From: Delftia acidovorans NBRC 14950
Lineage (GTDB): Bacteria; Pseudomonadota; Gammaproteobacteria; Burkholderiales; Burkholderiaceae_C
Length of the DNA: 32,000 nt
Assembly: GCF_001598795.1 (NCBI RefSeq)
Contig: NZ_BCZP01000012.1
Coordinates: 150,001 to 182,000, forward strand
Direction of reading: 5' to 3'
The notes under the pieces: model-generated
Seen by the model: the letters and a program-made list of their open reading frames with translations, nothing else
The model's database searches: none
Told to the model about the DNA's origin: nothing
Program-made: the position numbers and the translations under genes
In this document: positions 1 to 32,000 of the stretch, one piece after another
Position numbering within the stretch: the stretch's first letter is position 1
How the letters are laid out: each line of letters opens with the position of its first letter

Positions 1-861
1 ATCAGCCAGCAGGCCTTTGAAGAAAGCCAGGCCGCTGCCGCCCAGTCGCGCTCTGACGTGGCTGTGGCCAAGGCCAATCTGGAGACCGCGCGCATCAACC
101 TCAAGTACAGCCGCATCGAGGCGCCCATCAGCGGGCGCATCAGCCTGTCCACCGTGACGCCGGGCGCGCTGGTGACGGCCAACCAGACCGAGGCGCTGAC
201 CTCCATCGTGCAGCTGGACCCCATGTATGTGGACTTCACCCAGTCCACCAGCGAGCTGCTGCAGCTCAAGCGCGACTGGGATGCCGGGCGCTTCCAGAAG
301 GTGGAGGGCGACAAGGTGGCCGTGCGCATCCGCCTGGACGATGGCACGGACTACAGCCACCAGGGCAAGCTGCAGTTTGCCGGCGTGATCGTCAATGCCA
401 CCACGGGCAGCGTGACGCTGCGCGCCGTGGTGCCCAACCCGCAGGGCGTTCTCATGCCGGGCATGTATGTGCAGGCGCTGCTGCCCACGGGCCTGGCGCC
501 CGAGGCGCTGCTGGTGCCCCAGCAGTCGGTGACGCGCGACCTGACCGGCAAGGCCAGCGTGCTGGTGGCCAAGGCCGACGACGTGATCGAGCGCCGGCCC
601 GTGAACATCGACCGCGCCGTGGGCAATATGTGGCTGCTGCAGGACGGCCTGTCGGCCGGCGAACGCGTGGTGGTCGATGGCTTCCAGCGCATCAAGCCCG
701 GCGACAAGGTGCGCGCCGTGGAGGTGGACCTGCGCGCCAAGGCCCAGGCCCGCAAGGGCAAGCCGGCCGACGGGCCGGCAGCACCTGGCGCTGCGGACAA
801 GGCGCCTGCTCCAGCCCCAGCTCCTGCACCGGCAGCGGCTCCTGCCCCGGCCGCCGGCTAA
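1..861 (+). CDS. RND efflux periplasmic adaptor (membrane fusion protein, AcrA/MexA family); 5' end lies upstream of the window
   Basis: Frame 1 is open from base 1 (ISQQAFEES...) into listed ORF 58..861. It has an HlyD/AcrA-like core (IEAPISGRISLSTVTPGALV, LDPMYVDF, VTLRAVVPNP, LMPGMYV). An RND pump gene starts 18 nt downstream. The C-terminus is an Ala/Pro-rich tail. Confidence 0.9.
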   Translation: MSQQAFEESQAAAAQSRSDVAVAKANLETARINLKYSRIEAPISGRISLSTVTPGALVTANQTEALTSIVQLDPMYVDFTQSTSELLQLKRDWDAGRFQKVEGDKVAVRIRLDDGTDYSHQGKLQFAGVIVNATTGSVTLRAVVPNPQGVLMPGMYVQALLPTGLAPEALLVPQQSVTRDLTGKASVLVAKADDVIERRPVNIDRAVGNMWLLQDGLSAGERVVVDGFQRIKPGDKVRAVEVDLRAKAQARKGKPADGPAAPGAADKAPAPAPAPAPAAAPAPAAG

Positions 862-879
862 GCCGCAGGAACCCGTCAC

Positions 880-3800
880 ATGGCTCAGTTCTTCATCAAC
901 CGGCCCATCTTCGCGTGGGTCATCGCCATCGTCATCATGCTGGGCGGCGCGCTGTCCATCTTCACGCTGCCGCTGGAGCAATACCCCGACATCGCGCCGC
1001 CGCGCGTGACCATCGGCGCGCAGTACACGGGCGCCTCTGCCGAGACGGTCGAGAACTCGGTGACCCAGATCATCGAGCAGCAGCTCAAGGGCATCGACAA
1101 CATGCTCTACATGAGCTCCACGTCCGACGCCTCGGGCCGTGCGCGCACCACGCTGACCTTTGCGCCGGGCACCAACATCGACGTGGCCCAGGTGCAGGTG
1201 CAAAACAAGCTGCAGTCCGCCGTGAACCGTCTGCCCGACGCCGTCAAGAGCCGGGGCGTGTTCGTGAACAAGGGCGGCCAGGACTTCCTGGTCACCTACA
1301 GCTTCTTCTCCAAGGACCCGGCCATGACCGCGGTCGATATCGGCGACTACCTGACCAGCAACCTGGTCGATGTGATCGGCCGCCTCGACGGCGTGGGCGA
1401 TGTCAACGTCTTCGGTACCAACTATGCGATGCGCATCTGGATGGACCCGGCCAAGATGGAGAAGTACGCGCTGATGCCGTCGGACCTGGTCAGTGCGCTG
1501 AACTCGCAGAACGCCCAGGTCTCGGCCGGCCAGCTGGGCGCGCTGCCCGCCGTGGCGGACCAGCAACTGAACGCCACCATCACGGCGCGCACCAAGCTCA
1601 AGACGGTGGAGCAGTTCGAGGACATCGTCCTGAAGTCGTCCGTGGACGGCTCGGTGGTGCTCATGAAGGACGTGGCCCGTGTGGAGCTGGGCGCCGACAA
1701 CCTGACCATCAAGGCCAAGCTCAACGGCCTGCCGGGCGCGGGCATGGGCATCGTGCTGGCCGATGGCGCCAACGCCATGAACGTGGCCGACACCATCGCC
1801 GCCAAGCTGGCCGAGCTCAAGCCGTTCTTCCCCAACGAGATCGACTACTTCGTCAGCTCGGACTCCACGCCCTTCGTGCGCGCCTCCATCAAGGAAGTGG
1901 TCAGCGCGCTGGGCGAGGCCATGATCCTCGTGGTCATCGTGATGTTCATCTTCCTGCAGAACTTCCGCGCCACGATGATCCCCGCCATCGCCGTGCCCGT
2001 GGTGCTGCTGGGCACCTTCGGCGTGCTGTCGCTGGCCGGGTACTCGATCAATACGCTGACCATGTTCGCCATGGTGCTGGCCATCGGCCTGCTGGTGGAC
2101 GATGCCATCGTCGTGGTGGAGAACGTCGAGCGCGTGATGCACGAGACGGGCATGTCGCCCAAGCAGGCCACGCGCCAGTCCATGCGCGAGATCACGCCAG
2201 CCCTGGTGGGCATCGGCGTGACGCTGTCGGCCGTGTTCGTGCCCATGGCCTTCTTTGGCGGCTCCACGGGCGTGATCTACCGGCAGTTCTCCATCACCAT
2301 CGTCGCGGCCATGGTGCTGTCGGTGTTCGTGGCGCTGACGCTGACGCCTGCGCTGTGCGCCACGCTGCTCAAGCCGCCCGCAGCGGGCGGGGCAGGGCAT
2401 GACCGGCCCATCCGCAGCGGCATCCTGGGGGTGAATGACCGATTCTTTCGCTGGTTCAACCACCATTTCGACGCCACGGCTGCGCGCTACCAGGGCACGG
2501 TGGCCTACTCGCTGCGCCGCGCCAAGCGCATGATGCTGATCTTCCTGGCTGTCTGCGGCGTGGTCTGGCTGCTGATGGCGCGCCTGCCCACTTCCTTCCT
2601 GCCGGACGAGGACCAGGGCTTCGTCTTCGTCAACATCAACCTGCCTTCGGGCGCGGCCGATACGCGGCTGCAGGGCGTGCTCGACGAGGTGCGCGACTAC
2701 TTTGCCAAGCAGCCCGACGTGGTGAGCTTCTACCAGGTCTCGGGCCTGAACGGCGACCAGGCCTCGGCACGCGCCTTCGTGCGCCTGAAGACCTGGGAGG
2801 AGCGGCCGCTGCCCGGCCAGTCGGCCTCCGAGATCGCGCACCGCGCGACCAGGGACCTGTCCTCCATCCGCGATGCGCGCGTGCTGGTCATGCTGCCGCC
2901 GGCCGTGCGCGGCCTGGGCTCCAGCTCGGGCTTCAACTTCATGATCAAGGACATGAACGGCCTGGGCCACCAGGCGCTGCTGGAGGCCAAGGAGAAATTC
3001 CTGACCGAGGCCCGCAAGCGCCCCGAGTTGACCAATCTGCGCATGACCAACCTGGAAGACGCCAGCGAGCTGCGCCTGGACATCGACGACCGCAAGGCCG
3101 CCGCACTGGGCCTGTCGTACACCGACATCAACAGCGTGCTGTCCAGCGCCATGGGCGGCACCTATGTCAACGACTTCCTGAACAACGAGCGCGTCAAGCG
3201 CGTCTACATCCAGGGCGATGCGCCGCACCGCATGCTGCCCCAGGACATCGCCAAATGGACGGTGCGCAACGCCAAGGGCGAGATGGTGCCGTTCAGTTCG
3301 TTCTCCAGCAGCTACTGGGCCTACGGTTCGCCCCAGCTCATGCGCTACAACGGCAACCCGGCCTATGAAATGGAAGGCCGCGCCGCGCCGGGCGTCAGCT
3401 CGGGCACGGCCATGCAGATCGTGGAGGACATCCTGCGCACGCTGCCGGCCGGCATAGGCTACGAGTGGACCGGCGCCTCGCTGCAGGAGCGCCAGTCGGG
3501 CGCGCAGGCGCCGCTGCTGTACGCCATCTCCATCCTCTTCGTGTTCCTGTGCCTGGCGGCGCTGTACGAGAGCTGGACCGTGCCGCTGTCGGTGATGCTG
3601 GCCGTGCCGCTGGGCGTGGTGGGCGCGCTGGCCGCCACCTACACGCGCGGGCTGACCAACGACGTGTACTTCCAGGTGGGCCTGCTGACCACGGTGGGCC
3701 TGGCGTCCAAGAACGCCATCCTGATCGTGGAATTTGCGGTGCAGCTGCAGGAGCAGGGCAAGAGCATCTTCGACGCCGTGGTCTCGGCCGTGCGCCTGCG

Positions 3801-4077
3801 CCTGCGTCCCATCTTGATGACCTCGCTGGCCTTCGGCTTCGGCGTCATCCCGCTGGCCATCGGCACCGGCGCCGGCGCGGGCGGGCGCAATGCCATCGGC
3901 ACGGCCGTGCTCGGCGGCATGCTGGCCTCCACGGTGCTGGGCATCTTCCTGGTGCCCGTGTTCTTCCTGCTGATCCGCAGCTGGTTCAAGAGCCACTCGC
4001 GCACCGAGGACGACGCGGCCCAGCCCACTGCCGGATCACCTGATTCACCGCATACCGCAAAGGAGAGCGCAGCATGA
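880..4077 (+). CDS. RND multidrug efflux permease, HAE1 (AcrB/MexB-like) family
   Basis: 1065-aa ORF with the hallmark N-terminus MAQFFINRPIFAWVIAIVIMLGG. Length and alternating hydrophobic/large-loop pattern match 12-TM RND pumps. The stop overlaps the next start (ATGA at 4074-4077). Confidence 0.95.
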   Translation: MAQFFINRPIFAWVIAIVIMLGGALSIFTLPLEQYPDIAPPRVTIGAQYTGASAETVENSVTQIIEQQLKGIDNMLYMSSTSDASGRARTTLTFAPGTNIDVAQVQVQNKLQSAVNRLPDAVKSRGVFVNKGGQDFLVTYSFFSKDPAMTAVDIGDYLTSNLVDVIGRLDGVGDVNVFGTNYAMRIWMDPAKMEKYALMPSDLVSALNSQNAQVSAGQLGALPAVADQQLNATITARTKLKTVEQFEDIVLKSSVDGSVVLMKDVARVELGADNLTIKAKLNGLPGAGMGIVLADGANAMNVADTIAAKLAELKPFFPNEIDYFVSSDSTPFVRASIKEVVSALGEAMILVVIVMFIFLQNFRATMIPAIAVPVVLLGTFGVLSLAGYSINTLTMFAMVLAIGLLVDDAIVVVENVERVMHETGMSPKQATRQSMREITPALVGIGVTLSAVFVPMAFFGGSTGVIYRQFSITIVAAMVLSVFVALTLTPALCATLLKPPAAGGAGHDRPIRSGILGVNDRFFRWFNHHFDATAARYQGTVAYSLRRAKRMMLIFLAVCGVVWLLMARLPTSFLPDEDQGFVFVNINLPSGAADTRLQGVLDEVRDYFAKQPDVVSFYQVSGLNGDQASARAFVRLKTWEERPLPGQSASEIAHRATRDLSSIRDARVLVMLPPAVRGLGSSSGFNFMIKDMNGLGHQALLEAKEKFLTEARKRPELTNLRMTNLEDASELRLDIDDRKAAALGLSYTDINSVLSSAMGGTYVNDFLNNERVKRVYIQGDAPHRMLPQDIAKWTVRNAKGEMVPFSSFSSSYWAYGSPQLMRYNGNPAYEMEGRAAPGVSSGTAMQIVEDILRTLPAGIGYEWTGASLQERQSGAQAPLLYAISILFVFLCLAALYESWTVPLSVMLAVPLGVVGALAATYTRGLTNDVYFQVGLLTTVGLASKNAILIVEFAVQLQEQGKSIFDAVVSAVRLRLRPILMTSLAFGFGVIPLAIGTGAGAGGRNAIGTAVLGGMLASTVLGIFLVPVFFLLIRSWFKSHSRTEDDAAQPTAGSPDSPHTAKESAA

Positions 4078-5543
4078 GGCGCCCAACGAATGTCTCCGCA
4101 CTGGCTGCAGCGGCGGCGCTGACGGCGCTGCTGACCGGCTGCAACCTCGCGCCGCAGCACCGCACGCCCGACATGCCCGTGCCCGACACTGTCGGCAGCA
4201 CGGCCGCAACGCCTGCCCAGGCCGACGAGGCCAGCCTGCAGACCGCCGCCGCGCTGGGCTGGGTGCAGTCCCAGCAGCTGCGCGAGGTCATTGCGCTGGC
4301 CCTGTCCAACAACCGCGACCTGCGCGTGGCCGTGGAAAGCATCGAGCGCGCGCGTGCCCAGTACGGCATCACGCGCGCAGACCTGCTGCCCAGCGTCACC
4401 GCCCAGGCCCAGGCCAGCCGTGCGCGCACGGCCGCCGGCATGACCAGCGCCACGCAGGCGGCATCGGTCAGCACCCAGTACACGGCCCAGCTGGGCTTTG
4501 CCAGCTATGAGATCGACCTGTGGGGCCGCGTGCGCAACCTCAGCGAGGCCGCGCTGCAGCAGTTCCTGCAAAGCGAGCAGAACCGGCGCAATGTGCAGAT
4601 CGGCCTGGTGGCCGATGTGGCCAACGGCTGGCTCACGCTGGCGGCCGACCAGGCCCGCCTGCAGCTGGCGCGCGACACCCTGGCCAGCCGCGAGAAGGCC
4701 TATGAGCTGACGCGGCGCATGCACGAGATTGGCTCCACATCGGGCCTGGTGCTGGCCCAGAACCAGACCACGGTAGACACGGCGCGCGGCGACGTGGCCA
4801 GCTTCACCTCCCAGGTGGAGCGTGACCGCAACGCCCTGCAATTGCTGGTGGGCGGCCCGCTGCCCGATGCCCTGCTGCCCGGCGCCGCCACGCTGCGCGC
4901 CGATGCCCGGCCCGCGGCCGCGCTGCAGCCCGTGCCTGCACCGCTGCCCTCCAGCGTGCTGCTGGTGCGCCCCGACATCCAGGCCGCCGAGAACAACCTG
5001 CGCGCCATGGAGGCCAACATCGGCGCCGCCCGCGCCGCCATGTTCCCCACCATCAGCCTCACGGCCAGCGTGGGATCGGGCAGCCGCGAACTCGATGGCC
5101 TCTTTGGCGGCAGCAGCAGCACCTGGAGCTTCATCCCCCTGGTGCGCCTGCCCATCTTCGACGGTGGCCGCAACCGTGCGGGCGTGCAGGTGGCCGAGGC
5201 CAACCAGCGCATCGCCATCGCCCAGTACGAGAAGGCCGTGCAGACGGCCTTCCGCGAAACCGCCGACGTGCTGGCCGACCGCGCGCAGTGGGACGAGCGC
5301 CTGGCCGCCCAGACCAGCATGGTCGCCGCCACGCAAAAGGCCTTCGACCTGTCGGAGGCCCGCTTCAAGGCCGGCGTGGACAACTACCTGACCGTGCTGG
5401 ATGCGCAGCGCAGCCTCTACACGGCCCAGCAGACCCTGATCGGCCTGCGCCTGTCCGAGCAGCTCAACCGCGTCACGCTGTGGAAGGTGCTGGGCGGCGA
5501 GCAGGTGCAGGCGTCGTCCGCCTCGGCACCGGCGAATTCCTGA
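4074..5543 (+). CDS. Efflux outer-membrane factor lipoprotein, NodT/OprM family
   Basis: 489 aa with a signal peptide and lipobox (ALLTGC). It shows a two-fold internal repeat typical of OMF/TolC-like proteins and is translationally coupled to the RND pump. Confidence 0.9.
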   Translation: MRRPTNVSALAAAAALTALLTGCNLAPQHRTPDMPVPDTVGSTAATPAQADEASLQTAAALGWVQSQQLREVIALALSNNRDLRVAVESIERARAQYGITRADLLPSVTAQAQASRARTAAGMTSATQAASVSTQYTAQLGFASYEIDLWGRVRNLSEAALQQFLQSEQNRRNVQIGLVADVANGWLTLAADQARLQLARDTLASREKAYELTRRMHEIGSTSGLVLAQNQTTVDTARGDVASFTSQVERDRNALQLLVGGPLPDALLPGAATLRADARPAAALQPVPAPLPSSVLLVRPDIQAAENNLRAMEANIGAARAAMFPTISLTASVGSGSRELDGLFGGSSSTWSFIPLVRLPIFDGGRNRAGVQVAEANQRIAIAQYEKAVQTAFRETADVLADRAQWDERLAAQTSMVAATQKAFDLSEARFKAGVDNYLTVLDAQRSLYTAQQTLIGLRLSEQLNRVTLWKVLGGEQVQASSASAPANS

Positions 5544-5593
5544 GCGCGGGCGGTGTATTGCGCGGTCCCGCAGAACATGCCGCCCCGACCACG

Positions 5594-5923
5594 ATGAGCC
5601 CCTTTGCCAACACCCCCGAGCCGCCTTACTACGCCGTCATCTTCTCGTCGCGCAGGACGCGTGACGACGATGATGGCTACGGCCTCATGGCCCAGCGCAT
5701 GGTGGACCTGGCCGCGCAGCAGCAAGGCTTCCTGGGCGCGGAAAGCACGCGCGGCGAGGACGGTTTCGGCATCACCGTGTCGTACTGGTCCACGGCCGAA
5801 TCCATTGCGCGCTGGAAGCAGGATGCCGAGCACCTGGTCGCCCAGCAACTGGGCAAGGACGCCTGGTACGAGCACTATGAATTGCGCGTGGCCCGCGTGG
5901 AGCGCGCCTACGGCAAGCGCTGA
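5594..5923 (+). CDS. Antibiotic-biosynthesis-monooxygenase (ABM) superfamily small protein
   Basis: ATG at 5594 (MSPFANTPEPPYYAVIFSS...). About 109 aa with a ferredoxin-like ABM pattern (YYAVIF...GFLG...SYW.S.E....W). The upstream part of listed ORF 5288..5923 overlaps the OMF gene and was discarded. Confidence 0.75.
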   Translation: MSPFANTPEPPYYAVIFSSRRTRDDDDGYGLMAQRMVDLAAQQQGFLGAESTRGEDGFGITVSYWSTAESIARWKQDAEHLVAQQLGKDAWYEHYELRVARVERAYGKR

Positions 5924-7077
5924 ATCCGGGCCACCTCCGCTTGCACCACGGCCTCGGCCAGCAGCGCGATGGAGCGCGGCGCGCAGCCTTCGGCATCGTT
6001 GCTCACCGTCACGAAGGCGGGCAGCCCGCGGCTGGTGATGCCATCGATGGTCTTGGCGAGGATGGCGCGCGTGTGCACATCGGGCGTGCGGATCTCGTCA
6101 AAGGGATCGTGCTTGGTTTGCGCATCGGGGTAGCCGTAGGCCCCGAACTCGCGGTTCAGGTTCCAGCGGCAGACCAGGGGGCTGGGCCACAGCCGCCGCA
6201 GAAAAACCAATTGCTCTTCGATGGGCGGCATCTTGCCGTGCAGCCCCAGGCAGAAGGTGGCGCCCGCAGCGCGCAGCGTGTCCGCCAGCTCGGGCGTCAA
6301 AAGCTCCGGGTCGCGCACTTCCACCGCCACGATGATCTGTGCGCCCAACGGATGGGCGGCCAGCGCCGCTCGCACCGCCTCCAGCATGGCCTGCAGCCGC
6401 GCCAGCAGTTCGGTGGGGCGGCTCAACAGGCCCCAGGTCATGGGACTGAGCTGGAACACCAGCACGCCGAGCTGCTCGCCCAGCCCTTCGAGCGTGGGCT
6501 CGACGAAGCTGGTCACGGCCAGATCGGGTTGAAGGAACACGGGGTTCAGCGACATGCCCTTGCCGTCCTCGTCACGCACCTGCGCGTCGGTAACCACGGA
6601 TGGGCACTTGACCACGAAGCGGAAATCGGCCGGCACCTGGCCCGCGAAGGCCAGGTACTGGCTGGCCGTCAACGGCCTCCAGAAGCTGCGGTCCACGCAC
6701 ACCGTTCGCATCAGCGGATGCCGGCCATAGGCCTCCAGTCCCTTCTTGGCGAGCACGCTTTTGTCATAGGCGCCATCCCAGATCAAACCTTCCCAGCCCG
6801 GGTAGGACCAGGTGGAGACCCCCATGCGCAAGCCCTGCGGAAGCTGGTCCGCCAGCGCCTGCCATTGCAGGGCCTGGGGCGCCAGCTGCACGGCGCCGAC
6901 GGCCTTGCGGGATGCCGGCTTGCGGCCGCCAGGCGCCGCGCTGGCGGCAGGCGGGACCGGGGCTGAAGAGGGTGGGGACGGCGGCGGTGAGGGCGGCGCG
7001 CCAAACAGATCGTCTTGCATGGGCTGGAGCATGGATTGTCCATGATGCCGCTGCGCCAGCGCAGCCCGCGTAGGCAC
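5908..7077 (-). CDS. DUF72 (YecE/UPF0759) family protein with a Pro/Ser/Ala-rich N-terminal extension
   Basis: The core contains the DUF72 signature region GVSTWSYPGWEGLIW. The start is uncertain: ATG candidates at 7077, 7032 and 7020, none with a strong RBS. The 3' end overlaps the convergent ABM gene by 16 nt. Confidence 0.75.
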   Translation of the reverse strand: MPTRAALAQRHHGQSMLQPMQDDLFGAPPSPPPSPPSSAPVPPAASAAPGGRKPASRKAVGAVQLAPQALQWQALADQLPQGLRMGVSTWSYPGWEGLIWDGAYDKSVLAKKGLEAYGRHPLMRTVCVDRSFWRPLTASQYLAFAGQVPADFRFVVKCPSVVTDAQVRDEDGKGMSLNPVFLQPDLAVTSFVEPTLEGLGEQLGVLVFQLSPMTWGLLSRPTELLARLQAMLEAVRAALAAHPLGAQIIVAVEVRDPELLTPELADTLRAAGATFCLGLHGKMPPIEEQLVFLRRLWPSPLVCRWNLNREFGAYGYPDAQTKHDPFDEIRTPDVHTRAILAKTIDGITSRGLPAFVTVSNDAEGCAPRSIALLAEAVVQAEVARIQRLP

Positions 7078-7280
7078 TCAGGCCACGCAGGCCCCGGCCG
7101 CACTGGCGATGTGCCTGCAGGCCAATGCCGCGTCGCAGGCCTGGGGCGGGATCGATTGACAGAGCCTAAGGCGCTCTTGAGGAATCACAGTTTTCAGTGA
7201 TTGCCACCCACCCGCTTCCTTTGAACAATCCGCACTGACACCTCACGGGCAGCTGTACCGCCGTGTCGGGGTGCCCCAAG

Positions 7281-7307
7281 ACACGCGAAACACGCAAAAC
7301 ACGCAAA
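7281..7307 (+). repeat. 3 x 9-bp C/A-rich tandem repeat (ACACGCGAA ACACGCAAA ACACGCAAA) abutting the RCC1 gene RBS
   Basis: Read directly. It is preceded by CCCCAAGACA, a string also found in the 25425-25464 repeat, and followed by GGAGAGGG and the start codon. Confidence 0.8.
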
Positions 7308-7317
7308 GGAGAGGGTG

Positions 7318-8445
7318 ATGCTGACCATAGAAGAGGTAGTGGCGGGCCCGCAGCGGTCCGTGCTCATCACATCGGAGGGCGTATTCGCCTGGGGCAATCT
7401 GGAGGTGTTGCGCACCCTGCCCGAAGGCGTGGACGCTGCCGAGGTCTGTGCGCCCGATGCCACGCGCATCGGCCACCGCAGCTTTTCCCAGCCCGTGCCC
7501 CAGCGCCTGAGCCCCCGTGGCACGCGCTGGGAGGGGCTGGTGGACGCGGGCCATTCGCTGCTGGCCTGGGCGGATGGCCAGGCCTATGCCGTTGCGCCCC
7601 AGGTCCGCGATGCCGCGGGCGCCGTGCCCAGGCCTTTGGCCTTGGGCCGGCAGGATGCCGGGGTGCGGCGCATCTGGGCGGGTGAGCAGCAGGCCTATGT
7701 GCAGGACCGCGAAGGCGCACTCTGGGGATGGTCGGATGCCATGCCCGGTGCGCAGCGCGTGCAGGGCCTGCCCTCCGTGCGCAGCGTGTCCGTGGGCATG
7801 GGCCATGCGCTGGCGCTGGATGCCAGGGGGCAGGTCTGGTCCTGGGGCGCCAATGCTGCGGGCCAACTGGGGCAGGGCGATCTGGTGCGGCGCAGCCGTG
7901 CGCAGCGCGTGGTGCTGCCGCAGGGCGCTGCGGCCGTGGTGGCGGTGGCGGCAGGGGCCACGCACAGCCTGGCGCTGGATGAGAAGGGGCGGCTGTGGGG
8001 CTGGGGCTCCAACCACCAGGGCCAGCTGGACCAGGCGCTGCAGGCGGCCTACAGTCCCGGCCCCGTGCGCATTGCCGTGCCTGAGCGCCTCAGCAGTCTG
8101 GCGGCGGGCCTGCACTTTTCGGCGGCGACCACGCAGGGCGGGCAGGTGCTGGCCTGGGGCTGGAATGGCCTGGGCCAGCTGGGCCAGGGCGATGCGGCAC
8201 CCCGCGCGGGCTTTCACACTGTGCCCGGCCTGGCGGCGGTGCAGCAGATCAGCGTGGGAGGCACGCATGTGCTGGCCCTGGAGCGCGGCGGGCGCTGCTG
8301 GGCCTGGGGCGACAACCGCCATGGCGCCTGCCAGGGCCAGGACGGGGCCCAGGCCCAGTCCCGCCCCCATGCGCTGGCCTTGCACGCCCTCAATGACCTG
8401 ACCGAAACCAACGCAATCGCCGGCACGGCAAAGGAGGCCCTGTGA
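7318..8445 (+). CDS. RCC1-repeat (7-bladed beta-propeller) protein, no signal peptide
   Basis: Seven repeats are marked by VFAWGN, LLAWADGQ, LWGWSD, VWSWGANAAGQLGQGD, LWGWGSNHQGQLD, VLAWGWNGLGQLGQGD and CWAWGDNRHGACQG. RBS-like GGAGAGGG sits just upstream. The start is ATG 7318, or GTG 7315 as in the track. Confidence 0.85.
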   Translation: MLTIEEVVAGPQRSVLITSEGVFAWGNLEVLRTLPEGVDAAEVCAPDATRIGHRSFSQPVPQRLSPRGTRWEGLVDAGHSLLAWADGQAYAVAPQVRDAAGAVPRPLALGRQDAGVRRIWAGEQQAYVQDREGALWGWSDAMPGAQRVQGLPSVRSVSVGMGHALALDARGQVWSWGANAAGQLGQGDLVRRSRAQRVVLPQGAAAVVAVAAGATHSLALDEKGRLWGWGSNHQGQLDQALQAAYSPGPVRIAVPERLSSLAAGLHFSAATTQGGQVLAWGWNGLGQLGQGDAAPRAGFHTVPGLAAVQQISVGGTHVLALERGGRCWAWGDNRHGACQGQDGAQAQSRPHALALHALNDLTETNAIAGTAKEAL

Positions 8446-10205
8446 AGCACCTGCAACAGGAACAGTCAATGCCAGCCCCGGGCCTGAACCGCAGGGCGCT
8501 GCTGCAATGGGGCGCCTTGCTGACGGCGGGCGCCGTGCTGCCCGGCTGCGGCGGTGGAGGCGGGCCGCGCGACGATCTGCCCGAGCCGCAGGCGCTGCGC
8601 TCCGTCAACGGCGTGCTGGAGCTGCACCTGAACGTGGGCTATGCGTCCATGGACATGGACCTGCCGGACAGCGACATCGCGCGCTGGGCCCGCTATCCGG
8701 CCGATCGGCAGCCCGGGCGGCGTCTGGAGCTGCGCAGCTTCAATGGGCGATACACGGCGCCCACGCTGTGGCTGCGCCCCGGCGACACGCTGAAGATGTG
8801 GGTGCACAACCAGCTGCCGGCCTCGCCCCAGGGCTCGGACTGGGCGCTGCTCAACCACCAGAACAGCACCAACATGCATTTCCACGGCCTGCACGTGGAC
8901 CCGCGCGAGATACGGCCCGGCGTGTTTGGCGACTACGTGGTGGACGGGCCGGATGCCGGCATCGCGCCAGGCGCCACGCGCTACCACGAGATCCATCTGC
9001 CAGACGACCACAGTTGCGGCATCTACTGGTACCACCCGCATCTGCACGGCGCCACCAATGCCCAGGTCTCCAGCGGCATGTTCGGCGCCATCATCGTGGC
9101 CGATGCGCAGGACCCGTTCCGTGCCAGCGTGAACATGCGCGAGCGCGTGCTGTTCGCCCACAAGCTCACCGTCAATGCCAAGGGCCGCACCGATACGCTG
9201 GAAGACTCGATGCAGAATCCGGCCGGCGCCTTTTTGCTCAACGGCGCCTACCAGCCCACCATCGTGATGCGGCCCGGCGAGGTGCAGCATTGGCACATCG
9301 TCAATCCTTCGTCGTTCTACCCGCTGCATCCCGTGCTGGACGGGCATGTGATGAATGTCTATGGCCGCGACGGCAACCATTACGGCGGTATCTACCGGCC
9401 GCTGAGCCGGCAGACGGCCGGGCAGCCGCTGGACATGCGCGACTGGCCCGGCAACTACATCTACCCGGGCGGGCGCCTGTCCATGGTGGTGCAGGCATCG
9501 ATGGCGCCGGGCGAGTATTTCCTGCGCGCGGCCGCGTGCCCGTCCTTTCACCGGCCAAGCGGCAACGAGCCCTTTGAGGAGGTGCTGGCCCGGGTGGTGG
9601 TGCAGGGCGAGCCCGTGCAGGCCCGCGTGCCCGACCCGGCCCTGCTGCGCCGGCCCGGCGACTACACGCCCATCACCGATGCCGAACTGGCCAGCCATGG
9701 TGGCGTGCAGCGCGTCCTGCGCCTGGCCGTGCTGGCCGACGACGAGGACAAGGGCGTGCGCGACCCGGCCCTGGCGCCCATGCCGGCCGGCGAGAGCTGG
9801 GTGCTGAAGGTGGGCGGCAACCGATCGGTGTTTGCGGTGGGCACCGAGGCCATGCCGCTGGGCATGTCGCCCATCCATTCCAGCCTCACGCCTGTGCAGA
9901 CCGTGCCCTTCAATGCGGTGGAGGAGTGGACGATCTACAACTACAACGGCTACCCGCATCCCTTTCACATCCACGTCAACGATTGCTATGTGGTCAGGGT
10001 CAACGGCGCTCCGGTGACGCCCTTCTGGGCCGACACCCTGCCCGTGCCGCCGGGCACGGGCAGCAGCGGAGCGGCTGGGGTCACCAAGGGCAGCATCACC
10101 TTTCGCATGCGGTTTGCGGATTTCCACGGCAAGTTCGTCTGGCATTGCCATGCGCTGGACCATGAGGACCTGGGAATGATGCAGATCGTGGATGTGCGGC
10201 CCTGA
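8442..10205 (+). CDS. Three-domain multicopper oxidase with a twin-arginine signal and lipobox
   Basis: All four copper-ligand motifs are present: HFHGLH, WYHPHLHG, HPFHIHV and HCHALDHEDLGMM. The N-terminus NRRALLQWGALLTAGAVLPGCGGGG gives a Tat motif plus LPGC lipobox. AAGGAGG lies 4 nt before GTG 8442, which overlaps the RCC1 stop (GTGA). An alternative ATG is at 8469. Confidence 0.9.
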   Translation: MKHLQQEQSMPAPGLNRRALLQWGALLTAGAVLPGCGGGGGPRDDLPEPQALRSVNGVLELHLNVGYASMDMDLPDSDIARWARYPADRQPGRRLELRSFNGRYTAPTLWLRPGDTLKMWVHNQLPASPQGSDWALLNHQNSTNMHFHGLHVDPREIRPGVFGDYVVDGPDAGIAPGATRYHEIHLPDDHSCGIYWYHPHLHGATNAQVSSGMFGAIIVADAQDPFRASVNMRERVLFAHKLTVNAKGRTDTLEDSMQNPAGAFLLNGAYQPTIVMRPGEVQHWHIVNPSSFYPLHPVLDGHVMNVYGRDGNHYGGIYRPLSRQTAGQPLDMRDWPGNYIYPGGRLSMVVQASMAPGEYFLRAAACPSFHRPSGNEPFEEVLARVVVQGEPVQARVPDPALLRRPGDYTPITDAELASHGGVQRVLRLAVLADDEDKGVRDPALAPMPAGESWVLKVGGNRSVFAVGTEAMPLGMSPIHSSLTPVQTVPFNAVEEWTIYNYNGYPHPFHIHVNDCYVVRVNGAPVTPFWADTLPVPPGTGSSGAAGVTKGSITFRMRFADFHGKFVWHCHALDHEDLGMMQIVDVRP

Positions 10206-10278
10206 AAGCCGGGCTTGTCCTATCGGCCATTCCCGTGCCCTTCCGGCTTCATGCTGCAAGCCCTTGAATTCATTGGCC

Positions 10279-10298
10279 TGCAAGAAATGCTTGCATTT
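10279..10298 (+). terminator. Weak stem-loop plus TTT downstream of the multicopper oxidase gene
   Basis: TGCAAG AAATG CTTGCA followed by TTTG. A second GC hairpin GGGCCG-TGAG-CGGCCC at 10305-10320 lacks a U-tract. Confidence 0.3.
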
Positions 10299-10384
10299 GC
10301 GGGCGGGCCGTGAGCGGCCCGGCCCGAATCGCGTGTGGCACACTTGGCCGCTTTCCGGATTCCACGCCACGGGGCGCCTCTCGA

Positions 10385-12745
10385 ATGCAAAAAATCATTG
10401 GCCAAATCGCCGCAGAACTGAATGTCAAGCCGCAGCAAGTGGGTGCTGCGGTCGAATTGCTTGATGGCGGAGCCACGGTTCCGTTCGTCGCCCGCTACCG
10501 CAAGGAAGTGACCGGCGGCCTGGACGACGCGCAATTGCGCCAGCTCGACGAACGCCTGGGCTATCTGCGCGAGCTGGAAGACCGCCGGGGTACGGTGCTC
10601 AAGGCCATCGACGAGCAGGGCAAGCTGACCGATGCGCTGCGCCTGGCCATTGCCAATGCGCCGACCAAGCAGGAGCTGGAGGACATCTACCTGCCCTTCA
10701 AGCAAAAGCGCCGCACCAAGGGCCAGATTGCCAAGGAATTCGGCATCGAGCCGCTGGCCGACAAGCTGTTTGCCGACCCCACGCTGGACCCGCACAAGGA
10801 GGCCGAGGCCTTCTGCAAGCCCGCCACCACCCTGGACGACGGCAAGCCGGGTCCCGATTTCTCCACCACCTTCGCCGTGCTCGATGGCGTGCGCGACATC
10901 CTGTCCGAGCGCTGGGCCGAAGACCCGGCGCTGGTGCAGAAGCTGCGCGAATGGCTGTGGGAAGACGGCCTGCTGCGCTCCAAGAAGATCGAGGCCAAGA
11001 ACGAGAACGACCCCGAGGTCGCCAAGTTCCGCGACTATTTCGAGTACGACGAACCGATTGGCCGCGTGCCCTCGCACCGCGCCCTGGCCGTGTTCCGCGG
11101 CCGCGCGCTGGAGATCCTCGAAGCCAAGCTGGTTCTTCCCGTGGAGCCCGAGCCCGGCCAGCCCAGCCTGGCCGAAGGCAAGATCGCCCTGCACCTGGGC
11201 TGGAGCCACGCCAAGCGCGCCAGCGACGACCTGATCCGCAAGTGCGTGGCCTGGACCTGGCGCGTCAAGCTGAGCCTGTCCACCGAGCGCGACCTGTTCT
11301 CGCGCCTGCGCGAAGACGCCGAGAAGGTGGCCATCAAGGTCTTTGGCGACAACCTGCGCGACCTGCTGCTGGCCGCGCCTGCGGGCCAGCGCGCCGTCAT
11401 CGGCCTGGACCCGGGCATCCGCACGGGTGTCAAGGTGGCCGTGGTGGACAGCACGGGCAAGCTGGTGGACACCACCACCATCTACCCGCATGAGCCGCGC
11501 CGCGACTGGGACGGCTCCCTGGCCGTGCTGGCCCGCCTGGTCGAAAAGCACCAGATCAACCTGATTGCCATCGGCAACGGCACGGCCAGCCGCGAGACGG
11601 ACAAGCTGGCGGCCGACCTGATCAAGATCGCCAGCAAGGCCGACCGCCAGATCGAGAAGGTCGTGGTCAGCGAGGCCGGCGCTTCCGTGTATTCCGCCAG
11701 CGAGTTCGCCTCGCAGGAAATGCCCGACGTGGACGTGAGCCTGCGCGGCGCCGCCAGCATTGCGCGCCGCCTGCAGGACCCGCTGGCCGAGCTGGTCAAG
11801 ATCGACCCCAAGAGCATTGGCGTGGGCCAGTACCAGCACGACGTGAACCAAAGCGAGCTGGCGCGCCAGCTCGACGCCGTGGTCGAGGACTGCGTGAACT
11901 CCGTGGGCGTGGACCTGAACACGGCCTCAGCGCCGCTGCTGTCGCGCGTCTCGGGCCTGTCGGGCAGCGTGGCCAAGTCGGTGGTGCGCTGGCGCGATGC
12001 CAACGGCTCCTTCAAGAGCCGCAAGCAGCTGATGGACGTGGCTGGCCTGGGCGCCAAGACCTTCGAGCAGGCCGCCGGCTTTCTGCGTATCCGCGGCGGC
12101 GACAACCCGCTGGACATGACGGGCGTGCACCCGGAAACCTATCCCGTGGTCGAACGCATCATTGCCACCACGGGCAAGAGCGTGGACCAGCTCATGGGCC
12201 GCTCCGAGGTGCTCAAGGGCCTGAAGGCCGAGCAGTTCGTGAACGAGCAGTTCGGCGCCATCACCATCAAGGACATCCTGGGCGAGCTGGAAAAGCCCGG
12301 CCGCGATCCGCGCCCGGACTTCGTCGTCGCCCGCTTCAATGACGGCGTGGAAGACATCAAGGACCTCAAGGAAGGCATGACGCTGGAGGGCACGGTCAGC
12401 AACGTGGCCCAGTTCGGCGCCTTCGTGGACCTGGGTGTGCACCAGGATGGCCTGGTCCACGTCAGCCAGATGAGCCACAAGTTCATCGAGGACGCGCGTG
12501 AGGTCGTCAAGACCGGCCAGATCGTCAAGGTCAAGGTGCTGGAGGTCGATGTGGCGCGCAAGCGCATCAGCCTGACCATGAAGCTGGATGCGGCGCCCGC
12601 GCGGCGCGACGGCCCCCGTGACAACCGCTTCGAGAGCGCAGGCCGGGGCAGCCAGGGCCATCAGGGCGGCCAGCGCCGCGCGCCCGAGCCGGCGCAGCAG
12701 TCGGCCATGGCCTCGGCCTTCGCCAAGCTGCAGACCCGCAAGTAA
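10385..12745 (+). CDS. tex: Transcription accessory protein Tex (S1 RNA-binding domain protein)
   Basis: The N-terminus is the conserved Tex start (MQKIIGQIAAELNVKPQQVGAAVELLDGGATVPFVARYRKE). A YqgF/RuvC-like segment (GLDPGIRTGVKVAVVD) and a C-terminal S1 domain (GTVSNVAQFGAFVDLGVHQDGLVHVSQ) are present. About 786 aa. Confidence 0.95.
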   Translation: MQKIIGQIAAELNVKPQQVGAAVELLDGGATVPFVARYRKEVTGGLDDAQLRQLDERLGYLRELEDRRGTVLKAIDEQGKLTDALRLAIANAPTKQELEDIYLPFKQKRRTKGQIAKEFGIEPLADKLFADPTLDPHKEAEAFCKPATTLDDGKPGPDFSTTFAVLDGVRDILSERWAEDPALVQKLREWLWEDGLLRSKKIEAKNENDPEVAKFRDYFEYDEPIGRVPSHRALAVFRGRALEILEAKLVLPVEPEPGQPSLAEGKIALHLGWSHAKRASDDLIRKCVAWTWRVKLSLSTERDLFSRLREDAEKVAIKVFGDNLRDLLLAAPAGQRAVIGLDPGIRTGVKVAVVDSTGKLVDTTTIYPHEPRRDWDGSLAVLARLVEKHQINLIAIGNGTASRETDKLAADLIKIASKADRQIEKVVVSEAGASVYSASEFASQEMPDVDVSLRGAASIARRLQDPLAELVKIDPKSIGVGQYQHDVNQSELARQLDAVVEDCVNSVGVDLNTASAPLLSRVSGLSGSVAKSVVRWRDANGSFKSRKQLMDVAGLGAKTFEQAAGFLRIRGGDNPLDMTGVHPETYPVVERIIATTGKSVDQLMGRSEVLKGLKAEQFVNEQFGAITIKDILGELEKPGRDPRPDFVVARFNDGVEDIKDLKEGMTLEGTVSNVAQFGAFVDLGVHQDGLVHVSQMSHKFIEDAREVVKTGQIVKVKVLEVDVARKRISLTMKLDAAPARRDGPRDNRFESAGRGSQGHQGGQRRAPEPAQQSAMASAFAKLQTRK

Positions 12746-12773
12746 GGCCGGGCAGGGCAAGGCAGGAAACGCG

Positions 12774-13613
12774 ATGGCTGCGCACGCACTGGATCTGCAG
12801 ACGCTGTTGACCCAGACGCTGGCCCTGCCGGCGCAGCCGCGCATTGTTGCGCTGCTGCTGCGCGAGCTGGTGCCCGAGCAGCCCAGCCTGCGCCGGCTGA
12901 GCCAGCTGTTCGCGGCCGATCCCGCGCTGGCTGCCGGGCTGTTGGCGCAGGCCAACGGCCCGGTCTTCGGCATGGCGGGCCGTGTCACCGGCATTCCGGA
13001 GGCGCTGGCCCTGCTGGCGCCCGCGCAGTTGCGCCAGATCGTGCGGGGCATGCCGCTGGGCGTGGGCACGCATGCCGTGCCGGGCGTGGCCATGCCGGCC
13101 TTCTGGCGCTACAGCGTGGATGCCGCACGCGTGGCCCGCGCGCTGGCCGGCACGGTGCAGGCCAGCCCCACGGCGGCCTATGCGGCAGGCCTGCTGCACG
13201 GGCTGGGCGAGCTGGCCATGCACATGATCGATCCCGGCCGCGCGGCCACCATCTCCGAGCTGGTCGGCCCGCTGGACCCGCGCCGTGCCGAACTGGAGAT
13301 GCGGCTGTGCGGCTACGCATACAGCCATGTCAGCGCAGGCCTGGCCCGGCGCTGGAATCTTCCGCCGCTGCTGGCCGACGCGCTGCAGCACCTGCACACG
13401 CCGCTGGCCCAGCCCGGCTTCGATCCCCTGGCCTGCGTGCTGCACATCGCCGCCTGGCGCGCCCGATCGCGCGAGGCGCAATGGGGCGAGCGCGCGCTGG
13501 CCGTGAGCTTTCCCGGCGAAGTGGGGGTGGCCCTGGGCCTGGACATCGACATGGTGCTGCGCCAGGACCCGGTGGACTGGATGGCCGACACGGGCCTGGA
13601 TGTGCTGCTTTAG
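12774..13613 (+). CDS. HDOD domain signalling protein
   Basis: ATG at 12774, 28 nt after tex. HDOD-like features are present (LPAQPRIVALLLRE..., GLLHGLGELAMH). The N-terminal part of listed ORF 12588..13613 overlaps tex and was discarded. Confidence 0.75.
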   Translation: MAAHALDLQTLLTQTLALPAQPRIVALLLRELVPEQPSLRRLSQLFAADPALAAGLLAQANGPVFGMAGRVTGIPEALALLAPAQLRQIVRGMPLGVGTHAVPGVAMPAFWRYSVDAARVARALAGTVQASPTAAYAAGLLHGLGELAMHMIDPGRAATISELVGPLDPRRAELEMRLCGYAYSHVSAGLARRWNLPPLLADALQHLHTPLAQPGFDPLACVLHIAAWRARSREAQWGERALAVSFPGEVGVALGLDIDMVLRQDPVDWMADTGLDVLL

Positions 13614-13633
13614 GGCAGGACCCAGGGCCTGCG

Positions 13634-14899
13634 TCAGTTCCGGTGCCAGGGCGCCGGCACCATGTCGAAAAGCGGCGTGGGGTCGCGCCGGTAGGGCGCA
13701 GGGCTGATGGGCGCCATGGGCTGCATGGTCATGGGGTCGATGCGTGCCAGCTGCTGCATCCAGCCAATGTCCACACCGCCGCCCTGTGCGGGGCGCGAAT
13801 AGATCAACTCCAGCATGCGCCGCGATGCCACATGGCCGTGGGACGCCGCCTGCTGGTACAGGCGCAGGGCCTCGGTGTAGTTGGCCGGCACGCCTTCGCC
13901 ACGGTGATAGCGCTGGGCCTGCTCCCACTGCTGCTGGGCCGTGACGGGCTGGCGCACCTGGATGTCCTGCTCGCTGGGCGAGCCCCGCAACTCCGGCGTG
14001 CGCTGCAGCCGTTGCGGCCCCTGCGCCGCAGGCGGGGCAGACGTGCCCTGGGCCGACACGAGCTGGCCCGCGGGCCGCATGCGGTCGCCCAGCATCTGTG
14101 CATTGGTCGCCGCGCTGGATGAGCGTGGCGCCGCCGCGCGGAACTGGCGCAGGGCGGCCTCGGGCTCGTCCTGCGCGAGCAGGGCCAGGCCCCATTCCAG
14201 CTGGGCGCCGGGGCTGCCCGAACGCGCCGCGCGCTGCAGCAGTTCCTGGTCGGGCGTGCCTGCCACGGTCAAGGCCTCGCCCACGGGCTCGGCCGTGGAC
14301 AGCGGCGCCAGGCGCCGTGCCAGCAGCCATTCCAGGTATTGCGCACGGGCCGGGTCGGTCTTGGCCAGCTGGGCGATCCAGGGCCTTGCGGCCGGTGGAT
14401 CGGGGGGCTGGCCGCAGCCGTCCATGGCGCACCAGGCCAGTCCCGCGCTGGCCAGCGGATGGCCGGCGCGCTGGGCACGCTCGAACCAGTTCCTGGCCTG
14501 TGGCCCGTCCTGGGCCATGGCAATGCCATGCAGTGCCAGCAGGCCCATGACCCATTGCGCCTCGCGCTGCGTGGCTGGGCTCACGCCCTTGCCTTCGGCG
14601 CGGCTGCGCAGTTGGGACAGGGCCCGTTGCTGGGCGGTATCCGAGGTCGAATTGATGTTGCTGGTGCCCGGCTGGGAGCCGTACACGCTGGCCGTCGCCA
14701 CCCGGATGGGCATGACCGGCGTGAAGCGGGCTGCCGCCTGCACATGCGGCAGCACGGCGGGCGCCAGACCGGGCAGCACCACCAGCAGCCCGGGCAGCAC
14801 AAGCCTGGCGGTCAGGCGCAGCCCGCGGCGCCGCCGCGGCGAGGTTTCATGAGCGCTGGAGGGCATGGCAGGTGCCTCTGGTTGGCTTGTGGTCCGCAC
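13634..14899 (-). CDS. Secreted Sel1-like (TPR-type) repeat protein
   Basis: Signal-like N-terminus (RRRRGLRLTARLVLPGLLVVLPGLAPAVLPHVQAAA). Several Sel1-type units are present, e.g. QWEQAQRYHRGEGVPANYTEALRLYQQAASHGHVASRRMLELIY. The start is GTG 14899, 6 nt after the upstream stop, or ATG 14866 with an AGAGG 8 nt upstream. Confidence 0.75.
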   Translation of the reverse strand: MRTTSQPEAPAMPSSAHETSPRRRRGLRLTARLVLPGLLVVLPGLAPAVLPHVQAAARFTPVMPIRVATASVYGSQPGTSNINSTSDTAQQRALSQLRSRAEGKGVSPATQREAQWVMGLLALHGIAMAQDGPQARNWFERAQRAGHPLASAGLAWCAMDGCGQPPDPPAARPWIAQLAKTDPARAQYLEWLLARRLAPLSTAEPVGEALTVAGTPDQELLQRAARSGSPGAQLEWGLALLAQDEPEAALRQFRAAAPRSSSAATNAQMLGDRMRPAGQLVSAQGTSAPPAAQGPQRLQRTPELRGSPSEQDIQVRQPVTAQQQWEQAQRYHRGEGVPANYTEALRLYQQAASHGHVASRRMLELIYSRPAQGGGVDIGWMQQLARIDPMTMQPMAPISPAPYRRDPTPLFDMVPAPWHRN

Positions 14900-14905
14900 C
14901 GTGCA

Positions 14906-16543
14906 TCAGCGCTTGGCCTGGGCCGGCACCACCTGCCAGAAGCGGGCCGAGCCGGTGTACCCATCTGCGCCCAGCGAGCTGGCCATGTACTGGTTGACAT
15001 CCTCCAGGGAGCGCATGCCCGGGATGGCGATGAAGGCCTTGCCCTGCAGCAGGGTGGGCAGCTTGTCGGTCATGTTCTGCTCGGTAGCGAAGCAGGCCAC
15101 GCCTTCCTTGCCGGGAGGGCCGGCGTTGATCACATAGCCGGGGTTGGGGCTCATCCAGTCGGGCAGGCGCACGGACTGGGCGGCGGTGATCCAGCCCGAG
15201 CGGTTCACGTCGTTGGGCACCAGCCGGGTGACCTCGCCATCGGCGCCCGCCATGAAGCACGACAGGTAGGAGGCACGCGACACGGTGGTGGACAGGAAGA
15301 GCTGCTCACCCGTCTCGAAGGAGGTGCGGGTGGGCGTGATGTTCTCCACCCACAGGTCCAGCTTGCGGTCGGGCGCGGGGGCGCCGTAGCGGTAGTCGCC
15401 CGTGCCCACGGCCACGTTCTCGGAGGCGGTGGTGACCGGCGCTGCGCTCTTGGTGTTCCAGCCAATGCGCGTGATGTGCCCATCGGCGCCCACGGCCACG
15501 AAGTCGCGCAGTGCGCGTTCGTAGGTGTTGAAGTCCACCACGCCGCTGACCACCATGCCGCTGTCGGCCTGGAAGCGCCCTATGGCCTCGCGCCACTGCG
15601 GGTTGCCTGCGGTGAAGGCCGGGGCGTCCGGCGGCAGATAGCCCTTGCTGATCAGCGACTGGCGCACCAGTTCCTGGTGGATGCCGGCTTCGCCTTCTTC
15701 GTACCAGTCGCGCAGCTGGCGCTGGAAGTCGGGGTGGGTCTGGTCCAGCGTCAGGCACTGCCAGTAGGGCAGGCGCGACCATTTGCCCAGCAGCTCGATC
15801 ATGCCCAGCTCGACCAGGGTGCGCACGGCCGGGCCCGAGCCCTGGGCATAGTCGCGGCCCACGCTGAACTGCACGCCGTAGGTGCCGATGCGGCCGGACA
15901 GGTCCAGCCCCTGGCTGCCGTTGCCGATGACGACCTCGTTGGCCGAATCCAGGCCCGGGATGATGGTGCGCGTGCGGAAGTCGCCCAGGTGCAGCTCCAT
16001 GCCCAGCACGGCGCCGCTGCGGTTGGCGCTGTAGCCGGTTTCCAGGCGCGAGGCGCTGGTGCCTATGTCCACGTTGTTGCGCAGCACGTTCTGGTCCATG
16101 AAGGACACGGCGCCCGACACATACAGGGCAGGGCGCTGCAGCTGGATCTGGTTGTTGTTGAGCAAGATGGTGGTGAGGTTCTGCACCGTATCCTGGCGGG
16201 CGATGTCCACCTCATAGTCCACGTAGCGGAAGGCACTGCTGACGCGCGACATCTGGGACAGGGCGGTGACCACCATCTCCTTGGCGGCCACGGCCACGCG
16301 GCCCGAGTAGTCGGGCAGCTGCTTGCTGGTGATCAGCACCGTGGGCATGTGGCTGTTGCGGAACATCCTGTCCATGCACATCAGCGAGTCGGAAAAGCTC
16401 GATATCGAGCGCACCGGCCGCACCACGGGGCGGTCGGCCGCATAGACCTTGTCAAGGTACTTGGCGTCCTTGCGCGCATCCAGCGGCGCGCAGCCCGACA
16501 GCAGCACGATGGAGGCCGAGACGGCGCAGGCAATGGCCCGCAT
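14906..16543 (-). CDS. Outer-membrane lipoprotein with three parts: CsgG/HfaB-like secretion-channel domain, peptidoglycan-binding (PG_binding_1-like) domain and DUF4384-like domain
   Basis: ATG 16543 gives MRAIACAVSASIVLLSGC (lipobox, Ala at +2). Residues ~45-265 align by eye with E. coli CsgG blocks (AVAAKEMVVTALSQ vs SATAMLVTALKD; ALYVSGAVSFMDQNV vs NIMVEGSIIGYESNV; GPAVRTLVELGMIELL vs EPVMLCLMSAIETGVIFLI). Residues ~286-345 fit the PG-binding pattern (LVRQSLISKGYL...WREAIGRFQADSGMVVSGVVDFNTYERAL). Residues ~395-490 resemble DUF4384 (LWVENITPTRTSFETGEQLFLSTTVSRASYLSCFMAGADGEVTRLVPND). Confidence 0.8.
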   Translation of the reverse strand: MRAIACAVSASIVLLSGCAPLDARKDAKYLDKVYAADRPVVRPVRSISSFSDSLMCMDRMFRNSHMPTVLITSKQLPDYSGRVAVAAKEMVVTALSQMSRVSSAFRYVDYEVDIARQDTVQNLTTILLNNNQIQLQRPALYVSGAVSFMDQNVLRNNVDIGTSASRLETGYSANRSGAVLGMELHLGDFRTRTIIPGLDSANEVVIGNGSQGLDLSGRIGTYGVQFSVGRDYAQGSGPAVRTLVELGMIELLGKWSRLPYWQCLTLDQTHPDFQRQLRDWYEEGEAGIHQELVRQSLISKGYLPPDAPAFTAGNPQWREAIGRFQADSGMVVSGVVDFNTYERALRDFVAVGADGHITRIGWNTKSAAPVTTASENVAVGTGDYRYGAPAPDRKLDLWVENITPTRTSFETGEQLFLSTTVSRASYLSCFMAGADGEVTRLVPNDVNRSGWITAAQSVRLPDWMSPNPGYVINAGPPGKEGVACFATEQNMTDKLPTLLQGKAFIAIPGMRSLEDVNQYMASSLGADGYTGSARFWQVVPAQAKR

Positions 16544-16750
16544 GCAACCCTGTCTGCCGGACCATCGCTGGCGGAAAGTCCCACGGTCGTCCGCATGGCC
16601 GCCGAGTGCCGGCTGCAGCGCGGCATCGGGGCGGGGAAGTCCTGGCGATGGAAGGCGGTTGCGCATGATGGACCTCTGCTGGAAAACGGCGAGCCAGGGC
16701 ACAGGCGCGCACGGGCGTCGGCGCCGGAAATGGGGGGATCGATAAATGGT

Positions 16751-16774
16751 GGGCGGCCCGAAGGCTGGCCGCCC
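16751..16774 (-). terminator. GC-rich hairpin 9 nt after the 140-aa gene stop (possible terminator or attenuator splitting the locus into two units)
   Basis: GGGCGGCC (16751-16758) pairs with GGCCGCCC (16767-16774) around an 8-nt loop. On the minus strand it is followed by ACCATTTATCGAT, a weak U-tract. It sits in a 240-nt gap before the lipoprotein gene. Confidence 0.45.
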
Positions 16775-16783
16775 TGTGTCGCG

Positions 16784-17206
16784 CTAGCGGCAGACGTTGA
16801 CCAGGTCGCCCTTGAGGACCACGATCTGGTCCTTGGTCTGGGGCCCATAGCGGTTGAATGCGCTGGCGTTGGTGTTGCTGGCCAGGTCCTGGGTGCAGGT
16901 GCGCTGCATGCCCGTGCTGCTCGTCGTGGTCGTGGTCACCACGTTCGCTTCGGTGGAGATACCGGGCGCATTGGTCATGGACATGGCTTCGTAGCGCGCG
17001 ATCTTGGCCTTGACATTGATGGGGATGTCGGTGACGGTGTCCAGCCCCGACGATGTCGGCTGCTTGGCCGTGGGCAGCCTGAGGTAGTCGACGGGCTTGT
17101 TCAGCACCACCGGGTCTTCGCCGGGGGCCGCTGCATGAAGGGGGGTCGCTCCGAGGGCGAGCCAGGCCAATAGGGTAGCCGAACAGAGATGGGCGGCGGT
17201 GTGCAT
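16784..17206 (-). CDS. Secreted 140-aa protein carrying one C-terminal copy of the fibre-subunit repeat; candidate nucleator or adaptor
   Basis: AGGAG lies 7 nt upstream of ATG 17206. Signal peptide MHTAAHLCSATLLAWLALGATPLHA|AAPG. There is a Thr/Ser-rich linker. The C-terminal QDLASNTNASAFNRYGPQTKDQIVVLKGDLVNVCR aligns with NNLASNYGEVDVKSTSIQVVAAKNSGIIN of the neighbouring repeat protein. No known family was recognised. Confidence 0.7.
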   Translation of the reverse strand: MHTAAHLCSATLLAWLALGATPLHAAAPGEDPVVLNKPVDYLRLPTAKQPTSSGLDTVTDIPINVKAKIARYEAMSMTNAPGISTEANVVTTTTTSSTGMQRTCTQDLASNTNASAFNRYGPQTKDQIVVLKGDLVNVCR

Positions 17207-17255
17207 GGTGGGCTCTCCTGGTGCGGTGAGCTGGGTCTTCGCCGGGAAGGTGCCG

Positions 17256-17278
17256 CCGGGTGGCCTGGGGCCGCCCGG
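17256..17278 (-). other. GC-rich intercistronic hairpin between the repeat-protein gene and the 140-aa gene
   Basis: CCGGGTGGCC TGG GGCCGCCCGG on the plus strand. On the minus-strand mRNA there is one C/A mismatch and no U-tract. Confidence 0.35.
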
Positions 17279-17304
17279 CAGTTTCCTTCGTCCGGCAGCC
17301 AGGC

Positions 17305-17790
17305 TCAGTGGTTGTTGTAGCAGGTCACGCAGCCGTTGTTGCTGGAGATGTTCTGCACTGCCGTGGAACCGTTGCCGGCGTAGTTGATGATGCCGGAGTT
17401 CTTGGCAGCCACCACCTGGATCGAAGTGCTCTTCACGTCCACTTCGCCATAGTTGGAGGCCAGGTTGTTGACGGCCACTGCGCTATAGCCATCGGCCTTG
17501 TTCAGGATGCCGCTGCCGGTGGCTGCGACGACTTGCAGCGAGCTGCCACTGCGATCGATGGTCACGTTGCCTGCATTGCTGGCCAGGTTCTGGGAGGCCT
17601 TGCCACCACCCGTTGCCACGTTCAGCACGCCGCTCCTGTTCAGCAGGGTGACCTGAACGCTGGGGCCATTGATTTCGATCTGGGAGCTGCTGCTGCCGCC
17701 GCCGCCACCGCCGCCACCGCCACCACCCATGGGGCCTGCCATGGCAGCTGTTGCGATCAAGCTCAGGGAAAGAATTGCAAGCGATTTCAT
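17305..17790 (-). CDS. Secreted 161-aa poly-Gly / triple-repeat protein; candidate curlin-like beta-solenoid fibre subunit
   Basis: AGGAG lies 4 nt upstream of ATG 17790. Signal peptide MKSLAILSLSLIATAAMA. This is followed by GPM-G11-SSSS and then three imperfect ~37-40-aa repeats (QV.(L/A)...SG(V/I)(L/I)N.A......A..N(L/I)(A/S)SN.G.V). The C-terminus is GCVTCYNNH. The listed ORF 17305..17940 was trimmed to the signal-peptide start. Confidence 0.8.
   Translation of the reverse strand: MKSLAILSLSLIATAAMAGPMGGGGGGGGGGGSSSSQIEINGPSVQVTLLNRSGVLNVATGGGKASQNLASNAGNVTIDRSGSSLQVVAATGSGILNKADGYSAVAVNNLASNYGEVDVKSTSIQVVAAKNSGIINYAGNGSTAVQNISSNNGCVTCYNNH
17695..17727 (-). repeat. (GGN)11 trinucleotide tract encoding the Gly11 run of the repeat protein
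   Basis: The plus strand reads gcc gcc gcc gcc acc gcc gcc acc gcc acc acc, flanked by four Ser codons. Confidence 0.9.
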
Positions 17791-18328
17791 GATGGCTCCT
17801 TGATGAAGAATCGGACTATCAGGAAGAGGTGTGTAAGCACCCGTTTTGCAGACACTTTGCGGAGGTTTCCGGCTTTGTCTCCCTGGACCCCTGCTCGTTG
17901 TCTGGACTCCAATGTGCTCGGGGAGATCCGTCCATTCCATCTCTTGTCCGGGGTAGCCATGAGCGCTGATCCACTTGCCGGGTACTTACCCACCCAAGCC
18001 GTTTGCAGGCAGGCTGCATCGCGTTAAAGCGGCAGCCGTGCGCAATGAATGGATCTGGGTAGTTTCAAGGTGTAACGACAGAAAATTTACGGTTGCAGCT
18101 TTGCTTGGGGTCGCCGTCTCGGCGGGTGCGGGGGCTTTTGGGCAACCTGGTGTATCGAAGTGCACGCACCTGAGGCCGGCGACCGCAACAAAGGCGGGAT
18201 CGGCCTTTGTCACAGGGCGGGATTGAAGGCGCGGTGCGCGGTGTCTGGATCCGCAAGATCTGCCGGACCGGCGCTCAGGAAACTCCGTAGTCGATTCCTC
18301 ACACAAAGGTGTTAATTTGTAATCTACG

Positions 18329-18357
18329 CAATCTTTCACAAACTTCGTCAAAGATTG
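18329..18357. promoter_or_regulatory. Inverted repeat CAATCTTT-N13-AAAGATTG (candidate operator)
   Basis: Perfect 8-bp arms at 18329-18336 and 18350-18357, in the AT-rich patch ~90 nt upstream of the response regulator start. Confidence 0.4.
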
Positions 18358-18362
18358 TGGAT

Positions 18363-18413
18363 ATCGGTTGCGATTTCTCTTAATGTGGAAAGGCAAGTCT
18401 GTGATCGGTTGCG
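18363..18413. promoter_or_regulatory. Direct repeat ATCGGTTGCG x2, spaced 41 bp start to start (candidate regulator binding sites)
   Basis: Identical 10-mers at 18363-18372 and 18404-18413, upstream of the response regulator RBS. Confidence 0.35.
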
Positions 18414-18447
18414 TCATACACATGGCGTGACATTTGAGGAGAGCAGC

Positions 18448-19227
18448 ATGAATCCATCCGACGTTCCCGCCGATGCCCGTCCCCTGATCGCCGAGTCCCC
18501 TCGCGCCCAGGGCATGCTGGGCACAGGGCTGAGTTCTGCCATGTGGCCTGACTACCTGGCGGGCCAGCCCGACAAGCCCGTGCGGGTGCTGCTGGTGGAC
18601 GACGATGCCCATATCCGCATGGTCATTGCGCAGGAAATCATGAACGACCCGCGCACCCTGGTCGTGGCCCAGGCCGGCAGCGTGCGCGACGGGCGCAAGG
18701 CCATCCGCCAGCATGAATTCGACGTGATGCTGGTGGACCTGAACCTGGGTGACGGCGAGGGCTTCGAGCTGCTGGACATGATGAAGACCGTGCGGCCCAC
18801 GGCCGAGGCCGTCATCATCTCCGTGATGGAAAACGACGAACAGGTGCTGCGCGCCTTCGAGCTGGGCGCCACGGGCTACCTCGTCAAGAACTCCTGGTTC
18901 GGCAACTATCCGCAGGCCGTGCTGCAGGTGGCCAATGGCGGCGCATCCGTCACCCCCAGCCTGGCGCGCAGGTTGCTGCAGCGCTTCGACAAGACCCAGG
19001 GCGCCGAGCCCAAGCGCCGCACGCCCGACGAGGCAGACCGCCTGTCCACCCGCGAGCGCGAGGTGCTGCGCATGGTCGCCAGCGGCTATACCAGCGCCGA
19101 GATCGGCTCGCGCCTGATGATCAGCGCCATGACGGTCAACACGCACATCAAGAACATCTACCGCAAGCTGCAGGTGCGCACACGCGCCCAGGCGGTACGC
19201 TTTGCATCGCTGCGCGGCCTGTTCTGA
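18448..19227 (+). CDS. Two-component response regulator, NarL/FixJ (LuxR-type HTH) family
   Basis: GAGGA lies 7 nt upstream of ATG 18448. The receiver has canonical residues (LLVDDD, MLVDLNLGDG, IISV, GYLVK). The C-terminal LuxR HTH is LSTREREVLRMVASGYTSAEIGSRLMISAMTVNTHIKNIYRKLQV. About 45 aa precede the receiver. Confidence 0.9.
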   Translation: MNPSDVPADARPLIAESPRAQGMLGTGLSSAMWPDYLAGQPDKPVRVLLVDDDAHIRMVIAQEIMNDPRTLVVAQAGSVRDGRKAIRQHEFDVMLVDLNLGDGEGFELLDMMKTVRPTAEAVIISVMENDEQVLRAFELGATGYLVKNSWFGNYPQAVLQVANGGASVTPSLARRLLQRFDKTQGAEPKRRTPDEADRLSTREREVLRMVASGYTSAEIGSRLMISAMTVNTHIKNIYRKLQVRTRAQAVRFASLRGLF

Positions 19228-19302
19228 TCCTGGGGCGGCGTCCTGCCCGCAGCGGCCTGCCGCCGCCCGGGCCATGGCGGCCGCGCCTGGCACGGCTTGG
19301 CC

Positions 19303-20226
19303 ATGAAAGATCCCCTTCGCACGCTGGCCATCTGCCTGGCCCTGGGCCTGCTGCAGATGCTGGGCCTGTGCGCCTGGCTCTGGCAGGCGGGCGCCCAGGC
19401 CCCGCCGTGGCTGAGCCTGGCCAGCCTGGCGCTGCTGGTATCCACGGCGCTGCTGTGCGCCATGGGCGCCCGGCGACTGCACAGGCTGCTGCTGTGGCGG
19501 CGCCGGCGCAGTCCCCGGCCCTCGCGCGAAGTGCAGGCCGAGCGCCGGCGCATTGCCGCCGACCTGCATGACGGCGTGGGCGGGCTGCTGGTGCATGCCA
19601 TGGCCTTGCTGGACCCGCGCGAGACCCGCCAGCGCCAGGCGCAGGAATTGCTGGAGCAGGGCTTGCTGGACCTGCGGCTCATGGTGGATGCCATGGACGC
19701 CATGGAAGACGCCTTGCCCGTGCGGCTGGCGCGCCTGCGCCACCGGCTGCAGCCCGTGCTGGACCGGCGCGGCATGCGCATCTGCTGGAGCGTGGCCGAT
19801 CCGCATGCCGCCGCCGGGCTGCGCGGGGTGCCGGACCTGCCAGTCTTGCAAGACCTGCCAGACCTGCCGCGTGGCCAGCCGTCCCAGCAGTTGCTGGCCA
19901 TCGCCCAGGAGGCCGTGAGCAATGCGCTGCAGCATGCGCGCGCCACCACGCTGTGGCTGGTGCTGGAGCCGGTGGATCGTGCAGATGCTGCAAGCCCTGG
20001 CCGCGATGCCCGGCGTGCATTGCACTGGGAACTGCGCGTGGAAGATGACGGCTGCGGCCTGCCGTCCGACCCTGGCCCTGGCCCTGGCCCTGCGCAGGGT
20101 GCCATCCCGCCTGGCCTGCAGGGCATGGGCCTGGCAGGCATGCATCGCCGCGCCCATGCCATCGGGGCTGTGCTGGACATCCTGCCGCGGGCCGGTGGGG
20201 GTACCGTGGTGCGTGTGCGCTGGTGA
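19303..20226 (+). CDS. Sensor histidine kinase, HisKA_3/NarX-DesK type, two TM helices and almost no periplasmic loop
   Basis: H-box ERRRIAADLHDGVGG, N-box EAVSNALQHA, G1 VEDDGCGL and G2 GMGLAGMHRRA. Two N-terminal hydrophobic helices are separated by ~9 residues. The start is ATG 19303; the track starts at TTG 19297. Confidence 0.85.
   Translation: MKDPLRTLAICLALGLLQMLGLCAWLWQAGAQAPPWLSLASLALLVSTALLCAMGARRLHRLLLWRRRRSPRPSREVQAERRRIAADLHDGVGGLLVHAMALLDPRETRQRQAQELLEQGLLDLRLMVDAMDAMEDALPVRLARLRHRLQPVLDRRGMRICWSVADPHAAAGLRGVPDLPVLQDLPDLPRGQPSQQLLAIAQEAVSNALQHARATTLWLVLEPVDRADAASPGRDARRALHWELRVEDDGCGLPSDPGPGPGPAQGAIPPGLQGMGLAGMHRRAHAIGAVLDILPRAGGGTVVRVRW
20071..20092 (+). repeat. (CCTGGC) hexanucleotide tandem repeat (~3.5 units) encoding PGPGPGP between the kinase G1 and G2 boxes
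   Basis: Read directly: cctggccctggccctggccctg, inside the histidine kinase CDS. Confidence 0.8.
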
Positions 20227-20371
20227 TCGGGCCGATGCGCCGGCGGCAACGGCGTTCCGGCAATTGCGGTGCCCGCTGACAGGGCAGGCCCGCGGCGCGC
20301 TGTGCAATCCCCCGATATGCGGATGTGAGGCAGTATCCATACCTGCATCCAAGCCCTGACATCCCGTTTCC

Positions 20372-22999
20372 ATGAACCCACATTCCGACCCTGCGCCGTC
20401 GCCTTCACGGCAGGCCCTTCCTGCCGCCGCCGAAGGCGGCAATGCGGCCAATGCAGCCGCGAATTCCGCTACCCATGCCGCCACCCATGCCGATTTCGCG
20501 CGCAGCGTGCGTTCGGCCCTGCCGGGCCTGGCACAGCTGGCCGACATGGTGCCCGCGCTGCGCCTGCTCACCGGGCTGCTGGTGGCCAGCATCGTCATCG
20601 CCGGCCTGTATTTCGGCCAGGGCCTGCTGATTCCGCTGGCGCTGGCGCTGTTGTTCGGTTTTTTGCTGGATCCGGCCGTCTCCCGGCTCAAGCGCTGGGG
20701 CATGCCGCGCATGGCGGCCACGCTGCTGGTGGTGGTCATGGCGCTGGCGACGCTGGCGGGAATGGGTACCTATCTGGGCAGCCAGGTGCAGCAGCTCAGC
20801 GCCGATCTGCCCACCTACCAGAACACCATCCGCGACAAGCTGCGCAGCCTGCGCAGGAACGCCAACATGCCCAGTGCCTGGGACGGCGCGCTGCGCACCT
20901 ATGACACCGTGGAACGCGAGATATCGCGCGGCGCCACCACGCCCCGCGTGCAGAAGGTGGAGATCCAGTCGCCAGAGCAAAAGCCCACGGCGCGCATGCT
21001 GCAGTGGCTGGGCCGCGTGGCCGAGCCCGTGACCATGGCCGGCATCGTGCTGCTGTTCGTGATCCTCATCCTGCTGGACCGCGATGACCTGCGCGACCGG
21101 CTGCTGCGCCTGATGGGCGGCAACCTGCACGTGGCCACCGACGCGCTGGACGAGGCCTCGCAGCGCATAGGCAAGTACCTGCGCATGCAGTTCGTCGTCA
21201 ACATCACCTACGGACTGCCCATGGCGGCGGGGCTGTGGTTCATTGGCGTGCCGGGCGCCATTCTCTGGGGCGTGCTGGCGGCCATCATGCGTTTCGTGCC
21301 ATATGTGGGGGCCATGATCTCGGCCGCCTTCCCGCTGGCGCTGGCCTTTGCCGTGGACCCGGGCTGGCAGATGCTGCTGATGACGCTGGGCCTGATCATG
21401 GCGCTGGAGCTGATCAGCAACAACCTCATCGAGCCCTGGCTGTATGGCAGCAGCACGGGCCTGTCCACGCTGTCCATCATCGTGTCGGCCACCTTCTGGA
21501 CGGCGCTGTGGGGGCCGATAGGGCTGATCCTGTCCACGCCGCTCACGGTCTGCCTGCTGGTGCTGGGGCGCTACATCCCGGCGCTGCAATTCATGGAAGT
21601 GCTGCTGGGCAGCTCGCCCGTGCTGGGGCCGGCCCAGCGCCTGTACCAGCGCCTGCTGGCCGACGACGTGGAAGACGCGGTCACGCTGGCGCATGAACTG
21701 GTGGACGCAAGGCTGCCGGCGCGCGCCTCGGCGGACGAACGCTCGGCCGCAGTGGCCGGTTTCTATGACGAGGTGGCCATCCCCGCACTGCGCCTGGCCA
21801 CGCAGCAGCACCTGGAATCGGCCACGGCCGAACACCGGCTGCGCCTGTCCAGCGGCATGGATGCCCTGATCGAGGAACTGCGCGAAAGCCATCCGCCGCC
21901 CGCTTCGGCCCTGGCCACACGCGCCCTGCGCATCCATTGCGTGGGCGCGCGCTGGGAGGTCGATGCCCTGGCCGCCGCCATGGTGGCGCACAGCGAGGCG
22001 CTGCGCGGCCACGTGGTCAGCTGCTCGGACTGGGCCCTGGCCGCCGACCCGCAATGGCGCCAGCTGGGACCGGGGCAGGGCGGCCTGCCGCAAGGCCACG
22101 CAGGAGCGCAGGCCCTGGCCGAGGCGCAATTGCTGGTGCTGTCCGTCTTCAGCACCCAGCCCCAGACCGTGGTGCGCCAACTGATGCGCCGCGTGCGCCG
22201 CCATTGGCCGCACCTGCGCGTGGTGCTGGCGCTGTGGAATGCGCCGGCCGTGGTGTCCGACCCCGAGTTCGCGCGCCGCTGCGGCGCCGCCGCCTGCGTG
22301 TCCGGCCTGCGCGAGCTGCAGTTGTGGGTGGACGCCTTGCGCCTGCCTGACGCGGCAGGCCAGGGCCTGGCCGCGCCCATTCCCGATGACGATGAGCAGC
22401 GCGTGCGCCAACTGCACGACAGCGGCGTGCTCGGGCCCGGCCTGCCGCCGCTGTACCACGAGGCAGCCCAGCAGGCCGCCAATGCCTTCGATGTGAAATG
22501 GGCCCAGGTCTCATGGGTCGATGCCGACCGCGTGCACACGCCCGGCAGCCTGCTGGTGGCGGACCAGGGCGACCCGGCTTCCGCCGGCATGCCGCGTGCG
22601 CAGTCCATCTGCTCCTACGTGGTCCATGGCGGTGACGCCCTGGTGGTGCATGACGCCGCGCGCGACCCCCGATTTGCCGGCAACCCCGCGTTGCAGGCGA
22701 TGCGGCTGCGCTTTTACGCGGGCGTGCCGCTCAAGAACCGCCACGGCACGGTGCTGGGCAGCTTTTGCATCATGGACGACGCGCCGCGCGAGGTCTCGGC
22801 GGCAGATCTGGAGCTGCTGGGCGTCATGGCCGAGCAGTTGATGCAGAACGTGGAGGTGCGCCGGATGATGGAAGCTGGCGCTGCACCGGCTCCGGTGCAG
22901 ACTTCGGCACAAACTCCGGCGCAAGTGGCATCCCAAACGACACCCCAGCCACCATCGTCGTCACCATCGACAACACCCCAACCGAGTGCTGGCGGCTGA
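20372..22999 (+). CDS. AI-2E family (PerM/UPF0118) permease fused to a long cytoplasmic region ending in a GAF domain
   Basis: The N-terminal ~400 aa are multi-TM with AI-2E-like blocks (LLIPLALALLFGFLLDP...RLKRWGMPR; LIEPWLYGSSTGLSTLSIIVSATFWTALWGPIGLILSTPLT). The C-terminal GAF-like segment is SICSYVVHGGDALVVHDAARDPRFAGNP...LRFYAGVPLKNRHGTVLGSFCIMD. The tail is rich in Pro, Ser, Thr and Gln. Confidence 0.8.
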   Translation: MNPHSDPAPSPSRQALPAAAEGGNAANAAANSATHAATHADFARSVRSALPGLAQLADMVPALRLLTGLLVASIVIAGLYFGQGLLIPLALALLFGFLLDPAVSRLKRWGMPRMAATLLVVVMALATLAGMGTYLGSQVQQLSADLPTYQNTIRDKLRSLRRNANMPSAWDGALRTYDTVEREISRGATTPRVQKVEIQSPEQKPTARMLQWLGRVAEPVTMAGIVLLFVILILLDRDDLRDRLLRLMGGNLHVATDALDEASQRIGKYLRMQFVVNITYGLPMAAGLWFIGVPGAILWGVLAAIMRFVPYVGAMISAAFPLALAFAVDPGWQMLLMTLGLIMALELISNNLIEPWLYGSSTGLSTLSIIVSATFWTALWGPIGLILSTPLTVCLLVLGRYIPALQFMEVLLGSSPVLGPAQRLYQRLLADDVEDAVTLAHELVDARLPARASADERSAAVAGFYDEVAIPALRLATQQHLESATAEHRLRLSSGMDALIEELRESHPPPASALATRALRIHCVGARWEVDALAAAMVAHSEALRGHVVSCSDWALAADPQWRQLGPGQGGLPQGHAGAQALAEAQLLVLSVFSTQPQTVVRQLMRRVRRHWPHLRVVLALWNAPAVVSDPEFARRCGAAACVSGLRELQLWVDALRLPDAAGQGLAAPIPDDDEQRVRQLHDSGVLGPGLPPLYHEAAQQAANAFDVKWAQVSWVDADRVHTPGSLLVADQGDPASAGMPRAQSICSYVVHGGDALVVHDAARDPRFAGNPALQAMRLRFYAGVPLKNRHGTVLGSFCIMDDAPREVSAADLELLGVMAEQLMQNVEVRRMMEAGAAPAPVQTSAQTPAQVASQTTPQPPSSSPSTTPQPSAGG

Positions 23000-23006
23000 G
23001 TCCCGC

Positions 23007-24143
23007 TTACAGCGAGGTGGCCAGCATCTGCTCGTAGTCGTCGGCGCTGGCCAGGCGCGGGTTCGTGCCGTGGCAATGGTCCTTGAGCGCGCCGCCGATC
23101 ACGGCCGCGAACTGCGCGCGCTCCACACCCATGGCCGCCAGGCCCGTGGGCAGGCCCAGGCGGGCGTTCATGTCGCGTATGGCTTCGGGAATGTCGCTGC
23201 CCGAGTCCAGGCCCATGGCGTGGGCCATGCGCTGCAGGCGCTGTTCGGCGCGCACGCTCTCGGCCTCGGCATTGAAGCGCACCACGGCGGGCAGGAACAT
23301 GGCGTTCAGCGTGCCATGGTGCAGGCGCGGGTTCACGCCGCCCAGGCTGTGGCTGAGGCTGTGCACGCAGCCCAGACCCTTCTGGAAGGCCATGGCGCCC
23401 TGCATGCTGGCGCTCATCAGCTGGCGGCGCGCCTCGGCGTCCTGGCCGTTGCGCGTGGCGCGCTCGATGTGGGCCCAGCCGCGCGTGAGGCCATCGAGCG
23501 CAATGCCGTCGGCAGGCGGGTTGAAGGCCGCCGCCATGAAGGTCTCCATGCAATGGGCGATGGCGTCCATGCCCGTGGCGGCCGTCAGCATGGCGGGCAG
23601 GCCGTAGGTCAGTTCCGGGTCGCAGATGGCGGCACGGGGCACCAGGTGCCAGCTGTGAAAGCCCAGCTTGCGGTGGTCGTCCACGATGATGATGGCTCCG
23701 CGCGCCACCTCGCTGCCCGTGCCGCTGGTGGTGGGCACGGCGATCAGCGGGGCCACGCGCTCGCTGATGCGCGGCGAGCCTCCCTCGATGGTGGCGTAGT
23801 GCGACAGCGGCCCTTCGTGCGTGGCTGCAATCGCCACGCCCTTGGCGCAGTCGATGGCGCTGCCTCCGCCCACGGCGATCAGGCCGTCGCAGCGCTGCTC
23901 CTGGTAGATGGCAGCGGCCGCGCGCACGGCGGCCTCGGTGGGGTTGGAGGGCGTCTGGTCGAACACCGCATGCGGCATGCCGCCCAGCGCATCCAGCGCC
24001 TTTTGCAGCACGCCAGCGGCCTTGACGCCCTGGTCGGTGACGATCAGCGGCCGCGTGATGCCCACGCGCTCGCACTCCTGGCGCAACAGGCGCACGGCGC
24101 CGAAGTCAAACTGGATCTGGGTGACGTAGTTGATGAAGGCCAT
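23007..24143 (-). CDS. Iron-containing (group III) alcohol dehydrogenase family oxidoreductase
   Basis: 378 aa. NAD-binding GGGS motif (LIAVGGGSAIDCAKG). Metal-binding His clusters are present (MDAIAHCMETF, CVHSLSHSLGG). Confidence 0.9.
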   Translation of the reverse strand: MAFINYVTQIQFDFGAVRLLRQECERVGITRPLIVTDQGVKAAGVLQKALDALGGMPHAVFDQTPSNPTEAAVRAAAAIYQEQRCDGLIAVGGGSAIDCAKGVAIAATHEGPLSHYATIEGGSPRISERVAPLIAVPTTSGTGSEVARGAIIIVDDHRKLGFHSWHLVPRAAICDPELTYGLPAMLTAATGMDAIAHCMETFMAAAFNPPADGIALDGLTRGWAHIERATRNGQDAEARRQLMSASMQGAMAFQKGLGCVHSLSHSLGGVNPRLHHGTLNAMFLPAVVRFNAEAESVRAEQRLQRMAHAMGLDSGSDIPEAIRDMNARLGLPTGLAAMGVERAQFAAVIGGALKDHCHGTNPRLASADDYEQMLATSL

Positions 24144-24420
24144 GGTCGGTGACTCGTTGCGGGCCGTTGCGGCCCGTGGTGGGGATCAGGGGGAGTGCGC
24201 CGAATCTAGACCGCGCGTGCTGCACTGCAAACAAAGCAAACCCTGAGAGGGCGCTGCGGCGGTCACGGGGGCGACAGCGCGGGCATGCGCTGCCATCGCA
24301 TGGCTGCCAGGGCCTTGTGCTCGCGGCACAATGCCTGCTGCGCCGTGCCTGGTCGGCCGCACCTCGCCGGCCGCACCGAATTGCCTTGCCAGATAGTCGC
24401 TACCGAACCTGTCCCTGAAC

Positions 24421-25413
24421 GTGCCCCAGACTGAATCCTCCTCCCATGCCACGCCGCTGCCGGCGTCCCTGACCCACCAGATGCGCGATGTGCTGCGCCG
24501 CATGGAGCGCGCCGCACGCACGCCCCTGCACCAGCTGGGCGCCGAGGGCGCACGTGCTGCCTACGAGGCGGGGGCCGGCGTGCTCGAAATTCCCAAGCCG
24601 GTTCTGCCGCGTGTGGAGGATCTGCAGATTCCCGCGCGCGATGGCGCCTTGCTGCCTGCGCGGCTCTATGCGCCCGTGGAGCGCAGCCAGGCGCCGGCCA
24701 CGGGCCTGCCCGTGCTGCTGTACCTGCACGGCGGCGGCTTCACCGTAGGCAGCGTGGCCACGCACGACGTGCTGTGCCGCCAACTGGCCCATCTGTCGGG
24801 CGCCATGGTGGTCTCGCTGGACTACCGGCGCGCGCCAGAGCACAAGTTTCCCACCGCCCACAACGACGCCTGGGACGCGCTGCAGTGGCTGGCCGCGCAG
24901 GCGGCCTCGCTGGGCGCCGACCCTGCGCGCCTGGCCGTGGGCGGCGACAGCGCGGGCGGCACGCTGGCCGCAGCCTGCGCCATCCATGCGCGCGACACCG
25001 GCCTCAAGCTGGCCCTGCAACTGCTGATCTACCCGGGCACGACGGCGAACCAGGACACCGACTCGCACCGCCGCTTCGCCCACGGGCTGGTGATCGACGA
25101 GCCGGCCATCACCTGGTTCTTCGCCCAGTACCTCAACAGCCCCGCCGACCGCGAGGACTGGCGCTTTGCCCCGCTGCTGGCGCCTGACGTGGACGGCGTG
25201 GCCCCGGCCTGGATAGGCCTGGCCGAATGCGACCCGCTGGTGGACGAGGGCGTGGAATACGCCGACAAGCTGCGCATGTCCGGCGTGCCCGTGGACCTGG
25301 AGATCTACCGGGGCGTGACCCATGAATTCGTCAAGATGGGCCGTGCCATTGCCGAAGCGCGCCGTGCACATGCCGACATGGCGCGCGCCTTGAGCGACGC
25401 CTTCGCGGCCTGA
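24421..25413 (+). CDS. Alpha/beta hydrolase, hormone-sensitive-lipase-like esterase/lipase family
   Basis: Oxyanion motif HGGGF, nucleophile elbow GDSAGG, and acid/His segments ECDPLVDEG and GVTHEF. The start is GTG 24421; an alternative ATG is at 24481. Confidence 0.85.
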   Translation: MPQTESSSHATPLPASLTHQMRDVLRRMERAARTPLHQLGAEGARAAYEAGAGVLEIPKPVLPRVEDLQIPARDGALLPARLYAPVERSQAPATGLPVLLYLHGGGFTVGSVATHDVLCRQLAHLSGAMVVSLDYRRAPEHKFPTAHNDAWDALQWLAAQAASLGADPARLAVGGDSAGGTLAAACAIHARDTGLKLALQLLIYPGTTANQDTDSHRRFAHGLVIDEPAITWFFAQYLNSPADREDWRFAPLLAPDVDGVAPAWIGLAECDPLVDEGVEYADKLRMSGVPVDLEIYRGVTHEFVKMGRAIAEARRAHADMARALSDAFAA

Positions 25414-25424
25414 AGGCCAAGGCG

Positions 25425-25464
25425 CACCAAAACACACCAAAACACACCAAGACACCCCAAGACA
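25425..25464 (+). repeat. 4 x 10-bp C/A-rich tandem repeat (CACCAAAACA x2, CACCAAGACA, CCCCAAGACA) abutting the thioesterase-GNAT gene RBS
   Basis: Read directly. It starts 11 nt after the esterase stop and ends 3 nt before GGAGAG, with ATG at 25484. Confidence 0.85.
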
Positions 25465-25483
25465 ACAGGAGAGAAACACCCCC

Positions 25484-26347
25484 ATGCAACGCCAAGATTT
25501 CCGCACGCTGCAACGCATCGAAGTGCGCTGGTCCGAAGTGGACGCCCAGAAGATCGTCTTCAACGCCCACTACCTGATGTACGCCGACGTGGCCGTCACC
25601 GACTACTGGCGCCAGCTGGGCATGCCCTATGAGTCGTCCTTCGCGGCCCTGGGTGGCGAGCTGTTCGTCAAGAAGGCCACCACCACCTACCACGCATCGG
25701 CCACGCTGGGCGACGTGCTGCATGTGGGCATACGCTGTGCCAGGCAGGGCAATACCTCGCTGTTGTTCGAGGCCGGCATCTTCCGGGGCATGGAACTGCT
25801 CAATACCGTGGAGCTGGTCTATGTGTTCGCCGATGCCACCACGCGCCAGCCGCTGCCCGTGCCGCAGCAGCTGCGCGACGTGCTCACTGCCTATGAGGCC
25901 GGCCAGAGCGTGGTGCGCGTGGCATCGGGCAGTTGGAACGACCTGGGCCGCGACGCCGAGCGCCTGCGCCTGGCCGTGTTCGTGCACGAGCAGGGCGTGC
26001 CGCGCGAGATCGAGATCGACGAATTCGACCCCGTGGCCCGCCACGCCGTGGTCTACAACGGCCTGGGCCAGCCGATAGCCACCGGCCGCCTGGTCAGCGA
26101 CAGCCCCGGCGCGGGCAGGATCGGCCGCATGGCCGTGGACCGCAGCGTGCGCGGCGGCCGCTGGGGCCGCATCGTGCTGGACAGCCTGGTCGAAGCCTCG
26201 CGCCAGCGCGGTGACCGCGAAGTCGTGCTGCATGCGCAGCGCCATGCCGAGTCGTTCTACCTGCGCGCGGGCTTCACGCCGGAAGGCGAGCCCTATGAAG
26301 AGGCCGGCATTCCCCACATCACCATGAGGAAAGCTCTCACCGCCTGA
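25484..26347 (+). CDS. Fusion protein: YbgC/FadM-like 4HBT acyl-CoA thioesterase plus GNAT N-acetyltransferase
   Basis: The N-terminal half has hotdog thioesterase features (VRWSEVDAQKIVFNAHYLMYADVAVTDYWRQLG). The C-terminal half has the GNAT acetyl-CoA motif region (GRIGRMAVDRSVRGGRWGRIVLDSLVE...ESFYLRAGF). GGAGAG lies 9 nt upstream of the ATG. Confidence 0.8.
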   Translation: MQRQDFRTLQRIEVRWSEVDAQKIVFNAHYLMYADVAVTDYWRQLGMPYESSFAALGGELFVKKATTTYHASATLGDVLHVGIRCARQGNTSLLFEAGIFRGMELLNTVELVYVFADATTRQPLPVPQQLRDVLTAYEAGQSVVRVASGSWNDLGRDAERLRLAVFVHEQGVPREIEIDEFDPVARHAVVYNGLGQPIATGRLVSDSPGAGRIGRMAVDRSVRGGRWGRIVLDSLVEASRQRGDREVVLHAQRHAESFYLRAGFTPEGEPYEEAGIPHITMRKALTA

Positions 26348-26366
26348 GCTGCAGGCAGCTCAGGCG
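26341..26366. terminator. Near-perfect 12-bp-arm palindrome between the convergent thioesterase-GNAT and ygfZ genes (candidate bidirectional terminator)
   Basis: CGCCTGAGCTGC AG GCAGCTCAGGCG. It includes the TGA stop at 26345-26347. There is no clear U-tract on either side. Confidence 0.45.
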
Positions 26367-26382
26367 GTGCAAGGCTCAAATC

Positions 26383-27330
26383 TCAGATGTCCTCGCGCAA
26401 CGCGTAGGGCAGGGGCTTGAGCTGCAGCGCCACGGCCTGTGCGGCATCGGCGCGCTGGCCTTCGCCCAGTGCGGCGTGGGCCAGCAGGGGCTGGTCGGCC
26501 GAGCTGGTCTGCATGGAGACGATGGCGTCCCAGCCGCCACCAGGCGCCGGGGCGGCCTGGACCACGGTGCCGGTGGCCTGCTCCAGGTCCTCGGGCGTGA
26601 AGACCTCCATGCCGGTGGCCAGCGGCTGCTGTGCATGGGCAAGGTAGGCGCGGCGCTTGAGCGTGCCCCGGAACTGGCTGCGGGCCACCACTTCCTGGCC
26701 TGGGTAGCAGCCCTTCTTGAAATTCACGCCTTCCACCGATTCGTAGTTGAGCATCTGCGGCACAAAGGCATCCACCACAGGCGCCGACAGCGTGGCAATG
26801 CCGCTGGCGACTTCGCTCCAGAGCCAGTCGGCCTCGCTGAGTGCAGGGCCTTCGGGCAGGGGCGCGCCCACGGGCGCCACGCGCAGGGCGCGCGGCTGGC
26901 CGGCGGCCGGGTACAGGGCGATCAGGCTGGCGTCGCCGTCATCGGTCTTGGTCCAGGGCACGGCTGCCGGGCCCAGGGCCTGCGCGGCGGCATCGCCAGC
27001 CAGCCCGTGCAGCGTGAATTCGGCCGTGGCGTCGCTGAGCTTGCACTTGGCGCGCAGCACGAACATGGACAGGCGCTTGAGCGTGGGCGCCAGCAGGCTG
27101 CGGTCGCACAGCAGCAGGATCTCGTCCTTGCTGCGCTTGAAGCCGATGAAGCTGGCCAGCATGCGGCCCTTGGCCGTGCAGAACGCTGACAGACGCGCAT
27201 GCTGCAGATCCAGCAGCGCGAAGTCGTTGGTCAGCTGTCCATGCAGGAACTGGGCGGCGTCTTCGCCGAGGGCGCGTATCACGCCGAGATGGGAAACGGA
27301 AGCAATGCCGTTCAGTAAAGGCTGGGTCAT
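26383..27330 (-). CDS. ygfZ: Folate-binding YgfZ family protein (Fe-S cluster/tRNA-modification associated)
   Basis: ATG 27330 (MTQPLLNGIASVSHLGVIRALGEDAAQFLHGQLTND). The YgfZ signature KGCYPGQEVVARSQFRG is present. The listed ORF 26383..27624 was trimmed. Confidence 0.85.
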   Translation of the reverse strand: MTQPLLNGIASVSHLGVIRALGEDAAQFLHGQLTNDFALLDLQHARLSAFCTAKGRMLASFIGFKRSKDEILLLCDRSLLAPTLKRLSMFVLRAKCKLSDATAEFTLHGLAGDAAAQALGPAAVPWTKTDDGDASLIALYPAAGQPRALRVAPVGAPLPEGPALSEADWLWSEVASGIATLSAPVVDAFVPQMLNYESVEGVNFKKGCYPGQEVVARSQFRGTLKRRAYLAHAQQPLATGMEVFTPEDLEQATGTVVQAAPAPGGGWDAIVSMQTSSADQPLLAHAALGEGQRADAAQAVALQLKPLPYALREDI

Positions 27331-27355
27331 GGCTGAATTATGATCAGCCGCTCTA

Positions 27356-28390
27356 TTGCTTGCTTGGACCGAGGTTGTGCGCTTTATCTTTCGCGCTTTG
27401 ATGATGTTGCTGGTGCTGGCCGCCGTGCTGGCCGGTGCCGGCTGGTGGTGGCTGAACCAGCCGCTGCCGCTGGCCCAGCCCACGCTGGAGCTGGAGGTCG
27501 AGCCCGGCACCACGCCGCGTGGCGTGGCCCGCGAAGTGGTCAAGGCCGGCGTGCAGACCGATGCGCGGCTGCTGTACGCCTGGTTCCGCGTCTCGGGGCA
27601 GGATCGGCAGATCAAGGCCGGCAACTATGAGCTGACCACGGGCCTGACTCCCTATGTGCTGCTGCAAAAACTCGCGCGCGGCGAGGAATCGCTCAAGGCC
27701 CTGACCCTGGTGGAAGGCTGGAACTGGCGCCAGGTGCGCGCCGCCCTGGCCCGCGAGGAATTCCTGCGCCAGGAAAGCGCAGGCATGGACGACGCTGCCC
27801 TCATGCAGGCCCTGGGCCGCGCGGGCGTGGCGCCCGAGGGCCGCTTCTTCCCCGATACCTATACCTATGCTAAGGGCAGCTCCGACCTGGCCGTGCTGCG
27901 CCGCGCCCTGCACGCCATGGACCGGCGCCTGGCCGATGTCTGGGCGCTGCGCTCGGCCGACACGCCGCTCAAGACGCCCGACGAAGCGCTGATCCTGGCC
28001 AGCATCGTCGAGAAGGAAACCGGCCGCGCGGCCGACCGCGCACAGATTGCCGGTGTCTTCAGCAACCGCCTGCGCATCGGCATGCTGCTGCAGACCGATC
28101 CCACCGTGATCTACGGCCTGGGCGAGAAATTCGACGGCAACCTGCGCCGCCGCGACCTGCAGACCGATACTCCCTGGAACACCTACACCCGCGCGGGCCT
28201 GCCGCCCACGCCCATCGCCATGCCCGGCAAGGCCGCCCTCATGGCCGCCGTGCAGCCCGGACAGACCAAGGCGCTGTACTTTGTGGCGCGTGGCGACGGC
28301 ACCAGCCATTTCAGTGCCTCGCTGGACGAGCACAACCGCGCCGTGAACCGCTACCAGCGCGGCCAGCAAAGCCCTGGGCAAAAGCCCTGA
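27356..28390 (+). CDS. mltG: Endolytic murein transglycosylase MltG (YceG-like)
   Basis: N-terminal TM helix, then the YceG domain with the catalytic region LASIVEKETG and QIAGVFSNRLRIGMLLQTDPTVIYG. The start is uncertain: TTG 27356 as in the track, GTG 27377 or ATG 27401. Confidence 0.85.
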   Translation: MLAWTEVVRFIFRALMMLLVLAAVLAGAGWWWLNQPLPLAQPTLELEVEPGTTPRGVAREVVKAGVQTDARLLYAWFRVSGQDRQIKAGNYELTTGLTPYVLLQKLARGEESLKALTLVEGWNWRQVRAALAREEFLRQESAGMDDAALMQALGRAGVAPEGRFFPDTYTYAKGSSDLAVLRRALHAMDRRLADVWALRSADTPLKTPDEALILASIVEKETGRAADRAQIAGVFSNRLRIGMLLQTDPTVIYGLGEKFDGNLRRRDLQTDTPWNTYTRAGLPPTPIAMPGKAALMAAVQPGQTKALYFVARGDGTSHFSASLDEHNRAVNRYQRGQQSPGQKP

Positions 28391-28447
28391 GATATTACCC
28401 CAGGGCTGCTGCGCTTTGCGCAGCGCTTGCGTATCCTCTCTTTCCAT

Positions 28448-29134
28448 ATGACCACTGCAACTCCCGCCGGCCTGTTCATCAGCTTCGAAGGCATCGATGG
28501 CGCCGGCAAGTCCTCGCATATCGCGTCGCTGGCCCAGGCTTTCCGTGACCAGGGCCGCACGGTGACGCTCACCCGCGAGCCCGGCGGCACGCCGCTGGCC
28601 GAAAAGCTGCGCGCGCTGATGCTGCACGACGCCATGGACCCGCTGACCGAGGCCCTGATCGCCTTTGCCGCGCGACGCGACCACCTGGTGCAGGTGATCG
28701 AGCCCGCGCTGGCGCGCGGCGAAGTCGTGCTCTGCGACCGCTTCACCGATGCCACCTTTGCCTACCAGGGCGCGGGCCGGGGCTTCGACCTGCAGCCGCT
28801 GGCCACGCTGGAGCGCATGGTGCAGACGGGCACCGCCCCCCAGCCCGATCTGCTGCGCGAGCCCCACCTGACGCTCTGGTTCGACCTGCCCGCCGAGGTG
28901 GCCGCCGAGCGCCTGGCCTCGGCCCGTGTCCCGGACCGCTTCGAGTCCGAGCCCGGCAGCTTTTTCGCACGCGTGGCCCAGGGCTATGCGGCGCGCGCTG
29001 CCGCCGCGCCCCAGCGCTTTGCGCGCATCGACTCCAACGCCAGCCGGCATGCGGTCTGGCAGCAGATCACCCAGGTCATGGTGCGCCGGGGCTGGCTGGC
29101 CATCATGGTCGGCGGACAGGCAGGTGCGGCATGA
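28448..29134 (+). CDS. tmk: Thymidylate kinase
   Basis: ATG 28448. P-loop [14 protein letters not shown], a DRF motif ([14 protein letters not shown]), and the expected length of ~228 aa. Confidence 0.95.
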
Positions 29135-30180
29135 GCGAGTCCCTGCCACAACCGGCCGAGACCGACACCGCCTGGATCGCCGGGCAACGCACGCGCCTGC
29201 TGGCCCAGCGCGGCCACGCCTGGCTGCTGCAGGGGCCTTCCGGCCTGGGCCAGTACGCGCTGTCGCTGTCGCTGGTGCGCGCCTGGCTGTGCGAATCGCC
29301 GTCGCCCCAGGGGGCCTGCGGCCACTGCGGCAGCTGCCACGCCATCGACGTGCGCGCCCATGCCGACCTGTGCGTGCTCATGCCCGAGGTGCAGATGATG
29401 GCGCTGGGCTGGCCGCTGCCCGAGAAGGCCCAGGCCGATATCGACGACAAGAAACGCAAGCCCAGCAAGGAAATCCGTGTCGAGGCCATGCGCGACGCCG
29501 TGGAGTTCTGCCAGCGCACCAGCGCGCGCGGGCGCGGCAAGGCCGTGCTGGTCTACCCGGCCGAGCAGATGAACGCCATCACGGCCAATGCGCTGCTCAA
29601 GACGCTGGAGGAGCCGCCGGGCGATGCCCGCTTCGTGCTGGCCAGCGAGGCGGCCCACCAGCTGCTGCCCACCATCCGCAGCCGTTGCCTGACCCACACC
29701 ATGGCCTGGCCCGATCAGCAAGAGGCCCTGGACTGGCTGCAGGGGCAGGGCGTGGCCCCGGAAGCGGCCGACGTGGCGCTGCGCGCCGCAGGCGGGCGGC
29801 CCGGCGACGCGCTGGCATTGGCGCACAGCGGTGGCGGCAAGGACATGGCCGCATGGTCCCAGTTGCCGCGCGCGCTGGCCAAGGGCGATGTGGCGGCCCT
29901 GGCCGCCTATGCTCCGCCCCATGCCGTGGAGGCCTTGCAGAAGATCTGCCACGACCTGATGGCCCTGGCCGCAGGCGCCGCGCCGCGCTACTTCACGCCG
30001 GCCGACCTGCCGTCGCGGCCGCTGGACATGGGCCTGCTGGCCGAATGGTCACGCGCCCTGGCCCAGGCTGCGCGCACGGCGGACCACCCCTTCAACGCCG
30101 GACTCATGACCGAGGCCCTGGCCGCCGAGGCCCGGCGCGTGCTCATGTCCGGCCAGCCTGCCCGCCAACGCCGGGGATGA
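29131..30180 (+). CDS. holB: DNA polymerase III delta-prime subunit
   Basis: The start overlaps the tmk stop (ATGA). AAA+-like [10 protein letters not shown], Zn module CGHCGSCH and sensor motif IRSRCL are present. Confidence 0.9.
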
Positions 30181-30324
30181 GGCGCGGGGAGCGGGGCGTG
30201 GCGGCAGCGCAGCAGCGCGGCGGGGTGCTTTTCGCCACATGAAAGCCCGTCCTGTTAACCTACGGCCCTGGGCCCGGTGCCGATCGCGCCGGCCGCTCAC
30301 CGAACCAATGTCTGCAAACCATCC

Positions 30325-30684
30325 ATGAGCACCGCACCCACCACACCCCGTCCCAGCGTGATGCAACTGGCGATCAAGGAAAAGGCCGCGCTGTACGCCG
30401 CCTACATTCCCATGTTCGCCGAAGGGGGCGTTTTCGTGCCCACGCAGCGTGAGTACCGTCTTGGCGATGATGTCTACGTGCTGCTGACCCTGCCCGACGA
30501 GCCGCAGCGCTATCCCGTGGCCGGCCGCGTGGCGTGGATCACGCCCGCGCGCGCCTCGGGCAACCGCACGCAGGGCATAGGCATACAGTTCCCCAAGGAC
30601 GAGAAGTCCGCCGAGCTCAAGGCCAAGATCGAGAACATCCTGGGCTCGGCCCTGGCCTCGGACAAGGCCACGCAGACGGTCTGA
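30325..30684 (+). CDS. pilZ: PilZ-domain protein (type IV pilus PilZ orthologue type)
   Basis: ATG 30325. About 119 aa with a PilZ beta-barrel pattern (YIPMFAEGGVFVPT...LGDDVYVLLTLPDE...VAGRVAWITP...GIGIQF). It has the conserved position downstream of holB. Confidence 0.8.
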   Translation: MSTAPTTPRPSVMQLAIKEKAALYAAYIPMFAEGGVFVPTQREYRLGDDVYVLLTLPDEPQRYPVAGRVAWITPARASGNRTQGIGIQFPKDEKSAELKAKIENILGSALASDKATQTV

Positions 30685-30705
30685 GTCCTGCACCTGCCTC
30701 TGCCC

Positions 30706-30752
30706 GCATGCCGACACGGAGGAAATGCTCTCCGGTCGGCATGCCTGTTTCT
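30706..30752 (+). terminator. Long stem-loop followed by a T-rich run, between pilZ and ycfH
   Basis: GCATGCCGAC(A)CGGAG-loop-CTCCGGTCGGCATGC gives ~15 bp with one bulge (30706-30744), followed by CTGTTTCT. Confidence 0.55.
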
Positions 30753-30767
30753 GAACCACGAGATTCC

Positions 30768-31580
30768 ATGTTTACCGATTCCCACTGCCATCTGAATTTC
30801 CCCGAGCTGCAAAGCCGCCTGCCCGAGATCCGCGAGGCCATGGCGGCCGCGCGCGTCACGCGTGCGCTGTGCATCTGCACCACGATGGAGGAATTCGGCG
30901 ATGTGCACCAGCTGGCACTGGACCACGACAATTTCTGGGCCACGGTGGGCGTGCACCCCGATACGGAACACATGACCGAGCCCAGCGTGGCCGACCTGGT
31001 CGAGCGCGCCGCCCTGGCGCGCGTGGTGGCCATCGGCGAAACGGGCCTGGACTACTACGGCATGGAAGACCGCAAGGGCGGGCGCACCATTGCCGACCTG
31101 GAATGGCAGCGCGAGCGCTTTCGCGTGCACATCCGCGCGGCACGCCAGACACAAAAGCCCCTGGTCATCCACACGCGCAGCGCCTCTGATGACACGCTGG
31201 CCATCCTGCGCGAAGAAGGCGAGGACGGCTCGGCAGGCCAGGCTGGCGGCGTGTTCCACTGCTTCACCGAGACCATGGAGGTCGCGCGTGCGGCGCTGGA
31301 CCTGGGCTACTACATCTCCATGTCGGGCATCGTTACCTTCAAGAACGCCCAGCACCTGCGCGACGTGGCCGCCTTCGTGCCGGCCGACCGCCTGCTGATC
31401 GAGACCGACAGCCCCTACCTGGCGCCCGTTCCCTATCGCGGCAAGACCAATAATCCGTCCTACGTGCCTTACGTGGCACAGCAGATTGCGCAGGTGCGCG
31501 GCATGGCCGTGGAGGACGTGGCGGCCCTGACCAGTGCCAACTTCGACCAGCTGTTCAAGGGGGTTGTCGCATGCGACTGA
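30768..31580 (+). CDS. ycfH: TatD-family metal-dependent hydrolase (YcfH-type)
   Basis: ATG 30768. N-terminal MFTDSHCHLNF (HxH metal site). Further motifs IGETGLDY, VIHTR, FHCF and IETDSPYL. Confidence 0.9.
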   Translation: MFTDSHCHLNFPELQSRLPEIREAMAAARVTRALCICTTMEEFGDVHQLALDHDNFWATVGVHPDTEHMTEPSVADLVERAALARVVAIGETGLDYYGMEDRKGGRTIADLEWQRERFRVHIRAARQTQKPLVIHTRSASDDTLAILREEGEDGSAGQAGGVFHCFTETMEVARAALDLGYYISMSGIVTFKNAQHLRDVAAFVPADRLLIETDSPYLAPVPYRGKTNNPSYVPYVAQQIAQVRGMAVEDVAALTSANFDQLFKGVVACD

Positions 31581-32000
31581 ATGCTGCGGCCAGTGGCCGC
31601 GTGGGCGTGGACCGGCGCCACTGGCTGGCCCAGGCCGGCCAGGCCGTGGTGGCCCTGGCCGCAGCCAGCGGCGGGCTGGCGCATGCCAGCCAGTACGACG
31701 ATTACGTGCGCGCCATCATCAGCGACAACGAGCGCGCCATGGTCAACCTGATCTTTCGCGGCTTCGACCCCAACACCCGCGACACGCGTGGCCGCCCGGG
31801 CCTGGTGGCCGCCTTGCACCAAGGCTCGCTGGGTGTCTTCGACGTGCTGCTCAAATCCCCGGGCATCAAGGTCAACGAAGCCTCCCAGCAGGGCGAAACG
31901 CCGCTGATGATGGCCTGCATCAAGGGCCACCTTGACCTGGCAAAGGAACTCATACGCCGGGGCGCCGATGTCAACCGCCCCGGCTGGACACCGCTGCACT
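31571..32000 (+). CDS. Ankyrin-repeat protein with an N-terminal export-like signal; 3' end lies beyond the window
   Basis: Not in the ORF track because the frame is open to the window end. ATG 31571 overlaps the ycfH stop. My translation is MRLNAAASGRVGVDRRHWLAQAGQAVVALAAASGGLAHA..., followed by ankyrin consensus (GETPLMMACIKGHLDLAKELIRRGADVNRPGWTPLH). Confidence 0.7.
   Translation, partial: MRLNAAASGRVGVDRRHWLAQAGQAVVALAAASGGLAHASQYDDYVRAIISDNERAMVNLIFRGFDPNTRDTRGRPGLVAALHQGSLGVFDVLLKSPGIKVNEASQQGETPLMMACIKGHLDLAKELIRRGADVNRPGWTPLH

Follow-up and report, generated by a model that had tools for sequence, protein, structure and literature searches.

A total of six open reading frames were confirmed at a locus within the window, the 32,000-nucleotide stretch of Delftia acidovorans NBRC 14950 that was analysed (contig NZ_BCZP01000012.1, positions 150,001 to 182,000). 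Four lie on the minus strand and encode a repeat protein (A), a small secreted protein (B), a lipoprotein (C) and a Sel1-repeat protein (D); opposite them lie genes for a NarL-type regulator and a HisKA_3 kinase on the plus strand. Each was found where the original prediction had placed it, and export signals are present on A, B, C and D. The features, in window coordinates and with the source of each assignment, are as follows.

17305..17790, minus strand: gene A, repeat protein, 161 aa, Sec-exported (ORF)
17255..17279, minus strand: hairpin just 3' of the A stop (terminator/hairpin scan)
16784..17206, minus strand: gene B, secreted, 140 aa (ORF)
16751..16774, minus strand: second hairpin, just 3' of the B stop (direct sequence reading)
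14906..16543, minus strand: gene C, outer-membrane-type lipoprotein, 545 aa (ORF)
15689..16492, minus strand: HfaB/CsgG-like domain, C residues 18-285 (NCBIfam, hhalign)
15518..15667, minus strand: PG_binding_1, C residues 293-342 (Pfam)
15077..15319, minus strand: DUF4384, C residues 409-489 (Pfam)
13634..14899, minus strand: gene D, Sel1-repeat protein, 421 aa (Pfam Sel1)
17791..18447, no strand: divergent intergenic region, 657 bp (sequence, GC count)
18055..18076, minus strand: upstream element GTTACA-N5-6-[AT][AT]ACTACC (conservation across loci)
17896..17916, minus strand: upstream element ACA(C/T)TG-N4-CCAGACAACG (conservation across loci)
18448..19227, plus strand: NarL/FixJ-type response regulator (Pfam Response_reg and GerE)
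19297..20226, plus strand: histidine kinase, HisKA_3 and HATPase_c (Pfam)

Comparison of gene neighbourhoods bore out the co-conservation on which the original prediction hinged. The order A-B-C is kept in 72 of 72 Comamonadaceae loci, with B always in the middle, and D lies 3' of C in 75 of 75; the regulator is divergent from A in 60 of 66 loci and is followed by the kinase in 58 of 66. The same gene order was found on metagenome contigs. Judged from sequence, the six genes form a conserved module: an A-B-C-D operon and a divergent response regulator and kinase. In metagenomes, A-like and B-like genes also adjoin far more divergent C homologues (~30% identity), where several A-like paralogues are often present. 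Independent profile alignments confirmed the homology: B aligned with the B-like genes beside distant C homologues at 98.3% (hhalign, E 1.6e-14) and A with the A-like genes at 96.8% (E 2.3e-10); no Pfam family and no literature were found for either. These neighbourhoods demonstrate, at the level of gene content, that A, B and C co-occur across deep divergence. C is not dedicated to A and B, since 14 of the 25 C loci with complete flanks in the distant clade lack them, the neighbours there being a CHASE2 cyclase/Crp/caspase-FGE set or DUF4399-like genes.

Gene A starts at an ATG with an AAGGAG Shine-Dalgarno sequence 6 nt upstream. In its product, a signal peptide (MKSLAILSLSLIATAAMA) is followed by a variable poly-Gly/Ser linker and then by three Asn/Gln-ladder repeats of ~39 aa; the C-terminus is NNGCVTC, with the CxxC motif. 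The triple repeat is real and far above chance, as the internal repeats (~39-40 residues) gave Smith-Waterman z = 9-12, a score reached by 0 of 500 shuffles. A repeat period of 37-41 with three copies was present in 60 of 79 A homologues and the CxxC motif in 65 of 78; some homologues are expanded to 5-6 copies. The family consensus is G.S.Q.T.....SV.N.A.G..A.A.QNLASN.G.VTI.G, with invariant Q/N/A/G ladder positions. AlphaFold modelled A as all-beta with good confidence (pLDDT 83-91 over residues 37-150), in line with the solenoid that had been anticipated. All Foldseek matches to this model were weak (nothing at E <= 1e-3, TM-scores ~0.1-0.2) and all were beta-solenoids, the best being FapC in first place, ice-binding beta-helices, bactofilin and CsgA. 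The amino-acid composition of A is CsgA-like. A search for the curlin repeat in A detected none, as the original prediction had stated. A is not a curlin, and it matched no family in Pfam or NCBIfam. The proposed likeness of its Gly-rich N-terminal segment to CsgA N22 did not hold: the poly-Gly stretch is a low-complexity linker that varies by strain and genus (poly-G of different lengths, GHGHG, PPPP, poly-N, PTPT, or absent), and it was rejected as a conserved N22-like segment.

A-type proteins make up a new small repeat-protein family whose members are likely to stack into surface fibres. Alternatively, A might be a secreted beta-solenoid that does not polymerise and has another job, be it the binding of surfaces, minerals or ice or a role like that of a toxin or bacteriocin, with B, C and D serving export or immunity. 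Monomeric ice-binding and adhesin beta-helices account for many of the Foldseek matches, several genera that carry the module (Polaromonas, Limnohabitans) come from cold water or glaciers, and the terminal Cys pair might serve as a cap for a monomer. However, conservation of the module is just as strong in mesophilic Delftia, Comamonas and Acidovorax, the fold matches are all weak, an immunity-gene-like pattern is absent, some homologues have 5-6 repeat copies, and the A-like paralogues common at distant loci recall fibre subunit families; we consider this alternative very improbable.

B is a small protein with two conserved cysteines and conserved motifs APGEDPV (mature N-terminus), RAK.ARYEAKAFS, KTC.QEVGSNT and a C-terminal QIVVLRGDLVNIC. 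It had been read as carrying one copy of the A repeat, and thereby as the minor partner in a curli-like pair of homologous subunits. Comparison with the A repeats gave z ~0.9, and profile-profile alignment reached a probability of 7.8% over 7 columns, which rules out B as an A-homologous minor subunit and removes the analogy. No relative of B was found in Pfam, NCBIfam or PDB, and B is unrelated to CsgE and CsgF. Because B is not homologous to A, the locus has no CsgB/FapB-like nucleator by homology.

C carries a lipobox (LLSGC) with Ala at +2. The public annotation takes an upstream ATG (16666-16664), giving 586 aa instead of 545 aa, and at least 840 homologues are named solely 'DUF4384 domain-containing protein'. 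The first ~270 residues are, by profile comparison, a genuine but remote HfaB/CsgG homologue, detectable by remote methods only. C matched the NCBIfam HfaB model at E 5.9e-4 over model positions 3-257 of 264, with a score of 19 bits against a cut-off of 300; this model was matched by 54 of 76 C-family members (best 1.3e-10) and Pfam CsgG by 11 of 76 (best 4.3e-6). The C-family profile aligned with Escherichia coli CsgG over positions 4-272 of 277 (hhalign, 92.3%, E 5.6e-7), and CsgG was the sole PDB match to C outside peptidoglycan-binding proteins. The claim of a CsgG-like channel domain was thus upheld as remote homology, though the window protein had no direct CsgG match in Pfam; a narrow C-family profile gave no significant match to CsgG. 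The additional domains were found as described: PG_binding_1 (Pfam E 1.1e-5, 26 bits against a cut-off of 23, with PDB peptidoglycan-binding matches) is present in 54 of 76 family members, and DUF4384 (E 1.6e-15) was modelled as an Ig-like beta-sandwich with weak Foldseek matches to macroglobulin, Ig and CBM sandwiches. AlphaFold scored residues 400-540 mostly at pLDDT 58-89, apart from one block at ~41 near residue 460. The topology is coherent, running from the lipobox through the CsgG-like domain to periplasmic PG_binding_1 and DUF4384, and the Cys56/Cys263 pair is invariant across the family.

Pore formation by C is a prediction only, because AlphaFold left the N-domain unfolded (pLDDT < 50 for most of residues 17-271). 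C could instead be a peptidoglycan-tethered outer-membrane lipoprotein scaffold whose CsgG/TolB-N-like fold is a periplasmic module and no channel. This would make A, B and D envelope proteins of the periplasm or inner leaflet, such as a stress-responsive complex with a structural or sensing role that the kinase reads. Besides the lack of a confident N-domain model, the alignment has a 12-residue deletion at the constriction loop of CsgG, so that the loop is absent from C; peptidoglycan-binding and Ig-like domains are typical of periplasmic scaffolds, and C homologues occur with unrelated partners (caspase-FGE protein, CHASE2 cyclase, DUF4399-like proteins). The kinase weakly resembles the envelope-stress sensor LiaS, and D resembles the periplasmic regulator ExoR, through its Sel1 repeats only. 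Against this, the CsgG homology is full-length and includes both transmembrane hairpins (C segments ~158-186 and ~204-231), with matching lengths and amphipathic alternation of hydropathy, whereas plain TolB-N/LpoB-like modules are much shorter; an Asn/Gln-ladder solenoid protein polymerising in the periplasm would presumably also be a hazard. A non-channel C appears unlikely.

Comparison with known systems placed the predicted channel C nearer to HfaB than to CsgG. No CsgE, CsgF or CsgC-like genes were found across the whole window, as originally reported, and no Fap genes are present. Unlike curli, with its homologous major and minor subunits, B is not homologous to A, and the design of A (3 x ~39 residues and C-terminal CxxC) resembles FapC/FapB more than curlin; FapC has three ~37-aa repeats and a conserved CxxC (PMC6173800, PMC12392863). 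The HfaB preference suggests another possibility, that C exports A and B to form short SDS-resistant outer-membrane multimers tethering exopolysaccharide or matrix, comparable to HfaA/HfaD in the Caulobacter holdfast, in place of a free fibre. A and B are small, as is HfaA; HfaB is needed to place the amyloid-like anchors HfaA and HfaD at the surface (10.1101/2022.07.20.500906), and an Acinetobacter CsgG/HfaB-family cluster acts on PNAG and pili, with no curli made (10.1101/2021.05.19.444899). However, A, B and D match no NCBIfam model, any holdfast-anchor models in the library included, and neither the window nor the set of conserved neighbours contains genes for polysaccharide synthesis or export. 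To our knowledge, Comamonadaceae are not stalked holdfast formers. An anchor of this kind is unlikely.

D has an N-terminal hydrophobic signal-like segment and the expected Sel1 repeats (Pfam E 3.4e-11; best PDB Sel1 match E 5.5e-19). With GTG 14899 as its start, which is uncertain, it begins 6 nt past the C stop. The two-component system also agreed with its initial description. The regulator combines a receiver (Response_reg, 1.1e-18), with intact acidic pocket and phospho-acceptor Asp, Ser and Lys, and a GerE/LuxR helix-turn-helix (2e-20), and its NCBIfam matches are MadR/NarL-like. Its ORF opens at 18355, the start is probably ATG 18448 after GAGGAG, and homologues are 259-263 aa long. The kinase, with weak NCBIfam similarity to LiaS and MctS, looks like an intramembrane-sensing type because its two N-terminal hydrophobic helices are joined by almost no periplasmic loop.

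The original prediction of a non-canonical CsgG-type fibre or adhesin locus with a dedicated two-component system therefore stands in its gene content, remote CsgG/HfaB homology and co-conservation, and falls in its minor-subunit and N22 analogies. On sequence evidence, we give about an even chance that the product of the module is a surface fibre or adhesin made by a type VIII-like route, resembling that of curli and the holdfast anchor. C would oligomerise into an outer-membrane pore, with the two amphipathic hairpins as barrel and the fused periplasmic domains tethering it to the cell wall and perhaps replacing a separate CsgE-like cap. C would be the passage for unfolded A and probably for B; outside the cell, A molecules would join head-to-tail in a cross-beta/solenoid polymer that the terminal Cys pair of A may stabilise. 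The two-Cys partner B could act as nucleator, anchor or pore adaptor. D may be a periplasmic scaffold, either for holding or delivering subunits or for signalling to the kinase; the kinase would drive the regulator to control transcription via the conserved upstream elements. This conserved, unnamed gene set, in which a distant relative of the curli/holdfast channel is paired with a new small repeat-protein family, probably represents a form of bacterial fibre export that has yet to be described.

The region between A and the regulator is partly AT-rich as described, with 55% GC against ~69% for the window. The GTTACA element lies ~274 nt 5' of the A start and is carried by 38 of 74 loci from several genera, mostly at -257 to -315 (extremes -220 and -395); it is a candidate regulator-binding site. 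The ACA(C/T)TG element, ~115 nt 5' of the A start, was found in 23 of 74 loci, and CCAGACA is invariant in its 15-sequence alignment. No consensus RNA fold and no Rfam match were found for this element, which could mark a -10/transcription-start region or belong to the 5' UTR. Both hairpins are GC-rich. The one after B reads GGGCGGCC-N8-GGCCGCCC, then ACCATTTAT, and was not scored as a terminator in the scan. The one after A, which the scan reported on the plus strand, has an 11-pair stem (10 G-C) and lacks a T-run on the coding strand; as an attenuator or mRNA stabiliser, it might set the A:B expression ratio.

All six open reading frames named in the original prediction were found, at the following positions in the window:

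17305-17790, minus strand: A, repeat protein, 161 aa
16784-17206, minus strand: B, small secreted protein, 140 aa
14906-16543, minus strand: C, lipoprotein, 545 aa (586 aa in the public annotation, from an upstream ATG)
13634-14899, minus strand: D, Sel1 protein, 421 aa
ORF from 18355, plus strand: NarL-type response regulator, likely start ATG 18448 with GAGGAG before the ATG
19297-20226, plus strand: HisKA_3 histidine kinase

Codon-position GC identified all six genes as coding. A and B have good Shine-Dalgarno sequences, and GC-rich hairpins occur 3' of the stop codons of both. The intergenic region between A and the regulator is 657 bp long, with 55% GC versus about 69% for the window. Comparative analysis of 80 genome loci from Delftia, Comamonas, Acidovorax, Simplicispira, Giesbergeria, Hydrogenophaga, Polaromonas, Limnohabitans, Caenimonas, Tibeticola and Variovorax, counted only where the flank was long enough, revealed the order A-B-C in 72 of 72 loci and D located 3' of C in 75 of 75. 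The regulator is divergent from A in 60 of 66 loci and followed by the kinase in 58 of 66; five loci without a divergent regulator carry it downstream of D, four of them together with the kinase. Metagenome contigs have the same gene order, and C is 98% identical between D. acidovorans and D. tsuruhatensis loci. Because the outer flanks (Tex, HDOD, AI-2E transporter) differ among loci, the six genes are taken as the module. Homology, architecture and synteny were directly observed.

Some features of the flanks and records are noted here. An 875-aa protein at window 20372-22999 combines an AI-2E family transporter domain with a C-terminal GAF domain, and its gene adjoins the kinase gene in Delftia and Comamonas loci, not in other genera. 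The longest HDOD-domain ORF (window 12588-13613) overlaps the 3' end of Tex (10310-12745) by about 160 nt, and its first approximately 80 residues are rich in Arg, Ala and Pro; the true start is probably further downstream. At window 7315-10205 an RCC1-repeat protein gene has a 4-nt overlap with the start of a multicopper oxidase gene, an unusual pairing in which the overlap suggests translational coupling. Complete modules of the usual Comamonadaceae type also occur in records labelled Pantoea sp. 18069 (locus L011), Synechococcus sp. UW140 MAG (L044) and Bosea thiooxidans MAG (L047), and these copies are likely to be contamination or mis-binning.

Analysis of lipoprotein C against Pfam identified DUF4384 (E 1.6e-15) and PG_binding_1 (E 1.1e-5), and CsgG (PF03783) was not matched at E < 0.1. 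The NCBIfam equivalog model for HfaB (NF037935) matched over positions 3-257 of 264 with E 5.9e-4 and 19.1 bits against a cut-off of 300; C is homologous to HfaB without being an HfaB equivalog. With a narrow profile, built from close homologues, CsgG was not retrieved from the PDB, and the narrow profile of the N-domain (approximately the first 270 residues) was not significant against CsgG by hhalign. In the AlphaFold model of whole C, built with 30 close homologues, most of residues 17-271 had pLDDT < 50, so the model was unfit for testing the CsgG fold; Foldseek matched it only to Ig-like sandwiches. Since the narrow profile could not detect CsgG, a diverse C profile was used. A search of 1.84 billion representatives with the N-domain profile gave 700 relatives at E <= 1e-3 and 207 at E <= 1e-30, from which 76 diverse members were chosen for the C-family alignment. 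Among these 76 members, PG_binding_1 was found in 54, DUF4384 in 46, NCBIfam HfaB in 54 (best E 1.3e-10) and Pfam CsgG in 11 (best 4.3e-6). HxsA, the NCBIfam His-Xaa-Ser repeat protein, was matched by 48 of the 76 (best E 2.2e-9), presumably via the DUF4384 or PG-binding part.

The diverse profile aligned with E. coli CsgG by hhalign over residues 4-272 of 277 with 92.3% probability (E 5.6e-7), and CsgG chains were the only PDB matches outside the PG-binding region. C segments at approximately 158-186 and 204-231 align to the two CsgG transmembrane hairpins with matching lengths, and the alternating hydropathy of both segments is family-wide. A 12-residue gap of the C family between residues 82 and 83 stands opposite CsgG FKPYPASNFSTA and falls exactly at the CsgG constriction loop (Tyr51/Asn55/Phe56 region). 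An invariant Cys56/Cys263 pair (in CMD and YWQCL) is present in the C family, and CsgG lacks both residues. Overall, these profile comparisons suggest that C is related to CsgG at superfamily and not at Pfam level; within the CsgG/HfaB superfamily it is a true, if distant, member that lies closer to HfaB. The topology of C is coherent, running from a lipid anchor through a pore-type domain to periplasmic wall-binding and Ig-like domains, and C may well form a pore. With its wall-binding and Ig-like domains, C could also be read as a non-channel periplasmic scaffold, which we consider less probable than an export pore in a type VIII-like pathway.

No Pfam or NCBIfam family was found for repeat protein A. 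A word-index search gave 18 relatives; the idea of a rare family was abandoned when tblastn and profile search found A at essentially every locus. The three repeats of A align with z = 9-12, and none of 500 shuffles attained the score. Analysis of 78 homologues revealed a repeat period of 37-41 residues with the consensus G.S.Q.T.....SV.N.A.G..A.A.QNLASN.G.VTI.G, present in three copies in most homologues and up to six in some, and an N-x-x-C-x-x-C terminus in 65 of them. The invariant repeat positions form Gln/Asn/Ala/Gly ladders. AlphaFold, with 37 homologues, predicted an all-beta protein with about four strands per repeat and pLDDT 83-91 over residues 37-150. Foldseek found nothing for this model at E <= 1e-3; its ranked list consists of beta-solenoids almost throughout, all weak, headed by the FapC fibril 9u4u (E 6.3e-3, TM 0.18), with ice-binding helices, pentapeptide-repeat domains, bactofilin and the CsgA fibril lower down. 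The Asn/Gln ladder and the all-beta model with its beta-solenoid-type matches suggest that A may be a cross-beta functional amyloid. The same ladder and model could also belong to a solenoid that does not polymerise, a reading placed below that of a fibre subunit exported by a type VIII-like pathway. Identification of A as a curlin was rejected, as Pfam gave no match and alignment of the A profile to E. coli CsgA was confined to the signal peptide, at 0.4% probability.

The poly-Gly stretch of A had been proposed as an N22-like secretion signal, a proposal that did not survive comparison, as the stretch is not conserved among homologues. It is absent in one close relative, and in other genera other low-complexity linkers (GHGHG, PPPP, poly-N or PTPT) take its place. 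The codons at window 17695-17727, after the signal peptide, specify 11 Gly, and 17 are found in D. tsuruhatensis NBRC 16741. Further variants, listed with locus L005:6744-7241 and records P0001 and P0002, are GGGGGGGSGGG and, in an 83%-identical homologue, DQDNRYSSSS. The Gly run looks like a hypervariable, slippage-prone spacer.

Protein B is secreted and conserved; it has two invariant Cys and the motifs APGEDPV, RAK.ARYEAKAFS, KTC.QEVGSNT and QIVVLRGDLVNIC. Nothing related to B was found in Pfam, NCBIfam or PDB chains. The original prediction assigned B one copy of the A repeat; comparison with A gave z of about 0.9 and an hhalign probability of 7.8% over 7 columns, and this part of the prediction is withdrawn. 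B was also rejected as CsgE or CsgF (0.1-0.4% probability against both). Protein D matched Pfam Sel1 (E 3.4e-11) and PDB Sel1 proteins (down to 5.5e-19), and no HfaA/HfaD-type match was found for D in NCBIfam.

Metagenomes were scanned with a distant C clade sharing about 30% identity with Delftia C, and several gene contexts were found around these homologues. In one recurrent context, C is accompanied by small repeat proteins that are secreted, carry a terminal Cys pair and show a related motif (V.N.A.G....A.Q.IG), and by a small B-like protein (AKV.R.IA ... C ... IIVA.DIINV..C) whose gene is often directly upstream of C; some loci add several A-like paralogues, an OmpA-like gene and a secreted protein of about 300 aa. 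No Pfam family was found for the A-like, B-like and accessory proteins of these loci. Profile-profile comparison of the Delftia-type and distant proteins gave 98.3% (E 1.6e-14) for B and 96.8% (E 2.3e-10) for A, which makes the A-B-C triad old and widespread. D and the two-component system are additions specific to Comamonadaceae. Among 25 fully flanked distant C loci, both A-like and B-like genes occur in 8, one of the two in 3 and neither in 14; the C family is not exclusive to the A/B partnership. In the 14 loci without either gene, C occurs with a CHASE2 cyclase, a Crp-type regulator and an approximately 870-aa caspase-FGE-sulfatase-like protein, or with DUF4399-like proteins, as assigned by eye.

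Three of these distant arrangements were recorded individually. At L088:7378-9993, L090, L092, L094, L097, L111 and L114 the C-family gene is translationally coupled to the gene for the approximately 870-aa secreted protein, in which a caspase (peptidase C14) domain and an FGE-sulfatase-like domain appear, by eye, to be fused; upstream are a CHASE2-type cyclase and a divergent Crp/cNMP-binding regulator, also assigned by eye. On these by-eye domain assignments, this context appears to be a different system using the same lipoprotein. At L089:3969-5051, L095:4870-5912 and L105:4807-5865 two tandem secreted paralogues lie directly upstream of the lipoprotein gene, with the motif GHHHLL.D.D...DEPIPN...H.HFG.GQTE (DUF4399-like by eye). 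Three tandem A-like paralogues are found at L142:9475-11749, L152:5987-8549, L163, L151, L143 and L132; they are curlin-flavoured, with the different repeat GVQIQGNT.IKA.QKN.TAVAVG.GNTA.N.AG.I, and are accompanied by a B-like gene, an OmpA-like gene and a secreted protein of about 300 aa with an H-E-x-x-H-like motif, with no Pfam family.

Comparison with curli (csgBAC/csgDEFG) revealed three likenesses: a CsgG-superfamily lipoprotein aligned along the full length of CsgG, a small Sec-exported subunit with repeats, rich in Asn/Gln/Gly/Ser and of predicted beta-solenoid type, and a LuxR-family regulator divergent across a long, GC-poorer intergenic region. However, the repeats of A are of about 39 aa against about 22 aa, without the curlin repeat S-X5-Q-X-G-X-G-N-X-A-X3-Q (Pfam Curlin_rpt), and the Delftia module has no CsgB-type nucleator homologous to the major subunit. 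The Pfam families of CsgE, CsgF and CsgC were found in no window gene. In the alignment C lacks the CsgG constriction loop, and PG-binding and Ig-like domains are fused to its channel; unlike CsgD, the Delftia regulator is paired with a cognate kinase and its receiver is intact. With no curlin repeats, homologous minor subunit, CsgE/F/C or constriction loop, the module does not appear to be curli.

The Hfa system of Caulobacter (hfaA-hfaB-hfaD and hfaE) likewise has a CsgG/HfaB-superfamily outer-membrane lipoprotein encoded beside small secreted proteins, and among curated models the C family matches HfaB best. Surface localisation of the multimer-forming HfaA and HfaD requires HfaB (10.1101/2022.07.20.500906). 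In contrast, C scores 19 bits where the HfaB equivalog cut-off is 300 and additionally carries PG_binding_1 and DUF4384, NCBIfam gave no HfaA or HfaD match for A, B or D, and the Delftia module has its own NarL-type two-component system and a Sel1 protein. As C lies far under the equivalog cut-off and the window shows no HfaA or HfaD, the module is unlikely to be an Hfa system. An Hfa-like anchor for a polysaccharide would draw on the match to HfaB; no polysaccharide genes, holdfast (hfs) genes included, were found within the window, and we rank this reading lower than a type VIII-like pathway.

At the subunit, the closest parallel is Fap of Pseudomonas. FapC and FapB have three imperfect repeats of about 37 residues with conserved Asn/Gln and a conserved CxxC, and FapC forms one cross-beta layer per repeat (PMC6173800, PMC12392863). 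A resembles them in its three repeats of about 39 aa, its Asn/Gln ladders and its C-terminal CxxC (65 of 78 homologues); it differs in having no long inter-repeat linkers and no detected sequence homology to the FapC chains in the PDB, and its export would use a CsgG/HfaB-type lipoprotein. No genes or domains for the FapF barrel, FapD protease, FapA or FapE were found in the window. On this absence of FapF/D/A/E and of sequence homology, the module does not seem to be Fap. Its channel side works most like that of Hfa or curli, and its subunit looks most like those of FapC/FapB. Outside curli, a CsgG/HfaB-family protein also serves in a three-gene cluster of Acinetobacter and Neisseria, which affects the extracellular matrix (10.1101/2021.05.19.444899). 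There, the CsgG homologue occurs with two lipoproteins (GNA1162-like), and the repeat subunit, PG-binding/DUF4384 fusion and two-component system are absent.

The best-supported reading of the module is a type VIII-like export and assembly pathway. In such a pathway B and the Asn/Gln-ladder solenoid subunit A, its partner, would be exported by the wall-tethered HfaB/CsgG-type pore C; A would polymerise on the cell surface, D would act in the periplasm and the two-component system would control expression. What is inferred here is pore formation, secretion and polymerisation, as well as what B and D do. We put forward, as a tentative proposal somewhat short of probable, that this is an undescribed, widespread outer-membrane fibre pathway, with a subunit family of its own (A-type solenoid repeats of about 39 residues with Asn/Gln ladders, and a terminal Cys pair), a universal non-homologous partner B, and an HfaB/CsgG-derived pore that lacks the constriction loop and has absorbed peptidoglycan-anchoring and Ig-like domains in place of CsgE/F-type factors. 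Our literature search (DUF4384, CsgG/HfaB, T8SS, Comamonadaceae amyloid) found no description of the module, and public annotation offers only the names 'DUF4384 domain-containing protein' and 'hypothetical protein'. If the proposal is true, the module would be a third functional-amyloid-type system of Proteobacteria beside curli and Fap, joining a Fap-like subunit design to a curli/Hfa-like channel. To our knowledge, the only well-understood dedicated systems of functional-amyloid export in Gram-negative bacteria are curli and Fap, plus the related holdfast anchor. A third system would distinguish essential from interchangeable features of fibre export, the contrasts on offer being a Fap-like subunit, an HfaB/CsgG-like channel, no known accessory factors, and wall-binding and Ig-like domains fused to the channel. 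Many genes that so far carry only the annotation 'DUF4384' or 'hypothetical' would also gain a function; they occur in Comamonadaceae that dominate freshwater, glacier, rhizosphere and wastewater biofilms. Nanopore and materials work would gain a new pore scaffold resembling CsgG and a compact repeat protein that self-assembles.

Analysis of the regulator identified Response_reg (1.1e-18) and GerE (2e-20) in Pfam and a MadR/NarL-like match in NCBIfam (1e-34). Direct reading of its sequence found an intact receiver, with the DD...D...S...K residues including the phospho-acceptor Asp. The kinase matched Pfam HATPase_c (7.5e-9) and HisKA_3 (3.2e-4), weakly resembles LiaS and MctS in NCBIfam, and carries two hydrophobic helices at the N-terminus, with hardly any periplasmic loop. 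Together the regulator and the adjacent kinase make up a NarL/FixJ two-component system. Two non-coding DNA elements, conserved across genera, were found upstream of A:

18055-18076: GTTACA-N5-6-[AT][AT]ACTACC, about -274 from the A start, in 38 of 74 loci
17896-17916: ACACTG-N4-CCAGACAA (also written ACA(C/T)TG-N4-CCAGACAACG), about -115 from the A start, in 23 of 74 loci

The first lies at about -257 to -315 in most of its 38 carrier loci, which belong to several genera, and the second at about -109 to -193 in most of its 23 carriers. Neither a consensus RNA fold nor an Rfam family was found in the upstream region of A. The elements may serve as binding site, promoter or UTR element, and with the conserved two-component system they make the control circuit directly testable. 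An ATTGG-like box occurs about 19 nt upstream of the ACA(C/T)TG-N4-CCAGACAACG element, and the two could together form a weak activator-dependent promoter.

Follow-up and report, generated by a model that had tools for sequence, protein, structure and literature searches.

A minus-strand gene in a 32,000-nt window of Delftia DNA (the window being the whole stretch analysed) is best explained, with a probability of about 0.6, as coding for the outer-membrane pore of an undescribed secretion-assembly module resembling those of curli and the holdfast anchor (type VIII-like). The product combines a lipobox, an N-terminal CsgG/HfaB-fold domain and two fused C-terminal modules, and the gene lies in a conserved operon together with two genes for small secreted proteins, here termed A and B (Table 1). 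What is encountered is a known kind of pore fold in altered form, with fused modules, a lost constriction and small partners of its own. To our knowledge, only two CsgG-type systems have an assigned cargo, namely curli and the holdfast anchor; if the pore reading is true, a third exists with its own cargo families, and it is a large one, hidden behind 'DUF4384 domain-containing protein', the only annotation of the family. More than 840 homologues were found, those from Delftia being 94-98% identical, and the family comprises 637 clusters at 50% identity, and at least 272 species-level genomes contain relatives. DUF4384 would likewise gain its first functional context in an envelope machine. 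Searches of the literature on DUF4384, CsgG-like/HfaB proteins and PG-binding fusions yielded no description of the architecture or of the operon.

Table 1. Positions and supporting data for the features assigned in the window.
Feature	Position (nt)	Strand	Details
Tri-domain lipoprotein CDS, including stop	14906..16543	minus	545 aa from ATG at 16543; ORF translation
Signal-peptide hydrophobic core and lipobox LLSG-C	16490..16543	minus	Cys18, +2 = Ala
CsgG/HfaB-fold domain	15740..16489	minus	aa 19-268; AF2, Foldseek, hhalign, HfaB model
Short loop, strand 1 to helix 2	16286..16324	minus	aa 74-86, KQLPDYSGRVAVA; secondary structure from AF2
Predicted beta-hairpin 1, counterpart of CsgG TM1	15980..16126	minus	aa 140-188, strands 140-163 and 167-188
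Predicted beta-hairpin 2, counterpart of CsgG TM2	15845..15967	minus	aa 193-233, strands 193-219 and 222-233
PG_binding_1-type helical domain	15518..15667	minus	aa 293-342; Pfam PF01471, E 1.1e-5, 26 bits, cut-off 23
DUF4384 beta-sandwich (PF14326)	15077..15319	minus	aa 409-489; Pfam E 1.6e-15, 57.3 bits, cut-off 27
Sel1-repeat protein	13634..14899	minus	Pfam Sel1 E 3.4e-11; begins 6 nt past lipoprotein stop
Gene B, 140-aa secreted protein	16784..17206	minus	Ends ...VVLKGDLVNVCR
GC-rich stem-loop without U-tract	17255..17279	minus	Just 3' of gene A
Gene A, 161-aa secreted protein	17305..17790	minus	Translation; AAGGAG ribosome-binding site
Response regulator, receiver and LuxR/GerE helix-turn-helix	18355..19227	plus	Pfam; divergent
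Histidine kinase, HisKA_3 and HATPase_c	19228..20226 (stop-to-stop)	plus	Pfam

The reading frame translated from the ATG at 16543 opens MRAIACAVSASIVLLSGC, followed by APLD, and has a GC3 of 0.93. A second in-frame ATG at 16666 (MRNRLPSPGL...), with a GAGG Shine-Dalgarno sequence 7 nt 5' of it, would give a 586-aa precursor. Because this codon and its GAGG are conserved (the ATG being kept in Delftia and in a Comamonas MAG), because the database entries start there (586 aa), and because two Delftia-group homologues (P0001 and P0003) have no Met counterpart at the 16543 position, the upstream ATG is probably the real start. An upstream start that made the lipobox internal had earlier been named as a refuting outcome: the upstream start itself is probably correct, but functionally the lipobox would not become internal, as the signal peptide would then simply gain a long Arg-rich n-region, with the Cys still placed directly after the hydrophobic core. 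Leaders in other genera comprise some 20-35 aa, and a Tat signal within the long leader was ruled out, as the twin arginines vary across genera.

The signal pattern MR-AIACAVSASIVL-LSGC, which holds across genera, fits a charged n-region, a hydrophobic core and a lipobox of the form [LVI][ASTVI][GAS]C. The lipobox Cys did not vary in either of two alignments, one of 28 and the other of 44 homologues (Gly-Cys invariant in A1, the Cys in A2), and in both hhalign runs LLSGC was paired with the LLSGC of E. coli CsgG. The original prediction of a lipoprotein was thereby borne out by the L-S-G-C lipobox, the Ala at +2 and the invariance of the Cys, lipidation itself being predicted from these sequence features; with no Asp at +2, the protein is a predicted outer-membrane lipoprotein. 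Two invariant Cys pairs in the 22-sequence alignment A5 (C56/C263 and C429/C484) count for an extracytoplasmic location.

All three domains proposed for the mature protein were recovered at the coordinates expected, the two C-terminal modules by Pfam and the CsgG fold by profile and structure. The CsgG-like stretch assigned earlier (nt 15749-16411, aa 45-265) lies within a fold domain extending from approximately aa 19 to 268, and it is the fold rather than Pfam membership that was substantiated. With Pfam CsgG (PF03783), the window protein gave no match at E<=1 and missed the gathering score; searching PDB by sequence returned nothing relevant, whether the query was the protein alone or a shallow profile of 44 sequences, and a more diverse profile recovered CsgG at E 0.035 only; an earlier full-length AF2 run with close homologues only gave the N-domain a pLDDT <50. 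Such results would suit a spurious resemblance or mis-annotation, the protein being instead a DUF4384/PG-binding periplasmic protein. However, hhalign comparison of the family with E. coli CsgG returned 91.9% probability (E 7.1e-7, 217 columns) in one run and 95.5% (E 1.4e-8, 236 columns) in the other, the alignment running end to end with the lipobox included, and AF2 modelling of the N-domain from a deeper, 150-sequence diverse alignment gave a confident structure (pLDDT 89.4, pTM 0.82) with two long hairpins. When the model was compared with PDB using Foldseek, the top 25 matches were all CsgG (best 6l7a_A, E 9.5e-14, ~270 aligned columns), entries for the CsgFG curli complex ranking first and the membrane-bound form 4uv3 also being present. 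Sequence-profile and structure searches thus arrived separately at CsgG over the full domain length, and no other region of the protein is as well conserved. Given the hhalign, AF2 and Foldseek results, chance resemblance is scarcely credible and effectively refuted, and the N-terminal region, judged by profile and model, lies inside the CsgG fold; a placement outside it, named earlier as a refuting outcome, was thus checked for and not encountered.

Within the superfamily, the domain is nearer to HfaB than to CsgG on profile comparison, since the HfaB model (NF037935) matched 43 of 63 relatives, albeit weakly (best 4.2e-10), whereas no more than 6 of the 63 matched Pfam CsgG at E<0.01. On the window protein the HfaB match spanned the whole domain (aa 13-252 versus model positions 3-257 of 264), with a score of 19.1 bits (E 5.9e-4) that falls well below the cut-off of 300 bits. 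This shortfall and that with Pfam CsgG were both counted against the pore reading.

In the AF2 model the two long hairpins appear amphipathic, like the membrane hairpins of CsgG: family-mean hydropathy alternates around the tip of hairpin 1, and on hairpin 2 an alternating hydrophobic face comprises positions 213/215/219 and 222/224/226/228. The constriction loop of CsgG, the retention of which had earlier been in question, is not retained. Both hhalign runs placed a 12-residue gap opposite CsgG 'KPYPASNFSTAV', thereby deleting the segment that contributes the Tyr51/Asn55/Phe56 constriction; the corresponding loop in the AF2 model consists of 13 residues, keeps a D-x-[ST]-G motif, and bears an insertion in 0 of the 22 sequences of alignment A5. 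The lack of residues that define the CsgG peptide-diffusion channel was likewise counted against a pore.

It might be asked whether the protein forms a pore at all, or is rather an outer-membrane lipoprotein that faces the periplasm as a ring or scaffold, with a CsgG-related fold as in PelC, LpoB, HpaA and GNA1162, and that would sense the cell wall, or act on it, through its PG-binding and DUF4384 modules. The missing loop is in keeping with this, as are the entries that come next after CsgG in the Foldseek list (HpaA, PelC and GNA1162, at E-values of about 1e-4 to 4e-3), a weak match of one relative to the LpoB model, and the UniRef name of one homologue, 'peptidoglycan hydrolase-like protein with peptidoglycan-binding domain'. 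The non-pore relatives, however, do not have the two long hairpins, which are present here with conserved alternating hydrophobicity; CsgG was matched 9-10 orders of magnitude better in Foldseek E-value; a peptidoglycan hydrolase role was ruled out, Pfam having detected no hydrolase or enzyme domain; and such a scaffold would offer no reason why the genes for A and B are so strictly linked to it. A scaffold of this type is therefore regarded as distinctly improbable.

Should the protein be a pore, it would represent a natural experiment, a CsgG-fold channel that has to work with no Tyr/Asn/Phe constriction and that carries its own tether to the cell wall. Commercial nanopore sequencing uses pores built on CsgG, so that a homologue differing in lumen geometry may be of practical interest.

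Of the fused modules, the helical domain, earlier delimited as nt 15509-15688, is a divergent PG_binding_1 in which the usual D-G-x-x-G segment is replaced, and it is best described as a predicted peptidoglycan binder. Its marginal Pfam score and the missing D-G motif were counted against the overall reading, but PG_binding_1 was matched in 41 of 63 relatives (best E 8.3e-14), and the family profile matched solved peptidoglycan-binding domains (those of L,D-transpeptidase, CtpB and SleB) with a best E of 1.4e-5. The DUF4384 match, earlier given as nt 15074-15361, covers positions 2-80 of the 81 in the model; the folded unit extends to about aa 540, with strands of pLDDT 70-92, and carries the invariant Cys429/Cys484 pair. 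Foldseek with the low-confidence full-length model gave only weak Ig-like and carbohydrate-binding-module-like matches for it. The HxsA model (TIGR03979) matched 37 of the 63 family members, a result tentatively attributed to a shared DUF4384 region: HxsA, orthocaspases and Ser/Thr kinases have the DUF4384 beta-sandwich in common with the Delftia protein, but not the CsgG-fold domain. Fusion is optional in the family, as shown by a stand-alone 260-aa member preceded by small A-like/B-like genes of the same kind. The earlier suggestion that a peptidoglycan anchor replaces accessory factors sits awkwardly with the two small secreted partners and the Sel1-repeat protein of the operon.

A comparison of 82 loci, seeded by alignment A5 and restricted to Comamonadaceae, showed the order A-B-pore-Sel1 in essentially all that had sufficient flanking sequence; the genes further out varied. 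Gene A was present in 77, gene B in 80, the Sel1-repeat gene in 78, the response regulator in 71 (arrangement unchanged) and the histidine kinase in 62. Delftia, Acidovorax, Comamonas and Polaromonas often form biofilms, whether in water systems or on plants. Beyond this set, in Limnobacter, Magnetococcales and metagenomes, relatives of only 28-49% identity have A-like and B-like genes immediately upstream, and in distant loci OmpA-domain genes adjoin the pore gene.

Both A and B have signal peptides. In A this is followed by a Gly run, three Gln/Asn/Ser/Gly-rich repeats of ~38 aa that are 40-47% identical to each other (a family consensus was built), and a C-terminal C-x-x-C, making its product a candidate exported fibre or adhesin subunit. 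B, every homologue of which is labelled 'hypothetical', has the conserved motifs APGEDPV, KAKxARYEAKA and T-C. Neither protein matched any Pfam or NCBIfam family, distant copies included, so membership of such families was ruled out; identity with the curli components was similarly ruled out by hhalign probabilities <5% for alignments with E. coli CsgA/B/C/E/F and by the lack of a Curlin_rpt match. As a consequence of these negative results, it is composition and repeats that suggest a fibre-forming nature for A/B.

Among known systems, HfaB of the Caulobacterales resembles the Delftia protein in being an outer-membrane lipoprotein of the CsgG superfamily, in providing the nearest profile, and in being encoded alongside small secreted proteins that are regarded as its cargo; the amyloid-like HfaA and HfaD require it to become localised at the cell surface (PMC6707917; bioRxiv 10.1101/2022.07.20.500906). 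They differ in that the Delftia protein scores far below the HfaB cut-off, in that HfaB, judged by its 264-position model, has neither of the modules fused in the Delftia protein, in that A/B match no Hfa model and no hfaA/hfaD operon was encountered, and in that the Delftia host is a betaproteobacterium with no holdfast polysaccharide genes found nearby.

These similarities raise a variant of the pore reading with a different end product, a holdfast-type anchor in which the pore and displayed A/B would tether exopolysaccharide or matrix, as proposed for HfaABD, and the peptidoglycan link would bear the mechanical load. The profile counts that place the domain nearer HfaB are in its favour, and a wall tether would suit a load-bearing role; HfaB is itself thought to do more than export HfaA/HfaD and may contact polysaccharide (bioRxiv 10.1101/2022.07.20.500906), to which may be added the weak carbohydrate-binding-module-like and Ig-like matches of DUF4384 and the OmpA-domain genes of distant loci. 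DUF4384 would nevertheless face the periplasm, away from any surface polysaccharide; no genes for polysaccharide synthesis or export were found near the module in the 32-kb window; and HfaA has been reported only from Caulobacterales (bioRxiv 10.1101/2022.07.20.500906), while A/B fall outside the Hfa models. An anchor of this type is on balance considered unlikely.

CsgG (PF03783; PDB 4uv3, 4q79, 6l7a, 6si7) shares with the Delftia protein the lipobox position, the alpha/beta core, the two long hairpins per subunit and the C-terminal helix, and the divergent LuxR-family regulator has a parallel in the position of csgD relative to csgBAC in E. coli. Sequence identity is nonetheless ~16%, and the Delftia protein goes unrecognised by Pfam CsgG, is without the 12 residues of the constriction, adds the conserved Cys56-Cys263 pair and carries ~280 extra C-terminal residues comprising PG_binding_1 and DUF4384, while A/B are not homologues of CsgE, CsgF, CsgA or CsgB according to hhalign. 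A further comparison is offered by a three-gene cluster of Acinetobacter and Neisseria that codes for a CsgG homologue and two putative lipoproteins, one of them a GNA1162 homologue (bioRxiv 10.1101/2021.05.19.444899). It too is a widespread and poorly understood CsgG/HfaB-family cluster, for which links with the formation of matrix and biofilm have been reported (bioRxiv 10.1101/2021.05.19.444899), but its CsgG homologue stands alone and its partners are lipoproteins, whereas in Delftia the pore is fused and the secreted partners are not lipoproteins.

On the preferred reading, as an outer-membrane secretion pore, the precursor would leave the cytoplasm via Sec, receive its lipid at the invariant Cys and then be sorted to the outer membrane, where the CsgG/HfaB-fold domain would oligomerise, by analogy with CsgG as a nonamer, two amphipathic hairpins per subunit building the beta-barrel. 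Since the CsgG constriction loop is missing, the lumen would need to be narrowed or gated otherwise, candidates being either the C-terminal modules of the pore protein itself or partner B. The PG_binding_1 module may tether the periplasmic ring to the cell wall, and the DUF4384 beta-sandwich could hang below the ring as a docking or capping module. The cargo of the lipoprotein is probably A and B, encoded just upstream: the Gln/Asn-rich three-repeat A would probably form, by stacking, a fibre or a surface layer, which the conserved Cys-containing B may nucleate, cap or anchor, with the Sel1-repeat protein as a putative periplasmic scaffold or chaperone. A fuller proposal is advanced tentatively, as one with rather less than an even chance of being correct: that A, B and the lipoprotein constitute an unrecognised type VIII-like fibre/adhesin system of Beta-/Alphaproteobacteria and Magnetococcales, in which A would be a new Gln/Asn-ladder functional-amyloid-like subunit unrelated to curlin, and the pore would be wall-anchored and gated by its fused domains or by B.

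Expression of the module may be controlled by the divergent LuxR-type two-component pair, by analogy with the role of CsgD for curli. A sigma-70 promoter scan found none, terminator-like sites occurred at chance level, repeats sought in the intergenic region between A and the regulator gave nothing convincing, and Rfam returned no match over the whole 32-kb window. In pilus operons, a hairpin after the major-subunit gene raises the expression of that gene relative to those downstream. Of 76 related loci, 76% have a stable hairpin (z < -2) equivalent to the stem-loop 3' of gene A.

The lipoprotein encoded on the minus strand at 14906-16543 of the window combines an N-terminal CsgG-like domain with PG_binding_1 and DUF4384 domains, and the three regions originally called from the sequence, which convert to aa 45-265, 286-345 and 395-490, agree with the domains identified in the analysis. 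Pfam CsgG gave no match to the lipoprotein itself even at E ≤ 1, and a PDB sequence search with the lipoprotein alone or with a shallow profile returned nothing. With aa 1-290 as the query, 637 relatives, most of them 500-550 aa long, were recovered at E ≤ 1e-3 from 1.84 billion cluster representatives. Among 63 sampled relatives, six matched Pfam CsgG (best 4.3e-6) and 43 the model for HfaB, the holdfast anchor protein of Caulobacterales (NCBIfam NF037935; best 4.2e-10), and the family profile reached solved CsgG chains at E 0.035. Alignment of the family with E. coli CsgG by hhalign gave a probability of 91.9% (E 7.1e-7, 217 columns), rising with 150 sequences to 95.5% (E 1.4e-8, 236 columns; family positions 11-284 against CsgG 9-271). 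AlphaFold models of the N-terminal domain had a pLDDT below 50 with a shallow alignment and of 89.4 (pTM 0.82) with the 150-sequence alignment. In a Foldseek comparison with the PDB, CsgG accounted for all of the first 25 matches (6l7a_A: E 9.5e-14, probability 1.0, ~270 columns), and the non-pore relatives HpaA, PelC and GNA1162 ranked after it, about ten orders of magnitude lower. The model, Foldseek and hhalign agree in placing the N-terminal region inside the CsgG fold, as originally predicted, and the profile and structure comparisons effectively exclude chance resemblance. By the membership tests, the lipoprotein is neither a Pfam CsgG member nor an HfaB equivalog; its family is a deep branch of the CsgG/HfaB superfamily, probably working like CsgG and HfaB.

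Two very long hairpins in the model (strands 140-163/167-188 and 193-219/222-233) occupy the positions of the CsgG membrane hairpins TM1 and TM2. Averaged over 150 relatives, hydropathy alternates from one residue to the next around both hairpin tips, the hydrophobic face comprising 160/162/164, 167/169/171, 213/215/219 and 222/224/226/228 and the opposite face being polar or Gly, as expected of a lipid-facing barrel. These amphipathic hairpins, together with the secreted partners linked to the gene, count against a non-pore wall-associated ring as in PelC or LpoB, an alternative considered distinctly improbable. The CsgG constriction loop, by way of contrast, is not retained: the strand 1-helix 2 loop has only 13 residues, both profile alignments place a 12-residue gap exactly opposite the CsgG segment KPYPASNFSTAV, which carries the constriction residues Tyr51, Asn55 and Phe56, and none of 22 aligned relatives has an insertion at this loop. 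The D-x-[ST]-G motif beside the shortened loop is retained. Given this gap and the hairpins at TM1 and TM2, the canonical constriction has been lost and the fold and hairpins kept.

The minus-strand reading frame extends from 16702 down to its stop codon at 14906, and ATG 16543 gives 545 aa starting MRAIACAVSASIVLLSGC followed by APLD; GC content is 0.93 at third codon positions (GC3) and 0.47 at second positions, which marks the frame as clearly coding. The window's DNA is that of Delftia acidovorans/tsuruhatensis, the lipoprotein being 98% identical to its matches encoded in two related loci (L004 and L005). In database homologues the annotated start is an upstream ATG (16666 in the window; 586 aa), and to judge from the sequences this is more likely the start of translation than 16543, because the ATG and its GAGG Shine-Dalgarno are kept in Delftia and in a Comamonas MAG (86% identical), and Leu or Lys replaces Met 16543 in two Delftia-group homologues. 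The original prediction had named an upstream start that makes the lipobox internal as evidence that would refute it; the start probably does lie upstream, but the lipobox is not thereby rendered functionally internal, since its Cys still follows a hydrophobic core. Leaders in other genera are ~20-35 aa long and end L-[LA]-[AS]-G-C. The lipobox with Ala at +2 was upheld: its Gly-Cys is invariant in homologue alignment A1, its Cys also in alignment A2, and the profile alignment pairs this Cys exactly with the one that is lipidated in E. coli CsgG. Residue +2 is Ala, Thr or Ser across the family and never Asp; under the E. coli sorting rule, whereby a +2 residue other than Asp directs a lipoprotein to the outer membrane, outer-membrane sorting is predicted. 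Two invariant Cys pairs, C56/C263 and C429/C484, fit an extracytoplasmic location.

The PG_binding_1 match is marginal in the window protein and clear in the family (41/63 relatives, best 8.3e-14), whose profile also matches peptidoglycan-binding domains in the solved structures of L,D-transpeptidase, CtpB and SleB. Since the usual Asp-Gly segment is replaced in Comamonadaceae, peptidoglycan binding there stays putative. AlphaFold predicts DUF4384 as a beta-sandwich (pLDDT 70-92), for which structural matches were weak, being Ig-like and carbohydrate-binding-module-like. The three-domain layout persists down to about 28% identity, and its fusion is optional, one family member being a stand-alone protein of 260 aa. 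The HxsA model (His-Xaa-Ser repeat protein, TIGR03979) matches 37/63 members of homologue alignment A3, presumably through the DUF4384 region; DUF4384 here would then be linked to HxsA, which is part of a radical-SAM-associated system.

Coordinates of domains, operon features and distant homologues (L084-L090, related loci compared with the window)
Feature	Position	Strand	Details
HfaB match, weak	aa 13-252		NCBIfam E 5.9e-4, 19 bits; model positions 3-257 of 264
PG_binding_1	aa 293-342		Pfam 26 bits, cut-off 23
DUF4384	aa 409-489		Pfam E 1.6e-15
Gene A	17790-17305	minus	161 aa; good ribosome-binding site; signal peptide, Gly run, three ~38-aa repeats, C-terminal C-x-x-C
Stem-loop	17255-17279	minus-strand transcript	between A and B; GC-rich, without U-tract
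Gene B	17206-16784	minus	140 aa; signal peptide; motifs APGEDPV, KAKxARYEAKA, T-C; C-terminus ...VVLKGDLVNVCR
Sel1-repeat gene	14899-13634	minus	begins six nucleotides past lipoprotein stop codon
LuxR/GerE response regulator and HisKA_3 kinase			divergent from A-B-lipoprotein-Sel1 genes
A-like genes	L084:163-462, L085:4974-5606, L086:310-621, L087:5311-5613
B-like genes	L084:565-846, L085:5697-5981, L086:1316-1594, L087:5674-5994, L088:4705-5004, L090:589-939

Two small secreted-protein genes, A and B, lie upstream of the lipoprotein gene. In 82 Comamonadaceae loci, A was present in 77, B in 80, Sel1 in 78, the regulator in 71 and the kinase in 62, most absences falling in loci where the flank on the side concerned is short or lacking. 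The genes further out (Tex, HDOD) differ between loci. The A-B-lipoprotein-Sel1-regulator neighbourhood is a conserved module rather than a product of chance. The repeats of gene A are 40-47% identical to one another (family consensus IxGxSxQ...VxNxAxG...AxQNLASNxGNVT), and mature A contains 19% Gly, 14% Ser and 13% Asn. A stable hairpin of unrelated sequence follows gene A in 76% of 76 loci (median z -2.8, a rough score from mononucleotide shuffles only), and may act as an attenuator within the operon, or stabilise the mRNA, so that A is raised over the downstream genes. GC falls to 0.61-0.62 at 17001-19000, against about 0.69 elsewhere in the window, a dip that takes in A, B, the 565-nt intergenic region separating A from the regulator gene, and the 5' end of the latter.

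Relatives only 28-49% identical (Limnobacter, Magnetococcales and metagenome contigs) all have directly upstream one or two secreted repeat proteins of ~95-105 aa and a secreted protein of ~93-106 aa ending ...VV[VI]xGx[VI]INVC[KNR]. HMMs built from the Comamonadaceae families (Z set to 1000) recovered distant A-like proteins at E 1.9e-20 and 6e-4, and B-like proteins at 6.9e-8, 1.4e-4, 0.008 and 0.02. The A family comprises small secreted Gln/Asn/Gly-rich repeat proteins (...AxQN[LI][AS]SNxGxVxI.G...). The B-like gene is always immediately upstream of the pore gene, and its product ends in a hydrophobic strand, Cys and then Lys/Arg/Asn (for example VVLKGDLVNVCR, TTVIRGDVISVCK and IVVIEGAVVNQAECR), a motif that persists even where HMMs can no longer detect the rest of the sequence. 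At the loci furthest removed, among them that of the 260-aa protein, only gene position and this motif are recognisable. Downstream partners vary by lineage (Sel1, OmpA-domain proteins, WD40 propellers). No Pfam or NCBIfam family matched close or distant copies of A and B, and all B homologues are named 'hypothetical' in the database. Their identity as curli components was rejected: they have no detectable relation to CsgA/B/C/E/F, and A has no detectable curlin homology. The poly-Gly stretch after the signal peptide of Delftia A does resemble the Gly-rich N-terminal segment of CsgA. At the stand-alone member's locus, a collagen-like gene (GPQGERG repeat; L088:3748-4362 and L089:3214-4362) closely precedes the pair of small genes; its product may be an alternative cargo or form a surface fibre.

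On the best-supported reading, the lipoprotein forms a CsgG/HfaB-type pore in the outer membrane whose dedicated substrates for secretion are A and B. CsgG plays the same export role for curlin as HfaB in its own system, and in curli a separate protein, CsgE, has a substrate docking/caging and pore-positioning role. HfaB is a direct precedent, being itself a CsgG-like lipoprotein that HfaD and the small, amyloid-like HfaA both require to localise at the cell surface (PMC6707917; bioRxiv 10.1101/2022.07.20.500906). Holdfast-like anchoring of a matrix polymer, which would leave the pore unchanged and alter the end product, is an unlikely alternative. In the secretion pore dedicated to A and B, about nine copies of PG_binding_1/DUF4384 would form a periplasmic collar, which could set the pore's position with respect to the wall and, in the manner of CsgE, serve to dock or cage substrate; the gating otherwise supplied by the missing loop would come from B or this collar. 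A would be the bulk subunit, as suggested by its repeats, by a composition rich in Gln, Asn and Gly, and by the hairpin that follows its gene.

Unlike CsgG and HfaB, this putative pore carries its own predicted cell-wall tether and a beta-sandwich; unlike CsgG, it has no constriction loop; and its partners belong to new families. Neither this architecture nor the operon was described in the literature searched by full text. The Acinetobacter CsgG/HfaB cluster differs in consisting of a CsgG homologue and two lipoproteins (bioRxiv 10.1101/2021.05.19.444899), and a structure-mining resource with many 'CsgG-like' pores does not treat this family (PMC13397529), which carries the database label 'DUF4384 domain-containing protein'. 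The system, whilst not categorically new, is relevant to research on curli, holdfast and outer-membrane biogenesis.

Elsewhere in the window, a single plus-strand ORF (20360-22999) joins an AI-2E family transporter domain (aa 72-400) to a C-terminal GAF domain (aa 698-829), and a bacterial RCC1-repeat (beta-propeller) gene (7225-8445, plus strand) overlaps a downstream three-domain multicopper oxidase gene (8397-10205, plus strand).

Follow-up and report, generated by a model that had tools for sequence, protein, structure and literature searches.

Organization of the locus

The window, the whole 32,000-nucleotide stretch of Delftia acidovorans DNA that was analysed, contains a gene cassette on the (-) strand in the order repeat subunit, small secreted partner, lipoprotein 'channel' and Sel1-repeat protein. 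The subunit gene (17305..17790) encodes 161 residues, the partner gene (16784..17206) encodes 140 residues and the lipoprotein gene (14906..16543, with the longest open reading frame extending to 16702) encodes 545 residues. The gene for the Sel1-repeat protein (13634..14899; Pfam Sel1, E = 3.4e-11) is the last of the cassette. A LuxR/GerE-type response regulator (18355..19227; Pfam Response_reg and GerE) is transcribed divergently on the (+) strand and is accompanied there by the histidine kinase that partners it (19297..20226; HisKA_3/HATPase_c).

The subunit consists of a signal peptide, a Gly/Ser tract, three repeats of ~39 residues and a C-terminal CxxC motif. The repeat consensus is QNLASNxGNVxIxGxSxQVxxxxxSGxxNxA, and 64% of the sequence is made up of Asn, Gln, Ser, Thr, Gly and Ala residues. 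The length of the subunit varies across the family from 141 to 320 residues (approximately three to seven repeats). No Pfam model matches the subunit at E <= 1, including the curlin-repeat model, no relevant NCBIfam match was found and a PDB sequence search with the subunit family profile returned nothing relevant.

The partner gene starts with ATG and is preceded by AGGAG 9 nt upstream. Its first 25 codons (17132..17206, (-) strand) encode a putative signal peptide, as judged by the hydrophobic N-terminus, and because an AxA-type site directly precedes APGEDP in all homologues we infer that cleavage occurs after LHA (LHA|AAPGEDP). This agrees with an earlier note on this DNA, in which the partner was taken to be secreted. 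The mature protein would begin with the motif AAPGEDPVVL (residues 26-35; 17102..17131, (-) strand), in which A27, P28, G29, E30 and D31 are invariant. A basic helix, PxWxRAKxARYEAKA, spans residues 62-78 (16973..17023, (-) strand) and is modelled as helical over residues 63-76 by AF2, albeit in a low-confidence model. The C-terminal region (residues 103-140; 16787..16900, (-) strand) is a Cys-bracketed, repeat-like module with the pattern TC104xQxxxSN...Q127(I/V)VVL(K/R)GDLVNxC139, and the protein ends in ...TCTQDLASNTNASAFNRYGPQTKDQIVVLKGDLVNVCR. The observation that both secreted proteins end in Cys-containing tails is thus borne out, by the Cys-containing C-terminus of the partner and the CxxC motif of the subunit. 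The TTTTTSS segment, previously described as a linker, is instead the form that a semi-conserved segment, DVVTTA, takes in Delftia. The AF2 monomer has a pLDDT of 48.6 and no confident fold, and the partner is accordingly predicted to be largely unstructured when alone. The partner belongs to no Pfam (E <= 1) or NCBIfam family, and a PDB sequence search with the partner family profile gave no relevant relative.

Two potential RNA structures flank the partner coding region. In the subunit-partner intergenic region a very stable GC hairpin (17255..17279, (-) strand) folds with a free energy of -41.4 kcal/mol (z = -4.5) and has no U-tract on the coding strand; it might act as an attenuator or as an mRNA stabiliser. 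Directly 3' of the partner stop codon an 8-bp GC stem followed by ACCAUUUAU (16751..16774, (-) strand) is weakly terminator-like, and its folding energy (-19.8 kcal/mol, z = -1.8) is not significant.

The lipoprotein combines an HfaB/CsgG-like N-terminal domain with PG_binding_1 and DUF4384 domains, and Cys18 of its lipobox (LLSGC) is invariant in 52 homologues. In 49 of these 52 proteins the first ~250 residues cover the NCBIfam HfaB model almost in full (positions 3-257 of its 264); the best match has E = 6.8e-6, but reaches 19 bits against an equivalog cut-off of 300. No Pfam CsgG match was found at E <= 1, hhalign aligned only 20 columns with Escherichia coli CsgG (P = 0.022) and a PDB sequence search with the lipoprotein family profile gave no match. 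The AF2 model of the N-terminal domain has a pLDDT of < 50, and a Foldseek search of the PDB with the lipoprotein model returned Ig-like beta-sandwich matches only, all to the DUF4384 part. HfaB is the Caulobacter homologue of CsgG, and the amyloid-like proteins HfaA and HfaD require it to be displayed on the cell surface (PMC6707917; 10.1101/2022.07.20.500906). The label 'channel' used here therefore derives from remote homology together with lipoprotein status, and a pore architecture is suggested only by the sub-threshold HfaB match.

Conservation of the partner and of the cassette

The partner gene is real and conserved. A word-indexed search yielded 35 homologues, and an exhaustive profile search of 1.8e9 representative sequences yielded a family of 106 clusters at 50% identity, nearly all of ~140 residues. 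In the alignment of 76 sequences, conservation is concentrated in three blocks, with variable linkers between them: APGEDP(V)xL at the mature N-terminus (conservation 0.80), the basic helix (0.75) and the C-terminal module, in which TCxQ(E/D)(V/L)(G/A)SN and Q(I/V)VVL(R/K)GDLVN(I/V)C have conservation values of 0.76 and 0.85, respectively. The residues C104, Q106, Q127, V129, V130, G133, D134, N137 and C139 of this module are invariant in the alignment of partner homologues. The mature length is fixed at 108-122 residues, and every mature partner (72/72) has exactly two Cys residues, which flank the C-terminal module.

Two distant classes of partner were also found. Class B partners carry APG[VT][DN]P..., C[VI]MDIGS... 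and QPVLIRGxVLNxC, and class C partners lack APGEDP and carry CxTN[IV]G... and NIVVVKGDVISxCK. The RAK core of the basic helix is kept across all partner classes. A cell-adhesion motif of the RGD/KGD type was considered for the partner and was ruled out, as distant partners have IRGN or IRGT at this position.

The gene neighbourhood was compared in 80 Comamonadaceae loci from a genome scan seeded with the lipoprotein gene. Absence of the partner gene from orthologous loci, which would have spoken against the earlier proposal, was not observed: the gene lies directly upstream of the lipoprotein gene in 77 of the 80 loci, and the three misses are contig ends. The partner gene is itself preceded by the repeat-subunit gene in 75 of the 80, the misses again being contig ends, and the channel gene is followed immediately by the Sel1 gene in 76 of the 80 and in the distant cassettes. 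The order subunit-partner-channel-Sel1 also holds in classes B and C. The divergent regulator is present at its conserved position in 69 of the 80 loci, and also at loci L085, L093 and L094, and the histidine kinase is kept in 61. Homologues of the lipoprotein (>840) are much more widespread than those of the partner. Distance correlations of the mirror-tree type gave Spearman coefficients of 0.46-0.56 for all pairs of proteins and did not discriminate between partners. Judged from sequence, the partner is a fixed member of a set of genes in Delftia and its relatives that resembles the curli and holdfast systems and would secrete a fibre. The HfaB match in 49 of 52 lipoproteins and the conserved gene order support the broad framing of the earlier note, in which the partner is an accessory to a repeat subunit and the two are encoded next to a CsgG-type channel.

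Class C cassettes differ in holding two subunit-like genes, one of the standard type ('s2') and one of a divergent type ('s1'). The s1 repeats are ~35 residues in length, with the consensus GxNxQTVVVNGSVxNSASGxGxxxxINIGSV, and are recognised by the standard repeat HMM. The subunits of class C have no Cys pair, whereas the Cys pair of the partner is universal, which argues that the disulfide of the partner is intramolecular. A metagenome scan for further class C cassettes added one new locus, L097.

Similarity of the partner C-terminus to the subunit repeat

The earlier note had read the last ~35 residues of the partner as a single copy of the subunit repeat on the basis of a pairwise alignment. 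This alignment is not significant (BLASTP of the partner against the 161-residue subunit, E = 4.1), nor are the pairwise partner-subunit alignments in two other lineages (E = 0.48-5.4 and E = 0.94), and no subunit was matched in the exhaustive partner-profile search of 1.8e9 representatives. At the pairwise level, then, the evidence for a shared repeat falls away. The shared LASN, on which the alignment partly relied, does not hold across the partner family: it is restricted to Delftia and Comamonas and is replaced elsewhere by VGSN, IGST or MDIGS. Distant partners lose both of the matched glutamines as well as LASN (MDIGS or TN[IV]G being found instead), while their subunits keep QNLASN, and there is therefore no partner-subunit covariation.

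Comparison of profiles gives a different picture. The partner family and the subunit family align by hhalign with P = 0.016, in the same register as that proposed in the earlier note. A profile built from 162 repeat units aligns with the 76-sequence partner profile with a score of 17.5 (P = 0.008); the column-shuffle null for this comparison has a mean of 9.5 and a standard deviation of 2.0, and the real score was reached by two of 300 shuffles. The aligned span in the comparisons with subunit and repeat profiles is confined to 16-30 C-terminal columns, and the register is constant, with QxVVLRGDLVN aligned to SxQ...SxVxN. The best partner match to the repeat-unit HMM among 6788 ORFs has E = 0.033, and in the weak matches to this HMM QxVVLRGDLV invariably falls on unit positions 17-30. 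Together with the BLASTP result, the short C-terminal span means that full-length paralogy between partner and subunit was not found.

The most informative comparison is that with the s1 repeat of class C, which fits the partner tails better than the standard subunit repeat does. The Comamonadaceae-class partners align with it with scores of 22.5-22.6 (hhalign, P = 0.002), a score reached by none of 150 shuffles, and the alignment pairs VGSnT...QIVVLRGDLVN with igs...NxQxVxVxGsvxN. The class B partners score higher still, at 26-28 (P = 1.4e-4 to 5e-4; 0/150 shuffles), over 51 columns, or ~1.5 repeats. The class C partners, which are the ones encoded alongside s1, match it least (score 15.4, P = 0.04, 1/150 shuffles). 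As controls, five families encoded at these loci (Sel1, regulator, kinase, Tex and channel), all of them longer than the partner, score 6.7-13.4 compared with 22.6-28.4. When an s1 HMM built from foreign lineages only was run against the 6788 ORFs, partners accounted for 34 of the top 40 non-subunit matches.

These values are to be read with some caution. The column shuffles ignore beta-strand periodicity, so that significance is perhaps overstated; the hhalign probabilities are low (3-52% overall and 3-14% for the Delftia-clade partner) and the E-values of individual partners against the HMMs run from 0.005 to above 1. On balance, the C-terminal ~40-55 residues of the partner are probably, although not certainly, a diverged pseudo-repeat of the subunit type. 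The part of the original reading that survives is the register, which recurs at the profile level (P = 0.002-0.016); the pairwise case does not.

Relation to curli and holdfast systems and a proposed role for the partner

The partner resembles CsgF in several features of context. Both are small Sec-exported proteins (138 residues for CsgF and 140 for the partner precursor), and both are encoded directly upstream of a lipoprotein channel gene (csgF before csgG in E. coli; the partner in 77 of 80 loci). The conserved extreme mature N-terminus of the partner (block conservation 0.80) is a further likeness, although as a feature of context it is no proof of membership, and the partner is predicted to be flexible or disordered when alone, as is CsgF. 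No similarity to E. coli CsgF was found by hhalign (P = 0.42), and there is no match to CsgF in Pfam. CsgF is not known to have a Cys-bracketed C-terminal module of the subunit-repeat type, and the module of the partner that resembles the subunit repeat thus marks a difference between the two. The lipoprotein of the cassette also departs from curli in its extra PG-binding and DUF4384 domains.

With CsgB the partner has in common its place in the operon of the major subunit and, if the proposal below is correct, a repeat-like surface that templates the folding of subunits and holds fibres on the cell. CsgB, however, has five repeats and is paralogous to CsgA over its full length (PMC6957492), whereas the likeness of the partner to the subunit is weak, covers no more than 1-1.5 repeats and leaves two-thirds of the partner unrelated. 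A comparison with E. coli CsgB by hhalign gave P = 0.069 over ten irrelevant columns, the Pfam curlin-repeat model finds no curlin repeats in the partner at E <= 1 and hhalign comparisons with E. coli CsgG, CsgF, CsgB and CsgA gave no convincing homology.

In curli, CsgF is bipartite: its N-terminal part binds the channel and its C-terminal part binds the fibre nucleator, giving the chain CsgG-CsgF(N)-CsgF(C)-CsgB-CsgA (PMC6957492). Class C, in which s1 is a true second subunit paralogue beside the retained partner, parallels the chain CsgG-CsgF-CsgB-CsgA (PMC6957492). The partner is kept in distant cassettes even though a separate gene there encodes a minor-subunit paralogue, which favours a CsgF-like over a CsgB-like role. 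A nucleator on the CsgB/CsgA pattern, as the earlier note had proposed first, is disfavoured because the partner is no paralogue of the subunit, has a fixed size (108-122 residues) where the subunit varies from three to seven repeats and coexists with s1 in class C. The alternative raised in the same note, an adaptor like CsgF, fits better in gene position, size and N-terminus, its C-terminus then acting as the template, but does not extend to homology with CsgF (P = 0.42).

We therefore tentatively favour, from these sequence comparisons, a reading in which the partner is a channel-proximal adaptor or nucleator, nearer to CsgF than to CsgB in its logic. The same guarded preference extends to the cassette as a whole, which would be an uncharacterised fibre secretion and assembly system of the HfaB/CsgG type (type VIII-like) with the partner as its dedicated accessory component. 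The sequences show conservation, synteny, block structure, a universal Cys pair and a weak likeness to the repeat; each step of the mechanism that follows is a proposal. The partner would be exported by Sec and cleaved, exposing the invariant N-terminus APGEDP. A disulfide between C104 and C139 of the same molecule would close a strand-loop-strand module of ~36 residues that mimics the junction of two repeats. The non-repeat part, through the N-terminal motif, the basic helix or both, would dock the partner at the lipoprotein channel, and the stapled module would offer the first rung on which secreted subunits (or s1, in the lineages that have it) could stack. In this way the partner would both seed the fibre and hold it on the cell, working like CsgF, possibly with part of the templating role of CsgB, while being homologous to neither. 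A role for the partner as starter and anchor of the fibre is plausible but unproven.

Among other explanations, one is that the partner is a periplasmic escort, a secretion-specificity factor or an anti-aggregation chaperone of the CsgE or CsgC kind that is not itself exported; its repeat-like strand would bind unfolded subunit and either deliver it to the channel or cap the channel at the periplasmic face. We consider this unlikely. A small Sec-exported protein that is encoded between the subunit and channel genes, that is predicted to be largely unstructured alone and whose repeat-like strand could bind the subunit by beta-augmentation would suit such a role, and the Sel1 protein aside there is no other candidate chaperone in the cassette. 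A Cys pair is also found in CsgC-type proteins. The Sel1/TPR-like protein is, however, at least as good a candidate for such an escort, the partner bears no likeness to any chaperone family in the Pfam, NCBIfam and PDB sequence searches, and its invariant mature N-terminus and channel-adjacent gene are nearer to CsgF than to CsgE or CsgC.

The holdfast anchor of Caulobacter (HfaA/HfaB/HfaD, with or without HfaE) offers another comparison, HfaB being the nearest relative of the N-terminal domain of the lipoprotein and small secreted proteins being encoded alongside it. These Hfa proteins form SDS-resistant multimers and require HfaB for surface display, and the small amyloid-like HfaA, encoded beside hfaB, depends on both HfaD and HfaB (PMC6707917; 10.1101/2022.07.20.500906). 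By this precedent, the partner could be a minor component of the fibre (a tip, cap, terminator or co-polymer), much as the mutually dependent HfaA and HfaD are exported by HfaB, with the C-terminal pseudo-repeat built into one end of the fibre and no docking at the channel. That HfaB is the only family-level match of the lipoprotein speaks for this, and a module resembling 1-1.5 repeats would suit a cap, as a single rung with a blocked edge. The case is weakened by the fixed size of the partner and by the conservation of its non-repeat two-thirds, which is as high as that of the tail and suggests another binding partner. Further, no NCBIfam holdfast or curli match was found at E <= 10 for 26 partners and 15 subunits, HfaB being the sole Hfa model confirmed in the library. 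The two systems also differ in that the cassette belongs to a lineage of Betaproteobacteria, has no holdfast polysaccharide genes and carries the additional C-terminal domains of the lipoprotein together with Sel1 and two-component genes. We regard a purely fibre-borne role as improbable.

Least probable of all, in our assessment, is that the likeness to the repeat is due to chance or to compositional convergence on a beta-strand motif (hydrophobic run-G-x-V-x-N) in a protein with an unrelated task in the cassette, such as modulating the PG-binding/DUF4384 domains, the Sel1 protein or the two-component sensor: the insignificant pairwise comparisons, the low hhalign probabilities for the Delftia-clade partner, the want of any partner-subunit cross-match in 1.8e9 proteins, the loss of the matched Gln and LASN residues in distant partners and shuffle nulls that ignore strand periodicity would all allow it, but the alignment falls in one register whichever of the three independent partner classes or two repeat types is used, the five real control families, longer than the partner though they are, score far lower and, subunits aside, the partner family takes first place among the ORFs matched by the foreign-s1 HMM.

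A bolder form of the adaptor/nucleator model would have the cassette define a curli-independent family of amyloid-like fibres, built from 39-residue QNLASN repeats, widespread in Comamonadaceae and found also in other Proteobacteria, in which the partner merges the docking function of CsgF with the templating function of CsgB and its single disulfide-stapled pseudo-repeat serves as a covalently pre-formed nucleus; this we put forward as a speculative and rather doubtful extension. The partner is of interest mainly as an entry to the cassette, and the claim that it is a one-repeat nucleator is a moderately supported hypothesis.

A search of the literature on DUF4384, on CsgG-like or HfaB proteins in Comamonadaceae and on curli in these genera found no description of the cassette, which is best classed as a previously undescribed form of the CsgG/HfaB-dependent fibre and anchor systems. 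A 'CsgG + two lipoproteins' cluster of Acinetobacter and E. coli, which belongs to the CsgG/HfaB family, is not curli and has been largely uninvestigated (10.1101/2021.05.19.444899), was considered as the same system. This 'curli-like' cluster was ruled out as a different one: its two partner proteins are lipoproteins, it has no repeat subunit and it is linked to PNAG, whereas in the Delftia cassette the partners of the channel are secreted proteins other than lipoproteins, one of them a QNLASN-repeat subunit.

If the adaptor/nucleator model is correct, the cassette would add to curli and the holdfast anchor a third branch of CsgG/HfaB-dependent surface-fibre assembly, one that has diverged independently. 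A nucleator made of one disulfide-locked repeat would then be a compact natural model for the seeding and tethering of functional amyloid, and could provide a handle for biofilm control or for engineered living materials. The cassette is carried by Comamonadaceae of environmental and clinical relevance, among them Delftia, Acidovorax, Comamonas, Polaromonas and Hydrogenophaga, and all three core proteins are currently annotated as hypothetical or as DUF4384 only.

Paired subunit genes in class C cassettes

In cassettes of class C, whose distant partner proteins lack the APGEDP motif, the partner gene is preceded by two subunit paralogues, one of the divergent s1 type and one of the standard type. 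This arrangement is found at six related genomic loci (L086, 4085-4904; L087; L088; L091, 1949-2665; L092, 1155-2272; L097, 557-1432). The repeats of the s1 paralogue read INIGS/QTVVVNGSV, while those of the other paralogue carry the standard QN(L/V)(A/S)SN motif, and the C-terminal Cys pair is absent from both. It is possible that the two paralogues form a minor and major subunit pair comparable to CsgB and CsgA. Two of these cassettes further encode a pentapeptide-repeat protein of ~150-165 residues after the Sel1 gene (L092, 5512-5964; L097, 4606-5103). The L097 protein has a single subunit-like strand at its N-terminus (DNEQSVSVQGTIINKAVG...SEQNI) and is a candidate for a further one-repeat partner.

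Intergenic and regulatory features of the window cassette

On the minus-strand transcript, a GC hairpin (17255-17279) lies between the subunit stop (17305) and the partner start (17206). RNA folding gives it exceptional stability (-41.4 kcal/mol, z = -4.5), and no U-tract is present on the coding strand at this position. The predicted hairpin could act as an attenuator or mRNA stabiliser that sets the ratio of subunit to partner expression. A second intergenic region, of ~240 nt (16544-16783), separates the partner stop from the lipobox-proximal start of the lipoprotein, the HfaB/CsgG-like putative channel, whereas only ~50 nt lie between these genes in other genera. An 8-bp GC stem followed by AUUUAU is located directly 3' of the partner stop, and the longest lipoprotein open reading frame extends into the gap, as far as 16702.

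Divergent from the cassette, on the plus strand, are genes for a LuxR/GerE response regulator and a HisKA_3 kinase (18355-20226), and this pair is conserved alongside the cassette. Curli operons show a comparable layout, with divergent regulation of the csgD type.

Linker length and cassette copy number

Residues 22-36 of the subunit (Gly11-Ser4) are encoded by a (GGY)n-(AGC)n tract (17683-17727). Because the length of the tract differs among Delftia strains (5 Gly residues at locus L001, 16 at L002 and 11 in the window), the sequences suggest that the N-terminal linker is prone to length variation by slippage. One genome bin, Acidovorax MAG 21I_056.bin.15, holds two separate complete cassettes (L009 and L020); the system can therefore be duplicated.

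Other proteins resembling the partner or subunit

In the homology searches, the N-terminal region of the partner was matched several times by large repeat proteins (P0272, 335 residues; P0238, 3148 residues; P0270, 2126 residues), and in P0272 the sequence EAGPGEDSVVLSQSTADG recurs in every unit. These matches may reflect either chance or a shared binding motif. A further protein, P0044 (176 residues), combines a subunit-like N-terminal half with a phenylalanine-hydroxylase-like C-terminus (PF00351); its source contig is 633 bp long, and the fusion probably reflects an artefact of assembly or a frameshift.

Follow-up and report, generated by a model that had tools for sequence, protein, structure and literature searches.

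We analysed a stretch of 32,000 nucleotides from Delftia acidovorans NBRC 14950 (contig NZ_BCZP01000012.1, positions 150,001 to 182,000), hereafter the window, in whose numbering all coordinates are given. Within it, the gene for a 161-residue repeat protein, rep161, heads what is, judged by sequence, a hitherto undescribed module of six genes that is conserved in Delftia and in bacteria related to it. The genes and noncoding features of the module are the following:

13634..14899, minus strand: Sel1-repeat protein of 421 aa with an N-terminal hydrophobic segment (Pfam Sel1, E 3.4e-11)
14906..16702, minus strand: lipo598, predicted 598-aa outer-membrane lipoprotein (likely start Met54, nt 16543)
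16784..17206, minus strand: sec140, 140-aa secreted protein (family alignment A4)
17234..17300, minus strand: GC-rich RNA hairpin in the rep161/sec140 gap (inverted repeat of 11 pairs, 10 of them G-C)
17305..17790, minus strand: rep161, encoding a putative 161-aa repeat subunit (open reading frame, stop codon counted in)
17791..18354, no strand: divergent intergenic (control) region between the rep161 and response regulator genes (from the sequence)
18355..19227, plus strand: NarL/LuxR-type response regulator, with receiver and GerE helix-turn-helix (Pfam, divergent orientation and synteny)
19297..20226, plus strand: HisKA_3-type sensor histidine kinase (Pfam and conserved synteny)

From the control region, the response regulator and then the histidine kinase gene run in one direction, and the rep, sec140, lipoprotein and Sel1 genes run in the other. 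This conserved order is seen in Delftia, Comamonas, Hydrogenophaga, Acidovorax, a Burkholderiales MAG and metagenome contigs, including contigs that encode 260-aa rep variants. The gene for the lipoprotein distantly related to HfaB/CsgG (see below) lies two genes downstream of rep161 in the conserved operon, and the Sel1 gene is its final gene, a position kept in all loci. The intergenic spacing of ~570 bp recurs in an Acidovorax locus (L009), and a sigma-70 promoter scan of the rep161 upstream region found no consensus match. The helix-turn-helix of the response regulator and that of CsgD share 38% identity over 65 aa, a similarity at family level only. No polysaccharide synthesis or export genes are present in the module or its flanks, and Pfam and hhalign comparisons found no homologues of CsgE, CsgF, CsgC, or CsgB in the operon. 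A 348-aa open reading frame downstream of the Sel1 gene (12567-13613, minus strand) was considered as a further module member and rejected, as its translation is Arg/Gly/Ala-rich and looks off-frame.

The rep161 gene starts with an ATG at 17790, preceded 5 bases upstream by AAGGAG, and ends with a TGA stop at 17305-17307 (minus strand). A program-made list of open reading frames lengthens this frame to 211 aa through an upstream ATG, but the correct product is the one of 161 aa, because homologues all begin MKSLAIL or MKKLAI. From N- to C-terminus the protein divides into these parts:

17737..17790, minus strand: Sec signal peptide, aa 1-18 (MKSLAILSLSLIATAAMA), family-conserved, with a cut after A-M-A inferred from the sequence
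17683..17736, minus strand: low-complexity linker, aa 19-36 (GPM-G11-S4), encoded by (GGY)11(AGC)3TCC
17662..17682, minus strand: partial unit, aa 37-43 (QIEINGP; AlphaFold2 strand E37-40)
17545..17661, minus strand: repeat 1, aa 44-82 (predicted strands 43-51, 54-60, 64-69, 75-78)
17428..17544, minus strand: repeat 2, aa 83-121 (predicted strands 83-91, 94-100, 105-110, 117-119)
17320..17427, minus strand: repeat 3, aa 122-157, with the conserved NNG-C154-V-T-C157 at its end

A first-pass annotation of this DNA, made from the letters alone, had described a 161-aa product whose signal peptide ends in AMA, and the reading frame bears this out. Read by eye, the family-conserved N-terminus has the features of a Sec signal: K2, the core LAILSLSLIATAA and A-M-A, an A-x-A site followed directly by GP. 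Two other classes of protein were considered and set aside. No transmembrane segment or basic tail follows the CxxC, which argues against a C-terminally sorted protein of the PEP-CTERM, GlyGly-CTERM, or T9SS type, and the combination of a Sec signal peptide with a conserved 150-aa folded repeat protein argues against a RiPP precursor.

The Gly11-Ser4 leader that follows is as annotated, with eleven Gly at residues 22-32 and four Ser at 33-36, but the suggestion that it is a CsgA-N22-like targeting signal did not hold up. By strain, the tract is G11 here, G5 in D. acidovorans, and G16 in D. tsuruhatensis NBRC 16741. Among homologues elsewhere it is N11 in one Comamonas and Gly-His repeats in Hydrogenophaga, and it is missing altogether in P0001, a homologue with 83% identity. 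Some relatives have a linker containing CxxC. With length and composition so variable, the tract would therefore act as a slippage-prone spacer and not as a conserved recognition element; across the homologues compared, it behaves as a hypervariable homopolymer, which rules against a conserved targeting signal.

The three imperfect repeats of ~39 aa, rich in Gln, Asn, and Ser, stand clear of chance. With the unit boundaries of the first-pass annotation, pairwise BLOSUM62 local scores are 58-70 (z 7.0-9.6) against 24 +/- 4.8 for shuffled units, and 0/2000 shuffles equal the observed value. Each repeat has two conserved halves, as had been proposed, and both hold across the family (47 proteins, 141 units): half A reads S-x-Q(98%)-…-S-x-[VI]-x-N(81%)-x-A(87%)-x-G and half B reads A(95%)-x-Q(85%)-N(95%)-[LIV]-[AS]-S(87%)-N(98%)-x-G(74%)-x-V. 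An origin of the 39-aa unit as two diverged copies of ~20 aa was rejected, since the half versus half profile score is 5.9 with a null of 6.4; the halves are mutually unlike, and therefore a reading of the protein as six layers of ~20 residues draws on register alone. Ahead of repeat 1, the proposed partial unit finds a counterpart in QIEI (37-40), which is predicted as an additional N-terminal strand and whose I40 is invariant (alignment A1). The Cys-x-x-Cys tail is likewise a family trait: all 47 of the aligned three-repeat members have C154, and at least 90% of them keep C157. A second, N-terminal CxxC lies right before the first strand in 17/49 full-length members.

A search of 1.84 billion representative proteins yielded a rep161 family of ~175 clusters at E<=1e-3 (57 at E<=1e-30). 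Most relatives have three copies of the motif N-x-[AS]-S-N, although up to eight were counted, and the proteins reach 509 aa. Such a variable repeat number is, as a sequence trait, typical of fibrous or solenoid rather than globular proteins. When rep161 and 47 family members were compared with Pfam and NCBIfam, they returned scattered noise and no family model; a sequence search of rep161 against PDB chains gave Gly-linker artefacts only; and at E<=1 no NCBIfam holdfast model matched rep161, sec140, or any of the 47 family members. Nothing relevant emerged from literature searches on the rep161 motifs or on Delftia and Acidovorax as makers of functional amyloid.

Curlin was the most specific comparison. 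The motif does differ from the curlin consensus, as the first-pass annotation had it: Curlin_rpt (PF07012) has no match to rep161 at E<=1 and matches 0/47 family members, and hhalign to CsgA and CsgB is blank over the repeats. A profile comparison with curlin, which the same annotation had proposed as a check on fibre-like homology, aligned only the signal peptide and Gly-rich head of the family with E. coli CsgA (probability 0.3-26%) and found no similarity to E. coli CsgB, CsgC, CsgE, or CsgF in the repeats, with a sensitivity that is limited, as the positive control of CsgA versus CsgB as single sequences reached just 65%. The family is unnamed, has no Pfam or NCBIfam model, and is no curlin by any of these sequence tests. 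A divergent true curli system, in which rep161 would be CsgA and sec140 CsgB, could account for the Gly-rich head, the Gln/Asn-rich repeats, the CsgG-superfamily candidate, and the divergent LuxR-type regulator. However, it is already contradicted by the empty curlin comparisons, by the absence of CsgE, CsgF, and CsgC, by a Gly head that is not conserved, and by a 39-aa unit with two unlike halves where curlin has a unit of ~22 aa, and we find it hardly credible.

With a 47-sequence alignment, AlphaFold2 predicts an all-beta core for rep161 (mean pLDDT 80.4, pTM 0.71, core blocks at pLDDT 88-97). Six predicted strand groups begin at residues 43, 64, 83, 105, 122, and 143, each with Gln (once Asn) at +3, Gly at +10/+11, and Val/Ile at +12. 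The prediction is not robust: it depends on two of the five models, which reach ~80 while the remaining three score 47-55, and on the deeper alignment, as a 13-sequence run gave a mean pLDDT of 45 and was unusable. AlphaFold2 is also known to output confident yet unrealistic beta-solenoids from repeat sequences (PMC11795689), so that rep161 might be a mostly disordered, low-complexity envelope protein and its solenoid an artefact of repeat input, as the three poor models and the failed shallow run would fit. We consider this quite improbable given the imperfection of the repeats, their strong positional conservation (Q 98%, N 98%, A 95%) over ~175 clusters, and the conserved alternating hydrophobics, which are a signature of folded repeats; moreover, confidence grew with alignment depth and not with repeat perfection.

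The solenoid-like regular strands that the first-pass annotation read from the sequence therefore stand in part, as a periodic all-beta core predicted with confidence in two of five models, while the fold itself finds no significant match. The Foldseek list of PDB structures for the rep161 model consists nearly entirely of beta-helix and solenoid proteins, none of them significant (E>0.08, TM ~0.1). The CsgA fibril 8enq ranks 7 and is insignificant (E 0.22, TM ~0.1), and monomeric beta-helices, for instance ice-binding proteins and the SV2 luminal domain, are among the top entries, which are equally insignificant. A Foldseek search of viral models was likewise without a significant match.

These monomeric entries bear on a different reading, in which rep161 is a non-polymerising secreted or periplasmic beta-helix (a monomeric adhesin, a surface coat, or a binder of ligand, metal, or ice), its CxxC is a redox or metal site, and lipo598 is a partner associated with the cell wall that forms no channel. 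CxxC is a classic redox/metal motif, a channel role for lipo598 is putative (it has no Pfam CsgG or PDB match), and a lipo598 homologue in Azospirillum is paired with other small proteins. On the other hand, every fold match is insignificant, the repeat number runs from 3 to at least 8, and sec140 has a repeat-like unit too. Cysteines occur at both rod ends in a third of members, and an operon with the subunit first and a hairpin behind it resembles polymer systems. We regard a monomeric beta-helix as unlikely, though a serious competitor.

sec140 and the hairpin ahead of it are conserved features in their own right. In sec140, three features are invariant (alignment A4): the APGEDP that comes after the signal peptide and the two cysteines C104 and C139. 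The protein belongs to no Pfam or NCBIfam family and has no similarity to CsgE, CsgF, CsgC, or CsgB. Its C-terminal ~50 aa resemble a single repeat, with an hhalign score to the repeat profile of 20.7 (column shuffles 9.0 +/- 1.8, maximum 15.6), and its invariant Cys pair falls where the rep161 repeats carry an invariant Ala. The hairpin has an MFE of -50.6 kcal/mol, compared with -36.6 +/- 4.4 in shuffles, and a strong hairpin is present at the same site in 10/10 loci examined, with U tracts in some. An Rfam scan of the window gave no match.

The lipoprotein lipo598 has the lipobox LLSGC within the signal region MRAIACAVSASIVLLSGC, and its Cys71 is invariant in 26 homologues. Sorting to the outer membrane is predicted because Ala occupies position +2 (the E. 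coli rule). Three domains are assigned to it:

15788-16507, minus strand: HfaB/CsgG-like domain, aa 66-305 (weak NCBIfam HfaB match and hhalign)
15518-15667, minus strand: PG_binding_1, aa 346-395 (Pfam)
15077-15319, minus strand: DUF4384, aa 462-542 (Pfam)

The NCBIfam HfaB model (NF037935) matches lipo598 at E 7.9e-4 and 18.7 bits, below its cut-off of 300. It matches 22/26 lipo598 homologues at E<1 (best 5.4e-5), and the weak match to the family covers profile positions 3-257 of 264. In hhalign, the lipo598 family reaches a probability of 54% with a profile of 9 CsgG-family sequences (E 1.2e-4, score 38; column shuffles 15.3 +/- 2.8, maximum 27), and the single-sequence comparison with E. 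coli CsgG is weak. Pfam CsgG (PF03783) does not appear for lipo598, nor when the N-domain is scanned by itself at E<=10, and neither sequence nor profile searches of PDB chains found a match. The HfaB matches and the CsgG-family profile score suggest that the lipo598 N-domain is distantly related to HfaB/CsgG. Literature searches pairing DUF4384 with CsgG found nothing relevant. On Azospirillum plasmids, a lipo598 homologue adjoins unrelated DUF4399 proteins, and the lipoprotein family is therefore not bound to rep161-type cargo.

Since HfaB, not CsgG proper, is the sole family-level match of lipo598, the module could instead encode a holdfast-anchor-type complex, with short surface oligomers of rep161 and sec140 on lipo598 tethering exopolysaccharide or matrix to the outer membrane in the manner of HfaA, HfaD, and HfaE. 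Sel1/TPR proteins often partner polysaccharide export, which counts in favor of such a complex, and the peptidoglycan-binding domain of lipo598 fits anchoring. Hfa proteins do form HfaB-dependent surface oligomers (PMC6707917; bioRxiv 10.1101/2022.07.20.500906). Yet the module and its flanks have no polysaccharide synthesis or export genes, no NCBIfam holdfast model beyond HfaB matches any operon protein, and a hairpin-boosted first gene with a variable repeat number suggests a bulk structural subunit. We therefore hold an anchor complex of this kind to be a minority possibility.

Because a lipoprotein distantly related to HfaB/CsgG sits in the conserved operon, a context that the first-pass annotation had not drawn on and that is the main evidence here, curli/Hfa-like export and assembly is the best reading of the locus, and we put at roughly 50% the probability that rep161 is the major subunit of an undescribed Comamonadaceae surface fibre or anchor system that follows curli/Hfa logic. 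For such a system we infer the export route, polymerisation, and the roles of the accessory proteins and cysteines as follows. Sec would export the rep161 precursor and the signal peptide would be cleaved after A-M-A, and the subunit, with its disordered low-complexity head, would then cross the outer membrane via lipo598 or assemble on it. lipo598 itself, with its N-domain distantly related to HfaB/CsgG, would be fixed to the cell wall through its peptidoglycan-binding domain. Outside the cell, the three 39-aa units may fold into stacked strand-turn-strand layers that form a beta-solenoid-like rod with Gln and Asn in register, and subunits may stack end to end. The rod-end cysteines, always C-terminal and in a third of relatives also N-terminal, would then sit where one subunit meets the next, and disulfide or metal bridging through them could lock these contacts. 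sec140, with its single C-terminal repeat-like unit, might be a minor subunit (nucleator or cell anchor) and the Sel1 protein a periplasmic accessory. The hairpin 3′ of rep161 may hold subunit output above that of the machinery, and the divergent LuxR-type two-component system would turn the operon on. The narrower proposal that this is a functional-amyloid or beta-solenoid fibre of the Comamonadaceae's own that had gone unrecognised, with a subunit fold family that has no sequence relationship to curlin, an HfaB/CsgG-derived lipoprotein that carries cell-wall-binding and DUF4384 domains, and head-to-tail latching through CxxC, is tentative, and we think it somewhat doubtful as a whole.

To our knowledge, the dedicated bacterial functional-amyloid or fibre systems amount to a handful, with curli, Fap, TasA, chaplins, and the Hfa anchor among them. 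The amyloid-like material of many environmental biofilm bacteria has no known genes. Water, sludge, and plant-associated biofilms commonly harbour Delftia, Acidovorax, Comamonas, and Hydrogenophaga. If our reading is true, the self-contained module would add the rep161 family as a new family of subunits, one that can be tested as a source of amyloid-like material to which no gene has been assigned. lipo598 would represent a second, domain-extended branch of HfaB/CsgG-type export and would give a first functional context to DUF4384 and to the widespread annotation "DUF4384 domain-containing protein" in these genomes. The terminal CxxC, through disulfide or metal bridging, would make for a covalently reinforced amyloid-like fibre. 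The compact scaffold, variable repeat number, and terminal cysteines could be of interest for living-materials engineering.

Among known systems, curli share the most with the rep161 module. Both have a small Sec-dependent subunit with a flexible Gly-rich head and imperfect repeats rich in Gln, Asn, Gly, and Ala (stacked strand-turn-strand layers being a tentative prediction for rep161), as well as a second related small protein (here sec140), a CsgG/HfaB-superfamily outer-membrane lipoprotein (here on weak evidence), and a LuxR-type regulator divergent across a long intergenic region. They differ in that the curlin unit is ~22 aa whereas that of rep161 is 39 aa with two unlike halves and no curlin repeat; in that the rep161 module has no CsgE, CsgF, or CsgC homologues but an extra Sel1 protein; and in that lipo598 is about twice as long and adds PG_binding_1 and DUF4384. 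The C-terminal CxxC is conserved in rep161 and absent from CsgA. The regulator here is a complete two-component pair, and apart from the regulators all genes belong to a single operon that opens with the subunit gene. The Pseudomonas Fap system resembles the module in having a secreted repeat amyloid subunit, FapC, and a paralogous minor subunit in a dedicated operon, although amyloid is only predicted for rep161. A conserved Cys motif at the C-terminus is a further trait that FapC has in common with rep161. Still, rep161 has no Pfam Fap match and a different repeat motif, and FapF is a trimeric barrel whereas the putative exporter here is a lipoprotein.

The Caulobacter holdfast anchor (HfaA/HfaB/HfaD/HfaE) is the closest comparison for lipo598, whose best, if weak, family match is HfaB, and it too has genes for small secreted proteins directly upstream of the lipoprotein gene. 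In Caulobacter, surface placement of HfaA, HfaD, and HfaE depends on HfaB, and once there the three proteins assemble into SDS-resistant multimers (PMC6707917; bioRxiv 10.1101/2022.07.20.500906). By contrast, rep161 and sec140 are unlike the NCBIfam holdfast models (a comparison by models only), lipo598 carries additional domains, the host belongs to the Betaproteobacteria (Comamonadaceae), and the locus has no holdfast polysaccharide genes nearby. In Acinetobacter baumannii, a three-gene lipoprotein cluster with a CsgG-family protein affects the surface matrix (bioRxiv 10.1101/2021.05.19.444899). That cluster differs in having two more lipoproteins and no repeat subunit, and in a clear Pfam-level relationship to CsgG that lipo598 does not have, but like the rep161 module it employs a CsgG/HfaB-family protein beyond canonical curli.

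The gene for rep161, the 161-aa secreted repeat protein, is the first of four same-direction genes, followed by those for a 140-aa protein (sec140), a 598-aa ORF and a Sel1-repeat protein, with a two-component system encoded divergently:

13634-14899 (-), 421-aa Sel1-repeat protein
14906-16702 (-), 598-aa ORF (the lipoprotein)
16784-17206 (-), 140-aa secreted protein (sec140)
17234-17300 (-), stem-loop between the rep161 stop codon and the next gene
17305-17790 (-), rep161 ORF; ATG at 17790, TGA at 17305-17307, strong AAGGAG Shine-Dalgarno 5 bases upstream
17683-17736 (-), homopolymer tract after the signal peptide (compared with L001 6934-7398; L002 6903-7400; L004 6682-7146)
18355-19227 (+), LuxR/NarL-type response regulator, divergent from rep161 across ~560 bp
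19297-20226 (+), HisKA_3 kinase, divergent from the rep161 operon

This order (kinase and regulator facing away from repeat protein, small protein, lipoprotein and Sel1 protein) is kept in Comamonas, Hydrogenophaga, a Burkholderiales MAG, Acidovorax facilis and another MAG, as well as on metagenome contigs, one of which carries a 260-aa five-unit subunit. Because the flanking housekeeping genes (RND efflux, Tex, AI-2E transporter) are unrelated and differ from genus to genus, the module is self-contained. We put the probability that it is a fibre or anchor system at about one half; whatever we say of it past sequence, synteny and prediction, we infer.

Ordinary neighbours in the window, unrelated to the module, include an AcrB-type RND efflux pump (1065 aa) with an outer-membrane factor (OEP, 489 aa; 880-5543, +) and a Tex-like protein (10310-12745, +). 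In an 875-aa protein (20372-22999, +), whose gene comes straight after that of the histidine kinase, an AI-2E family transporter domain (aa 68-396) is joined to a GAF domain at the C-terminus (aa 694-825), an unusual fusion of transporter and sensor. Three ORFs of 662-944 aa opposite real genes (14339-17173, +; 17986-20739, -; 12567-14555, -) were set aside: their translations are Arg/Gly/Ala-rich with no family matches, and the ORFs resemble off-frame artefacts of high-GC DNA more than genes.

The rep161 product is built from conserved repeats. A mechanical ORF list offered a 211-aa version, which we rejected; the 161-aa product is correct because every homologue starts at the MKSLAIL/MKKLAI methionine. 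It reads MKSLAILSLSLIATAAMA, then GPM-G11-S4, QIEINGP, three ~39-aa units and ...NNGCVTCYNNH, so that the signal peptide, Gly11-Ser4 leader, three repeats and Cys-x-x-Cys tail described in the first-pass annotation are confirmed in every detail by the sequence and by a shuffle test (mutual unit scores 58-70 versus 24 ± 4.8 shuffled; 0/2000 shuffles as high). The two conserved halves it proposed for each repeat also hold across 141 units from 47 relatives: half A is S-x-Q(98%)-x3-[LA]-x2-S-x-[VI]-x-N(81%)-x-A(87%)-x-G and half B is A(95%)-x-Q(85%)-N(95%)-[LIV]-[AS]-S(87%)-N(98%)-x-G(74%)-x-V-x-[IV]. No similarity is detectable between the halves (hhalign 5.9 versus null 6.4 ± 1.7). Among the aligned three-repeat members C154 never varies and C157 rarely does.

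rep161 matches no family in Pfam or NCBIfam. Word-indexed search of 5.8 billion proteins returned only 18 relatives, none informatively named, while a profile run exhaustively against 1.84 billion cluster representatives picked up 175 clusters at E<=1e-3, 57 of them at E<=1e-30. The commonest form has three units and 140-170 aa, always with cysteines at the last strand; a long subfamily (236-509 aa, 5-8 units, e.g. P0012-P0015, P0139-P0144) has an odd number of cysteines, five, some of them in an internal loop of the form C-x(4-6)-C; it ends instead in a C-x(4-6)-C-x(2-3)-C tail, and its C-terminal tail is Pro-rich. One 352-aa relative (P0277) joins two N-terminal repeat-like units to an unrelated ~250-aa C-terminal region rich in Gly/Ala and charge. 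The initial reading that the motif is not the curlin consensus stands: 0/47 members match Curlin_rpt and no other model matches consistently, the family profile aligns with E. coli CsgA only over the signal peptide and Gly-rich head, leaving the CsgA repeats unaligned, and it does not align with E. coli CsgB, CsgC, CsgE or CsgF. That rep161 is a true curli orthologue, sharing with CsgA such a head, is barely credible.

No part of the family varies more than the segment between signal peptide and first strand. Its homopolymer tract is G11S4 in the window, G5S4 in another D. acidovorans (L001) and G16S4 in D. tsuruhatensis NBRC 16741 (L002); the Comamonas loci have a Gly-rich run (L003) or N11 (L004), Hydrogenophaga has Gly-His repeats, other members are His-, Pro- or Ser-rich, and a relative 83% identical to rep161 (P0001) has no tract. 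Since its length and composition are so variable and a (GGY)n(AGC)n trinucleotide run codes for it, the tract behaves as a slippage-prone disordered spacer, unlike a conserved recognition sequence such as CsgA N22, and the differences in its length among close relatives have the look of slipped-strand variation in a surface-protein spacer. The suggestion that the Gly tract is a CsgA-like targeting signal is thus not borne out. A second CxxC ends the spacer, 1-5 residues before the first strand, in 17/49 full-length members (P0007, P0010, P0147, P0156, P0179, P0182, P0195, P0199, P0202, P0204, P0206, P0207, P0212, P0214, P0216, P0225; L007 6906-7274).

Structure prediction is suggestive of a beta-solenoid-like fold. 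AlphaFold2 gave a mean pLDDT of 45 from a 13-sequence alignment and, from 47 sequences, an all-beta model with mean pLDDT 80.4 and pTM 0.71 (ten-residue blocks 88-97 across residues 41-150), confidence being limited to two of five models. Predicted strand groups start at residues 43, 64, 83, 105, 122 and 143 (mean spacing 20), and, numbered from these starts, all 6/6 share Gln (once Asn) at +3, a Gly at +10/+11 and a Val/Ile at +12, with Asn at +8 in 4/6. As a reading of register and not a measured geometry, this would look like stacked strand-turn-strand layers with Gln/Asn ladders. AlphaFold2 is documented to yield confident yet unrealistic beta-solenoids from repeat sequences (PMC11795689); we rate a disordered protein with an artefactual model as very unlikely. 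Foldseek matches in the PDB are nearly all beta-helix or solenoid proteins, all at E>0.08 and TM ~0.1 (SV2 luminal domain, ice-binding proteins, the CsgA fibril 8enq at rank 7, bactofilin, SufD, Ag43), and a viral library gave no significant match. Because only two of five models are confident, such artefacts are known and the matches are insignificant, the model suggests a fold class rather than establishing a specific structural relative. A non-polymerising beta-helix protein, at the surface or in the periplasm, is an unlikely alternative.

Features of the next gene and of the intergenic region would suit a fibre or anchor system. sec140, unmatched in Pfam and NCBIfam, starts with a signal peptide; APGEDP stands at its predicted mature N-terminus (invariant in 19/19 homologues), and C104 and C139 are likewise invariant. 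Its last ~50 residues (aa 85-140) read ...TC-x-QD[LV][AG]SNT...DQIVVL-x-GDLVN-x-C, in which the two cysteines replace the invariant Ala of the repeats ('A-x-QN' and 'N-x-A' positions), and they align with the repeat profile at score 20.7 and probability 25% (hhalign; shuffled columns 9.0 ± 1.8, maximum 15.6). At most this hints at a minor subunit that carries one repeat-like unit and would correspond to a nucleator or anchor. The hairpin after rep161 has an MFE of -50.6 kcal/mol (-36.6 ± 4.4 shuffled) and 11 pairs, 10 of them G-C. A comparable strong hairpin occupies the same position in 10/10 loci (window, L001-L004, L006, L009, L011, L013, L014), followed by a U tract like that of an intrinsic terminator in L004, L006 and L014; the Delftia hairpins have none. 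Pilus-type operons make their major subunit in excess by means of a partial terminator or stabiliser placed behind the first gene, and by analogy the rep161 hairpin may be a device for surplus first-gene product.

The lipoprotein is likely a distant member of the CsgG/HfaB superfamily, judging from its sequence. Its start is probably Met54, giving MRAIACAVSASIVLLSGC; the lipobox Cys is invariant among homologues, and identity to the D. acidovorans and D. tsuruhatensis counterparts is 97-98%. The Pfam domains recognised are PG_binding_1 (aa 346-395) and DUF4384 (aa 462-542); aa 60-340 match no Pfam model, and CsgG never appears. NCBIfam weakly matches the N-domain to HfaB (profile positions 3-257 of 264, E 7.9e-4), a match recurring in 22/26 homologues (best E 5.4e-5). 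Against a nine-sequence profile (CsgG of E. coli and eight 'CsgG/HfaB family' genes from plasmids), hhalign returned a probability of 54% with E 1.2e-4 and a score of 38 (100 column shuffles 15.3 ± 2.8, maximum 27). Curated CsgG/HfaB thresholds were reached in no case, and no PDB chain matched by sequence. HfaB is reportedly needed for surface placement of HfaA, HfaD and HfaE, which form SDS-resistant multimers, and is thought to work like the CsgG channel (PMC6707917; bioRxiv 10.1101/2022.07.20.500906). A matrix anchor of the Hfa kind, as opposed to a free fibre, is a reading that we regard as improbable. Because whole-lipoprotein homologues on Azospirillum plasmids adjoin DUF4399 proteins, not rep-like genes, the lipoprotein family is wider than rep161 cargo. 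On the A. ramasamyi plasmid NZ_CP029832.1 (L012, 5745-10942) an ECF sigma/anti-sigma pair and two His-rich DUF4399 proteins precede a full-length homologue with lipobox, HfaB-like domain, PG-binding and DUF4384 domains; after it come an OmpA-family protein and another protein with DUF4384. These neighbours are a different 'cargo' set for the same lipoprotein type.

As a fibre or anchor system, the module might work as follows. rep161 would be exported via Sec and then be brought to the surface by the HfaB/CsgG-like lipoprotein tied to peptidoglycan, or on it; its three units would fold into a short beta-solenoid-like rod, and rods would stack end to end. sec140 would serve as nucleator or anchor and the Sel1 protein as periplasmic helper, with the two-component system controlling the operon. 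Wholly by inference, the terminal cysteine sites would be two faces that meet in a head-to-tail polymer, and a disulfide or metal latch is plausible because they sit at these presumed contacts. The rep161 family, the 140-aa family and the whole module are unnamed in the databases searched, and text searches of the literature found neither them nor the family's motifs. rep161 differs from curlin in having no curlin repeat, another unit length and no CsgE, CsgF or CsgC; in its workings as proposed, the module is closest to curli and the Caulobacter holdfast anchor.
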